Assembly (NCBI GenBank): GCA_000002445.1
Contig: CP000067.1
Coordinates: 32,001 to 96,000 of the forward strand
From: Trypanosoma brucei
Taxonomy: Eukaryota
DNA: 64,000 bases
Reading direction: 5' to 3'
In this document: one piece after another, positions 1 to 64,000 of the stretch
How positions within the stretch are numbered: position 1 is the first letter of the stretch
How the letters are laid out: the number at the start of each line of letters is the position of its first letter
Position numbers and translations under genes: made by a program
The notes under the pieces: generated by a model
The model's database searches: none
What the model was told of the DNA's origin: nothing
The model's input: only the letters and a program-made list of their open reading frames with translations

Positions 1-425
1 TTCCTCCATCACAAAGAATAGCACATAACCCATCCTGTCGTATGTCTCTCTGAAACTGTGCTAATGATACGCGGCTGCTTAATTATTTGGGCATCCTTTT
101 CTACAATGGGCAATTCAGATTTCCCTGTTTGATACTTTCTTTCTTTCCACATCATCTGTGCTATTCATGATGCTCCAAAACCTCATCAAATCGTTTACTC
201 ACTGCTTACATCATCCTCTGTCGTATCCACGAAAAGGAAATTATTCCCACATTCATTTCCTATTGGAAAGGTGAAGTCTTTTTTCCTCCACTTTCCGTGA
301 GGTCACCTTTATTTCCCCTTGTGAGTGTCAAGGAATGCTGTGCAATCGATAATTTGGGAAGATATTCCCTGTTATAAGTCCCGGCTTCCCTCACACTGAG
401 TCCGCCCATTCCTTCAAATTGTATC

Positions 426-902
426 TTACATCAAAAACATTAAAAGAATCGACTTGCTGACGGCAGCTGTCACATATCTGAGATACCACACTGTGCTTCG
501 TTGGAGTTCTATTGTGTAGATGTGCTTTCCCAATTGTATTAATAATATGTTGTCAATGTCGTGTTCCATTGCAACTACTTCCGCTGCGCGTGTCAGCAGT
601 GCTCTTCTCTTTATGGGATGTTCTATCATTACGTATGGTCTTTTCAGTATGGTGTCATTTTCCGCTTTGTGGTAATGGCTATGAACTTCTTCCCCTTTCC
701 TCCAGAGGTTCCTCCCTATGACTTTTCTCACACTGGCAATATCCTTTTCCCAGTTGATAATTACGCATCGTGCGATTCTTTGGGTATCGCTTTTGAATTT
801 CTTTGAAAGTTTCCCTCCAAACCCACTATTGAGGCTTGCTTTTCGTATGAGTGTGGTATAACATTTTCCTTTTTGGGGAGCTGTATAATTTCTTTTTGCC
901 AT
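426..902 (-). CDS. Unassigned 158-aa ORF with a true ATG start, basic and His-rich. Function unknown; possibly a gene or retroelement remnant in the 3' flank of the RHS cluster.
   Basis: ATG-initiated ORF on the same strand as all other genes. Coding-like composition versus the AT-rich surroundings. No recognisable motifs. Confidence 0.15.
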   Translation of the reverse strand: MAKRNYTAPQKGKCYTTLIRKASLNSGFGGKLSKKFKSDTQRIARCVIINWEKDIASVRKVIGRNLWRKGEEVHSHYHKAENDTILKRPYVMIEHPIKRRALLTRAAEVVAMEHDIDNILLIQLGKHIYTIELQRSTVWYLRYVTAAVSKSILLMFLM

Positions 903-2906
903 CGCATGGCTGGGTGTAATTCAGGTCACTACTCATATTGCAACTGGATACCACTCTGGACGGAACTTCCTGCAAGATATTATCGAATCCCCATTACAAC
1001 ATGTGTTGTGTTTGTTTGATGGGTTCACCTGTTACCGTATTGTAAAGACGGACCCAAAAACAACATCCGCGTCGGTGTGTCCAATAGAAATGATGGAAGA
1101 ACTCTCCTGTACTGAAATGGCAATGCTCTTTGCTAGTCGTAAACTTACAACAACAAATAGAAGTGTAGTTGCATCCTATGCTGGCATGCGGTAATGATTT
1201 TCTGCCAATGCATAAAAACTCCACATGATGAATTCCCTATCGCTCACATGTTTTAGTCCTCAGCCACACTCACTTTGCTATTCTGTGGGCTCCTGAAACC
1301 AATGCCATGATGTACAGACAGCTTTGTATTTGGGAACTGCAATAAAAATAAGAATAATAATAATAACTCCTTTCACCAATGAGTTTACTATTGGTTGTAA
1401 AAGTGCTCTTGGTGTCACCCCATTATTCTTTTTTGAGTCCCCACCTGTTGAGAGCCGCTGTATTTTTTAAAAAGAGTGATGCACCGTTTTATTCCCCACC
1501 CCTTTCAGGCGACTTTCTCCCGCACAGTTGATACTTTCCCATTGTAGAATGTTTCTCAATGTGTTTCCTTTGTGAAGCTTTGGTTATGCTATAATTAAAG
1601 ACCACTCAACTCCCTGCTTCCGGGACCTGTTGTTGCATTTATTCCCCTTTAGTTGCTGCAAATTTGTTTACTTGACAAGTTGTACTGCAATACTTCACTT
1701 GACCATATGTGTAACATCGTGTCTCGTTGCTTTATTTAAAATTCAAAAAGAACACATCAGGTGATATTCTTCTGTTCTTACTTCGTACATTCACGCCTCT
1801 TCCCGTCAGTTCGGAAACTCCCACTCAAACTCACCACTCTGTGAAGATTTGTAGTTTCCGTTAGTGATGGGTGTACTGAAGTGGACATGTTTGGCACTTC
1901 AAAACTAAGTTTTTTAAACTTACACCTTCCTTCCTGCATACAGCTTCAGTGCGAGAGTAAAAGAATAGTTGAGCACCATGAGAAAACATAAGCCCAAAAC
2001 ATTCTCAACGCAAGCTTTCAATAAAAACAAACACATTAAGATGGTTTCGTGAACACATGCAGTATAGTCCCTAGCAAAGGTATTATTCACACCCAATAAA
2101 CAACTCAAACAAATAACACCACCATACATATCGCAGACATATAAGTTGCACCTGCACAAATAAATAAAGGCTGCTGTAACTCATCATGTGTAAAATATTA
2201 TGAGCACAAAAACACAAATGTCCTTGATCTTCCATAAATGTATAGCACAATATTATTTTGCATTATCATCGGAAAAAAAATGTATATTGATATATATATT
2301 CAGCCAAAAGTCAAGGGCGTGGTCTGGCCTATTATAACTGTAAATGCGTGCATGTTCTGTTATTATTGTTTCCCATTGTAAAATGAAGATACCTGAAGAT
2401 GTGAGGAAACGTCTCCATAAATGCTTATGATGCATCAAATAATTCTCTCGTAAAGAAAGGAGCGAGCAAATGCTCAGTACACGTGTCCCTATTTGTGTCT
2501 GTCAATGAAGGTCCTCTTGAGTGGAGTAAAGAAAAAACAAAGAAAAATCAAGAAGCATATGATGTAATTGGTGAGACATAATGAAATGACCCAACAAGAG
2601 GGAAAGGAAGTTACATGCCTTCACTACAGTCATACAAATAAAGCCAGACCCTTCACACTCGTTTCACAATGTTCTGTCGTATCGCTCTGTATAAACAAAA
2701 TACTAGTAGGAAAGGGAAATGTAAGAAGAGAGCAAAAAAGTATCAAATAGTTCGAGGGTTATCGACACTCAGCTACGTGGAATGATACGTATCGTCAATG
2801 TGTGTTTGAAATGCTCACCATCCTAATGAACTTACTCGTGTGTTACTTAATCCTGGGAAATACTTCTCTGTTCGCTCAAGTTACCTGACAACTCTCCTTC
2901 CGCACC

Positions 2907-4946
2907 CTATGCATTGTTACCACCTCTATTGTTAACTCCATTGTTATTGTTACCTCTTACTTGCAATTCAACGTATAGTGCAGTAATGTGGTTACTAAGA
3001 GAAACTGAGAATTGACGCACTTTCTCTCTCCAAAATCTTTCCTCAACCTTATTATTTTGTCCTTCACCTTCGATTGTCCCCTCACAACATTGTGGCTTCG
3101 TAATTTTTTCACTGTCAACCCTTTGGACATATATTATTTCCCATACCATATCATTGGAAAAATTGTCCCAATGTTTGAAGTAACTTCGCAAATACTTCTT
3201 CATCTTAAATAACCCACTGGTGCTGCAGTATTGTTTATCGGAAATTGTGAATTGTAGTCCCACAAAAGTCTTCTGGTTCTCAACAAAAAAAAACGCATCA
3301 ACAACTGGGAAATTTCCTGATTGCGGCTTGCACAAAATCATGTATTGAATTTCAGTTCCAGCTACAATTGGAACATCCTCAGGAACCACAATCGAAGGAC
3401 CAATGAGTCTTGGTTCTTGCAGCACCTGCAGCACACTTTGTGGAATTTGATCCTCAGAAAGTGAGAGGCCCCGTAACTCCTTTGCCAGCTCAATTAGTGC
3501 ATCCTCATGTGACAATACTTCAATGCCACTCTGCTTGAAACGATAAGCAGCAAGGGTACGGTTAGACAGCAGTTCAGATACTAAAGCAGACTTTTCCTGT
3601 ATAAAAGGTTTCAGTCGATCTGAAATAGCTTCCCCCGTGCAAGATGAAAGTGGCTTGCAGCGATACGTATCACACAGGAGAAAATCCTCTTCCTTCACTC
3701 GAACAACCATCACCAACTTGTGTGATGCTTCATGTGTTTCCCAAAAGGCTCGGTTTCGAATAACGGAACGAAAATACTCAGTATCTCCACGTTCAAGTTT
3801 CAAAATAGTATTTTGCATTGCTTGAGCACGCTTTTCGTACGAACGTAAATCAACAATGTGACAAAGCAGTGGACCAACGATACGAATGCGAGCTTGAATT
3901 TCTTGCCATTCTCTTTCAATTTTCTCTTTCGCATCTGAAGGACTCCACTTGTAAGCAGGAGCAATTTTCCCCCACCTCGATATGTGTATGGCTTCCAAAT
4001 CCTTCAATGTGTCACAGTTTATGTAAATATGTGTGGCGCCGTTTTGCTTGGACCATTCATGGAATTGTCTGGCGTCTGGAAAACTCAAAGCAATACCGGA
4101 AAAATCAACAGGTGGTTTCACTGGAGCATGATGGTCCTTGTCCACGACGAATATAAGGTATCCCTTGATATCCTCTGCGCCACATGAATCTCTGACTATA
4201 TGGTCAATATATGTTGAAGCTTGCTCATAATTACTGTAAAACGTAACATATCCTGCTCGACCGCCTTTGGGTTTATGAAACACATACGCCTTACCCCTCA
4301 CAACGTATATGATAATCTGAAGTTGACTCGATTCATAATGCAGTAGTTTGTATAACAGAAAGGGTGCTGTGGAAAACGATTTACCAATACCAGGTGTACC
4401 AATAAGAACATGAAACATCGGGTTGACAGTCACTTCACCCATAAGCCACTTGTTAAGCCGTTCCTCAACCTTATGCCACACCCTCAGTGTTTCCCTGCGG
4501 ATATAAACATCACTTTTAAAAACATACTCCACACCCTTCTTGTGATTGATATCATAATCTTTTTCTTGTGGTTGGAAAGACGTGTATGGCCAACCCACTT
4601 GAGATGTGAGCACAGCAATCTCCAAGTTACCGTGACGAGGAAGAGGTTCGTTCATAGTTTCCAGAGTGTGACTGACATCAACCTCCTCCTTCGTCCACAT
4701 GCGCGGTGGCCTTCCATCGAACACTTTCATTCCAAGTGGCTCTTCATTATAACCCGACATTACATAGCTCCACGTCGCATTATAAATGTAATCGTATAAT
4801 TTCTCTTCGAGAGACTTGCCCTTTCCGGTTTCTGATGGGTTCTCGTTTTCTCGGCTGGCTTGTCTCTTCATTGGGCGGTACGCACCATTCAACCATCCAT
4901 TTAAAATATTCCGAGTATCTCCTACACTACCGCCGTTCTGATTCAT
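2907..4946 (-). CDS. RHS: Retrotransposon hot spot (RHS) family protein, 679 aa. This form lacks the N-terminal RHS domain and has a P-loop NTPase motif.
   Basis: True ATG start at 4944-4946. Walker-A-like GTPGIGKSF. Strong similarity to the other RHS members in the window (SYVMSGY..EPLGMKVFDGRP..WPY..YIRRE..RVW, C-terminal GNFPVVDAFFFV..WE(I/M)IYxQ). The first ~50 codons are identical to gene 17436-19463. Confidence 0.85.
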   Translation of the reverse strand: MNQNGGSVGDTRNILNGWLNGAYRPMKRQASRENENPSETGKGKSLEEKLYDYIYNATWSYVMSGYNEEPLGMKVFDGRPPRMWTKEEVDVSHTLETMNEPLPRHGNLEIAVLTSQVGWPYTSFQPQEKDYDINHKKGVEYVFKSDVYIRRETLRVWHKVEERLNKWLMGEVTVNPMFHVLIGTPGIGKSFSTAPFLLYKLLHYESSQLQIIIYVVRGKAYVFHKPKGGRAGYVTFYSNYEQASTYIDHIVRDSCGAEDIKGYLIFVVDKDHHAPVKPPVDFSGIALSFPDARQFHEWSKQNGATHIYINCDTLKDLEAIHISRWGKIAPAYKWSPSDAKEKIEREWQEIQARIRIVGPLLCHIVDLRSYEKRAQAMQNTILKLERGDTEYFRSVIRNRAFWETHEASHKLVMVVRVKEEDFLLCDTYRCKPLSSCTGEAISDRLKPFIQEKSALVSELLSNRTLAAYRFKQSGIEVLSHEDALIELAKELRGLSLSEDQIPQSVLQVLQEPRLIGPSIVVPEDVPIVAGTEIQYMILCKPQSGNFPVVDAFFFVENQKTFVGLQFTISDKQYCSTSGLFKMKKYLRSYFKHWDNFSNDMVWEIIYVQRVDSEKITKPQCCEGTIEGEGQNNKVEERFWREKVRQFSVSLSNHITALYVELQVRGNNNNGVNNRGGNNA

Positions 4947-5390
4947 TTCACTGTCCGAATAATAGCCTTAATTGAGTGTGTTGTGTTATTTCCTTTCTTT
5001 GTAACATAAATTAAAAAAAGAGATTAAAAATAGGGGAATATAAAAAGATACACTTCTAAACCAAATTACAATCAATGAATATTAGGAATTAATATGGAAG
5101 ATGAAAACTATTTATTGAAATTAGGATTCAATACAAATCTTATCATGTGTTGGGGTGTCACAGCAACTTAAGCACAAATAAGGTATGACAGTATGAATAA
5201 ACATTTCTGTTGGGAGTAAAACTCAAACAACAATTCCCAGTTACTGCACACAATCATTTCAGAAAAAATAATATACTTACATATATATGGGTATGGAAAA
5301 GCAAAAAAAATAAATAAATGTGGCATTGCCATGAAAAACAGCATATAATAGCTTTACTGATAAGCTATGCAAAACGTAGAATACTCGGTT
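4947..5390 (-). repeat. Conserved ~440 bp RHS 5' flank module, copy A (5'UTR plus a polypyrimidine/AG splice-acceptor region).
   Basis: Almost identical to 19464-19907 and ~90% identical to 10103-10490. Each copy sits directly upstream of an RHS start codon. Confidence 0.75.
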
Positions 5391-6290
5391 GCATACAAAA
5401 TAGTAAGTGCCTTACTTACCTTACAAAATTAAAAAAATACTAAAAGTAACGATAAATATAAAACATTATCTTCACAATTCAAAACAGACGCGTATTAAGC
5501 AAGAGAAAATAATGCATATAATCTCATACATATGTGACGATGAGTTTTACATATGATAATACAAATGTGTCACATCATATGGGTATTGCATGCAGTACAA
5601 TTTAAAGGAAGTGTAACTCATATAACATTTTCAAAAAAAAAGGTATTGAATGGTTGTTTGCTACCATCAATTACATTTCCAACGCCTGATTACACTTTTA
5701 TATGCATGAAGGAAGTTACTGATCATAACTTTGACATGCTCGAGAATTCATAACACAAAGCGACTGCTGCATGCAATAAAAAATAAAAATAAAAATAACA
5801 TCCGAATTAATTTACTGACAGATGAGTGCAATTCATTCATCCAAACTTCATAGCTGTAAACATAAACTCGCTGTTGCCAATAGGAAATAATCCCGCATAA
5901 ATATTGAGTATCTGAAAATGATAGCAACGGGTTTCCATTTTTGAAATATATGCATAAAATACATGAGGTATATGAAGCCATATTGGTAAAGTGTCACTAC
6001 ACATGTTGCAATTTACTATCAGAAGTGTCTGCCTTATTTTATTTCTTGTGTTACTGTAACTCATGAGTATTATTCATTATTCTGTACAATACAACTGTAA
6101 GTCATTTTGCATTTTTACATATTTTATTATTCTCTCATACTGGAAGTGTTCCACATATAAGATTCCTCAATATCGTTCACAAAATAAAAATAATTTCATT
6201 TCCTTCTGCATTCAGTTTCTCGTGTAGCAGTGTGTACAGTAATCATCCATAAAGTCTTTAATTTGCCAAATACATCATTACGAAACTATT

Positions 6291-6330
6291 TTCATACACA
6301 AACACAAACACAAACAAATAAACAACCAAA
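6291..6330. repeat. CA/CAAA-rich microsatellite-like tract (acacaaacacaaacacaaacaaataaacaaccaaac).
   Basis: Read directly from the sequence. Confidence 0.8.
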
Positions 6331-7135
6331 CATTTTTAAATGTTGCTGTGAAACGGAAATTTAATCACGGAAAATTGTGGGGCGCACACGTAATGGGCAC
6401 CATGAATGCCTCTTTGAATATTCCTCAATGGATTTTCACCAGCATCATCAACTTACTTTTTGTGTAAAAAAATAATAGAAACAAGACAGAACAGAAAAAA
6501 GAAATAAAGGTACAAATGCATTAATAAACCCAACTCCTCAGCAGGAAATCAAGAACAGGAAGTCACGAAAAGCGTATGGCACATATGATTTTCACCTCTC
6601 AGTTACTTAAGGTGGATCGCATGATTTACCCACCTTCTAAGAACACACCCTCCGAGAGGCCCGATTAAAAGAAAAAAAAACGCTATGACGGTTGAAAAGA
6701 CGTTTTTCATAAACCTTCACTTTATACGTGAGGATGCATAAATAAACAGTGATAACGATGAGAATGCTAACGGAAACAATGACGAACCGTGAGGATTCTA
6801 GAAAAAAAACACATACTTTTACATTAAGGAAACTTAATAAACAACAAAATATAAATATTCCCTACACAGAGGTATAGGGGGTGTTCGCCAACTTTGCAAC
6901 GTTGGCCAAAAAGTATTTAAATGTATCGATCATTCGTGTAGTCAATCAAATAAGAAGTAACATGTACTACACGCACAAAAGCACACTTATAAAGCCTACA
7001 AACCCACTTGCCCCCTTTTAGAGAATACCACTCTCTCGTCAGTGATAAGAGAGGTGATATTAAAAGTATTCCCTTTATAATTATTTCTGGTTCCTCAATT
7101 CGTTGCAACATAACATAACATGCAAAGATGTCGCA

Positions 7136-10102
7136 TCAGGCAGCGGGGCCACCAGCAATAGCGTTTGGTTCATCCTGGGTGATCTCCTTAACAATATCCT
7201 TTTCCATCTTCACTTGAAACTGGTTGATTCTATTCCACAACTCTGTAGTATAATCGCCTCTGCCCCCAACTGGTTCGCACTTCTGCCTCTCCTCGATTGG
7301 CTTGCTGTCACTGTACTGTATGTAAATCAGCTCCCATTTCAAGTTTATTGCGAGCTCATCCCATTCACCAAACAATTGTTTCATTGCCTTGATAAACTTA
7401 TCTACCTTCGTTCGTGTCGTGTGATGCGTTGGTGCCACTGTCGTCTGGAGCAGAACAATTGTTGTTGTAATGATCGCTCTTCCTTCTGTATCAACAGCTG
7501 GCTCAGTTACAAAGAAAAAGGCGTCCACAACGGGGAAATTTCCCTGTGCAGGTCGGTAGAAGCACCCGACCTCGATGTCTTGGCCTGTCGTTTCGGGGTA
7601 AATATGACGAAGTGAAGTTGGAACACGTCCCACGGCATTACCACTTGCCAGAACGGATACATTTGAATCCATTTCTTCTCCAACGCGAGGGAGATACCGC
7701 AGGTGCGTCACAATCGTCTGCACAACATTTCCCATCGTGAAGGCATATACGCCCACATTTTCAAATTCATCAGCGGCCTGCTCTTTTTTCCCACGAAAAC
7801 CCTTTCGAAGGTAATTGTCTCGCATACATGCTGTGTCCGCCCACACTCTCAATTTCTGCTCAATATCAATGGAAACAGCTCTGTTTCTGCATTCTTCTCC
7901 ATTCTCAGTTACAACCCGGACCAATTTAGCCAACCTGTATGTAGTCCCGTCCTCGCGCCATTCAACTTGACCATTCAGCACCTGCATATAGTAACCATCA
8001 TCGCCTCTACTGATTTCTGCCAGTGCCTCATTTATTTCTCTAACGCGGCCCTTGTAGCGTTCGTCACCTTCCAGTACGTGGCGGGCAGTGGGCCCACCTT
8101 CTTAATCCATCCTTATATTTTCTGCCATTCATTCTCAAGGTTTATGATGTGAGCTTCGGTGATTTTACTTTCCTCCAACTTCGACAGCCGCCTCCACGCA
8201 ACCGCAGCCTTCAGTTCCACCTCTTCATAGCAATTGATGCAAAGGAACTCGCAACCCCGTGGTTCCTTCCACTCTTTGTAGTTATTTGGATCTGGAGATG
8301 TCAACACAATTACGGGCCACGTTTCCGGCAAGTCTGCGGGTATGGGTTGGTGCCTGTCTTTCGAAAAGTCGTATATAATATAACCAAGAAGCCATTCGTC
8401 AGCCAAGGCATTGACAGCATCCACTCCATCATTTTCTTTTTCATAGAATACAACCCTTCCCGGATGATCGTTTGTCGCCATGAAGAAAATATATGCCCTA
8501 CCCTTCACAAAATAAGCGATAATCCGCAACAGCTCCGAATCGTAATGCAGCAACCCTTGGAGCAGGATTTTTTTTTAGAATTTTCTTCGTGCCTTCGTGA
8601 GAGTTTCCCCCCACTGGCGCGGCCATCAGCCATCACCGTAGAGCCCTGAGATGCTATCGGTCTGGCGACTGTGGCAGAGTCTCCCTTTTTTATTCATCCT
8701 AACACACCCTCTATAATTTTTGTTGTATTTCCGCATATGAACGGAATACAGCAGATGGGGCGAGAAGCCTCCCACCCTGGACTCTCCCAAAGATGCCAAT
8801 TGGCAATCCTTTTTTGGAGGTCCACATCACCGGACAGCAGCATCTTAGTGCGGATGATACTGCTGATGGCACGCTGGCACGTGCCCAGGGACCGACAAAT
8901 GAAAAACGGTGTCCCAGCAAGACGCTGCTGATCCCTGTGCTGTATGATGCCGTAGCCGGAGCACAGCAGTGTTCCCCATGAAAGGAACGCTGCTGGCTCT
9001 TGGCTTCCCCCGATGATACGGGGTACTGGACCCTGGCACCACGTTGAGGTGGCCGGCATCGCCAGGGTTGGAGCAGGAACGAGCCAACACCAACTGATTT
9101 CCCAATACCTGCAGTGCCGACGAGGACGCAAGGAATCTGTTTTTCGATCAGCCCTGACTCCAGCCACAAATCCAGCCTCTGCTTCACAAGATACCACACT
9201 CTCATTACCTCTCGACGAATGTACACATCCAGGTCAAACACGTAGTCTCCTGGTTTTTCCGCATCCTCTTGAATTACACTTCGCGGAATGCGGAAACGAT
9301 GATATGGCCAACCCTTCTGTGAGGTGAGCACAGCAATCTCTAAATTACCACGTCAAGGCAGTGGGTCGCACAAATCGTAAGGCGTTTTACTGACATTCAC
9401 CTCCTCTTCTGTCCACAGCTCAGGCTCGCCGTCACAATTACCCACCACCTTCAGGCCAAGAGGTAAATCATTGTGACCCGACTCCACATAACCCCACGTC
9501 GCGCTATAAATGGAGTCGTATACTCCTTTCAGTTCGGCACCACCAGCTGTTTGAGCAGCTCCTCCCAATGCTTCATCGAGTGCATTATTCAACATGTTAG
9601 TGACAATAATTCAAGTCTGCTCTCCATTTCTCAGTCCACGAATATTCACCTGTAACCTGGCCTTTACTTCCTCATTTGCTTGTTTCCAGCGCACGAGATT
9701 CAATATTCCCTCATTCTCATAAAAACCATAGACGCTGACAAAACGTTTGTACACTTGATACTCTGTTGTCGCGAATATTCGATTGAGCGCATTAACGTCA
9801 TTAATATACTCTTCACATCGTTGTACAAACACAGATATTGATACATTATTTTCTTCTTTCACATTGTATCTTGTGCCAAAATTACTTCTCAAAAAATCAT
9901 TCAACATCACATTTCCAGGATGTGGCAGACCATTCAGCAAAACTGCTTCAATGCAGCTGAAAAGTCTCCATTGTGGTTGGTTGTTATTCTCCACTCGTTG
10001 CTGCACTGCTGGAGGTTCCGCATCGTTACGCGCAGCCTCCTCACGCTCTCGTCTCCTTCCCTCAATGTCACCCCTTCCTTCAATAGGAACCTGTTGATTC
10101 AT
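7136..10102 (-). pseudogene. RHS: Degenerate RHS pseudogene. The N-terminal, P-loop, middle and C-terminal RHS regions are split across at least five reading-frame pieces, and it is interrupted by a RIME element.
   Basis: Track ORFs 9611-10102 (N-terminal domain, ATG start), 9353-9595, 8711-9331 (GTAGIGKS P-loop), 8113-8553 and 7136-7987 (C-terminal GNFPVVDAFFFV) are co-linear with intact RHS genes but lie in different frames. Confidence 0.8.
8565..9067 (-). mobile_element. RIME-type (ingi-derived) non-LTR retroposon, ~503 bp including poly(A), inserted in frame into the RHS pseudogene just downstream of the P-loop.
   Basis: Minus-strand 5' end reads CCCTGGCGATGCCGGCCACCTCAACGTGGTGCCAGGGTCCAGTACCCC, which matches the conserved trypanosomatid retroposon 5' signature as I recall it. 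The 3' end is an A9 tail (T9 at 8565-8573 on the plus strand). An 11 bp target-site duplication ttggagcagga lies at 8554-8564 and 9068-9078. The insert is a GC-rich ~500 bp block where intact RHS genes have only ~15 codons. Confidence 0.85.
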
Positions 10103-10490
10103 TTCACTCTCTGAATAATAATCTTAACTGAGTGCGTTGTGTTATTTCCTTTCTTTGTAATATAAATAAAGAATTAAGATGAGGGAATTTAAAATGGACA
10201 CACTTCTAAACCAAATCAAATATACAATCAATGAATATTAGGAATTAATATGGCAGGTGGAAACTATTTATTGAAATTAGGATTCAATACAAATCTTATC
10301 ATGTGTTGGGGCGCCACAGCAACTTAAGCACAGATAAGGTATGACAGTATGAATAAACATTTCTGTTGAGAGGAAAACTCAAACAACAATTCCCAGTTAC
10401 TTCACACCATCATTCCAAAAAAAATAATATACTTATATATATGTATGTATGGAAAAGCAAAAAATAAATAAATGTGGCATTGCCATGAAA
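10103..10490 (-). repeat. Conserved RHS 5' flank module, copy B (~90% identical to copies A and C), upstream of the degenerate pseudogene.
   Basis: Aligned by eye with 4947-5390 and 19464-19907. Confidence 0.7.
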
Positions 10491-11158
10491 AAAAAACAGT
10501 TTCACACGTGTGGTCCAAAAGCTGCATCAGCCAATACGATATCTTGACAGCTTGTCATGCAGTCTTGTCTCAAGAAGAAAATAAAACATTCATCTCTGCT
10601 TTCCGTTAATTGATAAATGAGATCCCATGCTGTGTTAACTCACGTCTCCATTCAAATAGTTGACTCAACGTTGTGACGAAGCAGTGACCAAAAACAATCC
10701 AAATGCAATTCCAAATTTCTTCATATTACGCTTTCAGTTTTATTACACATTTCCCCAACCATTCCGAGTACTAACAGGAATAATTTGGTTCTATCCTAAT
10801 GCATGTGCTTTCTACAGCTCTTTCATTTTGTTATGATCCGCACAAAAATTATATATGTGGTTGTTGATTCGTCCTGTCAATCAAAGTAACAATCATAATA
10901 ATTAATTTTCCCCTTTTCTTCATTTTTTCTATTAGCACATGTGCACCTTGGTGAGATCACTTTCACTCATTTGCACTGATTGGTCAACACCATTTAGTTC
11001 GTCATTCAACACACTCCCTTACATGTCCTCTTCTCACCATTTATAACCCACACGAGCAGCATCAAATATAAATTGTGAAGAGGTATGAGATCACAAGAAC
11101 TCGCTCTCATTGAGAAGGTTGGATGCGTCATATATATATATAATCATGTAATCCCTTT

Positions 11159-12933
11159 TCATTTCAACAATACGCAAACCTCAACTGCGGAATCGACTTT
11201 GAATGAGTTGACCTCGTCAGCATGAAACGGAGTCCGCCCAGTGGCATGAACATTAATCTTATCAGTAAACATGTGTTTGAGGTGTTGGTAATAAATGGGG
11301 TCAAAGAAAACATAAGTGCGTATCATCTTCCCCGTTATGCCCGAGTGGAAAATATGCATCATCTCCTTGAAGATAATTGTATCCATGTTGTATCAATTCC
11401 TCATCCAGCTCCTCATCCTTATCGGTACCCAAAGGCATTGCCATCGCCGACTTTTTTCATGAATGCACTCACGCCTTTGAGCTAACAAGTTCCAGCAACT
11501 TTCCATCTGTCATACGGCTCGGGAATCCATGAGAATTTATGATCATATCTGTGCAAATGCCTTTACTCATTGAAGGGCATGTTAATACACCATCAATCAT
11601 GAGACCCACTACTCCCTCAAGCCAGTGCCGTGAGGAAAACTTATTTCAGAGCTCGTGATCGCGAACTTCTCTCGTAGAAACTTTAACTTTATTGTTCTAC
11701 ATTCATTGATATATCCGAGTCACTGGAAGGTGAGAGATGACCACATTTGGTCCACAACAGCAGGCTGAGGGTATTTATTATATTCAAGAAAATTAGGTAT
11801 TGGTTCCTTGAAAGGCACGGGAGTTTATTTGTTTACAAAAATATCAAACTGACGAATAACCGCACCTTTACTACTGGCAATACCATCACTATTAAAGGCA
11901 CTGTGTCTCGCAACATTTCAATCTGTTGGAAGAATTATATCATACTCACCGTTGGGAAGTCTTTCCAGTTCCATCTCATGCTTACAAAAAACAACACACC
12001 ACCCATAGCCACAATTGAGCGAACTGCGGTTGTGTACACCTTTGAGTCTTCAATATTGTAACCTCTATAGCTCATAACGCATACCATCGTATTAATTCCT
12101 GCACCTGATATTTCGTAGTTGCTTAGGTTCATAGCCTTCGTCCAGCAAAGGGATCGTTGAGAGTAAGCACTCAACATAAGTACTGTGTCCATTTCTAATG
12201 TACTGAATATACGCAATGGTTCCAACAGCTTGCTTGCCCATGGCTGACTGTAATGTGTTTTGTGCAAATTGATTGTGATGTGTAAAGGAGAATAATGCTA
12301 GCGACAACTCCAAGTGAGTCTCGTGTACTGCTCAATGTCTCTATGGTGAACTGCTAAAAGATAGTCATTCGCTTCGTCATATAAGTCAATGAATTCCACA
12401 ACAAACCTTCAGCTAAAATATCGTTAATCGATCACTTGCTTGAACTCAAGTTATCCAGATGTTAAGAAATTACAGCGTGTTTCCCATCGCCAACGACAAC
12501 ATACAATCTCACGATCCTTCCGCCAACACAAACAATTTGAACACTATTCTGACGGTCATTTATCACAATAGAAACATGTGGATGCAAGTGGCCTGACCTC
12601 CTCAGGGTTCGTAATACATCCCGACACAAACGGCTCATGTACCGGTAAACGCACATCAGCACTTCATTGGGGAAAACTGTGTAGTATTTAAGAAATTCGT
12701 TGTGGCTGATATAATCTATTTCCTCCACTTCAATATTGTACGCATCCGCGTGTAAAAAAAAACGAATTATCCATGTCGAGTGTTACCTGACTAAGAATAG
12801 CAAAATTATTAACCAAACAGCAACAACTTTCACCCTCTGGGGTATCGCAAGGAGGGACATACACCATTCCCCCATTGACTTGAATAGAGAAATAAGTTCG
12901 CACATGTGGGTCAATACACGAGGTCATGACCAC
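11159..12933 (-). pseudogene. Possible calcineurin-like metallophosphoesterase gene remnant, broken across several frames.
   Basis: Co-linear minus-strand ORF pieces carry motifs in the canonical order: IDPH, LDMDNS, ISHNE (GNHE-like) and SGHLHPH (GHxH-like). One frameshift falls inside an A9 homopolymer at 12763-12771. Further frame breaks follow downstream. Weak, motif-level evidence only. Confidence 0.25.
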
Positions 12934-14047
12934 TCCACTGCTGCCGTTACATATGATTACTGCATGGTTTTCGTATCAATGTTGATGATGATATGGGATT
13001 TGCTGCTGGAGGCAACCAACAACATAAGTTTAAGGTTCCCACGTGTGGAGAGAGGCCCAACTGCCAACCCTCAACCAGGAGAACAGAAGTGATTATAAGG
13101 AAAGAGAAGACAACATATCATAGCATGTTTACCCACCGACAAATAATTGAAGAAAGAAAGAGAGAGGAAAATGGACACAATCAGGTCACCAGCTGCGTGT
13201 CTGCGAAGAACACCATCAAGAGCTGCTCCATAACTCTAATCATAACTAACATGTATAATATAATTATAACAGCTCGTATATAAAAGAGCACATCCAGTAA
13301 CTGCTTCTAATGTTTGCATATTTCACTCCGTCACAATTTTTCTCCCATGACACCTACTGGAAATACAACTCAGAGGAGTTATAGTTGAGGCATGTTTCCA
13401 ATGCGCCCTCTCTACCACGGATGGCGAAGAAGCAAAAAGTACTATTACATTTTTGTTCCTTTTATCATTGGCCTATAGATTCCTATCTCTACACGGATGT
13501 AAAATTTAAATTGTATAAATGAAAAGAAGATGTGAAGAGTTAGTTTAGTATAATCCAATTCTTTAGTTAGTAACAGCACAAATGAAAACAAAACGTTACA
13601 ATGTTTTCTTACGCCCGTTGATAACATTATATCTGTCTTTCTTTGTGCCCCTTAAGATTACGATGTGGCTTAACTCCAGTTATGCGTTAGCCTATAAAAT
13701 ACTGCACTCCTTCTACTTCCTTCACTACGTTGTCGTCTCGCCACGTTTCCTTGGAACCTTCATTACATTCATACCATGGCGTCCTTGCTGCACCCGAAAA
13801 AAAAAAGCAGCCACACCTCCTTGCCCGCTGTGAGGTTACTGAATATACTTCGGACGTCACTGATTATGTGCACCTCTGTGCTACTCTTGTTTTGACAGCA
13901 GTCCGCTGAACTTGGTTTCCTTTCAGACTGCCGCACCCCAAGCGCTGCCCACTGCTGAGGAAATTGAACCGCATGTATTCACCGTGGTCGTACCTGCATT
14001 TGTTGCGTGTCAAACAACAGCGACTGGCCTTACTCCAGCTATTGGGT

Positions 14048-16410
14048 TCACCTTCGCTTTGCTTTCATCGCTCGCCTCCCCTGTGCCTTTTCTGCCTCCT
14101 GAAGATCTACCATCAGATGAGCATTCATTTCGTCCCCAAACGTTACTTGGAATTGTTCAATCATTTCCCAAAATGTTTGAAGTTGTTTCGCCTTCCTGGC
14201 AGGGATAACTTTGTCGTCGTTCGCCTCACATTTTTGCCAATTGGTAATCACACCGCCATTAACTCCATTCATGTATATCATCTCCCAAGCCATGTTACCC
14301 GAAAACGTGTTCCAGTCCGAAAAATATCCTTTAATTCTCTCCGTGAACGCATTCAACTTTGTCGCAGTGGTGGAGTGACAGTCCGACTTGGTCACGTGTA
14401 AAAGGACAAGTGTCTTTGGTTTTGGCGTTTTTTTCGCTTGCCTTCCAGGTGACATCGTGAAGCGCCCCTCAACGAAAAAAAAGCCATCCACCAAGGGTTC
14501 ATAGGCTGTGGCGGGAGTGTAGAGCACCATGTATTCGCAGCGTTCAATTGGGTTCTGCCTGGCTGCTGGTAAGACTTCCCATCCAGTGAGGCACAACTGC
14601 TGAGGAGTCATGCTACTCAGTATACTTTGTGTTCCCCTCAGCTTCTCAGGCGGATGGAGGTGTCTCAAGTTCTTTGCCATCATCTCGAGAACTCGAGGAT
14701 TGAGCACCGCAAACAACGCATGGCTTTCAAATGAAATGAAAGCGGCACTTCTGTTTCTCATCATGAGCTGGGACTCTGCTACTTTTCGCGCAGTAAAGCC
14801 AAGCACCGCCCAAAGTAGCAAGGTCCTTATGTGCCCGGAAAGCTCTTTGCTGCGATATGAATCTCCGGAAACTCCATTTCCACGCGAACGGACTATCTGT
14901 ACCATCTGGTACGACACCTTTTCAGTTTGCCAGTTCATTGATGACCTAAAAAGATCCTCGCAGCCATTTTTATCATTAGCATCGAGGCCTCTTATTTTTT
15001 TTGCCACCGCCTCCATTCGCCCTCCGTGCCCCACAGCGTCGTAAACGGCACGAGGCACCGGGCCGGCCACTGCAATACGCTGCTTTACAGTTTCCCATTC
15101 GTCCTCAAGATCTCCTTTTAACTTTTCTTTTGCTGTGTTGGATACCTTTTTACCTAATGCTACTGATAAATTCTTCCATGCCACAAATGCCTTCATGTCA
15201 CCCACATCATCGTAGTTTATAATAATATGGCGGCTTCCCATGTCCTTTTCCCACTCCTCATAATGTGCCGTATCCGGGGAAGTGAGGACAGTTATACCCC
15301 AACCCAAATGGCACAGCTCATCAGGCGGTATAAGTAGTTCGTTACCGATGTCGACAATGATGTGACCTCTTTTTTTTCTTATTGTTTTTATGAAGGTAAC
15401 GGCGGAATCGGTGCTTCTGTCTTCCTCAACCCTCCCCTCTTCTCCGGGTTTCTTGTTATGTATTAGGTAAGCGATTTTTCCCACGAAATATGCAACAACA
15501 TCAAGCATTCCTTCATTGAAGTGAAGCAGTGAATGAAGCAAAAATGATCCAAGGCCACATGTTTTACCAATACCAGGTGTACCAATAACAATATGTATCG
15601 GTGGTCTCTGTGCTTTTTCCACCCACCTTCCTTGCAGCCCTCGTTGAATTATATACCACACGCGCATAATTTCACGACGGATGTATACATGTTTAAGTTT
15701 TTCCCCGCACCTCTCAGTGTGGCCCAATGCAAACCTGTTGTATGGCCAACCTTTCTCCGAAGTGAGAACAAAAATCTCCAAACCATCAGGCCTCTCCTCA
15801 ATATCTGCATCGACATTCGTAGGATCAGGAGTTACATCCACCTCCTCCTTCGTCCACATGCGCGGTGGTCTTCCATCAAACACTTTCATTCCAAGTGGCT
15901 CCGCATCATAACCCGACATCACATAACTCCATTTTGCATTATAAATGGAATCGTATAATTTCTCTTTGAGAGACTTGCCCTCTCCGGTTTCTGATGGGTT
16001 CTCGTTTTTCCGCTCTCTTGGCGGCTATCACTGCAGCATCCAACATTCCCCTCGCCACGGGACCAACAAATTCCCTTATTTGCGCTGTTGCCCTCTCTTC
16101 CCATTGCTGTATGTCGCTAATCTCATTACGAGGCAGATAAATAACTGCCCTCAGTAATTGAAACTCCTCAAGCCGCTGTATTCTTCCTAGAATCCTGGCA
16201 TCTAAAATAAATCTTTTGTGATTCTTAACAAGCAAAAACATGGCTACATTCTGTGTGTCATACGTGTTTGAGAAGTATTGATCCAAAAAGTCATGCAGTT
16301 TTATTTCATCCAAACTCGCATAATCTTCCAGCAGCACATTCGCAATAGAGCTGTTAATTGACCAAGTTGACCCTTTTTCGCCTCCACGCAGTCAATTCAA
16401 AAAATATATT
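14048..16410 (-). pseudogene. RHS: Near full-length RHS pseudogene of the same subfamily as the tandem-array genes. It has N-terminal, P-loop and C-terminal domains, one frameshift, and no initiation codon.
   Basis: ORF 15939-16337 (N-terminal domain, GTG-'started' in the track) and ORF 14048-15922 (VIGTPGIGKTCG through the C-terminal FFFV..WEMIY) are separated by a single -1/+1 shift at the T5 run 16005-16009. The codon at the Met position is ATT (16356-16358), and there is a TGA just upstream. Confidence 0.8.
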
Positions 16411-17435
16411 GCCGCATGCAACCTATTACTATGGAAACGCCTTATTGAATTCCACACTTCTGAAAACTTGCCCCCTGATTCTTCACAAGCTTGCGATAAA
16501 AGCATAAACAAAAATAGAATCAGAAACAGAGACAGAGACAGTTTACACTGTAGGAAAGGACATCACAGTGAGTCACTCATTCTAGGAAGATAATCACAAA
16601 AGCGAACACCAACAAAAAGACAGCTCAGCGCCATAAAGCAGAACCTACTTACTACTAATAAGGAGTTGTGCCCCTTCCCTGCCAGTAAAGACACAACATT
16701 CCCCAACAAACACAGTGGAAGATCACAAGACTTATGACCCCTCCATACTAACCTAAACAAGACATCGTGAATCACAATTGCATGCAATGCGCTAAGAACC
16801 CAAAACGGTTCCACACATTTGCCTCTGAAGATCCCTACTCAATCGCACCCCTACGCGGGAATCAATATTCTGCCTGTCACAAAATAACACAGCGGACGGC
16901 AGAGGGAAAGGGGGAAAATAAAGAAAGCCACCACAACACATAAGGATTTTAATGGGAACTTAAAGGAAACCTTCTAGATGAGAATGCTAACACCCATACC
17001 ACAACAGTGCTCACAATCCTCTTGTATATCAGTGTTTAATTAGTTTTTCACAAAATGATTTGATAATCGTAACGATTCAAGGAATAAAAAAATGTAAATG
17101 ATAAGACACGACGCAACAAGCTGCCACATTGCCATTAATGGATGTATGTAATACCATTGTTACTATCCATTTCATTGTGACAACACACGCAAAATACAAT
17201 CGATACCACGGATTTCGTACGCCTTCCGTCGTGCGGTGAATCGCAGAGTGGATGTAAACAGTTGCGAAAGGATTACACCAACGCAACCGTAAGTTCGTTA
17301 CGCTACCAGGAGCCTGTCCAGGATATACGATGAGTGAACTTCATTACTCCAACACAAAATGTGACGCCTCCTCTTGCCCTTTCATTCGTTCTTCACAGTG
17401 CTTACTTAATTGTTGGCTTGCTCGAGGTTCGCCAA

Positions 17436-19463
17436 TTACCTTCGGCCCGCAGCAGCCACCGCAAGCATTTTGATAACTATGTTATCCTCATACTGCACAT
17501 GGTACTGCTGCACATTGTTCTTCCAGAATCCCTTCACAAACTGGTGACTGCGGTGCTTTGCCTTACCCTGTGTAATTTCACACTTCTGCTCAGACCTCAT
17601 CGCTGTGGATTCGAAGTGCTGAACGTAAATGATTTCCCAGTGAAACATCTCAGTAATTTCCTCCAACTGCTCAACGGTAGCCTCATTCTGGTGACCCCCT
17701 CCCTCCGCACTTGGCAAGAGGGATTGTAACAAATGAATGAATTCGTCGGTTTTTGTGTCATGTCTGCTGGCAACAGTAAACTGCAACAACACAATAGTTT
17801 TCTTTCCTGTGGTTCCTGAAGCCTGTGCAGCCTCCTTGTCATCAACAATAAAGAATGCATCCGCTACGGGGTAGTTGGGAATGCACGGCACATATAATTC
17901 CACCGGAGCCCCCTCCGACTCAGCCCAGTTGATGTCACCTGGCACTGTGTTTGTTCGACCAACTTTGAGGAGGTCATCCCTTACGTGTTGCAAAATGCTT
18001 TTGCGTGTCCTCATGCGTCTGGCCCTTTCATTTGCTGGAAGTTTCGTTATTAAACTTACGAAGCAAGTTAACACTCTGGGGGAACACAAATATTTAATTG
18101 CATTCTCCTCAAAATAAAGCCCGATGGCAGATGCATTCCGCATCATACCAGTTGTCAGTGCCCACTCCTCAGCAATGCCGGAAAACACTACATTCAAAAT
18201 TCTTTTCTTTATAGATTCAGAATGCGCCACGCAGACATACGTGTCAAAGGAGTTTCCTTCTCGAGCTTTGATACGAACGATCTTCACGAGCTTATGTGAT
18301 GCATCATTGTCCCTCCATTCCCCACAGTTGTCCAGTACCTTAGTATATATTCCGTACTTGTTACCTGCTACGATACTCCCCAATTCCCCGTCCACTGCAG
18401 TAAGCTCCTGTCCATACATTACTTCGTCAAACACATAACGAAGTGAAGGTCCGACACGCTCCACACGGTTCTCATACATGTTCCACTTTTCCCTCAACTC
18501 AACATGCGTGGCTTGAGGAAACAGCTTGAGTCCCATACGTGAGAAGAAAGCCCGCATTTCACTCATTTCCCAGCAGTTAACAACAATAAAAGCGCCTTTA
18601 CGTTGCTTTTGCCAGCTGTCAAAATTTCTCAAATTGGGTGAACTGATCAAAATGCTTCCCCATTTTGGAGCCACATCTGCCGGTGGCTGCTCGCCTTTGT
18701 TGACGAAGTCATAAATAATATAACCACGTGTATTAGATGATATAACCTTCATAAACGTTATAGCCGCTTCTTTACTGTACTCCCTAACTCTGCCAACGCC
18801 ACCATTATCCGATTTTTCAAATATATATGCGGCTACACCACGGAAATACGCAACAACAGGCAACTCTTCCGCATCATAATGCAATAACTTGTAGAGGATA
18901 AAAGAACCCAAATTCTGAGATTTGCCAATCCCAGGATTACCAATGGCAACGTATGATCGTGGTAAATAAAGACATCCCGGTATAACACGCTGGGTACGCC
19001 ATAATTCAATTCCACTCCTTACAACATTCCATACGCGGAGCTCCTCTCTGCGAATGAATATGTCACTGTTACTTCCCCGGGCAAAGCCTGTATATGGCCA
19101 ACCCATTTCTGAGGTAAGAACCAACAGCTCAACTCCTTCCGTGCGTTCCGGCTTCTGTTCAAGAGTTTCCTCAATTTTGGGGACAACATTAAGTTCCTCA
19201 TCTTTCCACATCAAACCTTCATTGGGCATTCCATCAACCAACGTCATTCCCAATGGTTGAGTTCCATCGTCGATAATAATATAACTCCATTTCGCATTAT
19301 AGGTGGAATCGTATAATTTCTCTTCGAGAGACTTGCCCTCTCCGGTTTCTGATGGGTTCTCGTTTTCTCGGCTGGCTTGTCTCTTCATTGGGCGGTACGC
19401 ACCATTCAACCATCCATTTAAAACATTCCGAGTATCTCCCACACTACCGCCGTTCTGATTCAT
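17436..19463 (-). CDS. RHS: RHS family protein, 675 aa. N-terminal-domain-less form with P-loop NPGIGKS.
   Basis: ATG at 19461-19463. The first ~50 codons and the upstream 440 bp are identical to gene 2907-4946, while the body is diverged. The C-terminal motif PVADAFFIVD..WEIIYVQ is present. Confidence 0.85.
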   Translation of the reverse strand: MNQNGGSVGDTRNVLNGWLNGAYRPMKRQASRENENPSETGEGKSLEEKLYDSTYNAKWSYIIIDDGTQPLGMTLVDGMPNEGLMWKDEELNVVPKIEETLEQKPERTEGVELLVLTSEMGWPYTGFARGSNSDIFIRREELRVWNVVRSGIELWRTQRVIPGCLYLPRSYVAIGNPGIGKSQNLGSFILYKLLHYDAEELPVVAYFRGVAAYIFEKSDNGGVGRVREYSKEAAITFMKVISSNTRGYIIYDFVNKGEQPPADVAPKWGSILISSPNLRNFDSWQKQRKGAFIVVNCWEMSEMRAFFSRMGLKLFPQATHVELREKWNMYENRVERVGPSLRYVFDEVMYGQELTAVDGELGSIVAGNKYGIYTKVLDNCGEWRDNDASHKLVKIVRIKAREGNSFDTYVCVAHSESIKKRILNVVFSGIAEEWALTTGMMRNASAIGLYFEENAIKYLCSPRVLTCFVSLITKLPANERARRMRTRKSILQHVRDDLLKVGRTNTVPGDINWAESEGAPVELYVPCIPNYPVADAFFIVDDKEAAQASGTTGKKTIVLLQFTVASRHDTKTDEFIHLLQSLLPSAEGGGHQNEATVEQLEEITEMFHWEIIYVQHFESTAMRSEQKCEITQGKAKHRSHQFVKGFWKNNVQQYHVQYEDNIVIKMLAVAAAGRR

Positions 19464-19907
19464 TTCACTGTCCGAATAATAATCTTAATTGAGTGTGTTG
19501 TGTTATTTCCTTTCTTTGTAACATAAATTAAAAAAGAGATTAAAAATAGGGGAATATAAAAAGATACACTTCTAAACCAAATTACAATCAATGAATATTA
19601 GGAATTAATATGGAAGATGAAAACTATTTATTGAAATTAGGATTCAATACAAATCTTATCATGTGTTGGGGTGTCACAGCAACTTAAGCACAAATAAGGT
19701 ATGACAGTATGAATAAACATTTCTGTTGGGAGTAAAACTCAAACAACAATTCCCAGTTACTGCACACAATCATTTCAGAAAAAATAATATACTTACATAT
19801 ATATGGGTATGGAAAAGCAAAAAAAATAAATAAATGTGGCATTGCCATGAAAAACAGCATATAATAGCTTTACTGATAAGCTATGCAAAACGTAGAATAC
19901 TCGGTTA
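19464..19907 (-). repeat. Conserved RHS 5' flank module, copy C (~99% identical to copy A).
   Basis: Direct comparison with 4947-5390. Confidence 0.8.
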
Positions 19908-22844
19908 AAGGTATTCATGCGCATGGTGAAGGATCTTTACATTAAGAAATAATACAAACAACTATCAGAACTTGCGCATAATCTCACATGAGCCGTCACT
20001 CGGAATGACGTTTCCATTACTTATTAACTTTGCAACAACAATTTTAATACATACTCTCACACTCCTAATCAGTACACAGTGTGCAAATGAAAGTACGAGA
20101 TATCAAAACATATACAATAATAATCGCCGTAAAAAGTAAAACCAATGAAAATAAAATCTTATACATCAAAGAGGAACCTCTCTCACCTGACGAACAAATG
20201 CTGCTCACTTTCTTTATTCTTTAAGTGATCCTGTGTTTTTTTTCTTGCGGCCATGGAACCATGAATACAAAGAACATATGAAGGCATGAAAGGTATTTGT
20301 TTTTGTTTTGGTATTGGAGCACCTTGCCATGCGTCTGATCTTGTGCCTTGGTGAAACTCAAAAGAAACGAAAGGCTCACGGAAGGGAACAAATATATTTG
20401 TGGGAATAACAATCCAATATTAGGCCTCTTTTAAGGAGTGTGCTGAGTGGAATAATGGTGAAAAAGAAGTATTGAAAATGTATGCTATATGGACAAATGC
20501 CTTACAATGTTTTCTCTCTATCTGAAACATATGGAATATATGGAATATATAAGGAACAAGAAACATAGGGAATATATGAAGAATAAGGAAATATATGATA
20601 TATTCTGAAGTGCCGGATGTGCTTGTGCGTGTCTTCGTATGTGTTCTCTGCTTTATATATCACTAAATATTTTACACATTTCATTTTACTTTGCGTATGC
20701 TAATAGCTTGTTTTTCCTTGCATCAATTCATGGAAATATCTATTAGAGAAATAATAATTTACTTTTTCTCTTCCTTTCCCGCTAATGTTTCACCGCCTAT
20801 TTTCATTCCTTATAAATACTGTAAATTTCTTTTGTTACTGTAACTATTTCCAAAAAAAATGTAATGGAGACACTTTAAGCATTACATATCATAATATCTC
20901 TAAACTCCTTCTATGTTATGTTAAGTTACAAATATTTTCATTCCCATTAATTTTATTCAGCAGAACATACAAAACACCCTCAAAAGTCCTTCCTTCCTTT
21001 CTTTTTCTTCAACATCATAATATACCTTGTGGAATATACAAATATATAATAACCATAAATGTGTTATATATCTTCACAACATCAGAAGCTATACAACAGA
21101 ATTGTGTTCCTCAAGAAGCAGTGGTTGTGTTTCCTTTTACTTTCTCTCAGAGTCAAACTAATTAATTAATTACTAATAACATCCTCCAAAGATATTGCTT
21201 CTATTTTCTTGGATCACTCAGCAGCGTAACACCGGAGTATTGAAATAAAGAGTCACAGTTCAAAGAAAATAAAACAGTAAAAAAAATAAACAGAGGCTCG
21301 CACCTTCACAATTGGTTGCATTTGGATATATCAAACGCATTTATACACTTGCATTCCTTGTGTTTCTTTTTTGGGGGAGGGTAAATGCAAAATGCAAAAT
21401 GTATCAAGTTGACGAGTAGAAGAAATACAACACTTGATATAATTTCACTTACATATAAGCTTTCGTTTCCCACTTTATTCTAATTCATAATATTTAGATA
21501 GCAATGTAATGGAGCATTCAGCCATAAACATTTTAACCATAAATATAGTAACTAATGTGTGAATGGTAACCCATGGTGATACATTCCATATGGAACAATA
21601 CCACATTGTTAAATATACGCATGGAATTAAAACTATAGCACTAAATTGAAAATGAAAAATTAGAAGAGAGAAAGATATGAATTATCAAAAGAGGCATATT
21701 CTTCACTAACATGCACTTGTTTCAATACAATCATAATTTCAAATTACTTTAAATGATAAGTGGCCCAATGTCCTGAAACGACACAATAACAATGATTTCA
21801 TTATAACAACTGTAAAATAATGATATGCAATAAAGTAAATAATATAAATAAATAAAAATACAGCAAGCACTGCAGAATATATTTTACTGCTATAACCATT
21901 TGCAAACAAATGAATAGCTTTGCTCATTGGAAGAAAATAATTAAATTCAAACTTCCTATGATTCTGCCAGTGTTGGTGAGCTACGTGTGGGACTCAAAAA
22001 AAACAAAAGTTTATTTTAAATAAATATAAAGAAAAGAAAAACTTCTCATGAAACCATAAGGGTACCCCTGTGAGTTATGTGCTGCTGTAAAACATAGTTA
22101 ACTTCACAACCCTCAAGAAAGAAAGAAATAATAAAAGTAAAATGTAAACAAAAATAAAGTTAAGATATATAATACACTTATGCTTAACTAAATGTAACGT
22201 GTCATACGTAAAGGTGATAAAATAATAATCACAATGTAATGTTATCAATGCTTTCCTTCGCAAACGAAAACTGTCACATCTCAATGTGTTCTTCCAAATT
22301 AATATAAAGGAACCAGCTGTGTTTGTATAATATTCTACAATGTCATTTGGCATTGTCCAATGCTCACTCAAAAAACTCCTTCGTTTTGTTGCGATGTAGC
22401 TGTTGACAGTGTTGTGCTCTTTTTCTTTTTTATTTTTTAACATACAACTATGGGTTTCCGTAATCCTCTCAATATTGCTGCAGTTCCCATCATTAAAAAA
22501 AAAACAAAAGAAATCCATCAAAATAGCGTAACTGGAGTATAAGATGTTGTAGAGAACAATGTATTTATTTTGAGTAATGGAACTCTGTGAGGTCGAAGAC
22601 AATAATCCGAAACGATTGAACCGAAACTTTCATTGCCCCATGCCTGTAAAATAATAATTTAATTGCTCAACGCATATTCTCATCCTGCAGTAAGTAGTTC
22701 AAACAATTTCGTACACACATGAAACACTGGAAGGAAAAGAAAACATATACATTGCATAAACCTTTACTAAATGAAAATACTATTTTTGGTATCGAGTTCA
22801 CCATGTGTTACAGAGCCACATTTCACTAACATGCTAAAGCATAA

Positions 22845-24542
22845 TTAATTCATCATCATATTTCTGATCATCAGCGATAGGGCTTGACATTTGTATGATT
22901 CGACTCCTCCAACATTTCCTTTTACTCTTACAATCTTCACCAACTTGTTCATAACTTCATCGTTCCGCCAGTCAGCCGTGTGTTCAATAATATCATTATA
23001 GCAATATTTATCAGATTTCTTCATAGCTCTCAACGCATCATACACACTTTTCAGATGCCACTCATAACAACCTAAACCAAATATATAACGAGGCAGCGGT
23101 CCAATTAAATTAATGCGTTCCTCCACTATTTTCCACTCATCTTCAATTTCTCTCTTCAATTCGTATCTTCTTCTGTTGGACACCTTTTCTCCTGTATGTA
23201 TTGACAGCTTTTTCCATGCCATAAATGCCTTCATGTCACGCACATCATCGCAGTTCATAATAATTTGGTGGCCTCCCTTATTTGCACTCCACTCATCAAA
23301 ATGGTCACTTTTAGGGAAAGTGAGGAAAGTTACACTCCAAACATCAGAGGGAAGTTGAGTGTATAGTTGCTCCATTGCATACCTTGTGTCCATAACAATG
23401 TGCCCTTTGCTTTCAGATTTCATTTTATTTATGGCAGCAACGGCAGACTCCCAGCGTTCGTATTCATCAACAGTCCCTCTTTCCTCACCCTCTCGGTTGT
23501 ATATCAGGAAGGCAGAATCCTCCAAGAAATATGCAACAACATCAAGCATTCCTTCATTGAAGTGAAGCAGTGAATAAAATAAAAATGATCCAAGGCCACA
23601 TGTTTTACCAATTCCAGACGTGCCAATAATAATATGTATTGGTGGACCCTCAGCTGTTGCTTCCATCCACCATGCTTTCAGACCTCGTTGGATTATATAC
23701 CACACGCGCATAATTTCACGACGGATATATACATGCTTGCAAATTGTCTTGCATCTCTCAGTGTAACCCAATACAAACCTGTTGTATGGCCAACCCTTCT
23801 CCGACGTAAGAACAAAAATCTCCAAACCATTGGATCCTTCCTTTACTCTTGCATCAACATCGGCAGTTTTAGGAGTTATATTCAATTCTGCCTCCGTCCA
23901 TATGCGCTGCGGCCTTCCATCGAATACCTTCATTCCAAGTGGCTCCGCATCATAACCCGACATCACATAACTCCATTTCGCATTGTAAAAAGAATCGTAA
24001 ACATCTCGACAACTTTTGACAGAAACACGCGGCAGAAACCATACTTCTGATTCCGTGACAGCATATTGTACTGCATTCAACCTTCCCCTTGCTACAGGGC
24101 TAATGGAGTTTTTCACCTCTGGAGTTGCACCGTTCACCCAATCGCTGATGGTATAAATTTTTTCCTCTTTAAGGTAGTTTATCCACATTTCTGTTTCAGG
24201 CAGTTTCTCAACAATCCTTTTGTACTCCCTGAACTCATAAAGCCCCTGTATATCCTCAAGAATCTCGGCATCCTTAATATAATCTTCAGGATTCTTAACA
24301 AACGTTTCCATTGACACATTCACTGTGTTATACGTGTTTGAGAAGCATTGATTCAAAAAGTCATGCAGATTCATTTTGGGCAATGTCGCATATTCTTCCA
24401 GCAAAAAATCCCTCACTGTACTGTTCATTTTACAATCAGAAAATCTTTTATATCTCTGCGGCATCTGTGGAGGCTGAGCAGGAGGAGGTGCTACATGTTC
24501 ATCCCGTGGCCTCCTCATGGCTCCTTCAATGTTATTTGGCAC
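22845..24542 (-). CDS. RHS: RHS-like protein, array copy 1. It has the N-terminal RHS domain and P-loop core but lacks the C-terminal RHS domain. The canonical ATG is replaced by ATA, and the first ATG is 8 codons into the track ORF.
   Basis: IIGTSGIGKTCG P-loop. Co-linear with the RHS pseudogene 14048-16410 up to ...YKCQALS, then stop. The track start is GTG; the ATA is at 24592-24594. Confidence 0.65.
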   Translation of the reverse strand: MPNNIEGAMRRPRDEHVAPPPAQPPQMPQRYKRFSDCKMNSTVRDFLLEEYATLPKMNLHDFLNQCFSNTYNTVNVSMETFVKNPEDYIKDAEILEDIQGLYEFREYKRIVEKLPETEMWINYLKEEKIYTISDWVNGATPEVKNSISPVARGRLNAVQYAVTESEVWFLPRVSVKSCRDVYDSFYNAKWSYVMSGYDAEPLGMKVFDGRPQRIWTEAELNITPKTADVDARVKEGSNGLEIFVLTSEKGWPYNRFVLGYTERCKTICKHVYIRREIMRVWYIIQRGLKAWWMEATAEGPPIHIIIGTSGIGKTCGLGSFLFYSLLHFNEGMLDVVAYFLEDSAFLIYNREGEERGTVDEYERWESAVAAINKMKSESKGHIVMDTRYAMEQLYTQLPSDVWSVTFLTFPKSDHFDEWSANKGGHQIIMNCDDVRDMKAFMAWKKLSIHTGEKVSNRRRYELKREIEDEWKIVEERINLIGPLPRYIFGLGCYEWHLKSVYDALRAMKKSDKYCYNDIIEHTADWRNDEVMNKLVKIVRVKGNVGGVESYKCQALSLMIRNMMMN

Positions 24543-24653
24543 TTGTGGGTTTGCGTTATTTCCTTGTGGAGCTGCGGGGCTATTGGCTCTTGATATAACT
24601 ATTTTAACAACCGTTATTAACTTAACTATCTTTTCTTAACTTTACTTTTTTAA

Positions 24654-24710
24654 CTGAAATTATAAATAGCTGAAGTAAAGCAGCCGATGAGGAAAACAAA
24701 AGTGTGTGAA
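24654..24710 (-). promoter_or_regulatory. Putative polypyrimidine tract plus AG trans-splice acceptor region for array copy 1. Equivalent sites exist in the other units.
   Basis: The sense strand reads cacacttttgttttcctcatcggctgctttacttcag, with AG about 110 nt upstream of the coding start. Inferred from sequence context only. Confidence 0.3.
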
Positions 24711-27700
24711 TTGTGTAACATAATATCAAATGTGATAGAGCAAGATAATATTTATTTACCGCTGTTTGCATAATATGATATCATAATGTATTTGATATTA
24801 AGGAAAACAATTTCAAAATATAGTAGCTGTTAATAAATTATTTCCCTTGCTTCATCATTATGTGCCAAATATAATTAATTTCCTGTATCATTCTTTTTAA
24901 ACCATATATAATATGGAAACAAAAAATATTACTGCCTCATACACCTGAATAAACACTTTGTATAGAGTTGACAGTTGTGAAAGGTCAAATTCTATTAATT
25001 AAAATCATTTTTTAAAAATAAACAATAAGCAGAAATATATATGGATATTAATGAAAGGGGAAAAGAATATCGGCACGAGGTATGGATATACACACATTAG
25101 TACAGACACATGAATACACAACTGTTTTCCTGCTATTTCCTCCTTTCTGCCAATACGAGGCATTCAGTTGTATTGAAGGAACTCGTTGAAATATAAATCA
25201 TTTTTCTAACCCATATACTTACCACCGGAATAACGTATTGAATAATCTCTGTATGATATTTATGGAATTGATAATTCTTTTTTCCCCTTTTATAACGTGG
25301 AATGCTGATGCAGCTCTTGGTAGTGTTTCACCAGCAGTCTTCATTGAGATTCCATGCGGTGTCGTAGCATTGTGAGGAGAGTTCTGGGCAGAGGAGACCC
25401 GGGTTCCGCAATGTTGGATTCAGTGTGGGGCCGACATTGGCTCACGATAGGACTCATGAAGGAGCTTGTGAGAGTTCTCTTTTCATGCGCAATCCGAAAG
25501 AGTAGAGGACAATGAATTTATGTCTCCGGTAAAAGAGAGGTTCATCACGTTGTTCACTATATTTGCTTCCGCCTCGTTCATTTAGTGGTTGTTGTGACCC
25601 TTTTTTCTGGGGTGGGGGATTTCTGTCCCTCTTTTCCTCAATGCTACCGCTTTGTCTCGAGTTTTGTGTGTCTGCTTTTGTGCCTTGGTGAAACTCAAAA
25701 GAAACGCTAGCGAAAGGCTCACAGAAGTTAATAAATATATTTGTAGAAATAATCCAATAATGGACCTCTTTTGAGGAATGGTGAGTGAAAAAAATGGTGC
25801 AAAAAAACATTGAAAATTTATGCCACATGGACAAGTGCTTTATAATGTTCCCACTGTGTGGAAATATGGAATATATAAGGAACATATGAGAGGCAGTGAA
25901 TAGTTATAGAACAAACGGAATATATGGAGAACAAGAAACGTAGGGAATATATCAAATGTATGGTATATATGGAATGTATGAGAGGCAAAAAGTATGGAAA
26001 AACTTTGTTAATTGAATATACATTCATGTATTCTCAGGTGCTGGATGTGTTTGTGCGTGTATTTATATGTATGTGTTCTCTGCTTTATATATCACTAAAT
26101 ATTTTACACATTTCATTTTACTTTGCGTATGCTAATAGCTTGTTTTTCCTTGCATCAATTCATGGAAATATCTATTAGAGAAATAATAATTTACTTTTTC
26201 TCTTCCTTTCCCGCTAATGTTTCACCGCCTATTTCCATTCCTTATAAATACTGTAAATTTCTTTTGTTACTGTAACTATTTCCAAAAAAAATGTAAGTAA
26301 GACAGTTTAAGCATTACACATCATAATATCTCCAAACTCCTTCTATGTTATGTTAAGCTACAAATATTTTCATTCCCATTAATTTTATTCAGCAGAACAT
26401 ACAAAACACCCTCAAAAGTCCTTCCTTCCTTTCTTTATTTTTTTTTTTGAAATCATAATATATCTTGTGGAATATACAAATATATAATAACCATAAATGT
26501 GTTATATATCATCAAAACATCAGCAGCTTCACGACATAATTGTGTCCTTCAATAAGCAGTGGTTGTGTTTCCTTTTATTTTATCTCAGAGTCAAACTAAT
26601 TAATTAATTACTAACAGCATCCTCCAAAAATGTTTCTTCTATTTTCTTGGATCACTCAGCAGCGTAACACCGGAGTATTGAAATAAAGAGTCACAGTTCA
26701 AAGAATACAAAACAGTAAAAAAAATAAACAGAGGCTCGCACCTTCACAATTGGTTGCATTTGGATATATCAAACGCATTTATACACTTGCATTCCTTGTG
26801 TTTCTTTTTTGGGGGAGGGTAAATGCAAAATGTATCAAGTTGACGAGTAGAAGAAATACAGCACTTGATATAATTTCACTTACATATAAGCTTTCGTTTC
26901 CCACTTTATTCTAATTCATAATATTTAGATAGCAATGTAATGCAGTATTCAGCAATAAACATTTTAACCATAAATATAGTAACTAATGTGTGAATGGTAG
27001 CCCATGGCGATACATTCCATATGGAACAATACCACATTGTTAAATATATACATCGAATTAAAACTATAGCACTAAATTGAAAATGAAAAATTAGAAGAGA
27101 GAAAGATATGAATTATCAAAAGAGGCATATTCTTCACTAACATGCACTTGTTTCAATACAATCATAATTTCAAATTACTTTAAATGATAAGTGGCCCAAT
27201 GTCCTGAAATGACACAATAACAATGATTTCATTATAGCACCTGTAAAATAATGATATGAAATAAAATAAATAATAAAAATAAATAAAAATACAGCAAGCA
27301 CTGCAGAATATATTTTACTGCTATAACCATTTGCCAACAGATGAATAGCTTTGCTCATTGGAAGAAAATAATTAAATTCAAACTTCCTATGACTATGCCA
27401 GTGTTAATGAGCTACGTGTGGGACTCAAAAAAAAAAACAAAAAGTTTATTTTAAATAAACATGAAGAAAAGAAAAACTTCTCATGAAACCATAAGGGTAT
27501 CCGTGTGAGTTATGTGCTGCTGTCAAACATAGTTAACTTCACAACCCTTAAGAAAGAGAGAAATAATAAAAGTAAAATGTAAACAAAAATAAAGGTAAGA
27601 TATATAATACACTTATGCTTAACTAAATGTAACATGTCATACGTAAAGGTGATAAAATAATAATCACAATGTAATGTTATCAATGCTTTCCTTCGCAAAC

Positions 27701-28276
27701 GAAAACTGTCACATCTCAATGTGTTCTTTCAAATTAATATAAAGGAACCAGCTGTGTTTGTATAATATTCTACAATGTCATTTGGCATTGTCCAATGCTC
27801 ACTCAAAAAACTCCTTCGTTTTGTTGCGATGTAGCTGTTGTCAGTTGTGCTCTTTTTTTATTTTATTTTTTAACATACAACTATGGGTTTCCGTAATCCT
27901 CTCAATATTGCTGCAGTTCCCATCATTAAAAAAAAACAAAAGAAATCCATCAAAATAGCGTAACTGGAGTATAAGATGTTGTAGAGAACAATGTATTTAT
28001 TTTGAGTAATGGAACTCTGTGAGGTCGAAGACAATAATCCTAAACGATTGAACCGAAACTTTCATTGCCCCATGCCTGTAAAATAATAATTTAATTGCTC
28101 AACGCATATTCTCATCCTGCAGTAAGTAGTTCAAACAATTTCGTACACACATGAAACACTGGAAGGAAAAGAAAACATATACATTGCATAAACCTTTACT
28201 AAATGAAAATACTATTTTTGGTATCGAGTTCACCATGTGTTACAGAGCCACATTTCACTAACATGCTAAAGCATAA

Positions 28277-29974
28277 TTAATTCATCATCATATTTCTGAT
28301 CATCAGCGATAGGGCTTGACATTTGTATGATTCGACTCCTCCAACATTTCCTTTTACTCTTACAATCTTCACCAACTTGTTCATAACTTCATCGTTCCGC
28401 CAGTCAGCCGTGTGTTCAATAATATCATTATAGCAATATTTATCAGATTTCTTCATAGCTCTCAACGCATCATACACACTTTTCAGATGCCACTCATAAC
28501 AACCTAAACCAAATATATAACGAGGCAGCGGTCCAATTAAATTAATGCGTCCCTCCACTATTTTCCACTCATCTTCAATTTCTCTCTTCAATTCGTATCT
28601 TCTTCTGTTGGACACCTTTTCTCCTGTATGTATTGACAGCTTTTTCCATGCCATAAATGCCTTCATGTCACGCACATCATCGCAGTTTATAATAATATGG
28701 TGGCCTCCCTTATTTGCACTCCACTCATCAAAATGGGCACTTTTAGGGAAAGTGAGGAAAGTTACACTCCAAACATCAGAGGGAAGTTGAGTGTATAGTT
28801 CCTCCATTGCATACCTTGTGTCCATAACAATGTGCCCTTTGCTTTCAGATTTCATTTTATTTATGGCAGAAACGGCAGACTCCCAGCGTTTGTATTCATC
28901 AACAGTCCCTCTTCCCTCACCCTCTCGGTTGTATATCAGGAAGGCAGCATCCTCCAAGAAATATGCAACAACATCAAGCATTCCTTCATTGAAGTGAAGC
29001 AGTGAATAAAATAAAAATGATCCAAGGCCACATGTTTTACCAATTCCAGACGTGCCAATAATAATATGTATTGGTGGACCCTCAGCTGTTGCTTCCATCC
29101 ACCATGCTTTCAGACCTCGTTGGATTATATACCACACGCGCATAATTTCACGACGGATATATACATGCTTGCAAATTGTCTTGCATCTCTCAGTGTAACC
29201 CAATACAAACCTGTTGTATGGCCAACCCTTCTCCGACGTAAGAACAAAAATCTCCAAACCATTGGATCCTTCCTTTACTCTTGCATCAACATCGGCAGTT
29301 TTAGGAGTTATATTCAATTCTGCCTCCGTCCATATGCGCTGCGGCCTTCCATCGAATACCTTCATTCCAAGTGGCTCCGCATCATAACCCGACATCACAT
29401 AACTCCATTTCGCATTGTAAAAAGAATCGTAAACATCTCGACAACTTTTGACAGAAACACGCGGCAGAAACCATACTTCTGATTCCGTGACAGCATGTTG
29501 TACTGCATTCAACCTTCCCCTTGCTACGGGGCTAATGGAGTTTTTCACCTCTGGAGTTGCACCGTTCACCCAATCGCTGATGGTAAAAATTTTTTCCTCT
29601 TTTAGGTAGTTTATCCACATTTCTGTTTCAGGCAGTTTCTCAACAATCCTTTTGTACTCCCTGAACTCATAAAGCCCCTGTATATCCTCAAGAATCTCGG
29701 CATCCTTAATATAATCTTCAGGATTCTTAACAAACGTTTCCATTGACACATTCACTGTGTTATACGTGTTTGAGAAGCATTGATTCAAAAAGTCATGCAG
29801 ATTCATTTTGGGCAATGTCGCATATCTTTCCAGCAAAAAATCCCTCACTGTACTGTTCATTTTCCAATCAGAAAATCTTTTATATCTCTGCGGCATCTGT
29901 GGAGGCTGAGCAGGAGGAGGTGCTACATGTTCATCCCGTGGCCTCCTCATGGGCCCTTCAATGTTATTTGGCAC
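28277..29974 (-). CDS. RHS: RHS-like protein, array copy 2 (C-terminal domain absent, ATA at the canonical start position).
   Basis: About 98% identical to copies 3 and 4. The ATA is at 30026-30028. Confidence 0.65.
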   Translation of the reverse strand: MPNNIEGPMRRPRDEHVAPPPAQPPQMPQRYKRFSDWKMNSTVRDFLLERYATLPKMNLHDFLNQCFSNTYNTVNVSMETFVKNPEDYIKDAEILEDIQGLYEFREYKRIVEKLPETEMWINYLKEEKIFTISDWVNGATPEVKNSISPVARGRLNAVQHAVTESEVWFLPRVSVKSCRDVYDSFYNAKWSYVMSGYDAEPLGMKVFDGRPQRIWTEAELNITPKTADVDARVKEGSNGLEIFVLTSEKGWPYNRFVLGYTERCKTICKHVYIRREIMRVWYIIQRGLKAWWMEATAEGPPIHIIIGTSGIGKTCGLGSFLFYSLLHFNEGMLDVVAYFLEDAAFLIYNREGEGRGTVDEYKRWESAVSAINKMKSESKGHIVMDTRYAMEELYTQLPSDVWSVTFLTFPKSAHFDEWSANKGGHHIIINCDDVRDMKAFMAWKKLSIHTGEKVSNRRRYELKREIEDEWKIVEGRINLIGPLPRYIFGLGCYEWHLKSVYDALRAMKKSDKYCYNDIIEHTADWRNDEVMNKLVKIVRVKGNVGGVESYKCQALSLMIRNMMMN

Positions 29975-32900
29975 TTGTGGGTTTGCGTTATTTCCTTGTG
30001 GAGCTGCGGGGCTATTGGCTTTTGATATTACAATTATAATAATAATTATTATCTTAACTATCTTTTCTTAACTTTACTTTTTTAACTGAAATTATAAATA
30101 GCTGAAGTAAAGCAGCCGATGAGGAAAACAAAAGTGTGTGAATTGTGTAACATAATATCAAAAGTAATAGAGCAAGATAATATTTATTTACCGCTGTTTG
30201 CATAATATGATATCATAATGTATTTGATATTAAGGAAAACAATTTCAAAATATAGTAGCTGTTAATAAATATTTCCCTTACTTCATTATCATGTGCCAAA
30301 TATAATTAATTTCATGTATCATTTCTTTTTAAACAACGAATAATATGGAAACAAAAAATATTACTGCCTCATACACCTGAATAAACACTTTGTATAGAGT
30401 TGACAGTTGTGAAAGGTCAAATTCTATTAATTAAAATCATTTTTTAAAAATAAACAATAAGCAGAAAAATATATGGATATTAATGAAAGGGGAAAAGAAT
30501 ATCGGCACGAGGTATGGATATACACACATTAGTACAGACACATGAATACACAACTGTTTTCCTGCTATTTCCTCCTTTCTGCCAATACGAGGCATTCAGT
30601 TGTATTGAAGGAACTCGTTGAAATATAAATCATTTTTCTAACCCATATACTTACCACCGGAATAACGTATTGAATAATCTCTGTATGATATTTATGGAAT
30701 TGATAATTCTTTTTTCCCCTTTTATAACGTGGAATGCTGATGCAGCTCTTGGTAGTGTTTCACCAGCAGTCTTCATTGAGATTCCATGCGGTGTCGTAGC
30801 ATTGTGAGGAGAGTTCTGGGCAGAGGAGACCCGGGTTCCGCAATGTTGGATTCAGTGTGGGGCCGACATTGGCTCACGATAGGACTCATGAAGGAGCTTG
30901 TGAGAGTTCTCTTTTCATGCGCAATCCGAAAGAGTAGAGGACAATGAAGTTATGTCTCCGGTAAAAGAGAGGTTCATCACGTTGTTCACTATATTTGCTT
31001 CCGCCTCGTTCATTTAGTGGTTGTTGTGACCTTTTTTTTTTCTGGGGTGGGGGATTTCTGTCCCTCTTTTCCTCAATGCTACCGCTTTGTCTCGAGTTTT
31101 GTGTGTCTGCGTTTGTGCCTTGGTGAAACTCAAAAGAAACGCTAGCGAAAGGCTCACAGAAGGTAATAAATATATTTGTAGAAATAATCCAATAATGGAC
31201 CTCTTTTGAGGAATGGTGAGTGAAAAAAATGGTGCAAAAAAACATTGAAAATTTATGCCACATGGACAAGTGCTTTATAATGTTCCCACTGTATAGAAAT
31301 ATGGAATATATAAGGAACATATGGGAGGCAGTGAATATTTATAGAACAAACGGAATATATGGAGAACAAGAAACGTAGGGAATATATCAAATGTATGGTA
31401 TATATGGAATGTATGAGAGGCAAAAAGTATGGAAAAACTTTGTTAATTGAATATACATTCATGTATTCTCAGGTGCTGGATGTGTTTGTGCGTGTATTTG
31501 TATGTATGTGTTCTCTGCTTTATATATCACTAAATATTTTACACATTTCATTTTACTTTGCGTATGCTAATAGCTTGTTTTTCCTTGCATCAATTCATGG
31601 AAATATCTATTAGAGAAATAATAATTTACTTTTTCTCTTTCTTTCCCGCTAATGTTTCACCGCCTATTTTCATTCCTTATAAATACTGTAAATTTCTTTT
31701 TGTTACTGTAACTATTTCCAAAAAAAATGTAATGGAGACACTTTAAGCATTACATATCATAATATCTCTAAACTCCTTCTATGTTATGTTAAGTTACTAA
31801 TATTTTCATTCCCATTAATTTTATTCAGCAGAACATACAAAACACCCTCAAAAGTCCTTCCTTCCTTTCTTTATTTTTTTTTTGAAATCATAATATATCT
31901 TGTGGAATATACAAATATATAATAACCATAAATGTGTTATATATCTTCACAACATCAGAAGCTTCACGACATAATTGTGTTCCTCAAGAAGCAGTGGTTG
32001 TGTTTCCTTTTACTTTCTCTCAGAGTCAAACTAATTAATTAATTACTAATAACTTCCTCCAAAGATATTGCTTCTATTTTCTTGGATCAACGAGCAGCGT
32101 AACACCGGAGTATTGAAATGAAGAGTCACAGTTCAAAGAATATAAAACACAGAATAAATAGACAGAGACTCGCACCTTCACAATTGGTTGCATTTGGATA
32201 CATCAAACATATTTTTTCGCCTCCTTGTGTTTTTTTGGACGTGGGAGGGGTAAATGCAAAATGCAAAATGTATCAAGTTGACGAGTAGCAGAAATACAAC
32301 ACTTGATATAATTTCACTTACATATAAGCTTTCGTTTCCCACTTTATTCTAATTCATAATATTTTGATAGCAATGTAATGCAGTATTCAGCCATAAACAT
32401 TTTAGCCATAAATATAGTAACTAATGTGTGAATGGTAGCCCATGGCGATACATTCCATATGAAACAATACCACATTGTTAAATATATACATGGAATTAAA
32501 ACTATAGCACTAAATTGAAAATGAAAAATTAAAAGAGAAAAAGATATGAATTATCAAAAGAGGCATATTCTTCACTAACATGCATTTGTTTCAATACAAT
32601 CATAATTTGAAATTACTTTAAATGATAAGTGGCCCAATGTCCTGAAATGACACAATAACAATGATTTCATTATAGCACCTGTAAAATAATGATATGCAAT
32701 AAAGTAAATAATAAAAATAAATAAAAATACAGCAAGCACTGCAGAATATATTTTACTGCTATAACCATTTGCCAACAGATGAATAGCTTTGCTCATTGGA
32801 AGAAAATAATTAAATTCAAACTTCCTATGATTCTGCCAGTGTTAGTGAGCTACGTGTGGGACTCAAAAAACACAAAAGTTTATTTTAAATAAACATGAAG

Positions 32901-33710
32901 AAAAGAAAAACTTCTCATGAAACCATAAGGGTACCCCTGTGAGTTATGTGCTGCTGTAAAACATAGTTAACTTCACAACCCTTAAGAAAGAGAGAAATAA
33001 TAAAAGTAAAATGTAAACAAAAATAAAGGTAAGATATATAATACACTTATGCTTAACTAAATGTAACATGTCATACGTAAAGGTGATAAAATAATAATCA
33101 CAATGTAATGTTATCAATGCTTTCCTTCACAAACAAAAACTGTCACATCTCAATGTGTTCTTCCAAATTAATATAAAGGAACCAGCTGTGTTTGTATAAT
33201 ATTCTACAATGTCATTTGGCATTGTCCAATGCTCACTCAAAAAACTCCTTCGTTTTGTTGCGATGTAGCTGTTTTCAGTTGTGCTCTTTTTTTATTTTAT
33301 TTTTTAACATACAACTATGGGTTTCCGTAATCCTCTCAATATTGCTGCAGTTCCCATCATTAAAAAAAAACAAAAGAAATCCATCAAAATAGCGTAACTG
33401 GAGTATAAGATGTTGTAGAGAACAATGTATTTATTTTGAGTAATGGAACTCTGTGAGGTCGAAGACAATAATCCGAAACGATTGAACCGAAACTTTCATT
33501 GCCCCATGCCTGTAAAATAATAATTTAATTGCTCAACGCATATTCTCATCCTGCAGTAAGTAGTTCAAACAATTTCGTACACACATGAAACACTGGAAGG
33601 AAAAGAAAACATATACATTGCATAAACCTTTACTAAATGAAAATACTATTTTTGGTATCGAGTTCACCAAGTGTTGCAGAGCCACATTTCACTAACATGC
33701 TAAAGCATAA

Positions 33711-35408
33711 TTAATTCATCATCATATTTCTGATCATAAGCGATAGGGCTTGACATTTGTATGATTCGACTCCTCCAACATTTCCTTTTACTCTTACAAT
33801 CTTCACCAACTTGTTCATAACTTCATCGTTCCGCCAGTCAGCCGTGTGTTCAATAATATCATTATAGCAATATTTATCAGATTTCTTCATAGCTCTCAAC
33901 GCATCATACACACTTTTCAGATGCCACTCATAACAACCTAAACCAAATATATAACGAGGCAGCGGTCCAATTAAATTAATGCGTCCCTCCACTATTTTCC
34001 ACTCATCTTCAATTTCTCTCTTCAATTCGTATCTTCTTCTGTTGGACACCTTTTCTCCTGTATGTATTGACAGCTTTTTCCATGCCATAAATGCCTTCAT
34101 GTCACGCACATCATCGCAGTTTATAATAATATGGTGGCCTCCCTTATTTGCACTCCACTCATCAAAATGGGCACTTTTAGGGAAAGTGAGGAAAGTTACA
34201 CTCCAAACATCAGAGGGAAGTTGAGTGTATAGTTCCTCCATTGCATACCTTGTGTCCATAACAATGTGCCCTTTGCTTTCAGATTTCATTTTATTTATGG
34301 CAGCAACGGCAGACTCCCAGCGTTTGTATTCATCAACAGTCCCTCTTCCCTCACCCTCTCGGTTGTATATCAGGAAGGCAGCATCCTCCAAGAAATATGC
34401 AACAACATCAAGCATTCCTTCATTGAAGTGAAGCAGTGAATAAAATAAAAATGATCCAAGGCCACATGTTTTACCAATTCCAGACGTGCCAATAATAATA
34501 TGTATTGGTGGACCCTCAGCTGTTGCTTCCATCCACCATGCTTTCAGACCTCGTTGGATTATATACCACACGCGCATAATTTCACGACGGATATATACAT
34601 GCTTGCAAATTGTCTTGCATCTCTCAGTGTAACCCAATACAAACCTGTTGTATGGCCAACCCTTCTCCGACGTAAGAACAAAAATCTCCAAACCATTGGA
34701 TCCTTCCTTTACTCTTGCATCAAAATCGGCAGTTTTAGGAGTTATATTCAATTCTGCCTCCGTCCATATGCGCTGCGGCCTTCCATCGAATACCTTCATT
34801 CCAAGTGGCTCCGCATCATAACCCGACATCACATAACTCCATTTCGCATTGTAAAAAGAATCGTAAACATCTCGACAACTTTTGACAGAAACACGCGGCA
34901 GAAACCATACTTCTGATTCCGTGACAGCATGTTGTACTGCATTCAACCTTCCCCTTGCTACGGGGCTAATGGAGTTTTTCACCTCTGGAGTTGCACCGTT
35001 CACCCAATCGCTGATGGTAAAAATTTTTTCCTCTTTAAGGTAGTTTATCCACATTTCTGTTTCAGGCAGTTTCTCAACAATCCTTTTGTACTCCCTGAAC
35101 TCATAAAGCCCCTGTATATCCTCAAGAATCTCGGCATCCTTAATATAATCTTCAGGATTCTTAACAAACGTTTCCATTGACACATTCACTGTGTTATACG
35201 TGTTTGAGAAGCATTGATTCAAAAAGTCATGCAGATTCATTTTGGGCAATGTCGCATATTCTTCCAGCAAAAAATCCCTCACTGTACTGTTCATTTTCCA
35301 ATCAGAAAATCTTTTATATCTCTGCGGCATCTGTGGAGGCTGAGCAGGAGGAGGTGCTACATGTTCATCCCGTGGCCTCCTCATGGGCCCTTCAATGTTA
35401 TTTGGCAC
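33711..35408 (-). CDS. RHS: RHS-like protein, array copy 3 (C-terminal domain absent, GTA at the canonical start position).
   Basis: Near-identical to copies 2 and 4. Confidence 0.65.
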   Translation of the reverse strand: MPNNIEGPMRRPRDEHVAPPPAQPPQMPQRYKRFSDWKMNSTVRDFLLEEYATLPKMNLHDFLNQCFSNTYNTVNVSMETFVKNPEDYIKDAEILEDIQGLYEFREYKRIVEKLPETEMWINYLKEEKIFTISDWVNGATPEVKNSISPVARGRLNAVQHAVTESEVWFLPRVSVKSCRDVYDSFYNAKWSYVMSGYDAEPLGMKVFDGRPQRIWTEAELNITPKTADFDARVKEGSNGLEIFVLTSEKGWPYNRFVLGYTERCKTICKHVYIRREIMRVWYIIQRGLKAWWMEATAEGPPIHIIIGTSGIGKTCGLGSFLFYSLLHFNEGMLDVVAYFLEDAAFLIYNREGEGRGTVDEYKRWESAVAAINKMKSESKGHIVMDTRYAMEELYTQLPSDVWSVTFLTFPKSAHFDEWSANKGGHHIIINCDDVRDMKAFMAWKKLSIHTGEKVSNRRRYELKREIEDEWKIVEGRINLIGPLPRYIFGLGCYEWHLKSVYDALRAMKKSDKYCYNDIIEHTADWRNDEVMNKLVKIVRVKGNVGGVESYKCQALSLMIRNMMMN

Positions 35409-38400
35409 TTGTGGGTTTGCGTTATTTCCTTGTGGAGCTGCGTGGCTATTGGCTCTTGATACAACTATTTTAACAACCGTTATTAACTTAACTATCTTTT
35501 CTTAACTTTACTTTTTTAACTGAAATTATAAATAGCTGAAGTAAAGCAGCCGATGAGGAAACAAAAGTGTGTGAATTGTGTAACATAATATCAAAAGTAA
35601 TATAGCAAGATAATATTTATTTACCGCTGTTTGCATAATATGATATCATAATGTATTTGATATTAAGGAAAACAATTTCAAAATATAGTAGCTGTTAATA
35701 AATATTTCCCTTACTTCATTATCATGTGCCAAATATAATTAATTTCATGTATCATTTCTTTTTAAACAACGAATAATATGGAAACAAAAAATATTACTGC
35801 CTCATACACCTGAATAAACACTTTGTATAGAGTTGACAGTTATGAAAGGTCAAATTCTATTAATTAAAATCATTTTTTAAAAATAAACAATAAGCAGAAA
35901 TATATATGGATATTAATGAAAGGGGAAAAGAATATCGGCACGAGGTATGGATATACACACATTAGTACAGACACATGAATACACAACTGTTTTCCTGCTA
36001 TTTCCTCCTTTCTGCCAATACGGGGCATTCAGTTGTATTGAAGGAACTCGTTGAAATATAAATCATTTTTCTAACCCATATACTTACCACCGGAATAACG
36101 TATTGAATAATCTCTGTAGAATATTTATGGAATTGATTATTCTTTTTTCCCCTTTTATAACGTGGAATGCTGATGCAGCTCTTGGTAGTGTTTCACCAGC
36201 AGTCTTCATTGAGATTCCATGCGGTGTCGTAGCATTGTGAGGAGAGTTCTGGGCAGAGGAGACCCGGGTTCCTCAATGTTGGATTCAGTGTGGGGCCGAC
36301 ATTGGCTCACGATAGGACTCATGAAGGAGCTTGTGAGAGTTCTCTTTTCATGCGCAATCCGAAAGAGTAGAGGACAATGAATTTATGTCTCCGGTAAAAG
36401 AGAGGTTCATCACGTTGTTCACTATATTTGCTTCCGCCTCGTTCATTTAGTGGTTGTTGTGACCCTTTTTTCTGGGGTGGGGGATTTCTGTCCCTCTTTT
36501 CCTCAATGCTACCGCTTTGTCTCGAGTTTTGTGTGTCTGCTTTTGTGCCTTGGTGAAACTCAAAAGAAACGCTAGCGAAAGGCTCACAGAAGGTAATAAA
36601 TATATTTGTAGAAATAATCCAATAATGGACCTCTTTTGAGGAATGGTGAGTGAGAAAAATGGTGCAAAAAAACATTGAAAATTTATGCCACATGGACAAG
36701 TGCTTTATAATGTTCCCACTGTGTGGAAATATGGAATATATAAGGAACATATGAGAGGCAGTGAATATTTATAGAACAAACGGAATATATGGAGAACAAG
36801 AAACGTAGGGAATATATCAAATGTATGGTATATATGGAATGTATGAGAGGCAAAAAGTATGGAAAAACTTTGTTAATTGAATATACATTCATGTATTCTC
36901 AGGTGCTGGATGTGTTTGTGCGTGTATTTGTATGTATGTGTTCTCTGCTTTATATATCACTAAATATTTTACACATTTCATTTTACTTTGCGTATGCTAA
37001 TAGCTTGTTTTTCCTTGCATCAATTCATGGAAATATCTATTAGAGAAATAATAATTTACTTTTTCTCTTTCTTTCCCGCTAATGTTTCACCGCCTATTTT
37101 CATTCCTTATAAATACTGTAAATTTCTTTTGTTACTGTAACTATTTCCAAAAAAAATGTAAGGGAGACACTTTAAGGATTACATATCATAATATCTCTAA
37201 ACTCCTTCTATGTTATGTTAAGTTACTAATATTTTCATTCCCATTAATTTTATTCAGCAGAACATACAAAACACCCTCAAAAGTCCTTCCTTCCTTTCTT
37301 TATTTTTTTTTTGAAATCATAATATATCTTGTGGAATATACAAATATATAATAACCATAAATGTGTTATATATCATCAAAACATCAGCAGCTTCACGACA
37401 TAATTGTGTCCTTCAATAAGCAGTGGCTGTGTTTTCTTTTATTTTATCTCAGAGTCAAACTAATTAATTAATTACTAACAGCATCCTCCAAAAATGTTTC
37501 TTCTATTTTCTTGGATCACTCAGCAGCGTAACACCGGAGTATTGAAATAAAGAGTCACAGTTCAAAGAATATAAAACAGTAAAAAAATAAACAGAGGCTC
37601 GCACCTTCACAATTGGTTGCATTTGGATATATCAAACATATTTTTTCGCCTCCTTGTGTTTTTTTGGACGTGGGAGGGGTAAATGCAAAATGCAAAATGT
37701 ATCAAGTTGACGAGTAGCAGAAATACACCACATGATATAATTTCACTTACATGCAAGCTTTCTTTTACAACTTTATTCCAATTCATAATATTTAGATAGC
37801 AATGTAATGGAGCATTCAGCCATAAACATTTTAACCATAAATATAGTAACTAATGTGTGAATGGTAACCCATGGTGATACATTCCATATGGAACAATACC
37901 ACATTGTTAAATATACGCATGGAATTAAAACTATAGCACTAAATTGAAAATGAAAAATTAGAAGAGAGAAAGTTATGAATTATCAAAAGAGGCATATTCT
38001 TCACTAACATGCATTTGTTTCAATACAATCATAATTTGAAATTACTTTAAATGATAAGTGGCCCAATGTCCTGAAATGACACAATAACAATGATTTCATT
38101 ATAGCACCTGTAAAATAATGATATGCAATAAAGTAAATAATATAAATAAATAAAAATACAGCAAGCACTGCAGAATATATTTTACTGCTATAACCATTTG
38201 CCAACAGATGAATAGCTTTGCTCATTGGAAGAAAATAATTAAATTCAAACTTCCTATGACTATGCCAGTGTTAATGAGCTACGTGTGGGACTCAAAAAAA
38301 AAACAAAAAGTTTATTTTAAATAAACATGAAGAAAAGAAAAACTTCTCATGAAACCATAAGGGTATCCGTGTGAGTTATGTGCTGCTGTCAAACATAGTT

Positions 38401-39145
38401 AACTTCACAACCCTTAAGAAAGAGAGAAATAATAAAAGTAAAATGTAAACAAAAATAAAGGTAAGATATATAATACACTTATGCTTAACTAAATGTAACA
38501 TGTCATACGTAAAGGTGATAAAATAATAATCACAATGTAATGTTATCAATGCTTTCCTTCGCAAACGAAAACTGTCACATCTCAATGTGTTCTTTCAAAT
38601 TAATATAAAGGAACCAGCTGTGTTTGTATAATATTCTACAATGTCATTTGGTGTTGTCCAATGCTCACTCAAAAAACTCCTTCGTTTTGTTGCGATGTAG
38701 CTGTTGACAGTGTTGTGCTCTTTTTCTTTTTTATTTTTTAACATACAACTATGGGTTTCCGTAATCCTCTCAATATTGTTGCAGTTCCCATCATTAAAAA
38801 AAAAACAAAAGAAATCCATCAAAATAGCGTAACTGGAGTATAAGATGTTGTAGAGCACAATGTATTTATTTTGAGTAATGGAACTCTGTGAGGTCGAAGA
38901 CAATAATCCTAAACGATTGAACCGAAACTTTCATTGCCCCATGCCTGTAAAATAATAATTTAATTGCTCAACGCATATTCTCATCCTGCAGTAAGTAGTT
39001 CAAACAATTTCGTACACACATGAAACACTGGAAGGAAAAGAAAACATATACATTGCATAAACCTTTACTAAATGAAAATACTATTTTTGGTATCGAGTTC
39101 ACCAAGTGTTGCAGAGCCACATTTCACTAACATGCTAAAGCATAA

Positions 39146-40843
39146 TTAATTCATCATCATATTTCTGATCATCAGTGATAGGGCTTGACATTTGTATGAT
39201 TCGACTCCTCCAACATTTCCTTTTACTCTTACAATCTTCACCAACTTGTTCATAACTTCATCGTTCCGCCAGTCAGCCGTGTGTTCAATAATATCATTAT
39301 AGCAATATTTATCAGATTTCTTCATAGCTCTCAACGCATCATACACACTTTTCAGATGCCACTCATAACAACCTAAACCAAATATATAACGAGGCAGCGG
39401 TCCAATTAAATTAATGCGTCCCTCCACTATTTTCCACTCATCTTCAATTTCTCTCTTCAATTCGTATCTTCTTCTGTTGGACACCTTTTCTCCTGTATGT
39501 ATTGACAGCTTTTTCCATGCCATAAATGCCTTCATGTCACGCACATCATCGCAGTTTATAATAATATGGTGGCCTCCCTTATTTGCACTCCACTCATCAA
39601 AATGGGCACTTTTAGGGAAAGTGAGGAAAGTTACACTCCAAACATCAGAGGGAAGTTGAGTGTATAGTTCCTCCATTGCATACCTTGTGTCCATAACAAT
39701 GTGCCCTTTGCTTTCAGATTTCATTTTATTTATGGCAGCAACGGCAGACTCCCAGCGTTTGTATTCATCAACAGTCCCTCTTCCCTCACCCTCTCGGTTG
39801 TATATCAGGAAGGCAGCATCCTCCAAGAAATATGCAACAACATCAAGCATTCCTTCATTGAAGTGAAGCAGTGAATAAAATAAAAATGATCCAAGGCCAC
39901 ATGTTTTACCAATTCCAGACGTGCCAATAATAATATGTATTGGTGGACCCTCAGCTGTTGCTTCCATCCACCATGCTTTCAGACCTCGTTGGATTATATA
40001 CCACACGCGCATAATTTCACGACGGATATATACATGCTTGCAAATTGTCTTGCATCTCTCAGTGTAACCCAATACAAACCTGTTGTATGGCCAACCCTTC
40101 TCCGACGTAAGAACAAAAATCTCCAAACCATTGGATCCTTCCTTTACTCTTGCATCAACATCGGCAGTTTTAGGAGTTATATTCAATTCTGCCTCCGTCC
40201 ATATGCGCTGCGGCCTTCCATCGAATACCTTCATTCCAAGTGGCTCCGCATCATAACCCGACATCACATAACTCCATTTCGCATTGTAAAAAGAATCGTA
40301 AACATCTCGACAACTTTTGACAGAAACACGCGGCAGAAACCATACTTCTGATTCCGTGACAGCATGTTGTACTGCATTCAACCTTCCCCTTGCTACGGGG
40401 CTAATGGAGTTTTTCACCTCTGGAGTTGCACCGTTCACCCAATCGCTGATGGTAAAAATTTTTTCCTCTTTAAGGTAGTTTATCCACATTTCTGTTTCAG
40501 GCAGTTTCTCAACAATCCTTTTGTACTCCCTGAACTCATAAAGCCCCTGTATATCCTCAAGAATCTCGGCATCCTTAATATAATCTTCAGGATTCTTAAC
40601 AAACGTTTCCATTGACACATTCACTGTGTTATACGTGTTTGAGAAGCATTGATTCAAAAAGTCATGCAGATTCATTTTGGGCAATGTCGCATATTCTTCC
40701 AGCAAAAAATCCCTCACTGTACTGTTCATTTTCCAATCAGAAAATCTTTTATATCTCTGCGGCATCTGTGGAGGCTGAGCAGGAGGAGGTGCTACATGTT
40801 CATCCCGTGGCCTCCTCATGGGCCCTTCAATGTTATTTGGCAC
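39146..40843 (-). CDS. RHS: RHS-like protein, array copy 4 (C-terminal domain absent, GTA at the canonical start position).
   Basis: Near-identical to copies 2 and 3. Confidence 0.65.
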   Translation of the reverse strand: MPNNIEGPMRRPRDEHVAPPPAQPPQMPQRYKRFSDWKMNSTVRDFLLEEYATLPKMNLHDFLNQCFSNTYNTVNVSMETFVKNPEDYIKDAEILEDIQGLYEFREYKRIVEKLPETEMWINYLKEEKIFTISDWVNGATPEVKNSISPVARGRLNAVQHAVTESEVWFLPRVSVKSCRDVYDSFYNAKWSYVMSGYDAEPLGMKVFDGRPQRIWTEAELNITPKTADVDARVKEGSNGLEIFVLTSEKGWPYNRFVLGYTERCKTICKHVYIRREIMRVWYIIQRGLKAWWMEATAEGPPIHIIIGTSGIGKTCGLGSFLFYSLLHFNEGMLDVVAYFLEDAAFLIYNREGEGRGTVDEYKRWESAVAAINKMKSESKGHIVMDTRYAMEELYTQLPSDVWSVTFLTFPKSAHFDEWSANKGGHHIIINCDDVRDMKAFMAWKKLSIHTGEKVSNRRRYELKREIEDEWKIVEGRINLIGPLPRYIFGLGCYEWHLKSVYDALRAMKKSDKYCYNDIIEHTADWRNDEVMNKLVKIVRVKGNVGGVESYKCQALSLMIRNMMMN

Positions 40844-43800
40844 TTGTGGGTTTGCGTTATTTCCTTGTGGAGCTGCGTGGCTATTGGCTCTTGATACAAC
40901 TATTTTAACAACCGTTATTAACTTAACTATCTTTTCTTAACTTTACTTTTTTAACTGAAATTATAAATAGCTGAAGTAAAGCAGCCGATGAGGAAAACAA
41001 AAGTGTGTGAATTGTGTAACATAATATCAAAAGTAATATAGCAAGATAATATTTATTTACCGCTGTTTGCATAATATGATATCATAATGTATTTGATATT
41101 AAGGAAAACAATTTCAAAATATAGTAGCTGTTAATAAATATTTCCCTTACTTCATTATCATGTGCCAAATATAATTAATTTCATGTATCATTTCTTTTTA
41201 AACAACGAATAATATGGAAACAAAAAATATTACTGCCTCATACACCTGAATAAACACTTTGTATAGAGTTGACAGTTATGAAAGGTCAAATTCTATTAAT
41301 TAAAATCATTTTTTAAAAATAAACAATAAGCAGAAATATATATGGATATTAATGAAAGGGGAAAAGAATATCGGCACGAGGTATGGATATACACACATTA
41401 GTACAGACACATGAATACACAACTGTTTTCCTGCTATTTCCTCCTTTCTGCCAATACGGGGCATTCAGTTGTATTGAAGGAACTCGTTGAAATATAAATC
41501 ATTTTTCTAACCCATATACTTACCACCGGAATAACGTATTGAATAATCTCTGTAGAATATTTATGGAATTGATTATTCTTTTTTCCCCTTTTATAACGTG
41601 GAATGCTGATGCAGCTCTTGGTAGTGTTTCACCAGCAGTCTTCATTGAGATTCCATGCGGTGTCGTAGCATTGTGAGGAGAGTTCTGGGCAGAGGAGACC
41701 CGGGTTCCTCAATGTTGGATTCAGTGTGGGGCCGACATTGGCTCACGATAGGACTCATGAAGGAGCTTGTGAGAGTTCTCTTTTCATGCGCAATCCGAAA
41801 GAGTAGAGGACAATGAATTTATGTCTCCGGTAAAAGAGAGGTTCATCACGTTGCTCACTATATTTGCTTCCGCCTCGCTCATTTAGTGGTTGTTGTGACC
41901 CTTTTTTCTGGGGTGGGGGATTTCTGTCCCTCTTTTCCTCAATGCTACCGCTTTGTCTCGAGTTTTGTGTGTCTGCTTTTGTGCCTTGGTGAAACTCAAA
42001 AGAAACGCTAGCGAAAGGCTCACAGAAGTTAATAAATATATTTGTAGAAATAATCCAATAATGGACCTCTTTTGAGGAATGGTGAGTGAAAAAAATGGTG
42101 CAAAAAAACATTGAAAATTTATGCCACATGGACAAGTGCTTTATAATGTTCCCACTGTGTGGAAATATGGAATATATAAGGAACATATGAGAGGCAGTGA
42201 ATATTTATAGAACAAACGGAATATATGGAGAACAAGAAACGTAGGGAATATATCAAATGTATGGTATATATGGAATGTATGAGAGGCAAAAAGTATGGAA
42301 AAACTTTGTTAATTGAATATACATTCATGTATTCTCAGGTGCTGGATGTGTTTGTGCGTGTATTTATATGTATGTGTTCTCTGCTTTATATATCACTAAA
42401 TATTTTACACATTTCATTTTACTTTGCGTATGCTAATAGCTTGTTTTTCCTTGCATCAATTCATGGAAATATCTATTAGAGAAATAATAATTTACTTTTT
42501 CTCTTCCTTTCCCGCTAATGTTTCACCGCCTATTTTCATTCCTTATAAATACTGTAAATTTCTTTTGTTACTGTAACTATTTCCAAAAAAAATGTAAGGG
42601 AGACACTTTAAGGATTACATATCATAATATCTCTAAACTCCTTCTATGTTATGTTAAGTTACTAATATTTTTATTTCCCATTCATTTTATTCAGCAGAAC
42701 ATACAAAACACCCTCAAAAGTCCTTCCTTCCTTTCTTTATTTTTTTTTGAAATCATAATATATCTTGTGGAATATACAAATATATAATAACCATAAATGT
42801 GTTATATATCATCAAAACATCAGAAGCTTCACGACATAATTGTGTCCTTCAATAAGCAGTGGCTGTGTTTTCTTTTATTTTATCTCAGAGTCAAACTAAT
42901 TAATTAATTACTAACAGCATCCTCCAAAGATGTTTCTTCTATTTTCTTGGATCACTCAGCAGCGTAACACCGGAGTATTGAAATAAAGAGTCACAGTTCA
43001 AAGAAAATAAAACAGTAAAAAAAATAAACAGAGGCTCGCACCTTCACAATTGGTTGCATTTGGATATATCAAACGCATTTATACACTTGCATTCCTTGTG
43101 TTTCTTTTTTGGGGGGGAGGGTAAATGCAAAATGTATCAAGTTGACGAGTAGAAGAAATACACCACATGATATAATTTCACTTACATACAAGCTTTCTTT
43201 TCCCACTTTATTCTAATTCATAATATTTAGATAGCAATGTAATGGAGCATTCAGCCATAAACATTTTAACCATAAATATAGTAACTAATGTGTGAATGGT
43301 AACCCATTGCGATACATTCCATATGGAACAATACCACATTGTTAAATATACGCATGGAATTAAAACTATAGCACTAAATTGAAAATGAAAAATTAGAAGA
43401 GAGAAAGTTATGAATTATCAAGAGAGGCATATTCTTCACTAACATGCACTTGTTTCAATACAATCATAATTTAAAATTAAGTTAAATGATAAGTGGCCCA
43501 ATATCCTGAAACGACACAATAACAATGATTTCATTATAACAACTGTAAAATAATGATATGAAATAAAATAAATAATAAAAATAAATAAAAATACAGCAAG
43601 CACTGCAGAATATATTCTACTGCTATAACCATTTGCCAACAGATGAATAGCTTTGCTCATTGGAAGAAAATAATTAAATTCAAACTTCCTATGATTCTGC
43701 CAGTGTTTGTCGGCTACATGTGGGACTCAAAAAAAACAAAAGTTTATTTTAAATAAACATGAAGAAAAGAAAAACTTCGCATGAAACCATAAGGGTATCC

Positions 43801-44575
43801 GTGTGAGTTATGTGCTGCTGTCAAACATAGTTAACTTCACAACCCTCAAGAAAGAGAGAAATAATAAAAGTAAAATGTAAACAAAAATAAAGTTAAGATA
43901 TATAATACACTTATGCTTAACTAAATGTAACATGTCATACGTAAAGGTGATAAAATAATAATCACAATGTAATGTTATCAATGCTTTCCTTCACAAACGA
44001 AAACTGTCACATCTCAATGTGTTCTTTCAAATTAATATAAAGGAACCAGCTGTGTTTGTATAATATTCTACAATGTCATTTGGTGTTGTCCAATGCTCAC
44101 TCAAAAAACTCCTTCGTTTTGTTGCGATGTAGCTGTTGTCAGTTGTGCTCTTTTTTTATTTTATTTTTTAACATACAACTATGGGTTTCCGTAATCCTCT
44201 CAATATTGCTGCAGTTCCCATCATTAAAAAAAAACAAAAGAAATCCATCAAAATAGCGTAACTGGAGTATAAGATGTTGTAGAGCACAATGTATTTATTT
44301 TGAGTAATGGAACTCTGTGAGGTCGAAGACAATAATCCTAAACGATTGAACCGAAACTTTCATTGCCCCATGCCTGTAAAATAATAATTTAATTGCTCAA
44401 CGCATATTCTCATCCTGCAGTAAGTAGTTCAAACAATTTCGTACACACATGAAACACTCGAAGGAAAAGAAAACATATACATTGCATAAACCTTTACTAA
44501 ATGAAAATACTATTTTTTGGTATCGAGTTCACCATGTGTTACAGAGCCACATTTCACTAACATGCTAAAGCATAA

Positions 44576-46294
44576 TTAATTCATCATCATATTTCTGATC
44601 ATCAGCGATAGGGCTTGACATTTGTATGATTCGACTCCTCCAACATTTCCTTTTACTCTTACAATCTTCACCAACTTGTTCATAACTTCATCGTTCCGCC
44701 AGTCAGCCGTGTGTTCAATAATATCATTATAGCAATATTTATCAGATTTCTTCATAGCTCTCAACGCATCATACACTCTTTTCAGATGCCACTCATAACA
44801 ACCTAAACCAAATATATAACGAGGCAGCGGTCCAATTAAATTAATGCGTCCCTCCACTATTTTCCACTCATCTTCAATTTCTCTCTTCAATTCGTATCTT
44901 CTTCTGTTGGACACCTTTTCTCCTGTATGTATTGACAGCTTTTTCCATGCCATAAATGCCTTCATGTCACGCACATCATCGCAGTTCATAATAATTTGGT
45001 GGCCTCCCTTATTTGCACTCCACTCATCAAAATGGGCACTTTTAGGGAAAGTGAGGAAAGTTACACTCCAAACATCAGAGGGAAGTTGAGTGTATAGTTT
45101 CTCCATTGCATACCTTGTGTCCATAATAATGTGTCCTCTGTTTTCAAATTTCATTTTATTTATGGCAGCAACGGCAGACTCCCAGCGTTCGTATTCATCA
45201 ACAGTCCCTCTTTCCTCACCCTCTCGGTTGTATATCAGGAAGGCAGCATCCTCCAAGAAATATGCAACAACATCAAGCATTCCTTCATTGAAGTGAAGCA
45301 GTGAATAAAATAAAAATGATCCAAGGCCACATGTTTTACCAATTCCAGACGTGCCAATAATAATATGTATTGGTGGACCCTCAGCTGTTGCTTCCATCCA
45401 CCATGCTTTCAGACCTCGTTGGATTATATACCACACGCGCATAATTTCACGACGGATATATACATGCTTGCAAATTGTCTTGCATCTCTCAGTGTAACCC
45501 AATACAAACCTGTTGTATGGCCAACCCTTCTCCGACGTAAGAACAAAAATCTCCAAACCATTGGATCCTTCCTTTACTCTTGCATCAAAATCGGCAGTTT
45601 TAGGAGTTATATTCAATTCTGCCTCCGTCCATATGCGCTGCGGCCTTCCATCGAATACCTTCATTCCAAGTGGCTCCGCATCATAACCCGACATCACATA
45701 ACTCCATTTCGCATTGTAAAAAGAATCGTAAACATCTCGACAACTTTTGACAGAAACACGCGGCAGAAACCATACTTCTGATTCCGTGACAGCATGTTGT
45801 ACTGCATTCAACCTTCCCCTTGCTACGGGGCTAATGGAGTTTTTCACTTCTGGAGTTGCACCGTTCACCCAATCGCTGATGGTAAAAATTTTTTCCTCAG
45901 AGAGATAAATATCTGCCCTCAGTAATTGAAACTCATCCGTATCCTGTATATCCTCAAGAATCTCGGCATCCTTAATATAATCTTCAGGATTCTTAACAAA
46001 CGTTTCCATTGACACATTCACTGTGTTATACGTGTTTGAGAAGCATTGATTCAAAAAGTCATGCAGATTCATTTTGGGCAATGTCGCATATTCTTCCAGC
46101 AAAAAATCCCTCACTGTACTGTTCATTTTCCAATCAGAAAATCTTTTATATCTCTGCGGCATCTGTGGAGGCTGAGCAGGAGGAGGTGCTACATTTTCAT
46201 CCCGTGGCCTCCTCATGGGCCCTTCAATGTTATTTGGCACTTGTGGGTTTGCGTTATTTCCTTGTGGAGCTGCGGGGCTATTGGCTCTTGACAT
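44576..46294 (-). CDS. RHS: RHS-like protein, array copy 5, 572 aa. It is the first copy in transcription order. It keeps a true ATG, has an 18-aa N-terminal extension relative to the other copies, and carries a short mosaic segment.
   Basis: ATG at 46292-46294 (MSRANSPAAPQGNNANPQVPNNIEG...). The internal segment DTDEFQLLRADIYLSEE replaces GLYEFREYKRIVEKLPETEMWINYLKEE found in the other copies. Confidence 0.7.
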   Translation of the reverse strand: MSRANSPAAPQGNNANPQVPNNIEGPMRRPRDENVAPPPAQPPQMPQRYKRFSDWKMNSTVRDFLLEEYATLPKMNLHDFLNQCFSNTYNTVNVSMETFVKNPEDYIKDAEILEDIQDTDEFQLLRADIYLSEEKIFTISDWVNGATPEVKNSISPVARGRLNAVQHAVTESEVWFLPRVSVKSCRDVYDSFYNAKWSYVMSGYDAEPLGMKVFDGRPQRIWTEAELNITPKTADFDARVKEGSNGLEIFVLTSEKGWPYNRFVLGYTERCKTICKHVYIRREIMRVWYIIQRGLKAWWMEATAEGPPIHIIIGTSGIGKTCGLGSFLFYSLLHFNEGMLDVVAYFLEDAAFLIYNREGEERGTVDEYERWESAVAAINKMKFENRGHIIMDTRYAMEKLYTQLPSDVWSVTFLTFPKSAHFDEWSANKGGHQIIMNCDDVRDMKAFMAWKKLSIHTGEKVSNRRRYELKREIEDEWKIVEGRINLIGPLPRYIFGLGCYEWHLKRVYDALRAMKKSDKYCYNDIIEHTADWRNDEVMNKLVKIVRVKGNVGGVESYKCQALSLMIRNMMMN

Positions 46295-48501
46295 GTCTCT
46301 TATTATAACAATAATAATAATTATTATTAACTTAACTTAACTTCTATTACTTTCCTGATAATAAAAATAACTAACTAACGTAATGCATATTGTTGCGGTG
46401 GTTGATAAAGAATAGGAGGAGGTGGTAAAATAGAAAAGTAAAAGGGGATGAATAGCACTCACGTACGCAACACCGGTTATGTTGTGTCTCCCTCTTCGTC
46501 CTCTCAATTCAAGTTAGCAAAACAGAAACACGCACAAACACACACACATATATATATGTGAAACCTTACATTCAAATATAAGAAATTATAATATGGAATG
46601 TTATGCATCATTAGTTGTCACTACTTATTGCATAAAATAATAGAAAAATTAATTGCATCACGTGTATGTTTCTTTAGTGCCTCCTCTAAGAGGGAAAACT
46701 AAAGTGGTAACATTTGTCTGTTTAGTTTGTGTAAACTTCATATAAACTAACATACGGAAATAAAAAAATTAATAATAGACAGCTAATTAAGAAACGCGTC
46801 ATCGCATCACATTCCTTTAATAACTAACGAGAGAAAAAAAAATAGTAGGGTTTTCACAATAATGGATGTTAAAAGATTATGTGTAACAAAATTAAATGAT
46901 ACCCTATTTACTTTTTCGATAATATTCACTGGTAATATAAATCATACAATTTCAAGCACTGAAGGCAAAAGGTCCACAGGCTACATATTCATCATGTCAC
47001 ATGTGTCCGTATACCCTGTTAAACAACTTTCGTTCACTCACTCAATCATAGTCAATGCTTCATAAACAAAGTACGTCTTTTATTATGATCTGAAGGGAAA
47101 CTTATTATTATTATTTTTATTAAATTGTCTCGTTCACAATTCATATCCATTTCCCTCCATTCCACAACTTATACATGGACGTTTTTGAGAATGCTACCTG
47201 GAGTGCAGTGTGCAATTTATTAACAGTGAAAACAAAAAAAAAACATTTAGAAACTAGCGGTTCTCACTGCGGAAGAGCAACTGCAACAACAACAAAACAT
47301 CTTCCGCCTTTGGGTTTTGACAAATCAAAAGTGTATATTAGGACTGAATTAATAAAATACCTCATATTCCCTTTGTATGTTCTCATTTGGTTGTCATTTA
47401 AACTACGGGTTCCGTTGTAGCATATACATCGCTGAATTTTAAAATATATATATTTCGCTTCAACAAATAGTAACAACTATCGTGCTGGAAGGGACAATAA
47501 GTTAATGTATTTTTTTTTTGTTTTCCACATTCGTGGTACAGTGTTTGACCTCATCTCCTCTCTTCCTCGTGGAGCTGAGTTCACCAGATGCCGTGGCATT
47601 CACAATATTTTGTACGCACGAACTTTACCTGAAAATAATAAAGGAATGAAAATGATAATTCGCCGCTTCAAGATAATGCGAGTGCAGACACGACAAAAAC
47701 TACCGCTGCGCCTCAAAAAGGCACATCACGGCGTGGAGCCTTTAATGCAGTTTCTGTCAAATTTATCGTTAACGTTATTTCTTTCTTTCCATGGGGGTGG
47801 CGTGGCGATGCCGGATGTCGCTATCGTATGCATCATGGGGCAGCAGCTGCTGAGGGAGATAGAGAGGAAAAAAACGTATTTTTTTTTGTTCATTGCATTG
47901 AGCTTTACTGCCATTCGCTGACGATCCATTTCGATCATTCCAAATCGTGTGTTGCAGTAAATCTTAAGCGATTATAATAATATCGCATCCACGGTATGTT
48001 TTACACTGAAAAGAATAAACCACACCTGCGCTTAACATGCTCGCGGCTCCCTCCCCTCCATCATCCATGTTTACTACATTGTATTTCAACTGCAAACTAA
48101 TTGCCTAACTACTGAAGTGTTTGAGCAATGCGCCACCACACAAAAACAGAAAAGTGCTATGGAGGCGCTTGCATTTTAGTTGGACACAAATTGTCTCACT
48201 TTCAAATTCTGCAAGCGCACACACACGCAGATACACATAAAACATACGTATTCTTTCCAACACTTTTTGGAGGCACCTAAAGAAAAGTTATGATACAAAG
48301 GAATTACCGGGTCACATGAAAGAGTGCATAAATTGAAGTGCAAACAATGTTTCAACAGTAGAAATCGATACTTTTTTTTTTGCTGCTATCGTTAAAGGTG
48401 AAGTCGAACAAGATAACGACACGCAACCCATCGTGATACTGCGGCCCTTTGTTATTATTTATTATGTACCGGTGTCCTTACGTTGACAAGAGAAAGCGTT
48501 T

Positions 48502-48525
48502 CCCCCCCCTTTTTTTTGGGGGGGG
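48502..48525. repeat. C8-T8-G8 homopolymer triad (a perfect 8 bp G:C stem with an 8-nt loop) in the 3' flank of the HECT gene.
   Basis: Plus strand reads cccccccc tttttttt gggggggg, about 355 nt downstream of the HECT stop codon on the transcribed strand. Confidence 0.9.
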
Positions 48526-48880
48526 AGAGGAGTTAATGGGGGACTCCACAAGACTCAGTAGCTTTAATGGCGCAACTATAATCTTACATTCCAACAACCG
48601 CCGCCGTGAGGGCGGAGTCACTGACAAAAAAGCATGATTTGCACATGAATGGCAGTTGAGGTCTTTGCCACGACTCTTTACCTTGCACATACGCTCCAAA
48701 CAAAAAAAAAAATCACCACCCCCTTAGCTATTGCAACACTCGCTAAAGTCGTTAAACCATACAAAGATGTATAGAAGGCACATATTGCCATACAGATGTG
48801 GTTTCATGCTTTAATCGAATGAAATTCACGCTCTTCATATAATGATGAAAAGGCGCTCTCCCCCGTTTACTGCGATGCAA

Positions 48881-50080
48881 TTAGGCGTCCAAAACAATGT
48901 GCTCTTGTGCTAGCCCGTCAGTATCGATGGCTTCACAGTGCCGGATGGCATACAAAATCCGGTCACGCATAACATCAATTGAACTGTAGGCGGGTATACG
49001 GAGTGTAAAGAAACAAGTATTACTGGTTGGAAGGGAGTCACGGGTCCCTCCCCTTTTAACTTTGATGTTTTCCTTGAGCGGCAGCCTTGTTTGTCCCGTT
49101 GTAAAGCGGAGAAGCAGCATCCGGTCTTTATCACACATAGTTTCAATAACTTCGTCAAACATTTGTGAATCGTTTGAGGGGAGAGAGACCTCACAAACGT
49201 CACGCAGTGCTTGACAAGATAACTTAGGCGTCCCACAAATGATCAACTCCACTTGCTGCCAGCGGAAGGCATTGAGTGTGTACAAGGGGATTACTTGACC
49301 GAACCCATGCCGAATATGGCTGATCACCACATCATACTTGTGAACTTCGATGGAGGCAATATGTTCTGCGAGTATTCCCGCAGTACGAAGATCCACAGGC
49401 GGCAATTCCTCCCGCATTCTAAGGTGAGAATTTTCACTACAGAATCTCAACCAACTCTCCTGTAGGCCTGGAAATCTCTCCTCCAGCTCCTCAGCCGTCC
49501 GCTCTGCTAACGCCTCCGGTGTTAATTGCCTCATTATGTCACGATCCATGGCCCTCAGGTCACGCAGTGATGTTTCCTCGCTAAGTAAGAGTTTCCAAAA
49601 CAGTGGTGGAAACTCCACGGCGAGGAGATCTTTGGTAATAAAACACGCTGCGAGAAACTTCCCGAAAAACTCGAACATGGGAAACAGCTGAAATTCAAGA
49701 GCCATTGTTGCATTTGGCATCACGGCCAACTGCCCATCACAACCGCAGTCCTTAAAGAGGGGATTCTGTTGGAATTTCCCGCTTGGGTGTGTTGACATAA
49801 TCTCTGTCGCAAGCTGTGATAGAATATCGCGGTAAGGTCCCCCCACGTCCGTAGATCCAAAACCGGCAAGCTTTACGGTGAACATGGGCGAGACATAGAA
49901 GATAGAAATCGGACTTCGCTGAAGCTGCGCGAACAACTGTCCGAACACGGAACGCATTAGCGTTGGGTAAAAACCGTAGCGCACAGAGGCCCGGGCGTGC
50001 ATTGTATGAATGGTAACTTTCCCTTTGTGCCCCGTGCGATTTCTGAAAGGCCGCATTGTCTCATTTTGGATTTTTTTTGA
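48881..50080 (-). other. HECT catalytic domain (N- and C-lobes) of the giant ligase.
   Basis: Motifs as listed for the parent gene. Confidence 0.8.
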
Positions 50081-53000
50081 AGACTCTGCAGAGCAAAGGC
50101 TCTTAAGCTTCTTCCACATTTCAAAAAGTTCTGTGCTGCGCCGAATGTCAACTACCACAGAAAAAACAGCCGTCAGTGTATCAAATATTTGTAGACGCTT
50201 AACATATGGTACGAGCCGCTCAATCGGAACATCGTTCCCCAGGACGTCAGCACCAAGGAAGGACAACAAGTGAGTATATTCCACTAAATCATGGGAAGGA
50301 ACAGTCAACGACGCATCACCGTTAGGGGAAACAAGCAACTTCTCTGATATCGAAAAGGTTTGACAAAACAGGGACAATTCAGCATAAAATTCGAACGATT
50401 GCGCGACAACCTCCGTGTCGAGGCGATGGGGATGTTCCTGGAACCTGCTGTAGAGTTGGGACACGTCCATACCAGTAGATGCTTCAGTGAGAAGTTGCTC
50501 ACCATGAAACGTTGCGTCTTCCCTTCTTTCCGCGAAGAACACCGGAAGTGCCAACATTTCGTTAGGAAATGTCTCAAATCGAGTAGTTGTTTCATTTTTC
50601 GACTCCCTCTGGAGATTAAATATAACGGCTTGCTCATGATATAAACACGTTACCAGAACAATGTCGCCACCTTTTGCTCTCACTTGCAATGGCTGCGATT
50701 CTTTTTTACGGCTTAGACAAAGATGTATCTTTCCATTTGGCTTTATGAGGTAACCACATGACGGTAACAAAGTGCTGGCCGACGACTGATCCTTATCTGA
50801 CGTACCTGCTGCTAGGGAACCCGGTAGTGAAGCATCCATGTTCCATCCAACGACAACATTTCCACATCGTGCAGAGTTCAAAACTACTTCGAATTTTTTC
50901 GAACCGAATGTACATCGAAACGTTTGGGAGAAGACACCGTAACAGCTACAGTACCCCTCGGGTGATGTTGGGCCGGTCAGTAGCTCAAAGCTGATACGGT
51001 GTGACTCCTGTTGCCCTCGCGTGAAAGCCTCGGGTAAAGGCCGTGGTGGTTTGGATGTAACCGCTTCGATGGCCAACTTCGTGCAAATGACAATGGCATA
51101 CGGTACACAACTCTGCCTCCCAGGAGCTGGTAAACTGGGTCGCTCCAGTTGATAACGCTGCAGAAGCTCACTCACCAGCAATATACCCAACTGTACAAAC
51201 GTACAGGACATCTTCCCCCTCTGACACATGCTACTTATCACAGCTAGAAGTGGAGCAAGTGATGCGCAAAGGGCTTCATGTGATGGCAGCGGGCAATTGC
51301 TCATTTTAAGCAACTGAAGCACGCATCGCAGAGCAACATTTCTTACCGCACGTACATGTGCCGTTGCGGTGCGAAGCAATAAAAGCATCAATGTTGATCC
51401 GAATGATGTCGACAGAAGATGGATGACGCCATCAAGGCTGAGCGACACATAAATGAGGTTGACGCTAACTTCCACGTTTTCTGCACTTTGCGCAGCGAAT
51501 GGCGCCGCAAGGCATGCGTAAGCGGCCGCAAGCAGAAAAAATGAGGATCTGCGGACCTCCGCCCGAACCAAAGCAGTGAGGGAGGACAAATCATTCCGCA
51601 GTGTAGTGTACGGAAGCAGATGTTGTAGTGTCTTGAGTGTATCCGATGAATTGCAACTCATGATGACGGTACCAATCAGTTTCTTCGCATACGACACCAT
51701 GGCCTCTTCAACTTGTGGTATAAGACTCGACTCACCACCACTTTGAATTCCTATAGCTGGTGTATTCCATGAGTGCTGACCGAGAGACCCCATCCCCTGC
51801 GAAACATTGGGTGAGATGCGGTCAATCATCAGTTGGGTCCATATTGTATCCATTGCACTGCGTTGAACGGGTGAATCTTCCTTGTGCAACACACGCCAAT
51901 GCACGACTTTGACGGAAGTACCGGGAGCAGAGAGCGTAAATGAAAGCTGCATATCTGCCGGGCAGTCCCTCCCTTGTAACACTTCGTATACCGTCTCCCC
52001 GTTCACCACCACAAGAGCGCGTTTCGCCCAGGGTATAACGCGAATGTAAAGTCGAACACATTTGACGGAAGATGTCGGCAATATGAGCGATTCACCATGA
52101 ACAGGAATTATCGGGATGGGTACGTCCACAAACCAAGCTGTTGGGGGATGTTGAAAAGTAACCCGCGCGGGAAACTGCACGGAGGTACACACCAGGAGCT
52201 CTATCTCATGTAACTTGAGTCCCTCGATCACTGGTTTTGTCACGGTGCACGATTGTGGGCCAATACTTGAGACGTGTTGAACACAACCGTTTGAAATCGT
52301 GACGTGTTGTGGAGAAGCTGAGAATGTCACCTCTTCCTCTACCCACGGTTGTTGTCGCTGAAACTTCAGCAGCAAACGGCGTCGGTGGTTTTGCCTTTCC
52401 AAGATTGGTGACAAGTCACGTTCGGCATCCTCCTTTGTCTGGGGTACATCACAAAAAGGTAAAGATACTGCGGAGACATCGCTACGGTAAGTGACGCAAG
52501 AAGCAACTGAAAACTTTGGTGTTTCATGGGGTACCGCGCAGCACTTGAGAGCGAATCCGTTAAAGAGAAGGTTGTGCTCAAGCGGCACACTTGTATCATA
52601 GGAGAAAACGGCAGTGTCATCCTCAAACTGAGTAAAATCGCAGTTGTAGCTCCTCGCGTTTACGAAGACACTAAGGGGGAAAATATCTTCGCAAGTTGGA
52701 ACAGGGCCGTAAACCAAAAATAGCGCCGCCTGCGAGAGATCGTCCTGTAATTTTTTAACTATCCGGTATCCACCGTCCTCTAATGAAGTTACACAACGTC
52801 CCAACTCATCCACATAAATAAAGATGTGCTTCTTTCCGTCTAATGACTCGACCTTAGAAAGGTCCTCTCCGTCAGTGCCCTCCGACGAACTCACAAAAAG
52901 CGAGGAGCCCTGTACACTGCTTATCTCCTTTACGGAAACTATGCATGACGTCCGAATCGGATCTGACACCCACCAAAAAAAATCACCTTCAGTGGTGAGA

Positions 53001-56000
53001 CGATCCGTGACTGCACACTGGTTACAGATCCGTCTGTTGAACTGAAGTTTGCTGCTTTGCATGTGCGGGGGGTTTAAGCTTCCTAAAGACAGGTAACGGC
53101 CGCAGATAACTCCGCGGAGATCATCCTCCAGTTGCCTCCAGGCAGGCGAGTCATCGAATGATACTCTAGAAACAGTCTCCCACTGCACCCATTCCATTCT
53201 GGTTCCTCCGAGAAAAATAAGCCGTTGTTCGCCGCTTTCACAAAGGATTAAACCACGCCCTAACGATTCGACCGTTACGGGCCCTCCGACAGGTCGATTA
53301 AATTGGAGATCTCTCGCGTTTACGCGTTGGCATAGGTAACTCCGATAACCGCATGACTGCGATGGAATCGTGTACGTAATTCCTCCATGAAGAAGCTGCT
53401 TCTCCTTCTGAATGCTTGAAAATGGTAGCGTACATGTAGTTACCCTCCCCGCCGTAATTCCAATATATTTATCCTCCAAAGCAACATTTGACAACCCTGG
53501 TCTTCCGTCCTCCGACACTGTGTAGAACATGATACTACTGTGGTTTGTGGTATGAAGAAAGAAAGCCACATGCTCCCCTGGAGAGATGGTTATAGACTCA
53601 AACCCCTCTACTTTCGCTTCAACGCCTCGTGCAAGCTCCATATCCCTTCGCATGACAACTTGCCACTCACCGCCTTGCTCTTCAACTCCTCTGAAAGTCC
53701 CATTACGCATAAAGAGAGTTACGGTCGCGGTAGATGTTGTGTCAGAGACAAAATACACCTTTACAATGTTCACCTTATTTCGTTTCGCAATAACATCAAA
53801 CATAATCCCGCTGCACGAGTTACCAGGAATGCACGCTTGGCGGCCCGTTTGAAGAAATATTGTCTCCTCTCCGGCACTCTTTTTGGCATCGTCTGCAAAC
53901 TCCCTTAGTTGATCAAGAATGTATGAAATTGTCATATTACCCTTTTCCAGCATGCCTGCAGCGGACCGGAAACCTTCCTCACATATTAGAAAGGTGCTGA
54001 ACATACGAAGGAGTTGGGCACAGCTCCACAAATCACCCTTCATATCACGTGTTCCTTGTCGCTGAAGCTGTGGGGAGGCGAAATGATCGTATCGACGTAA
54101 GGTATAAACATTCCAAACTGCGCATGTGACCGTGGCTCCTCGGCCAGTTTTCACATACACATTTTTCGGGTGGATGTTGCCGTGGATTAGAGAATGCAGG
54201 TGCCAGTGCTCCAACGCGGCAAGGAGGGACATAACAATGGATTTCTGTTGTTGTTTGGAGAATCTTTCCATGTCTAAGGAGTTAAGAGTGCCGTCAAACC
54301 AGCCATGCGTAATAACACCAAAACTTTTTGAGGAGTCCAATGACTGCATTATGTCCTCTTGGTACATTACACACGGATGCTTTGTTACTACGTTAAAGGA
54401 CGTAACAGTTATTTCGGGGTCATCATGGCTAAATATGTGCAGTGTTCGCTTGCTTGTTGTGTTGTCGTCAAAATATAGTAAACGAACCATAGAGCTTCCA
54501 CCGACCCTACCAATAACCTCGTATGCGCTAGGCAACCGTATAAAAGTGTCCCCTTCATCTGCGGTTCCAGGAATGAAAACGTGCGGTTTATCCAGCGGTG
54601 ACGACAAAGCATCCACTACCCTCCGAACCGCAGTTTGACCGCAAAATTCCTCAAGCTTTTTGTCCTCAACTCGAATCATCTCACGCGAAAAAGCACCCAC
54701 CTCCGCGAGTTGCTTAAGAGCATTTGACAATCTGTAAGCAAGTTTCGAGTTCCCGCAATGGTCACACCAAATGAGTTCAATGGCAGTCACACGATCTGAA
54801 GGTAGACTGTAGAGTACATGTCGAAGTACGGTGTACGTTGAAACCACTACGCGGAACGGTATTCGGCGAAGAATAGTCGGTGTTATTGGGTGTGATGCCA
54901 GCACCACGGAAGGTGGTGCTCTAAACTTTCCGGCTCCCAATGCACCACCGTAAAAGGTAGCAAGCGTGGCGGACGCATTAGCATGGTCCAAACGAACAAA
55001 GGGAGACACGCTCAGATTGGAAGGTATATTGTGAAAGACAACCCTTGGGGACTCATTGTTACGTGCTAAAGAAAGGGTTCCATTGTCACGATCAAGAAGA
55101 AAATGCAACTTTGTTCCCGCAAGAAACATCGTGTTGCCTGACGAGTCAATAGGGGGAATTCGTTCCTGTGTGGGTAAAGAGTCGCCGTCGAGAACATCTT
55201 GCACTATCCAAACCTGGTCAACTTGCTCACGAAGTTTCACGAAGTGCGGCTCCAGCTGGTCGAAGGTCGATACCACAATTCCAGCAAAGTGCCCAGAACC
55301 AAGTGAATCACCTCCGGCACGGTCACTGCGGGTTATTTGCACAACAAATCCCGACAAACCAACTGTTGGAAGTGGGGACCCAATCACTGCTTGCCCGGAT
55401 GCATCATTACAGCTTGCCGTGCGACCTTTGTTCGAAATGACTACTTTGGACGGATTACACAAAGTCCACACGGGGGTGTATTCCACAACACCCTCAGACC
55501 AGCTCCTTGATCTTGTGGATATGCCTCTGTCGATCACCTCTCGTGGTGAATGGAGGTAGAGGCTAGTAGGATGAGGCCCTACGTTCATAACTGCTATCTT
55601 CGGTGAAATCCCCTTCAACGACGAGCCAACGTGCTCCCTGTATGAGACATGGCAGCGAACGTTGTCATCCTCATCGTACACGACAAAATCGTTATCAGCT
55701 GTGAATGCGAGAGTAAGTTCTTCGTCACGTGCGAGGCTGAAGCTGCGGTGAATCACACTGTTTCGACTCCCTTCCCAGTTTATCTTAAAAATAGGTCTAA
55801 ACAGTTGGACGAGCACTTCCAAAAAGAAAACATTGGCACTTGTCGCAGACACTGCCCCCAGCTTCCAGAAGCGTGGCTTATTCACTGGCCAGGCACCTGT
55901 GCTGAACACTCCCTCAAGCTCGCATGCTTCGCTTGGTTTCAATTCTACTGTGTCATACCCCCCTGCCCAGCGCCACGGATGTGACACCGAACTCATGAAA

Positions 56001-59000
56001 GGCGTAGGTGGTGGGAACGTCATCTCACAAATTGAGAGACGCAAACAGTCACAACCCCTTCTCTTAACGAAGAAGCAATACTGCGAGGGAGCAAACACTC
56101 CTAACTGCTCGTGAAGCGGTCCTCCGTGAGCTGCGTAATATGTTGCAGGTTCGTAGAGGATATCCTGCTCGATATCATCACCAAAAACAATGTGCAAAGA
56201 GACTTGCAACAGTTTGGGGCGTGATTTGCTGCTTAAACGTAGTGGAAGATCGGTGACGAACGCAACTCCCCAGGAGTCCCCGAGGGGAGTAAACAAAAGG
56301 GAGACAAACGCAGCCAGATTTTCATTATATACAAAGGGACAGGCAAAGCTGCAGCACTTTTCGTTCCATCCGTCTTCGTGAAGAAGCTCCGGTGATAACA
56401 TGTATTCTACGCTACCTGAATCCAGCGCTCTACCCGAAATCGAGTCGTGCCTCCTTGCTTTGATAATTCTATCAGCGGCAAAATTTGTCGACCTTGTGTG
56501 GCGCACCAAAGACGATGCACACGCGCTGCCAGCATCAAAGGACAAGTTCCACCGTTGAGCAATGTACCGTGCTAATATGCTAATCAGATGTTCTTCCTCC
56601 CTTAAAGCAGGAAAATGGACAGTTCCTGTCGCCTGGCATACGCTTTCGACAGCAAAGGGTTGGTGGCACCAGCCACACTCAATAACAGGAACTAAACAAT
56701 CTACTGGTACCGTGACACAGACGGGAGTACCACCCCTACCAACCTCTACCGCGACTTGGGATTTAATATCGGGATCACTGACTAGACGCACCAGCTCCCC
56801 GGCGGAAAACTCCCCTGACCCCAGTGCGATGACAGCAAGATCTCCCTTGCACAGCGAATTGAAGTATGCCACACCATTCACACCAAACGGTAGTGTCACA
56901 ACACCATCACCCAAGGCGTCTGTAAGATTCCCGTTTACCACACCACTCAACAGATCTTCAGATATTTCTTGCCTACCAACGTTTCCCGGTCGCGCCTTCA
57001 CAAGCTTTCCAAGGGATTCAATCACACCAGTATCTTCAAAGGGTTGCGTAACCGAAAACGGCCCGCTGGCAAAAGCCACTAGCGCTGTCAGAAGGCGCGT
57101 AATGACAAACCCCTGTACTGCGGGGAAAACAGCCATGTTACGTCCCAGTAAGCGCCGTTGAACAATAAGACGGTAGGTGACACGCCCACGAAAGGCACGA
57201 GGTTCTGATGGTATCTCCAAGAAAGGTACAATCCCCTCGCTTTTCTTTCCAACATAAATTGTCAAAACCCCGTCGCTCTCGAATTCGTCGCCCACATCGC
57301 CAACGTGCCCATCGCTGCTGTTATAAAACCGGACTCCACAGCTGGATGTTGTGTTGACATACAAAGCGTACATCTGATTCGCCCGCAGTTGAAGATTGAG
57401 TGGACCCGGAGAAAAGGTCTGCTTATCTGCCAGGTAAAGGTACCGAGTTGCGACCTCTTTCCATTTTGAAGGGACCTTTTCAGCGCCCTTCATACTTCCC
57501 TCCTTCCAGAAAACTCTGACATTTATGTTATCCGCTGTTGTTTGAGAAATGCAGAATATTTCTTCCAACAACACATCCTGCTTGCTGCGGATGTCGAACA
57601 TGATGCCGTTGTATGATGCTGAATTGTTTTGGCTGAGATGCCCACCCGTCGATATAGCGGAAAGAACCTCTGACACGCTCATGGGGTTTGCAGGTACGGC
57701 AAGAATATTACCCACAAGTCCTCGGACAGAGAAAAAGGTATTGCTTACACAGTGACCCTGCTCGCTGCAGGTAAAAAAACATCGTATCCGCTCCCTTCCT
57801 CTTTCCCTTACCATGCCCATAGTTCGTTCACAGACAGCACTGAAGACATAAGTCCCCCTTTTCATTTTAAGTTGGAGTTTATTCATTACGATTCTGTGTG
57901 AGCACTCTTTCGGGAGCAATACCTCATGATGTACCCAGACCCAATTCCTCTCTCTCGATGTCACACCCTCGGTAGAGTCGTTCACGTCAGCGCAATACAG
58001 AGAAACATGAAAGCTCATCGGACCTATAGTGTGCCCCACGTAGGGTTGAACAAAAACGGGTAGTAGAAGCTCTCGCAGCACAACCGGACCATCAAAAACA
58101 GTAACAACAAATTCAGCTCTTTCCGAAAGAGTAGACATTTGGGGGCGACTGACCAGTGGCAGATGATCGCTGCACCCATCATTATTCCTTTCATCCCACT
58201 CTCGCCACACAACAGAATCAGTTTCCTCCACTGCGAGAGCCTGTGCCTCTTCACTACGCACGTACACTATGGAACCGCAAAACCCGCAAGAGTTGGAACT
58301 AACATCAGTAAAGGGGGTGCTACTCTCGCTGGTGCGCCCCATCAAAACTGTGAGGGTACCGTCGGAGTCCATTTCCGATGAAACGGCCCCCGAGCAACCT
58401 CCCTCCTTCGCGTAATGGCCGACTCCAAAGTTGTGCGTAGCGTTGATGTATAAAGCGAAAGTTGAGCCGCCTTCAATACGGATTCCGTGAAACGTAACGG
58501 AGAACTGACGACCCGCGCGCATCTTAACAAAGTTAGAGAATATCTTCGTCCACGAGCCGCTAGTCCGTTCATGCATCTGGTGAGAACCCTTCTTGAAAAA
58601 TACTTCCACCCGATGGCGTCCCGAAGCGTGGGTGAGAACGGTCAAACCGGTCAGCACAACCGAATCCTCAGCTCGAACATCAAACATAATACCATTGTAG
58701 GACTCGTTGCGTAAAAGCCTGAATTTTGTGCTCCCCACAACAAACACACGCGTGACGCTGCCATCGGGGGCTTTCAGAGCGGGATATGGGGGTTGTAAAA
58801 CTTTGTGTGGTCCCTCGTTGTCCAGCACATAGATGCTGTTTTTATCCAGGGAGAAGCAGACACGCTTATCCGTTTCGTCGCATACGTTGACTGTATTGCC
58901 CCCTATTGACGTGACAAGCCCACGTTTGGGCTGAACGAGGCTTCCGGCTTTGAAGGCCACCTTAGCACCCACTACAATAGCGGCCGCATCAGCGGAAAGC

Positions 59001-62000
59001 GCACAGTGGCGAACATCGCGTTTCCGCACAACGTACTCTCGCTTTCCTTGGCACGGGCACAAACACTTCACAACCCCAACTCCAGAACCACATGTGCGGA
59101 CGACCCTCCCCAGATGAGCCTTTCCAAATAGTGGCGGCACCACCGTTGCAGTCATTCCACGCGTCGAAAGGTAAGCAACAAGCCGAGGCCGATGCAATAG
59201 AGTCTCCGGAGGGATCGTATATGTCGCTATCAGCAGACCGTTGCGGTACGCGGCCACTTCCCTGTCCACTCGCTCGACCGTTATTGTGTCGCCAATAGAA
59301 AAGAGTATCCCAGTACCCTCCTCTGCTATACGCGGCGCAACCTTCCAAGCGGTTCCGCATTGAGCCATGGTGTAGCTAAGAGTGTCGAAGAGAAGATTGT
59401 TGCAGCCCATAATGCCAATGTCAGGACCTATACAGTTACTTGGAATGAGTCCAACGGCCACTGAAGAGGAATTTATATCCAAAGCATCATCATTGACGGA
59501 AACCCATCCACCTGTAGAAGTAACCTGGCATGGTGTGCGCGTGAACACAATCACACGCAAATTCGTGTCTTCTTCAATGGGGCAGTTGCACGTCGCCACG
59601 GTCGGGTGAAGATGAAGACCGCGAAGGGAGGAACTCAGCATAATGGATCCCTTTGTCATATCAACTGAGAGATATACACTGCGAGGCGTAGCCGCTTTAG
59701 TTTTGGAGTCACTCCATGTGCCCCAGATGTTACCGTGTGCTATGCGGCGCTCAAACTCCGCGGAAGTCATGACGCGGTAATCACACTCTTCGCTCGTTAC
59801 ACCCACAAAAATCGCAGAGGCATCAACTGGCGACGGCTCAATATCCTCATCAAGAAAAAGCATACTAACCACAACTTTTGAGCTGTTAGGAATCACAGTC
59901 GGGCTGATCAAGATCATGTTACTCTTAATTGATACACTTGTTTGCAGAAGGTTATTTACACACCACAGCAAATCGAAGGAGTGTAAACCTCCAAATGAAA
60001 AGCCGTCAACACCAGCAACGTGGCTAACGGTCACATCAACACGGGAGTCTCCATAGGTGGAAAAGTCATCTAGCACAGCAAAGGCAGCGCCATCAGTCGC
60101 TATACAGGTACTTCCATCGATTTGGACATTAACACTTTTATCACGCATCCATGCAAACGCTGCGGTTTCCATAAAACCAACAATGCTGCCAACGACCAAC
60201 TCCTTCGGGCTGTGCTGCGACAAAAGATAATCCGTAAGGTTATCGTTGTGATCGGTGAAGTGAAACATACATTTTGGGTAACGCCAACTATTGAAACACT
60301 CAGAGCACAGACAAATTCCACCTTCCCCCTCGTACCACGCCTCCAACATCTCCGAACCGCACGATGCGCACAGCACCGGAGGAGTGCTACGTGTCAGGGC
60401 ACTAATGTTGCTGGGGGGGTATGTGTTTCGCGCAGGGAATGTGTGGCAGTCAAGAAATGAGAAGACAACAACCGAATCCGGTCCAGTAAGCACGAAGGGC
60501 CTCAGCTTTTTCTCTTCAGGTATCTTCTCAAACAAAACACCAAAATCAACGCACTTACCACCACGAACACGAGAAAATGAAGCTGTTCCTTCCTGCCTAT
60601 TCACTTTGATAATTACTACATCATCCGAGTCAAACAACAATTGCCCGGCACTGTATATCATACCAGGCTCCACGAAACAGTTCGTGTTATTAGTTCCCTC
60701 TGAATCACGGTTACATAAGGCCCAAATATTTTCGCACCGTACTATCGCCTGGGGTTCTGCCGGCTCCTCTGTTTCTGCCGTTACGCCGATGTACATAAGC
60801 GTCCCTTTACTCTCTGCAATTGTGATACTTACGGCAAAGGAGAATACGTCCTCAAGCACAACGTTGCCTCGCACCGCTGAGTAGTGCGCAGCCGAGGTTA
60901 CACCGATCGACGGGCTTGGTGTGAACAGACTTTTCGTGGAGAAACGTCGGTCGATAACAACAGGTGTCCTCGACATGGGTTGTTGGCCGTTAACCATGCG
61001 GAACGAAGAAGATGTTGATTGAGTCGCTGAGACGGGAGCATTGCGCCTCAGTAAGGTCACAGAGCCTTTTTGGTTAGTTGTTTCATGACGTATTATTTGA
61101 AGAGCAGTATATTCCATATTCATTGCATCAGTAATTGTTTTAACAAAATTTTCCGCGATGTCCATTCTCTGCTCCTTTTCATCGTTCATTAGCGGCACGA
61201 CCGCAGATGCTTCAAACAAAATTCTTCTTAACCCGCTGGTTAACCAGCCACAACACCTCAAACTCTCTCCCTCCGAAACCGAAAAAAGCGCAGGCATTAC
61301 GAAGGAGGGCTTCAGGTCTGCAACATCTGTAGAGAATTGCCTCCCATCCGGATCGGCCTCAAGGTAAACCACAGCTCTTGATGCAGATTCGGATATGGAA
61401 TCTACAACGACGGGACCGTGCGTTTTATGTTGGCAGAAGAGTCCACTTCTTTCACCACCCAATATGGCTAGTGCGACTATACATTTTTCGAGGTCATAAC
61501 TAGACCGAACAAAGAAGGAATATATCCAATCCGATATCGCTGGGCCGAAGTATGGAGTGACGTGGAGTTGTTGAAGGACACTAACCGCCACACCCCGTCG
61601 CAAACTGGAAAGCAATAATTCACATGATTCCTTTACCTGTGAGGGGTCAGCGATAATATCACAAACCGCGTCTTCGTTGAAGTGGAACACAAATGGATAT
61701 AAATCATCGACACGGTGAATGTTTGCGAAGGCCAATCCGATGCGCACCATGTTTTCTCTGTAGTATGTTATCTCCCCTACATCAGCGTTTAGTTCAACCC
61801 ACACAACTTCATCACATCCGTAAACCCTCCGCTGACTGTTACGGGGAATGGTTTGGCGGCGCAGAAGGAGGTGTGGCACCTGATCACCGTCGTCAGCGTC
61901 TTGCAAAATGTAAACGTCATCCCTAGAAATTAAACTTGCCATAGTGGTAACAGGTGTATGCCCATGTGAGAGACCGATGTAATAGCAACCCCCCAGCGAT

Positions 62001-63979
62001 GCACCAACTCCATGGCCCATTTGCATTTGGCGGCGGATGCGGAAACCAACTTTATGAGTCCCTCTTGCAGGTAGTGGCTTCTCCCCATAAAAAGCACCCC
62101 CACCGGTGACTCGGGTCCGACCACCCGTCCACCGTGGAATGAAGGCGCGTTGCGAACACTCGGGATAGATTTTTGCGCGTGCAAGCTCCGTAAGAGAATT
62201 CACAATGACATCGGGGGACATGGAACCTCGTAATGCCTCGACAGCCTCTGCAAAACAGTCCTGCCGTAGTGTACGTGCCATGTGGCCAAGGGAGCGAGCC
62301 GCACGTGCTTTCACCCAGTGATCATGAGCCTCGCTTAATGTAATCGAACAAATTCGTAATATTTCGAGGTGGGCCGAGCGACTAACTAGACTGCAACGAA
62401 AACTATCAATAACGACGTTAACTATGCGAAAAAGTCTCGTTAGTAAAACACCACCAATATGGAGTCTTTGCCTCTTGAGTAAGTGAGTGCTTTCATCACT
62501 GTATAGGTGTTTGAGACTCGTGACAAGTTCAACAACAACATCTCTAAGAAATACGGAGGCTTCCTCAAGCAGCGCACAAATAGAATCCCCATTCGCATTG
62601 AAGCCGGGTTGGCCAAGCCGTTGTAGATTCTTCAAGCATACGGTTACGAGATAATGCACGGCAATAAACGAAGCATCACTAATCATAACAGGCGAAACGG
62701 TTTGAGTCCGACAAGAGCTGTGCAGAGAAGCCATATCAAATTCGAACGGAGCGTTTTCTCCGAAGTTCACTATCAGTTTGACGAGCATTCCATCCGTCTG
62801 CACGGCAACAAATGGTATAATGGTGGAAAAGGTACATTCGGTAGCAATTCCTAGAAATTCCCCGTTGCGAGTAAAGAATAAACTGGAAGATGGGGCCATA
62901 ATGCCGCAGCCAATGACGTCTCCGACCGACCAAGGAGTCGAAAATTCCACATTAGCGTTGGAATACCTTACAGTTCCATCTGAACAAAAAGCTGCTGAAC
63001 AATCCTTTCCGACTGACTCACACGACGAAATGGAGGAACTTGTAACACCAATGCAAACAAAAACCTCCTCATTGAGAGCAAGTTCGAGAGTTATTTCAAA
63101 GTACAAAACCTCCGCCATATCAGCCAACACACACCCACCAGCGAGAGCTGCATAGCAATCCCGTTGAGCTGGTGACATATCAAATGCCTCCTCTGCTTTA
63201 AAGGCTCTCCACTGATTACGTGCTAAGAAACATATGTCGGCACCTTCAACATGTACGCCCAGTGTATCACCCTCCACTACTGTAGCACCATCCGCTGCAG
63301 GCTGTAATGAATTTGGTACAATGACGCTACGATAAAGCAAATTAAATAAGCCACGATCCTGTAAGAAACGGTGCCACGCAATATCAGTGCTGCTTCCATT
63401 AAGTGGAGTGACTACCGTATCTGCAATCGGTGCGAGAATATAGGTTTTAAGAACGCGGAAAACTTTCGACGGATTTATTGCGGAAAGGTCCACACTGTCC
63501 CATGGGTGGCAAAGAACGGCACACAGAGAAAGCGCCTCCATACCCCTTGACGCCTCGCATTGCAGCTTGGCCTCAACTATTCGCGAAAAATTGCGGTGAA
63601 TAACACAGTGAAAAAAGCTACAGGTTGCCCTCTGGAGCTCCAGTTCCCGCTGGAACCCACAACCAATAATTGGCTCAATGTAGTGAACCTCCGTCAGATC
63701 CTCTAAAGTAGCCTCGCTATAACCAGAGTTAGTACGGACATTATTGGAGGCTTCGTTGCTGTATTCACGGCGCCTCGATCGTATAAACTCCCTGTAGAAA
63801 AGGTGTGAGTTCACGATTAACCACGACATATCCTCATCTAGTTGGTGAGAAGACAACAGTTTTTCCTGAAGCCTGAGTACGGCCTTGTTATTGCTGGCGT
63901 ACCTTGCTTTTTCAACAAGTGCCCTTACCAAATCCTCGTTCGTAACACCGTTACACCCATTAAGAAGAAATTTGAACAC
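48881..63979 (-). CDS. Giant HECT-domain E3 ubiquitin-protein ligase (partial). At least 5032 codons fall inside the window, and the N-terminus extends past the window end.
   Basis: The C-terminal ~400 aa form a canonical HECT domain (AGFGSTDVGGPYRDILSQLATE ... FEFFGKFLAACFITKDLLAVEFPPLFWKLLL ... TCFFTLRIPAYSS with the catalytic Cys). The reading frame stays open through position 64000, since the codon at 63977-63979 is GTG and not a real start. Confidence 0.9.
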   Translation of the reverse strand: MFKFLLNGCNGVTNEDLVRALVEKARYASNNKAVLRLQEKLLSSHQLDEDMSWLIVNSHLFYREFIRSRRREYSNEASNNVRTNSGYSEATLEDLTEVHYIEPIIGCGFQRELELQRATCSFFHCVIHRNFSRIVEAKLQCEASRGMEALSLCAVLCHPWDSVDLSAINPSKVFRVLKTYILAPIADTVVTPLNGSSTDIAWHRFLQDRGLFNLLYRSVIVPNSLQPAADGATVVEGDTLGVHVEGADICFLARNQWRAFKAEEAFDMSPAQRDCYAALAGGCVLADMAEVLYFEITLELALNEEVFVCIGVTSSSISSCESVGKDCSAAFCSDGTVRYSNANVEFSTPWSVGDVIGCGIMAPSSSLFFTRNGEFLGIATECTFSTIIPFVAVQTDGMLVKLIVNFGENAPFEFDMASLHSSCRTQTVSPVMISDASFIAVHYLVTVCLKNLQRLGQPGFNANGDSICALLEEASVFLRDVVVELVTSLKHLYSDESTHLLKRQRLHIGGVLLTRLFRIVNVVIDSFRCSLVSRSAHLEILRICSITLSEAHDHWVKARAARSLGHMARTLRQDCFAEAVEALRGSMSPDVIVNSLTELARAKIYPECSQRAFIPRWTGGRTRVTGGGAFYGEKPLPARGTHKVGFRIRRQMQMGHGVGASLGGCYYIGLSHGHTPVTTMASLISRDDVYILQDADDGDQVPHLLLRRQTIPRNSQRRVYGCDEVVWVELNADVGEITYYRENMVRIGLAFANIHRVDDLYPFVFHFNEDAVCDIIADPSQVKESCELLLSSLRRGVAVSVLQQLHVTPYFGPAISDWIYSFFVRSSYDLEKCIVALAILGGERSGLFCQHKTHGPVVVDSISESASRAVVYLEADPDGRQFSTDVADLKPSFVMPALFSVSEGESLRCCGWLTSGLRRILFEASAVVPLMNDEKEQRMDIAENFVKTITDAMNMEYTALQIIRHETTNQKGSVTLLRRNAPVSATQSTSSSFRMVNGQQPMSRTPVVIDRRFSTKSLFTPSPSIGVTSAAHYSAVRGNVVLEDVFSFAVSITIAESKGTLMYIGVTAETEEPAEPQAIVRCENIWALCNRDSEGTNNTNCFVEPGMIYSAGQLLFDSDDVVIIKVNRQEGTASFSRVRGGKCVDFGVLFEKIPEEKKLRPFVLTGPDSVVVFSFLDCHTFPARNTYPPSNISALTRSTPPVLCASCGSEMLEAWYEGEGGICLCSECFNSWRYPKCMFHFTDHNDNLTDYLLSQHSPKELVVGSIVGFMETAAFAWMRDKSVNVQIDGSTCIATDGAAFAVLDDFSTYGDSRVDVTVSHVAGVDGFSFGGLHSFDLLWCVNNLLQTSVSIKSNMILISPTVIPNSSKVVVSMLFLDEDIEPSPVDASAIFVGVTSEECDYRVMTSAEFERRIAHGNIWGTWSDSKTKAATPRSVYLSVDMTKGSIMLSSSLRGLHLHPTVATCNCPIEEDTNLRVIVFTRTPCQVTSTGGWVSVNDDALDINSSSVAVGLIPSNCIGPDIGIMGCNNLLFDTLSYTMAQCGTAWKVAPRIAEEGTGILFSIGDTITVERVDREVAAYRNGLLIATYTIPPETLLHRPRLVAYLSTRGMTATVVPPLFGKAHLGRVVRTCGSGVGVVKCLCPCQGKREYVVRKRDVRHCALSADAAAIVVGAKVAFKAGSLVQPKRGLVTSIGGNTVNVCDETDKRVCFSLDKNSIYVLDNEGPHKVLQPPYPALKAPDGSVTRVFVVGSTKFRLLRNESYNGIMFDVRAEDSVVLTGLTVLTHASGRHRVEVFFKKGSHQMHERTSGSWTKIFSNFVKMRAGRQFSVTFHGIRIEGGSTFALYINATHNFGVGHYAKEGGCSGAVSSEMDSDGTLTVLMGRTSESSTPFTDVSSNSCGFCGSIVYVRSEEAQALAVEETDSVVWREWDERNNDGCSDHLPLVSRPQMSTLSERAEFVVTVFDGPVVLRELLLPVFVQPYVGHTIGPMSFHVSLYCADVNDSTEGVTSRERNWVWVHHEVLLPKECSHRIVMNKLQLKMKRGTYVFSAVCERTMGMVRERGRERIRCFFTCSEQGHCVSNTFFSVRGLVGNILAVPANPMSVSEVLSAISTGGHLSQNNSASYNGIMFDIRSKQDVLLEEIFCISQTTADNINVRVFWKEGSMKGAEKVPSKWKEVATRYLYLADKQTFSPGPLNLQLRANQMYALYVNTTSSCGVRFYNSSDGHVGDVGDEFESDGVLTIYVGKKSEGIVPFLEIPSEPRAFRGRVTYRLIVQRRLLGRNMAVFPAVQGFVITRLLTALVAFASGPFSVTQPFEDTGVIESLGKLVKARPGNVGRQEISEDLLSGVVNGNLTDALGDGVVTLPFGVNGVAYFNSLCKGDLAVIALGSGEFSAGELVRLVSDPDIKSQVAVEVGRGGTPVCVTVPVDCLVPVIECGWCHQPFAVESVCQATGTVHFPALREEEHLISILARYIAQRWNLSFDAGSACASSLVRHTRSTNFAADRIIKARRHDSISGRALDSGSVEYMLSPELLHEDGWNEKCCSFACPFVYNENLAAFVSLLFTPLGDSWGVAFVTDLPLRLSSKSRPKLLQVSLHIVFGDDIEQDILYEPATYYAAHGGPLHEQLGVFAPSQYCFFVKRRGCDCLRLSICEMTFPPPTPFMSSVSHPWRWAGGYDTVELKPSEACELEGVFSTGAWPVNKPRFWKLGAVSATSANVFFLEVLVQLFRPIFKINWEGSRNSVIHRSFSLARDEELTLAFTADNDFVVYDEDDNVRCHVSYREHVGSSLKGISPKIAVMNVGPHPTSLYLHSPREVIDRGISTRSRSWSEGVVEYTPVWTLCNPSKVVISNKGRTASCNDASGQAVIGSPLPTVGLSGFVVQITRSDRAGGDSLGSGHFAGIVVSTFDQLEPHFVKLREQVDQVWIVQDVLDGDSLPTQERIPPIDSSGNTMFLAGTKLHFLLDRDNGTLSLARNNESPRVVFHNIPSNLSVSPFVRLDHANASATLATFYGGALGAGKFRAPPSVVLASHPITPTILRRIPFRVVVSTYTVLRHVLYSLPSDRVTAIELIWCDHCGNSKLAYRLSNALKQLAEVGAFSREMIRVEDKKLEEFCGQTAVRRVVDALSSPLDKPHVFIPGTADEGDTFIRLPSAYEVIGRVGGSSMVRLLYFDDNTTSKRTLHIFSHDDPEITVTSFNVVTKHPCVMYQEDIMQSLDSSKSFGVITHGWFDGTLNSLDMERFSKQQQKSIVMSLLAALEHWHLHSLIHGNIHPKNVYVKTGRGATVTCAVWNVYTLRRYDHFASPQLQRQGTRDMKGDLWSCAQLLRMFSTFLICEEGFRSAAGMLEKGNMTISYILDQLREFADDAKKSAGEETIFLQTGRQACIPGNSCSGIMFDVIAKRNKVNIVKVYFVSDTTSTATVTLFMRNGTFRGVEEQGGEWQVVMRRDMELARGVEAKVEGFESITISPGEHVAFFLHTTNHSSIMFYTVSEDGRPGLSNVALEDKYIGITAGRVTTCTLPFSSIQKEKQLLHGGITYTIPSQSCGYRSYLCQRVNARDLQFNRPVGGPVTVESLGRGLILCESGEQRLIFLGGTRMEWVQWETVSRVSFDDSPAWRQLEDDLRGVICGRYLSLGSLNPPHMQSSKLQFNRRICNQCAVTDRLTTEGDFFWWVSDPIRTSCIVSVKEISSVQGSSLFVSSSEGTDGEDLSKVESLDGKKHIFIYVDELGRCVTSLEDGGYRIVKKLQDDLSQAALFLVYGPVPTCEDIFPLSVFVNARSYNCDFTQFEDDTAVFSYDTSVPLEHNLLFNGFALKCCAVPHETPKFSVASCVTYRSDVSAVSLPFCDVPQTKEDAERDLSPILERQNHRRRLLLKFQRQQPWVEEEVTFSASPQHVTISNGCVQHVSSIGPQSCTVTKPVIEGLKLHEIELLVCTSVQFPARVTFQHPPTAWFVDVPIPIIPVHGESLILPTSSVKCVRLYIRVIPWAKRALVVVNGETVYEVLQGRDCPADMQLSFTLSAPGTSVKVVHWRVLHKEDSPVQRSAMDTIWTQLMIDRISPNVSQGMGSLGQHSWNTPAIGIQSGGESSLIPQVEEAMVSYAKKLIGTVIMSCNSSDTLKTLQHLLPYTTLRNDLSSLTALVRAEVRRSSFFLLAAAYACLAAPFAAQSAENVEVSVNLIYVSLSLDGVIHLLSTSFGSTLMLLLLRTATAHVRAVRNVALRCVLQLLKMSNCPLPSHEALCASLAPLLAVISSMCQRGKMSCTFVQLGILLVSELLQRYQLERPSLPAPGRQSCVPYAIVICTKLAIEAVTSKPPRPLPEAFTRGQQESHRISFELLTGPTSPEGYCSCYGVFSQTFRCTFGSKKFEVVLNSARCGNVVVGWNMDASLPGSLAAGTSDKDQSSASTLLPSCGYLIKPNGKIHLCLSRKKESQPLQVRAKGGDIVLVTCLYHEQAVIFNLQRESKNETTTRFETFPNEMLALPVFFAERREDATFHGEQLLTEASTGMDVSQLYSRFQEHPHRLDTEVVAQSFEFYAELSLFCQTFSISEKLLVSPNGDASLTVPSHDLVEYTHLLSFLGADVLGNDVPIERLVPYVKRLQIFDTLTAVFSVVVDIRRSTELFEMWKKLKSLCSAESSKKIQNETMRPFRNRTGHKGKVTIHTMHARASVRYGFYPTLMRSVFGQLFAQLQRSPISIFYVSPMFTVKLAGFGSTDVGGPYRDILSQLATEIMSTHPSGKFQQNPLFKDCGCDGQLAVMPNATMALEFQLFPMFEFFGKFLAACFITKDLLAVEFPPLFWKLLLSEETSLRDLRAMDRDIMRQLTPEALAERTAEELEERFPGLQESWLRFCSENSHLRMREELPPVDLRTAGILAEHIASIEVHKYDVVISHIRHGFGQVIPLYTLNAFRWQQVELIICGTPKLSCQALRDVCEVSLPSNDSQMFDEVIETMCDKDRMLLLRFTTGQTRLPLKENIKVKRGGTRDSLPTSNTCFFTLRIPAYSSIDVMRDRILYAIRHCEAIDTDGLAQEHIVLDA
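53340..53790 (-). other. Repeat module R3 (~150 aa beta-sandwich-like module beginning CSGIMFDV...).
   Basis: Homologous to R1 and R2: a (Y/S)xGIMFD(V/I) opening, then a hydrophobic-alternating strand pattern, with the S/T-rich middle most evident in R3. Confidence 0.5.
54000..54600 (-). other. Protein-kinase-like (probable pseudokinase) domain embedded in the HECT giant.
   Basis: Gly-rich loop-like IGRVGGSSMV. Catalytic-loop-like LIHGNIHPKNV, with HGN where active kinases have HRD. Subdomain IX-like DLWSCAQLL. No clear DFG motif. Confidence 0.5.
57170..57625 (-). other. Repeat module R2 (SYNGIMFDIRSKQDV...).
   Basis: Same module as R1 and R3. Confidence 0.5.
58250..58715 (-). other. Repeat module R1 (SYNGIMFDVRAEDSV...).
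   Basis: Same module as R2 and R3. Confidence 0.5.
62735..63292 (-). other. SPRY/B30.2-like domain near the N-terminal end of the visible part of the HECT giant.
   Basis: WSVGDVIGCGI ... LFFTRNGEFLG, a characteristic SPRY signature. Confidence 0.5.
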
Positions 63980-64000
63980 TAAGGTTGAAATACTCTCCGT

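What the first reader, a model, noticed from the sequence alone, without database searches (positions are those of the whole stretch)
48881..63979. Giant (>5000 aa) HECT E3 ligase combining SPRY, three GIMFD beta-sandwich-like repeats, a Cys-rich motif and a pseudokinase-like domain
The open frame covers 15.1 kb and continues past the window edge. Domain-level signatures, from N- to C-terminus, are: SPRY (WSVGDVIGCGI ... FFTRNGEFLG); a Cys cluster (CASCGSEMLEAWYEGEGGICLCSECFNSW), possibly zinc-binding; two ~150 aa modules opening SYNGIMFD(V/I); a kinase-like domain; a third GIMFD module; and a canonical HECT domain with the catalytic Cys. The combination of SPRY, HECT and a pseudokinase on one polypeptide is unusual. 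The overall scale recalls metazoan giant HERC-type ligases, but the repeat modules and the kinase-like insert are not part of those as far as I know.
Basis: partly seen in the sequence, partly recalled or inferred. Interest (0 to 1): 0.7.

Follow-up and report, generated by a model that had tools for sequence, protein, structure and literature searches.

The report
Giant trypanosome HECT ubiquitin ligase gene
The open frame is the last 5,032 codons of Trypanosoma brucei gene Tb927.4.310, an already annotated 6,613-residue (733 kDa) HECT ubiquitin ligase. Besides its known SPRY domains it carries a dead kinase domain, a small zinc finger and three copies of a widespread but uncatalogued beta-sandwich module.

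Summary
A stop-free minus-strand frame runs from the window edge (64000) to a stop at 48881-48883. It is 100% identical to the C-terminal 5,032 residues of T. b. brucei TREU927 XP_844181.1/Q57UU4 (6,613 aa, 733.5 kDa), which is gene Tb927.4.310/Tb427.04.310. Published dual-colour single-mRNA FISH shows that its 5' and 3' ends sit on one mRNA, so it is not a gene fusion.

- HECT: Pfam E 1e-43, catalytic Cys present, closest solved relative HECTD3.
- SPRY: four domains, not one.
- The Cys cluster is an invariant C4, ZZ-like finger, with marginal statistical support.

The architecture is conserved across kinetoplastids. The gene is known. The pseudokinase, the PHR-like modules and the finger appear undescribed. 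No functional data bear on what the ligase targets.

The parts
48881..64000 (-). C-terminal 5,039 codons plus the stop (48881-48883) of Tb927.4.310, a 6,613-aa HECT E3 ligase. The N-terminal ~1,574 codons lie beyond the window edge.
   Evidence: Only one stop in the frame. 100% identity to the last 5,032 aa of XP_844181.1/Q57UU4 and 11 differences to the T. b. gambiense protein. Gene identity comes from ORF length and description in PMC5397161.
62735..63127 (-). SPRY domain 1 (aa 285-415)
   Evidence: Pfam SPRY PF00622 E 2.7e-23, 82.8 bits, best stretch aa 292-396. Conserved in orthologues.
61640..62107 (-). SPRY-type domain 2 (aa 625-780)
   Evidence: One of the 3 SPRY stretches in segment 1. 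Internal similarity to aa 2868-2995. jackhmmer links domains 2, 3 and 4.
60455..60853 (-). SPRY-type domain 3 (aa 1043-1175)
   Evidence: Pfam SPRY 24.3 bits, just under the cutoff of 26.3. The T. rangeli orthologue scores 31.2 bits for the same domain. jackhmmer.
60245..60382 (-). ZZ-like C4 zinc-finger motif (aa 1200-1245): C1204-x2-C1207-x17-C1225-x2-C1228-F-x2-W
   Evidence: The four Cys plus Y, F and W are invariant in 7 kinetoplastid orthologues including Papus. The profile's best PDB match is the RSC8 ZZ finger, at marginal E-values of 0.018-0.08. Dystrobrevin ZZ scores 0.46. Pfam gives only sub-threshold treble-clef hits.
58256..58711 (-). GIMFD module 1 (aa 1757-1908), a PHR-like beta-sandwich
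57161..57625 (-). GIMFD module 2 (aa 2119-2273)
   Evidence: Internal repeat. Family profile.
54950..55462 (-). SPRY-type domain 4 (aa 2840-3010)
   Evidence: Internal similarity to SPRY 2 and 3. jackhmmer E 1e-46. Weak Neuralized (SPRY-like) hit in the T. rangeli orthologue.
53855..54547 (-). Pseudokinase domain (aa ~3145-3375). H3181 replaces the beta3 Lys, H3266-G-N3268 replaces HRD, V-W-N (3288-3290) replaces DFG, and N3273 and D3316-x-W-S are kept.
53357..53827 (-). GIMFD module 3 (aa 3385-3541)
   Evidence: Internal repeat E 1e-9 and 1.5e-6. Folds as the same sandwich in the second AF2 model.
48884..49942 (-). HECT domain (aa ~4680-5032). Catalytic Cys is aa 4989 (nt 49013-49015), 43 residues from the C-terminus.
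   Evidence: Pfam HECT E 1.3e-43, 150 bits. Closest solved HECT is HECTD3 at E 1.7e-26, with the Cys aligned in the T-C motif and a shared C-x-AIDTD tail. Position.

Best explanation
The region encodes most of Tb927.4.310, a single-polypeptide 733-kDa HECT-type ubiquitin ligase that is conserved across kinetoplastids.

Shown here:
- A C-terminal HECT domain of the HECTD3 type with its catalytic cysteine.
- Upstream of it, in order: SPRY, SPRY, SPRY, a ZZ-like C4 finger, two tandem PHR-like beta-sandwiches ('GIMFD' modules), a fourth SPRY, a catalytically degenerate protein-kinase domain, a third GIMFD module, and a long helical/unassigned stretch.

Inferred mechanism:
- The HECT domain takes ubiquitin from an E2 as a thioester on Cys4989 (Cys6570 of the full protein) and passes it to substrates.
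- Substrates are held by the array of beta-sandwich interaction modules (SPRY and PHR-like).
- The pseudokinase cannot phosphorylate. It acts as a docking or allosteric module, for example for a kinase, a kinase substrate or a regulatory partner.
- The zinc finger is a further small recognition element.
For: - Identity: exact match to XP_844181.1/Q57UU4. [quoted passage not shown] ORF length and description match Tb427.04.310.
- One transcript: 5' and 3' smFISH probes coincide on about 2.3 mRNAs per cell (PMC5397161).
- HECT and SPRY score above the Pfam cutoffs.
- The HECT domain is closest to HECTD3, with the Cys aligned.
- GIMFD repeats, AF2 pLDDT 96, and PHR as the nearest fold by two methods.
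- Kinase homology and kinase fold, with the catalytic Lys, Asp and Asp replaced in every orthologue.
- C4 finger invariant.
- The same domain order occurs in T. b. gambiense, T. rangeli, T. vivax, Porcisia, L. tarentolae, unnamed ENA/Logan proteins and the prokinetoplastid Papus.
Against: - No biochemical or genetic data on this protein were found in the held literature. Ligase activity, substrates and the role of each module are inferences.
- The T. brucei kinase-like region alone is below the Pfam cutoff (19.5 vs 31.7 bits).
- The AF2 model predicts no helix where helix C should be.
- The GIMFD family has no sequence link to PHR: hhalign probability 0.25%, and no Pfam PHR hit in 51 modules. 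Most relatives are extracellular bacterial proteins, so their ligand could be something other than protein.
- The ZZ assignment is statistically marginal.
- About half of the protein has no assigned domain.
Confidence: 0.85

Rival explanations
1. The 15-20 kb ORF is an annotation or assembly fusion of two or more adjacent genes that are expressed as separate mRNAs.
For: Trypanosome genes are packed in polycistrons, and no processing signals were examined here. The T. b. equiperdum and some T. vivax records split the protein into several shorter models.
Against: A continuous frame of 5,039 codons. [quoted passage not shown] Full-length models of 6,613-6,644 aa exist in T. b. brucei, T. b. gambiense, T. 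vivax, Porcisia and an ENA protein, with the same domain order.
Confidence: 0.02
2. The kinase-like domain is an atypical but active kinase or nucleotide-binding enzyme that uses migrated catalytic residues, making the protein a bifunctional kinase-ligase.
For: The catalytic-loop Asn (N3273) and an invariant His-rich motif E-H-x-H-x-H...H-G are strictly conserved from Trypanosoma to Papus. This implies selection on that site. Some annotated pseudokinases have turned out to be active (general knowledge; PMC10211241 was listed but not read).
Against: The beta3 Lys, HRD Asp and DFG Asp are all replaced by non-equivalent residues in all 8 orthologues. The Gly-rich loop is not conserved. No helix C is predicted.
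Confidence: 0.1
3. The GIMFD modules are carbohydrate- or small-ligand-binding modules (CBM-like) that were inherited or acquired from secreted bacterial or protist proteins. They let the ligase recognise glycans or other non-protein marks rather than acting as PHR-type protein-binding domains.
For: The family is dominated by secreted proteins: 26 of 45 sampled carry a T9SS sorting domain. It is also found on a metzincin protease and in a diatom. Second-tier structural neighbours are CBM32/CBM6/CBM35 modules, the Cwp84 lectin-like domain and phage receptor-binding proteins.
Confidence: 0.2

Closest known systems
Human HECTD3 (DOC/APC10 beta-sandwich + HECT)
   Same: Closest solved HECT domain: E 1.7e-26 against 2e-17 for E6AP. 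The catalytic Cys aligns and the C-terminal C-x-AIDTD tail is shared. Both have a beta-sandwich recognition domain upstream of HECT.
Metazoan giant HERC ligases (HERC1: SPRY + RCC1-like + WD40 + HECT; HERC2: RCC1-like, ZZ, DOC, HECT)
   Same: Size class above 4,800 aa, C-terminal HECT, SPRY in HERC1, and a ZZ finger plus beta-sandwich in HERC2 (domain content from general knowledge).
   Different: No RCC1-like domain was detected anywhere in the protein, and that domain defines HERCs. The HECT domain is nearer to HECTD3. The pseudokinase and PHR-like modules are absent from HERCs.
MYCBP2/Highwire/RPM-1 ('PHR proteins') with FBXO45/FSN-1
   Same: A ligase above 400 kDa with tandem PHR beta-sandwiches (PMC4806438). 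It works with a SPRY-containing recognition subunit (FBXO45; general knowledge). The GIMFD fold is nearest to MYCBP2 PHR1/PHR2 and BTBD2 PHR.
   Different: The catalytic module of MYCBP2 is RING/RCR, not HECT, and its SPRY is supplied in trans. No sequence similarity was found between the GIMFD and PHR families. The resemblance may be analogy or very remote homology.
Other trypanosomatid HECT ligases ('SPRY domain/HECT-domain' proteins; TbE3HECT1 = Tb927.8.1590)
   Same: Same annotation class. Leishmania has four SPRY/HECT genes (PMC10063166). T. cruzi HECTs carry SPRY, ZZ and LamG3 domains (PMC5976635). L. mexicana HECTs reach 733 kDa (PMC7647121).
   Different: TbE3HECT1 is a different, 470-kDa gene with ubiquitin-binding motifs (PMC9163028). 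None of the papers read mentions a kinase-like domain or the GIMFD/PHR-like modules.
E3 ligases that carry a kinase domain, e.g. plant KEG (RING + kinase + ankyrin + HERC2-like repeats)
   Same: A ubiquitin-ligase catalytic domain and a kinase-fold domain on one polypeptide (general knowledge, not tested here).
   Different: KEG is a RING ligase with an active kinase. Here the ligase is HECT and the kinase fold lacks its catalytic residues.

Membership tests
HECT E3 ubiquitin ligases | C-terminal HECT domain scoring above the Pfam PF00632 cutoff | tested here: met
   150.2 bits against a cutoff of 23.9, profile positions 26-301 of 306. 39 solved HECT domains match at E<=1e-10.
HECT E3 ubiquitin ligases | Catalytic cysteine in the C-lobe, about 35 residues from the C-terminus | tested here: met
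   Cys4989 in PTSNTCFFTL aligns with the HECTD3 catalytic-site motif PESSTCSSTL. It lies 43 residues from the C-terminus and is conserved in the orthologue consensus.
HECT E3 ubiquitin ligases | Forms a ubiquitin thioester and ubiquitinates substrates | not testable with these tools
   Needs biochemistry.
SPRY domain (PF00622) | Match above the Pfam cutoff | tested here: met
   SPRY1 scores 82.8 bits. SPRY3 scores 24.3 bits here and 31.2 bits in the T. rangeli orthologue. SPRY2 and SPRY4 are tied to SPRY3 by jackhmmer.
Eukaryotic protein kinase superfamily | Sequence homology to the kinase domain | tested here: met
   Orthologue profile: 531 PDB kinases at E<=0.01, best 2.2e-10, covering the N-lobe through helix F. 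Pfam Pkinase matches 4 of 7 orthologues, best E 1.2e-15. The T. brucei copy alone reaches 19.5 bits, below the cutoff of 31.7.
Eukaryotic protein kinase superfamily | Bilobal kinase fold | tested here: met
Eukaryotic protein kinase superfamily (active enzymes) | Catalytic residues: beta3 Lys, HRD Asp, DFG Asp | tested here: not met
   Lys is replaced by His3181 (Arg in others). HRD becomes H-G-N3268 (H or R in others). DFG becomes V-W-N. This holds in all orthologues. Hence pseudokinase.
PHR domain (PF08005; MYCBP2, BTBD1/2/3/6) | PHR beta-sandwich fold | tested here: met
PHR domain (PF08005; MYCBP2, BTBD1/2/3/6) | Sequence membership of the family | tested here: not met
   None of 51 modules hits any PHR model at E<=10. 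The 51-sequence profile finds no PDB sequence. hhalign against a small PHR alignment gives probability 0.25%. In that alignment two rows come from PDB alignments, and one row is a sequence recalled from memory that matched BTBD2 at 1.8e-29.
ZZ-type zinc finger (PF00569) | First zinc site, C-x2-C ... C-x2-C, with an aromatic residue after the last Cys | tested here: met
   C1204, C1207, C1225, C1228 and F1229 are invariant in 7 orthologues.
ZZ-type zinc finger (PF00569) | Second zinc site (C-x2-C plus two His) and a significant profile match | tested here: not met
   The second C-x2-C is replaced by E-G-E-G. Pfam gives no ZZ hit. The best PDB matches are the single-site RSC8 ZZ finger at E 0.018-0.08 and dystrobrevin ZZ at 0.46.
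HERC family | One or more RCC1-like domains together with HECT | tested here: not met
   No RCC1 hit in the five window segments, in two orthologues or in the N-terminal 1,620 aa.

The most novel reading that the evidence does not exclude
The 'GIMFD' module is a large, uncatalogued domain superfamily. It has at least 4,200 cluster representatives in Bacteroidota T9SS cargo, other bacteria, diatoms and kinetoplastids. It would be the deep, pre-metazoan relative of the PHR domain. Kinetoplastids would then have independently assembled a MYCBP2-like recognition platform (PHR-like + SPRY) on a HECT engine together with a conserved pseudokinase. This would be the first HECT-pseudokinase fusion, possibly coupling kinase-pathway sensing to ubiquitination.
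Probability: 0.35. Interest if true: 0.6.

Novelty: new variant of a known kind. Interest (0 to 1): 0.45.

Why it matters
- Trypanosomatids regulate almost everything after transcription, so their ~12-16 HECT ligases are candidate master regulators and PROTAC handles. Almost none has a known substrate.
- This gene now has a concrete domain map: 4 SPRY, 3 PHR-like modules, a ZZ-like finger, a pseudokinase and a HECTD3-type HECT domain. That gives defined fragments for pull-downs and point mutants.
- A HECT ligase with a built-in pseudokinase was not described in any paper found here.
- The analysis also exposes a domain family of more than 4,000 proteins with no Pfam or NCBIfam model, whose nearest solved fold is the supposedly metazoan-specific PHR domain.
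- The gene itself and its SPRY/HECT nature were already known, and nothing here shows what it does in the cell.

Tried and rejected
- With the GIMFD region or its profile it returned only P0001 and P0002 and no kinetoplastid orthologue. The exhaustive HMMER search was needed.
- Exact look-up of two neighbouring RHS proteins, to recover the contig, found nothing.
- The Foldseek afdb50 library was not available.
- Pfam and NCBIfam have no model for the GIMFD module.
- PDB sequence searches with GIMFD profiles gave nothing meaningful.
- hhalign of GIMFD against PHR was negative. I therefore do not call the modules PHR domains, only PHR-like in fold.
- Pfam on the N-terminal 1,620 aa outside the window gave no hit. 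By eye it looks LamG/ConA-like around full-length aa 600-720, but this was not confirmed.
- I considered HERC membership and rejected it because no RCC1-like domain is present.
- A candidate fifth SPRY at aa 4330-4490 was not recovered by jackhmmer.
- The regions aa 1250-1745, 1910-2115, 2280-2840 and 3545-4680 remain unassigned.

Full report
**What is in the sequence**

On the minus strand, the frame that ends with a stop at 48881-48883 is open all the way to base 64000. It has 5,039 codons and a single stop. The ORF listing reports it as 48881..63979, 5,032 aa, counted from the first GTG. I number residues from that GTG, so aa 1 is nt 63979. A stop-free run of this length has a chance probability of about 1e-105. 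Coding G+C (0.46-0.51) also stands out from the 0.30-0.40 of the rest of the window.

**Where it comes from**

Every other large ORF in the window is a retrotransposon hot spot (RHS) protein. That family is characteristic of Trypanosoma. The exhaustive profile search returned a 6,613-aa protein (P0003) that is co-linear with the window ORF. Cluster look-up names it T. brucei gambiense XP_011772586.1. Its cluster mate P0155 is T. b. brucei TREU927 XP_844181.1/Q57UU4.

The window ORF is 100% identical to the last 5,032 residues of P0155 and has 11 differences from the gambiense protein. The full protein is 733.5 kDa. About 1,574 N-terminal codons therefore lie outside the window.

Kramer (NAR 2017, PMC5397161) describes Tb427.04.310 as the fourth-longest T. 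brucei mRNA and a putative ubiquitin-transferase. Its ORF is given as 19,841 nt, non-repetitive, with UTRs of 187 and 499 nt. That length matches 6,613 codons. Probes to its extreme 5' and 3' ends co-localise on about 2.3 mRNAs per cell. I infer the gene identity (Tb927.4.310) from length, description and chromosome-sized contig, not from an accession cross-reference. So do the full-length orthologue models of 6,613-6,644 aa.

**HECT and SPRY**

- Pfam gives HECT at E 1.3e-43, 150 bits.
- The closest solved HECT domain is human HECTD3 (E 1.7e-26). E6AP follows at 2e-17, then the NEDD4 family and HUWE1. The catalytic Cys (aa 4989) aligns, and the C-x-AIDTD tail is shared.
- Pfam SPRY scores 82.8 bits for aa 292-396 and 24.3 bits for aa 1048-1175.
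- Tile-against-tile BLAST and jackhmmer over the orthologues define four SPRY-type domains: aa 285-415, 625-780, 1043-1175 and 2840-3010.
- No RCC1-like, WD40, DOC or other Pfam family was found in the window, in two orthologues or in the N-terminal 1,620 aa.

**The 'GIMFD' modules**

The three modules (aa 1757-1908, 2119-2273, 3385-3541) are significant internal repeats, with E 5e-27, 1e-9 and 1.5e-6. Neither Pfam nor NCBIfam has a model for them.

A profile of the three copies plus three copies from two metagenomic proteins was scored against 1.84 billion cluster representatives. It found 4,202 proteins at E<=1e-3 and 2,143 at E<=1e-10. The top hits are the giant kinetoplastid ligases. Below them are hundreds of 400-1,500-aa proteins with 2-5 tandem copies.

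Of 45 sampled proteins, 26 carry a type IX secretion sorting domain. Others are a Mep72-like metzincin (P0001), Cys-rich secreted proteins (P0002) and a diatom protein from Proboscia alata.

At sequence level I found no link to PHR. There is no Pfam PHR hit in 51 modules and no PDB sequence hit. hhalign against a small PHR alignment gives a probability of 0.25%. I therefore describe the modules as a separate, uncatalogued family with a PHR-like fold. Whether they are homologous to PHR is open.

**The kinase-like domain**

- The T. brucei region alone hits 184 PDB chains at E<=10. All are protein kinases, and the best is 3e-5.
- A profile of seven orthologues hits 531 kinases at E<=0.01. The best is 2.2e-10, aligned from the Gly-rich loop to helix F.
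- Four of the seven orthologues match Pfam Pkinase, down to E 1.2e-15. The T. brucei copy reaches only 19.5 bits, below the cutoff.
- In all orthologues, including the prokinetoplastid Papus, the beta3 Lys is His or Arg. The HRD Asp is Asn, His, Arg or Ala. There is no DFG Asp. The catalytic-loop Asn, the D-x-W-S motif and a His-rich E-H-x-H-x-H...H-G motif are invariant.
- This is a conserved pseudokinase. The conserved His cluster is unexplained.

**The Cys cluster**

Only four of the six cysteines are conserved: C1204, C1207, C1225 and C1228. They are invariant, together with Y, F and W, in seven orthologues. The pattern C-x2-C-x17-C-x2-C-F matches the first zinc site of a ZZ finger, with the second site lost. 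The profile's best PDB matches are the single-site ZZ finger of RSC8 (E 0.018-0.08 once the duplicated chain is discounted) and, weakly, dystrobrevin ZZ. Pfam gives only sub-threshold treble-clef hits. Zinc binding is likely. The ZZ label is tentative.

**Conservation**

phmmer of 22 T. brucei segments against the giant hits shows the same order in several lineages: SPRY1-3, finger, GIMFD x2, SPRY4, kinase-like, GIMFD3, helical region, HECT. These lineages are T. rangeli, T. vivax, Porcisia hertigi, Leishmania tarentolae and unnamed ENA/Logan proteins of up to 7,728 aa. The Papus ankaliazontas protein shows part of it; its kinase-like region becomes visible in the alignment. The architecture therefore predates the trypanosomatids.

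**Interpretation**

Shown: this is a bona fide, expressed, conserved HECT ligase gene with the domain set listed above.

Inferred: ubiquitin passes from an E2 to Cys4989 and then to substrates held by the SPRY and PHR-like sandwiches. The pseudokinase and the finger act as further docking or regulatory modules.

The closest analogies are:
- HECTD3, for the catalytic domain;
- HERC1 and HERC2, for size and for SPRY and ZZ;
- MYCBP2 with FBXO45, for PHR x2 plus SPRY on a ligase above 400 kDa (PMC4806438).

It is a member of none of these beyond the HECT superfamily.

Rival readings are an atypical active kinase (about 0.1) and glycan or other non-protein ligands for the GIMFD modules (about 0.2). 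Neither is excluded. The gene-fusion reading is effectively excluded.

**Novelty**

The gene and its SPRY/HECT annotation are known (PMC10063166, PMC5976635, PMC7647121, PMC5397161). In the literature I could search, I found no mention of a kinase-like domain, of PHR-like modules or of the finger in this protein or its orthologues. UniProt names it only by SPRY or HECT. I rate it a new variant of a known kind, of moderate interest. It is a useful domain map and a pointer to an uncatalogued domain family, but there are no functional data.

Noticed in passing
window 22845-46294 (-), repeat signal ~22400-43800 and beyond: Tandem array of five RHS (retrotransposon hot spot) ORFs of 565-572 aa, each with DUF7578 + RHS_N + RHS P-loop domains. 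The period is 5,430-5,435 bp. Copies 1-4 are 97.5-99.8% identical in protein. The copy nearest the ligase gene is only ~77% identical.
   Followed up: partly
window 7136-9331 (-): An RHS gene split into two ORF fragments. One holds RHS_N plus the first 20 residues of the P-loop domain. The other holds P-loop positions 209-312. It is probably a frameshifted or disrupted RHS pseudogene. Three more RHS ORFs lie at 2907-4946, 14048-15922 and 17436-19463.
   Followed up: no
window 58256-58711, 57161-57625, 53357-53827 and proteins P0001-P0151: The GIMFD module belongs to a family of at least 4,202 cluster representatives that has no Pfam or NCBIfam model. Most members are Bacteroidota T9SS-secreted proteins with 2-5 tandem copies. 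It also occurs on a Mep72-like metzincin, on Cys-rich secreted proteins and in the diatom Proboscia alata.
   Followed up: partly
window 54179-54211 (aa 3257-3267): An invariant His-rich motif, E-H-x-H-x-H...H-G, spans helix E and the catalytic loop of the pseudokinase. It is conserved from Trypanosoma to the prokinetoplastid Papus. It may be a metal or ligand site and is unexplained.
   Followed up: no
P0005 (T. vivax Y486, 6,096 aa) vs P0160 (T. vivax, 6,613 aa): The Y486 model lacks most of the kinase-like domain: only ~170 aa lie between SPRY4 and GIMFD3. Another T. vivax entry is full length, so this is probably an assembly gap or annotation fragment rather than real domain loss.
   Followed up: no
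window 48884-48940 (C-terminal tail of the ORF): The HECT domain ends in HCEAIDTDG...LDA. This C-x-AIDTD tail is shared with human HECTD3 (NCVAIDTDM) and places the domain in the HECTD3 branch rather than the NEDD4, HERC or E6AP branches.
   Followed up: partly
window aa 1620-1740, 2385-2440 and 3575-3620 (approx. nt 58760-59122, 56660-56827, 53120-53257): By eye, short stretches resemble SH3-like/MIB-HERC2/CPH-type beta-barrels (G-x-V...V-x-V pattern). There is no Pfam hit and no test was made.
   Followed up: no

What the first reader, a model, noticed from the sequence alone, without database searches (positions are those of the whole stretch)
54000..54600. Kinase-like domain with HGN in place of HRD inside the HECT giant (probable pseudokinase scaffold)
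Residues around ...YEVIGRVGGSSMVRLLYFDD ... HWHLHSLIHGNIHPKNVYV ... GDLWSCAQLLRMF follow protein-kinase subdomain order (Gly loop, catalytic loop, subdomain IX). The catalytic Asp of HRD is replaced (HGN) and no DFG is evident, which is a pseudokinase hallmark. A pseudokinase inside an E3 ligase could act as a substrate or phospho-recognition module.
Basis: partly seen in the sequence, partly recalled or inferred. Interest (0 to 1): 0.6.

Follow-up and report, generated by a model that had tools for sequence, protein, structure and literature searches.

The report
Dead kinase domain inside trypanosome HECT ligase
A giant ubiquitin ligase of Trypanosoma brucei carries, in its middle, a conserved protein-kinase-shaped domain that has lost every catalytic residue; it most likely serves as a docking or structural module, which is a modest addition to known biology rather than a surprise.

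Summary
On the minus strand, 53876-54583 encodes a ~235-residue domain of the 6,613-aa SPRY/HECT protein of T. brucei TREU927 (XP_844181.1/Q57UU4). The window is identical to that protein over 5,039 residues.

The domain is a true protein-kinase homologue:
- Pfam Pkinase is below threshold on the T. brucei sequence (19.8 bits; cut-off 31.7).
- A metagenomic orthologue passes the cut-off (58.6 bits).
- The orthologue profile finds only kinases in the PDB (best E 1.9e-7).
- hhalign against canonical kinases gives 98.9% probability.

It is catalytically dead. The beta3 Lys is His. The alphaC Glu and helix are missing. HRD is HGN (HGH, HTG, HSH or HGR in orthologues, never Asp). DFG is replaced by C-x-[LV]-W-N. 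The Gly loop is not conserved. The C-lobe is 42 residues shorter than in the deepest full-length orthologue.

The arrangement, pseudokinase followed by a PHR-like domain with the HECT domain about 1,250-1,700 residues downstream, is conserved across kinetoplastid-like lineages.

Function is inferred only: a non-catalytic docking or structural module. The gene is absent from the T. brucei and L. mexicana kinome lists I could search. This is a new member of a known kind.

The parts
48881..64000 (-). Giant ORF. It is the C-terminal 5,039 codons of a 6,613-aa SPRY/PHR/HECT E3 ligase; the N-terminal 1,574 codons lie beyond the window.
   Evidence: ORF list and translation. There are 0 mismatches to T. 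brucei brucei TREU927 XP_844181.1/Q57UU4 (P0020) over 5,039 aa, and 11 mismatches to T. b. gambiense.
53876..54583 (-). Pseudokinase (kinase-like) domain. Window codons 3140-3375, which is about residues 4714-4949 of the full protein.
54491..54511 (-). Remnant of the Gly-rich loop: GRVGGSS, i.e. G-x-x-G-G rather than GxGxxG.
   Evidence: hhalign aligns it to GTGSFGR of PKA. It is not conserved in orthologues: GILSNE, GYRNSD, GCVEGT, GTTTPS, HLVPEH.
54431..54448 (-). Beta3 strand RTLHIF. His replaces the ATP-anchoring Lys of VAIK.
   Evidence: hhalign pairs RTLHIF with YAMKIL, so His pairs with Lys72 of PKA. Orthologues have H (6 of 9), R, I or F, never K. The Thr is invariant.
54161..54184 (-). 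Remnant of the catalytic loop: HGNIHPKN in place of HRDLKPEN. The catalytic Asp is Asn, the loop Lys is His, and the final Asn is kept.
   Evidence: phmmer and hhalign alignments. The His and the last Asn are invariant in 9 of 9 orthologues; the Asp position is N, H, G or R.
54110..54124 (-). CAVWN, the conserved C-x-[LV]-W-N motif at the end of beta8 where DFG should be. There is no acidic residue.
   Evidence: Motif table. DSSP places beta8 at domain residues 162-166. There is no Asp or Glu between domain residues 157 and 175 (read directly from the sequence). Aligners disagree on the exact residue equivalence.
54068..54079 (-). ASPQ, the remnant of the APE motif. It lies only about 13-16 residues after the DFG position, so the activation segment is short.
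   Evidence: phmmer and hhalign alignments pair FASPQL with Y(I/L)APE. Orthologues have ASPE, ASHE, SAPE, AAPG.
54020..54037 (-). GDLWSC, the alphaF motif (subdomain IX). It retains the structural Asp that corresponds to Asp220 of PKA.
   Evidence: Aligned to D(V/W)WS of kinases. The Asp is present in all 8 orthologues that cover this part.
53354..53848 (-). Third PHR-like beta-sandwich domain ('GIMFDV' domain), directly C-terminal to the pseudokinase.
48932..49720 (-). HECT ubiquitin-transferase domain at the C-terminus. The catalytic Cys context is retained (LPTSNTCFFTLRIP).
   Evidence: Pfam HECT E 6.3e-43. Sequence read. A HECT domain is present at the C-terminus of every full-length orthologue.
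62792..63106 (-). SPRY domain (best Pfam stretch) in the N-terminal part of the ORF held in the window.
   Evidence: Pfam SPRY E 1.5e-22, two stretches.

Best explanation
Window 53876-54583 (minus strand) encodes a genuine but severely degraded eukaryotic-protein-kinase-fold domain, a pseudokinase. It lies about 1,250 residues upstream of the HECT domain in the 6,613-aa T. brucei SPRY/PHR/HECT E3 ligase. That protein is probably Tb927.4.310, the orthologue of L. mexicana HECT11.

Shown: it descends from a Ser/Thr kinase and keeps the structural skeleton. This comprises beta1-5, alphaE, the His and Asn of the catalytic loop, and the alphaF Asp. It has lost every residue needed to bind ATP/Mg and transfer phosphate, and this loss predates the divergence of all the orthologues recovered.

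Inferred: it cannot phosphorylate and probably does not bind nucleotide. Together with the PHR-like domain fused to its C-terminus, it acts as a non-catalytic protein-binding module. It would dock a substrate or regulator (possibly a partner kinase), or brace the ligase architecture. The C-terminal HECT domain, which keeps its catalytic Cys, would then ubiquitinate what is held. In working terms it would resemble a Tribbles-type pseudokinase adaptor built into the E3 itself.
For: Kinase ancestry and fold:
- PDB sequence searches return only kinases: single sequence, best E 1.8e-5; orthologue profile, best E 1.9e-7.
- The metagenomic orthologue P0007 passes Pfam Pkinase (58.6 bits against a cut-off of 31.7, profile positions 74-260) and T. 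vivax nearly does (29.0 bits).
- P0007 is linked to the T. brucei domain at E 2.6e-17 in a library of 1.8 billion proteins.
- hhalign gives 98.9% probability.

Loss of catalysis:
- Lys72 is His, the alphaC Glu falls in an alignment gap and no alphaC helix appears in the DSSP assignment.
- Asp166 is Asn, Lys168 is His, and no acidic residue sits at the DFG position.
- The Gly loop is not conserved, and none of 9 orthologues has Asp at the HRD position.

Selection for a non-catalytic role:
- Conservation of the domain equals the protein average (46% against 45% identity, T. brucei against T. vivax).
- The order pseudokinase, PHR, HECT is kept in T. vivax, T. rangeli, Porcisia and the deep lineages P0007 and P0010; the 2,953-aa L. 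tarentolae record shows the same order and the 1,309-aa Angomonas record keeps pseudokinase then PHR.
- New residues at former cleft positions are themselves conserved (His at beta3, C-x-[LV]-W-N).
- The HECT Cys is retained.

Biological relevance of the ligase: L. mexicana delta-hect11 loses at least 20-fold fitness in mice (orthology table).
Against: No functional experiment exists for this domain, so the binding role is inference by analogy.

The T. brucei sequence alone fails Pfam's gathering score.

TM-scores to solved kinases are only about 0.5, so the fold deviates substantially: no alphaC helix and a shortened C-lobe.

The surfaces kinases usually use for partners are variable or deleted. 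These are alphaC, the activation segment and the alphaG region. That fits a purely architectural role about as well as it fits substrate docking.

Confidence: 0.6

Rival explanations
1. Architectural fossil. The domain is kept only as a folded spacer or brace within the 730-kDa ligase scaffold and binds no external ligand or protein.
For: The conserved positions are mostly core-fold elements: alphaE, the catalytic-loop backbone residues and the alphaF Asp. The typical partner surfaces (alphaC, activation segment, alphaG region) are variable or deleted. Conservation is only average for the protein.
Against: Former cleft positions carry a new conserved motif set (His at beta3, C-x-[LV]-W-N), which hints at selection beyond folding. 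The fixed fusion to a PHR-like domain, a fold found in substrate-recognition parts of other E3s (MYCBP2, BTBD2), suggests a recognition unit.
Confidence: 0.2
2. Nucleotide-binding allosteric pseudokinase. It still binds ATP or ADP without catalysis, as HER3, STRADalpha or JAK JH2 do, and uses this as a conformational switch that regulates the ligase.
For: The bilobal fold is retained and the catalytic-loop Asn is invariant. HER3 and PTK7 pseudokinases are among the matches.
Against: There is no beta3 Lys, no alphaC Glu or helix, no DFG Asp and no conserved Gly-rich loop in any orthologue. From general knowledge of pseudokinase classes, pseudokinases that lack all of these usually bind neither nucleotide nor cation.
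Confidence: 0.08
3. Cryptic enzyme. The domain is active through relocated or non-canonical residues (as in WNK-type Lys relocation) or carries out different chemistry (as SelO and SidJ do). The His/Cys-rich cleft might bind a metal.
For: His, Cys and Asn residues cluster at former catalytic positions and are partly conserved.
Against: These candidate ligands are not uniformly conserved. The beta3 His is I or F in Angomonas and P0010. The HRD third position is N, H, G or R. No acidic residue is available at the base or metal positions in T. brucei. The Gly loop and alphaC are gone.
Confidence: 0.03
4. Chance resemblance: the segment is not a kinase fold at all.
For: Pfam Pkinase is below its gathering score on the T. 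brucei sequence and covers only profile positions 78-132. T. rangeli and L. tarentolae segments give no Pfam hit.
Against: Every independent line points to kinases and to nothing else.
Confidence: 0.01

Closest known systems
Tribbles pseudokinases (TRIB1/2/3) as substrate adaptors of the COP1 E3 ligase (comparison from general knowledge, not tested here)
   Same: Both are CAMK-like pseudokinases with a degraded Gly-rich loop, an altered DFG and a truncated or abnormal alphaC. Tribbles uses these features to present substrates to a ubiquitin ligase. The best sequence matches of this domain and of its deep orthologue are also CAMK-group kinases: Snf1, AMPK, BRSK2, CDPK1, DCLK1.
   Different: Tribbles is a separate protein that works in trans with a RING ligase through a C-terminal COP1-binding tail, and it keeps the beta3 Lys and the catalytic-loop Asp. 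Here the domain is fused in cis inside a HECT ligase and has lost both residues. No Tribbles entry appeared among the listed hits, so this is an analogy, not membership.
Leishmania HECT12 / 'TKUL' (LmxM.34.4000), a dual HECT ligase and protein kinase
   Same: It is a kinetoplastid protein that combines a kinase-fold domain with a HECT domain.
   Different: It is a different gene of 147 kDa, classed as STE/STE11 and counted in the L. mexicana kinome. No T. brucei orthologue is listed for it. The present protein (HECT11 orthologue, about 730 kDa) is absent from that kinome list, and its domain is catalytically dead.
HECT proteins with 'unusual protein kinase domains' in Naegleria gruberi and Ectocarpus siliculosus (GL-Bikonta family, class IV; Grau-Bove et al. 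2013, PMC3673628)
   Same: They show a HECT plus kinase-domain architecture in protists.
   Different: They belong to a different HECT class with divergent HECT domains. The survey describes an excavate SPRY-bearing family (HECTEx1) only as Laminin_G3 plus SPRY, with no kinase domain noted. Whether the present protein belongs to that family was not tested.
Fully degraded pseudokinases such as PTK7, ROR1, HER3, MLKL and IRAK3
   Same: They have a kinase fold with catalytic motifs replaced and a signalling or scaffolding role. PTK7 (6vg3) is hit by sequence profile at E 6.1e-6. HER3, ROR1, MLKL, IRAK3 and ULK4 are hit by structure.
   Different: Those retain an alphaC helix and a full-size C-lobe, and several still bind nucleotide. 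This domain lacks a predicted alphaC helix, has a short activation segment and has a C-lobe 42 residues shorter than its own deep orthologue.
Arabidopsis KEG (RING E3 with a kinase domain, ankyrin and HERC2-like repeats) (from general knowledge)
   Same: It is an E3 ligase polypeptide with a built-in kinase-fold domain.
   Different: It is a RING ligase, not HECT. Its kinase domain has intact motifs. It is from an unrelated lineage.

Membership tests
Protein kinase superfamily (Pfam Pkinase PF00069 / ePK fold) | Pfam Pkinase gathering score reached by the sequence itself | tested here: not met
   19.2-19.8 bits against a cut-off of 31.7; only profile positions 78-132 are matched.
Protein kinase superfamily (Pfam Pkinase PF00069 / ePK fold) | Homology to kinases shown through orthologues or profiles | tested here: met
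   Orthologue P0007 scores 58.6 bits (E 8.3e-16) over profile positions 74-260, and T. vivax scores 29.0 bits. P0007 is linked to the T. brucei domain at E 2.6e-17. The A1 profile against the PDB finds only kinases, best E 1.9e-7. hhalign gives 98.9%.
Protein kinase superfamily (Pfam Pkinase PF00069 / ePK fold) | Bilobal kinase fold: a beta-rich N-lobe, then alphaE, catalytic loop and alphaF in the C-lobe | tested here: met
   [not shown]
Catalytically competent protein kinase | Beta3 Lys (VAIK) paired with the alphaC Glu | tested here: not met
   His aligns with Lys72, and the alphaC Glu falls in an alignment gap. No helix lies between beta3 and beta4. Orthologues have H, R, I or F.
Catalytically competent protein kinase | Catalytic Asp of HRD | tested here: not met
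   HGN in T. brucei; HGH, HTG, HSH or HGR in orthologues; never Asp.
Catalytically competent protein kinase | Metal-binding Asp of DFG | tested here: not met
   C-A-V-W-N occupies the site, and there is no Asp or Glu in domain residues 157-175. The exact residue equivalence is ambiguous between aligners.
Catalytically competent protein kinase | Gly-rich loop GxGxxG | tested here: not met
   GRVGGS in T. brucei; not conserved in orthologues.
Pseudokinase (kinase fold lacking at least one of the VAIK Lys, HRD Asp or DFG Asp) | Kinase fold present and at least one of the three catalytic residues absent | tested here: met
   All three are absent and the fold is confirmed.
Pseudokinase, nucleotide-free class | No binding of nucleotide or divalent cation | not testable with these tools
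   This needs model coordinates or biochemistry. It is only inferred from the loss of the Lys, Glu, Asp and Gly loop.
Tribbles family | Retained beta3 Lys and catalytic-loop Asp, plus a C-terminal COP1-binding tail | tested here: not met
   The Lys and Asp are absent. The domain is internal and is followed by a PHR-like domain, not a tail. The COP1-binding motif itself was not searched for.
HECT E3 ligase (host protein) | C-terminal HECT domain with a catalytic Cys | tested here: met
   Pfam HECT E 6.3e-43. The Cys lies in LPTSNTCFFTLRIP, 39 residues from the C-terminus.
PHR domain (neighbouring 'GIMFDV' domains) | PHR beta-sandwich fold; Pfam PHR sequence match | tested here: inconclusive
   [not shown]

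The most novel reading that the evidence does not exclude
The pseudokinase and its fused PHR-like domain form a built-in, Tribbles-like substrate receptor. A dead kinase would capture a specific partner, possibly an active AMPK/CAMK-like kinase through kinase-pseudokinase pairing. The HECT domain of the same polypeptide would then ubiquitinate that partner. This arrangement would have been conserved since before trypanosomatids diverged from the lineages of the two unnamed deep orthologues (P0007, metagenomic; P0010, from a sequencing-run assembly). It would also underlie the requirement for HECT11 during Leishmania infection.
Probability: 0.2. Interest if true: 0.6.

Novelty: new member of a known kind. 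Interest (0 to 1): 0.35.

Why it matters
The finding adds one pseudokinase to kinetoplastid kinomes. The gene ID inferred for it is not in the supplement tables I could search, either for the T. brucei kinome RNAi library of 190 kinases including 12 pseudokinases or for the L. mexicana kinome.

It also gives the first domain-level handle on the middle of a 730-kDa HECT ligase that was otherwise annotated only as SPRY plus HECT. The Leishmania orthologue of that ligase (HECT11) is needed for proliferation in mice.

A defined pseudokinase plus PHR unit can be deleted, mutated or expressed alone to find the ligase's substrates.

The series from the deep orthologue P0007 (which passes Pfam Pkinase and has a full C-lobe) to trypanosomatids (C-lobe 42 residues shorter) is a clear example of stepwise reduction of a kinase fold after catalysis was lost.

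It does not overturn anything. Pseudokinases, and kinase-HECT fusions, are already known.

Tried and rejected
1. The search for homologous proteins returned nothing, with the segment and with the orthologue alignment. Yet the protein and its orthologues are in the underlying collection. Orthologues came instead from the search of protein representatives.

2. A Pfam scan of the T. brucei segment alone gave only a sub-threshold partial hit. This was insufficient by itself.

3. Literature searches for pseudokinase + HECT + trypanosome and for accession or gene identifiers found no description of this domain. The only hit for 'Tb927.4.310' in main texts was the unrelated Tb927.4.3100.

4. I considered a structural Zn site formed by the His at beta3, the His at the HRD third position and the Cys at the DFG position. 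The ligands are not uniformly conserved: N in T. brucei, I/G in Angomonas, F/R in P0010. Geometry could not be checked, so the idea is kept only within the low-probability 'cryptic enzyme' rival.

5. The T. vivax Y486 representative P0006 appeared to have lost the domain. That record is labelled a fragment, and another T. vivax assembly (P0025, 6,613 aa) has the complete domain.

6. I could not assign the domain to a specific kinase group. The best hits lean towards CAMK/AMPK-like kinases but also include STE, TKL and PknB, so no assignment is made.

7. Model coordinates are not exposed to the scripting sandbox, so the ATP pocket and surface conservation could not be analysed.

8. TRF did not report the 5.4-kb RHS repeat because its longest period is 500. 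blastn did find it.
Full report
**1. What is at the coordinates**

The window carries a giant ORF on the minus strand from 48881 to beyond 64000. Its translation contains the three quoted motifs in a single frame:
- YEVIGRVGGSS... at 54464-54523.
- HWHLHSLIHGNIHPKNVYV at 54152-54208.
- GDLWSCAQLLRMF at 53999-54037.

The ORF translation is identical over 5,039 residues to T. brucei brucei TREU927 XP_844181.1/Q57UU4. That protein is 6,613 aa and is named 'hypothetical protein, conserved' or 'B30.2/SPRY domain-containing protein'. The translation differs at 11 residues from the T. b. gambiense protein. A window codon number plus 1,574 gives the full-length residue number.

The rest of the window holds retrotransposon-hot-spot (RHS) genes, all on the same strand, as expected for a trypanosome polycistron.

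Pfam finds SPRY (E 1.5e-22) in the upstream part of the ORF and HECT (E 6.3e-43) at the C-terminus. The HECT catalytic Cys context is retained. 'Inside the HECT giant' is therefore correct.

**2. Is it a kinase fold?**

On the T. brucei sequence alone the evidence is suggestive but formally sub-threshold. Pfam Pkinase gives E 6e-4 to 9e-4 and 19.2-19.8 bits against a gathering score of 31.7. Only profile positions 78-132 (alphaE and the catalytic loop) are matched.

The same segment searched against all PDB sequences gives 203 hits at E<=10. The 60 listed are all protein kinases. The best is Cryptosporidium CDPK1 at E 1.8e-5, aligned from the HPxxV motif through the catalytic loop, APE and subdomain IX and beyond.

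A HMMER scan of 1.84 billion representative proteins recovered orthologues:
- T. rangeli
- T. vivax
- Leishmania tarentolae
- Porcisia hertigi
- Angomonas deanei
- an unnamed 6,644-aa metagenome protein (P0007)
- a 7,728-aa protein from sequencing-run assemblies (P0010)
- a 141-aa fragment (P0008)

With their alignment (A1) the signal strengthens:
- The profile finds 66 PDB sequences at E<=0.01. The 60 listed are all kinases. The best is Snf1 at E 1.9e-7, and the pseudokinase PTK7 scores 6.1e-6.
- Five of nine members hit Pkinase individually.
- P0007 passes Pfam's own threshold (58.6 bits, E 8.3e-16, profile positions 74-260). T. vivax reaches 29.0 bits.
- The collection's precomputed annotation for P0007 reads SPRY (weak), Pkinase, PK_Tyr_Ser-Thr, HECT.
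- hhalign of A1 against six canonical kinase domains gives 98.9% probability and E 1.6e-16 over 208 columns, from beta1 to the end.

An AlphaFold2 model built from A1 has pLDDT 80.8 and pTM 0.80.
- Foldseek finds 1,833 PDB chains at E<=1e-3, headed by DCLK1, the HER3 pseudokinase and p38, with TM about 0.5.

No other fold competes.

**3. Anatomy: what is kept and what is lost**

The mapping comes and the DSSP assignment.

| Kinase element | State in this domain |
|---|---|
| Gly-rich loop | GRVGGS in T. brucei; unconserved in orthologues (GILSNE, GYRNSD, GCVEGT, GTTTPS, HLVPEH) |
| Beta3 | RTLHIF aligns with YAMKIL, so His replaces Lys72. Orthologues have H (6 of 9), R, I or F. The Thr is invariant |
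| AlphaC | The Glu falls in a five-residue alignment gap. The model has no helix between beta3 and beta4, although pLDDT there is 81-89 |
| HPCVM | Matches the usual HPNIV |
| AlphaE and catalytic loop | The best-conserved stretch: LEHWHLHSLIHGNIHPKN against xLxYLHxxxIIHRDLKPEN |
| Invariant residues | Seven in all: Glu, His, Leu and His in alphaE, the His of HRD, the final Asn of the catalytic loop, and the beta3 Thr listed above |
| HRD third position | N in T. brucei; H in most; G (Angomonas) or R (P0010); never Asp |
| Loop Lys | H, A, C, S or M |
| DFG | Replaced by the conserved motif C-x-[LV]-W-N at the end of beta8. T. brucei has no acidic residue from domain residue 157 to 175 |
| APE | ASPQ, only about 13-16 residues further on, so the activation segment is short |
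| AlphaF | The Asp in GDLWSC is present in all orthologues that cover it |

Aligners disagree on whether Cys164 or Trp167 occupies the Asp184 position. Without coordinates I cannot decide.

After alphaF the trypanosomatid proteins are shortened. The distance from the alphaF Asp to the 'MFD' motif of the next domain is exactly 78 residues in T. brucei, T. vivax, T. rangeli and Porcisia, but 120 in P0007. A global alignment places the 42-residue gap between alphaF and the subdomain-XI-like segment, pairing EKRPDVTEILD in P0007 with KGNMTISYILD in T. brucei.

P0007 still has DVWSAGIILWQL, GxxLPF and EKRP, i.e. a canonical C-lobe. It already lacks the HRD Asp and the DFG. Catalysis was therefore lost first, and deep in the lineage. 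The fold was trimmed later.

**4. Conservation and context**

The domain is as conserved as the rest of the protein: 46% identity between T. brucei and T. vivax, against 45% overall.

Every full-length orthologue, including P0007 and P0010, ends in a HECT domain. Each has three copies of a 'GIMFDV' domain, and the third always directly follows the pseudokinase.

**5. How it most likely works**

Shown: the domain is kinase-derived. All residues needed for ATP/Mg binding and phosphotransfer are absent in every orthologue. The fold and domain order are conserved, and the HECT Cys is present.

Inferred: the domain is catalytically dead and probably nucleotide-free. It would act as a non-catalytic protein-binding or bracing module, presumably together with PHR3, in the recognition part of the ligase. 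Tribbles pseudokinases deliver substrates to COP1 in a comparable way, but here the adaptor is fused in cis.

My confidence in the identity claim is about 0.95 or higher. My confidence in the whole statement, including function, is about 0.6.

The rivals are:
- a purely architectural fossil (0.2);
- a nucleotide-binding switch (0.08);
- a cryptic enzyme or metal site (0.03);
- chance resemblance (0.01).

The variable or deleted state of the usual partner surfaces (alphaC, activation segment, alphaG) is the main argument for the fossil rival. The newly conserved residues at former cleft positions, and the fixed fusion to a PHR-like domain, argue for a recognition function.

**6. Comparison with what is known**

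Grau-Bove et al. (PMC3673628) describe an excavate SPRY-bearing HECT family (HECTEx1) only as Laminin_G3 plus SPRY. I did not test whether this protein belongs to it. They note 'unusual protein kinase domains' in a different HECT family of Naegleria and Ectocarpus.

Burge et al. (PMC7647121) list L. mexicana HECT11 (LmxM.34.5390, 732.6 kDa) as the orthologue of Tb927.4.310. They show that delta-hect11 loses at least 20-fold fitness in mice.

The size, species and record length point to the present gene being Tb927.4.310. The record length of 1.59 Mb is that of chromosome 4 as I recall it. This assignment is an inference.

A 2026 preprint reports 14 ubiquitination sites on HECT11. [quoted passage not shown]

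LmxM.34.4000 is in the L. mexicana kinome (STE/STE11). LmxM.34.5390 does not occur in any of the 83 held supplementary files of that study.

Tb927.4.310 does not occur in the held supplements of the T. brucei kinome RNAi screen, which covers 190 kinases including 12 pseudokinases. One file in each set was truncated when stored.

None of the names that sources give the trypanosomatid orthologues mentions a kinase.

Kinase-HECT fusions and pseudokinases are thus both known kinds. This particular domain seems not to have been counted. I could not consult InterPro or TriTrypDB, which may already display a kinase-like superfamily match.

**7. Verdict**

The finding is a new member of a known kind. 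Interest is moderate to low (0.35). It is a tidy, useful annotation with a clear evolutionary story and a testable adaptor hypothesis. It is neither surprising to a specialist nor a key to an open question.

Noticed in passing
[not shown]
   Followed up: yes
window about 20600-46300: This is a tandem array of about 4.7 copies of a 5.43-kb unit at 97-98% identity. Each unit carries a 565-572-aa RHS ORF (DUF7578 + RHS_N + RHSP). Further RHS genes or fragments lie at 2907-4946, 7136-9331, 14048-15922 and 17436-19463, all on the minus strand.
   Followed up: partly
P0007 (locus L001:2583-22517) compared with window 53876-54040: The metagenomic orthologue keeps a canonical kinase C-lobe (DVWSAG, GxxLPF, EKRP) and passes Pfam Pkinase. 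Trypanosomatids are exactly 42 residues shorter between alphaF and the next domain. This suggests stepwise reduction of the fold after catalysis was lost.
   Followed up: partly
P0006 (T. vivax Y486 protein, 6,096 aa) compared with P0025 (T. vivax, 6,613 aa): The Y486 record lacks most of the pseudokinase domain, but it is labelled a fragment. Another T. vivax assembly has the complete domain. The apparent loss is therefore an assembly or gene-model artefact.
   Followed up: yes
window ORF, alphaE to catalytic loop, 54152-54211 (minus strand): The stretch is unusually His-rich: LEHWHLHSLIHGNIHPKN, with six His in 19 residues. The Cys at the DFG position is conserved. A metal site is conceivable, but the candidate ligands are not uniformly conserved.
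   Followed up: partly
whole ORF 48881-64000 (minus strand): Read by eye, the translation shows several further SPRY-like segments (for example around YYIGLS, MYIGVTAE, IFVGVTSE, HFAGIVVS, VVVGWNMD). Pfam reports only two SPRY stretches at E<=0.01. The domain map of this 730-kDa ligase is largely unannotated.
   Followed up: no
tool behaviour, not sequence: the search for homologous proteins found nothing for this segment or for its orthologue alignment. Yet the identical protein and its orthologues are in the collection according to the listing of cluster members.
   Followed up: no
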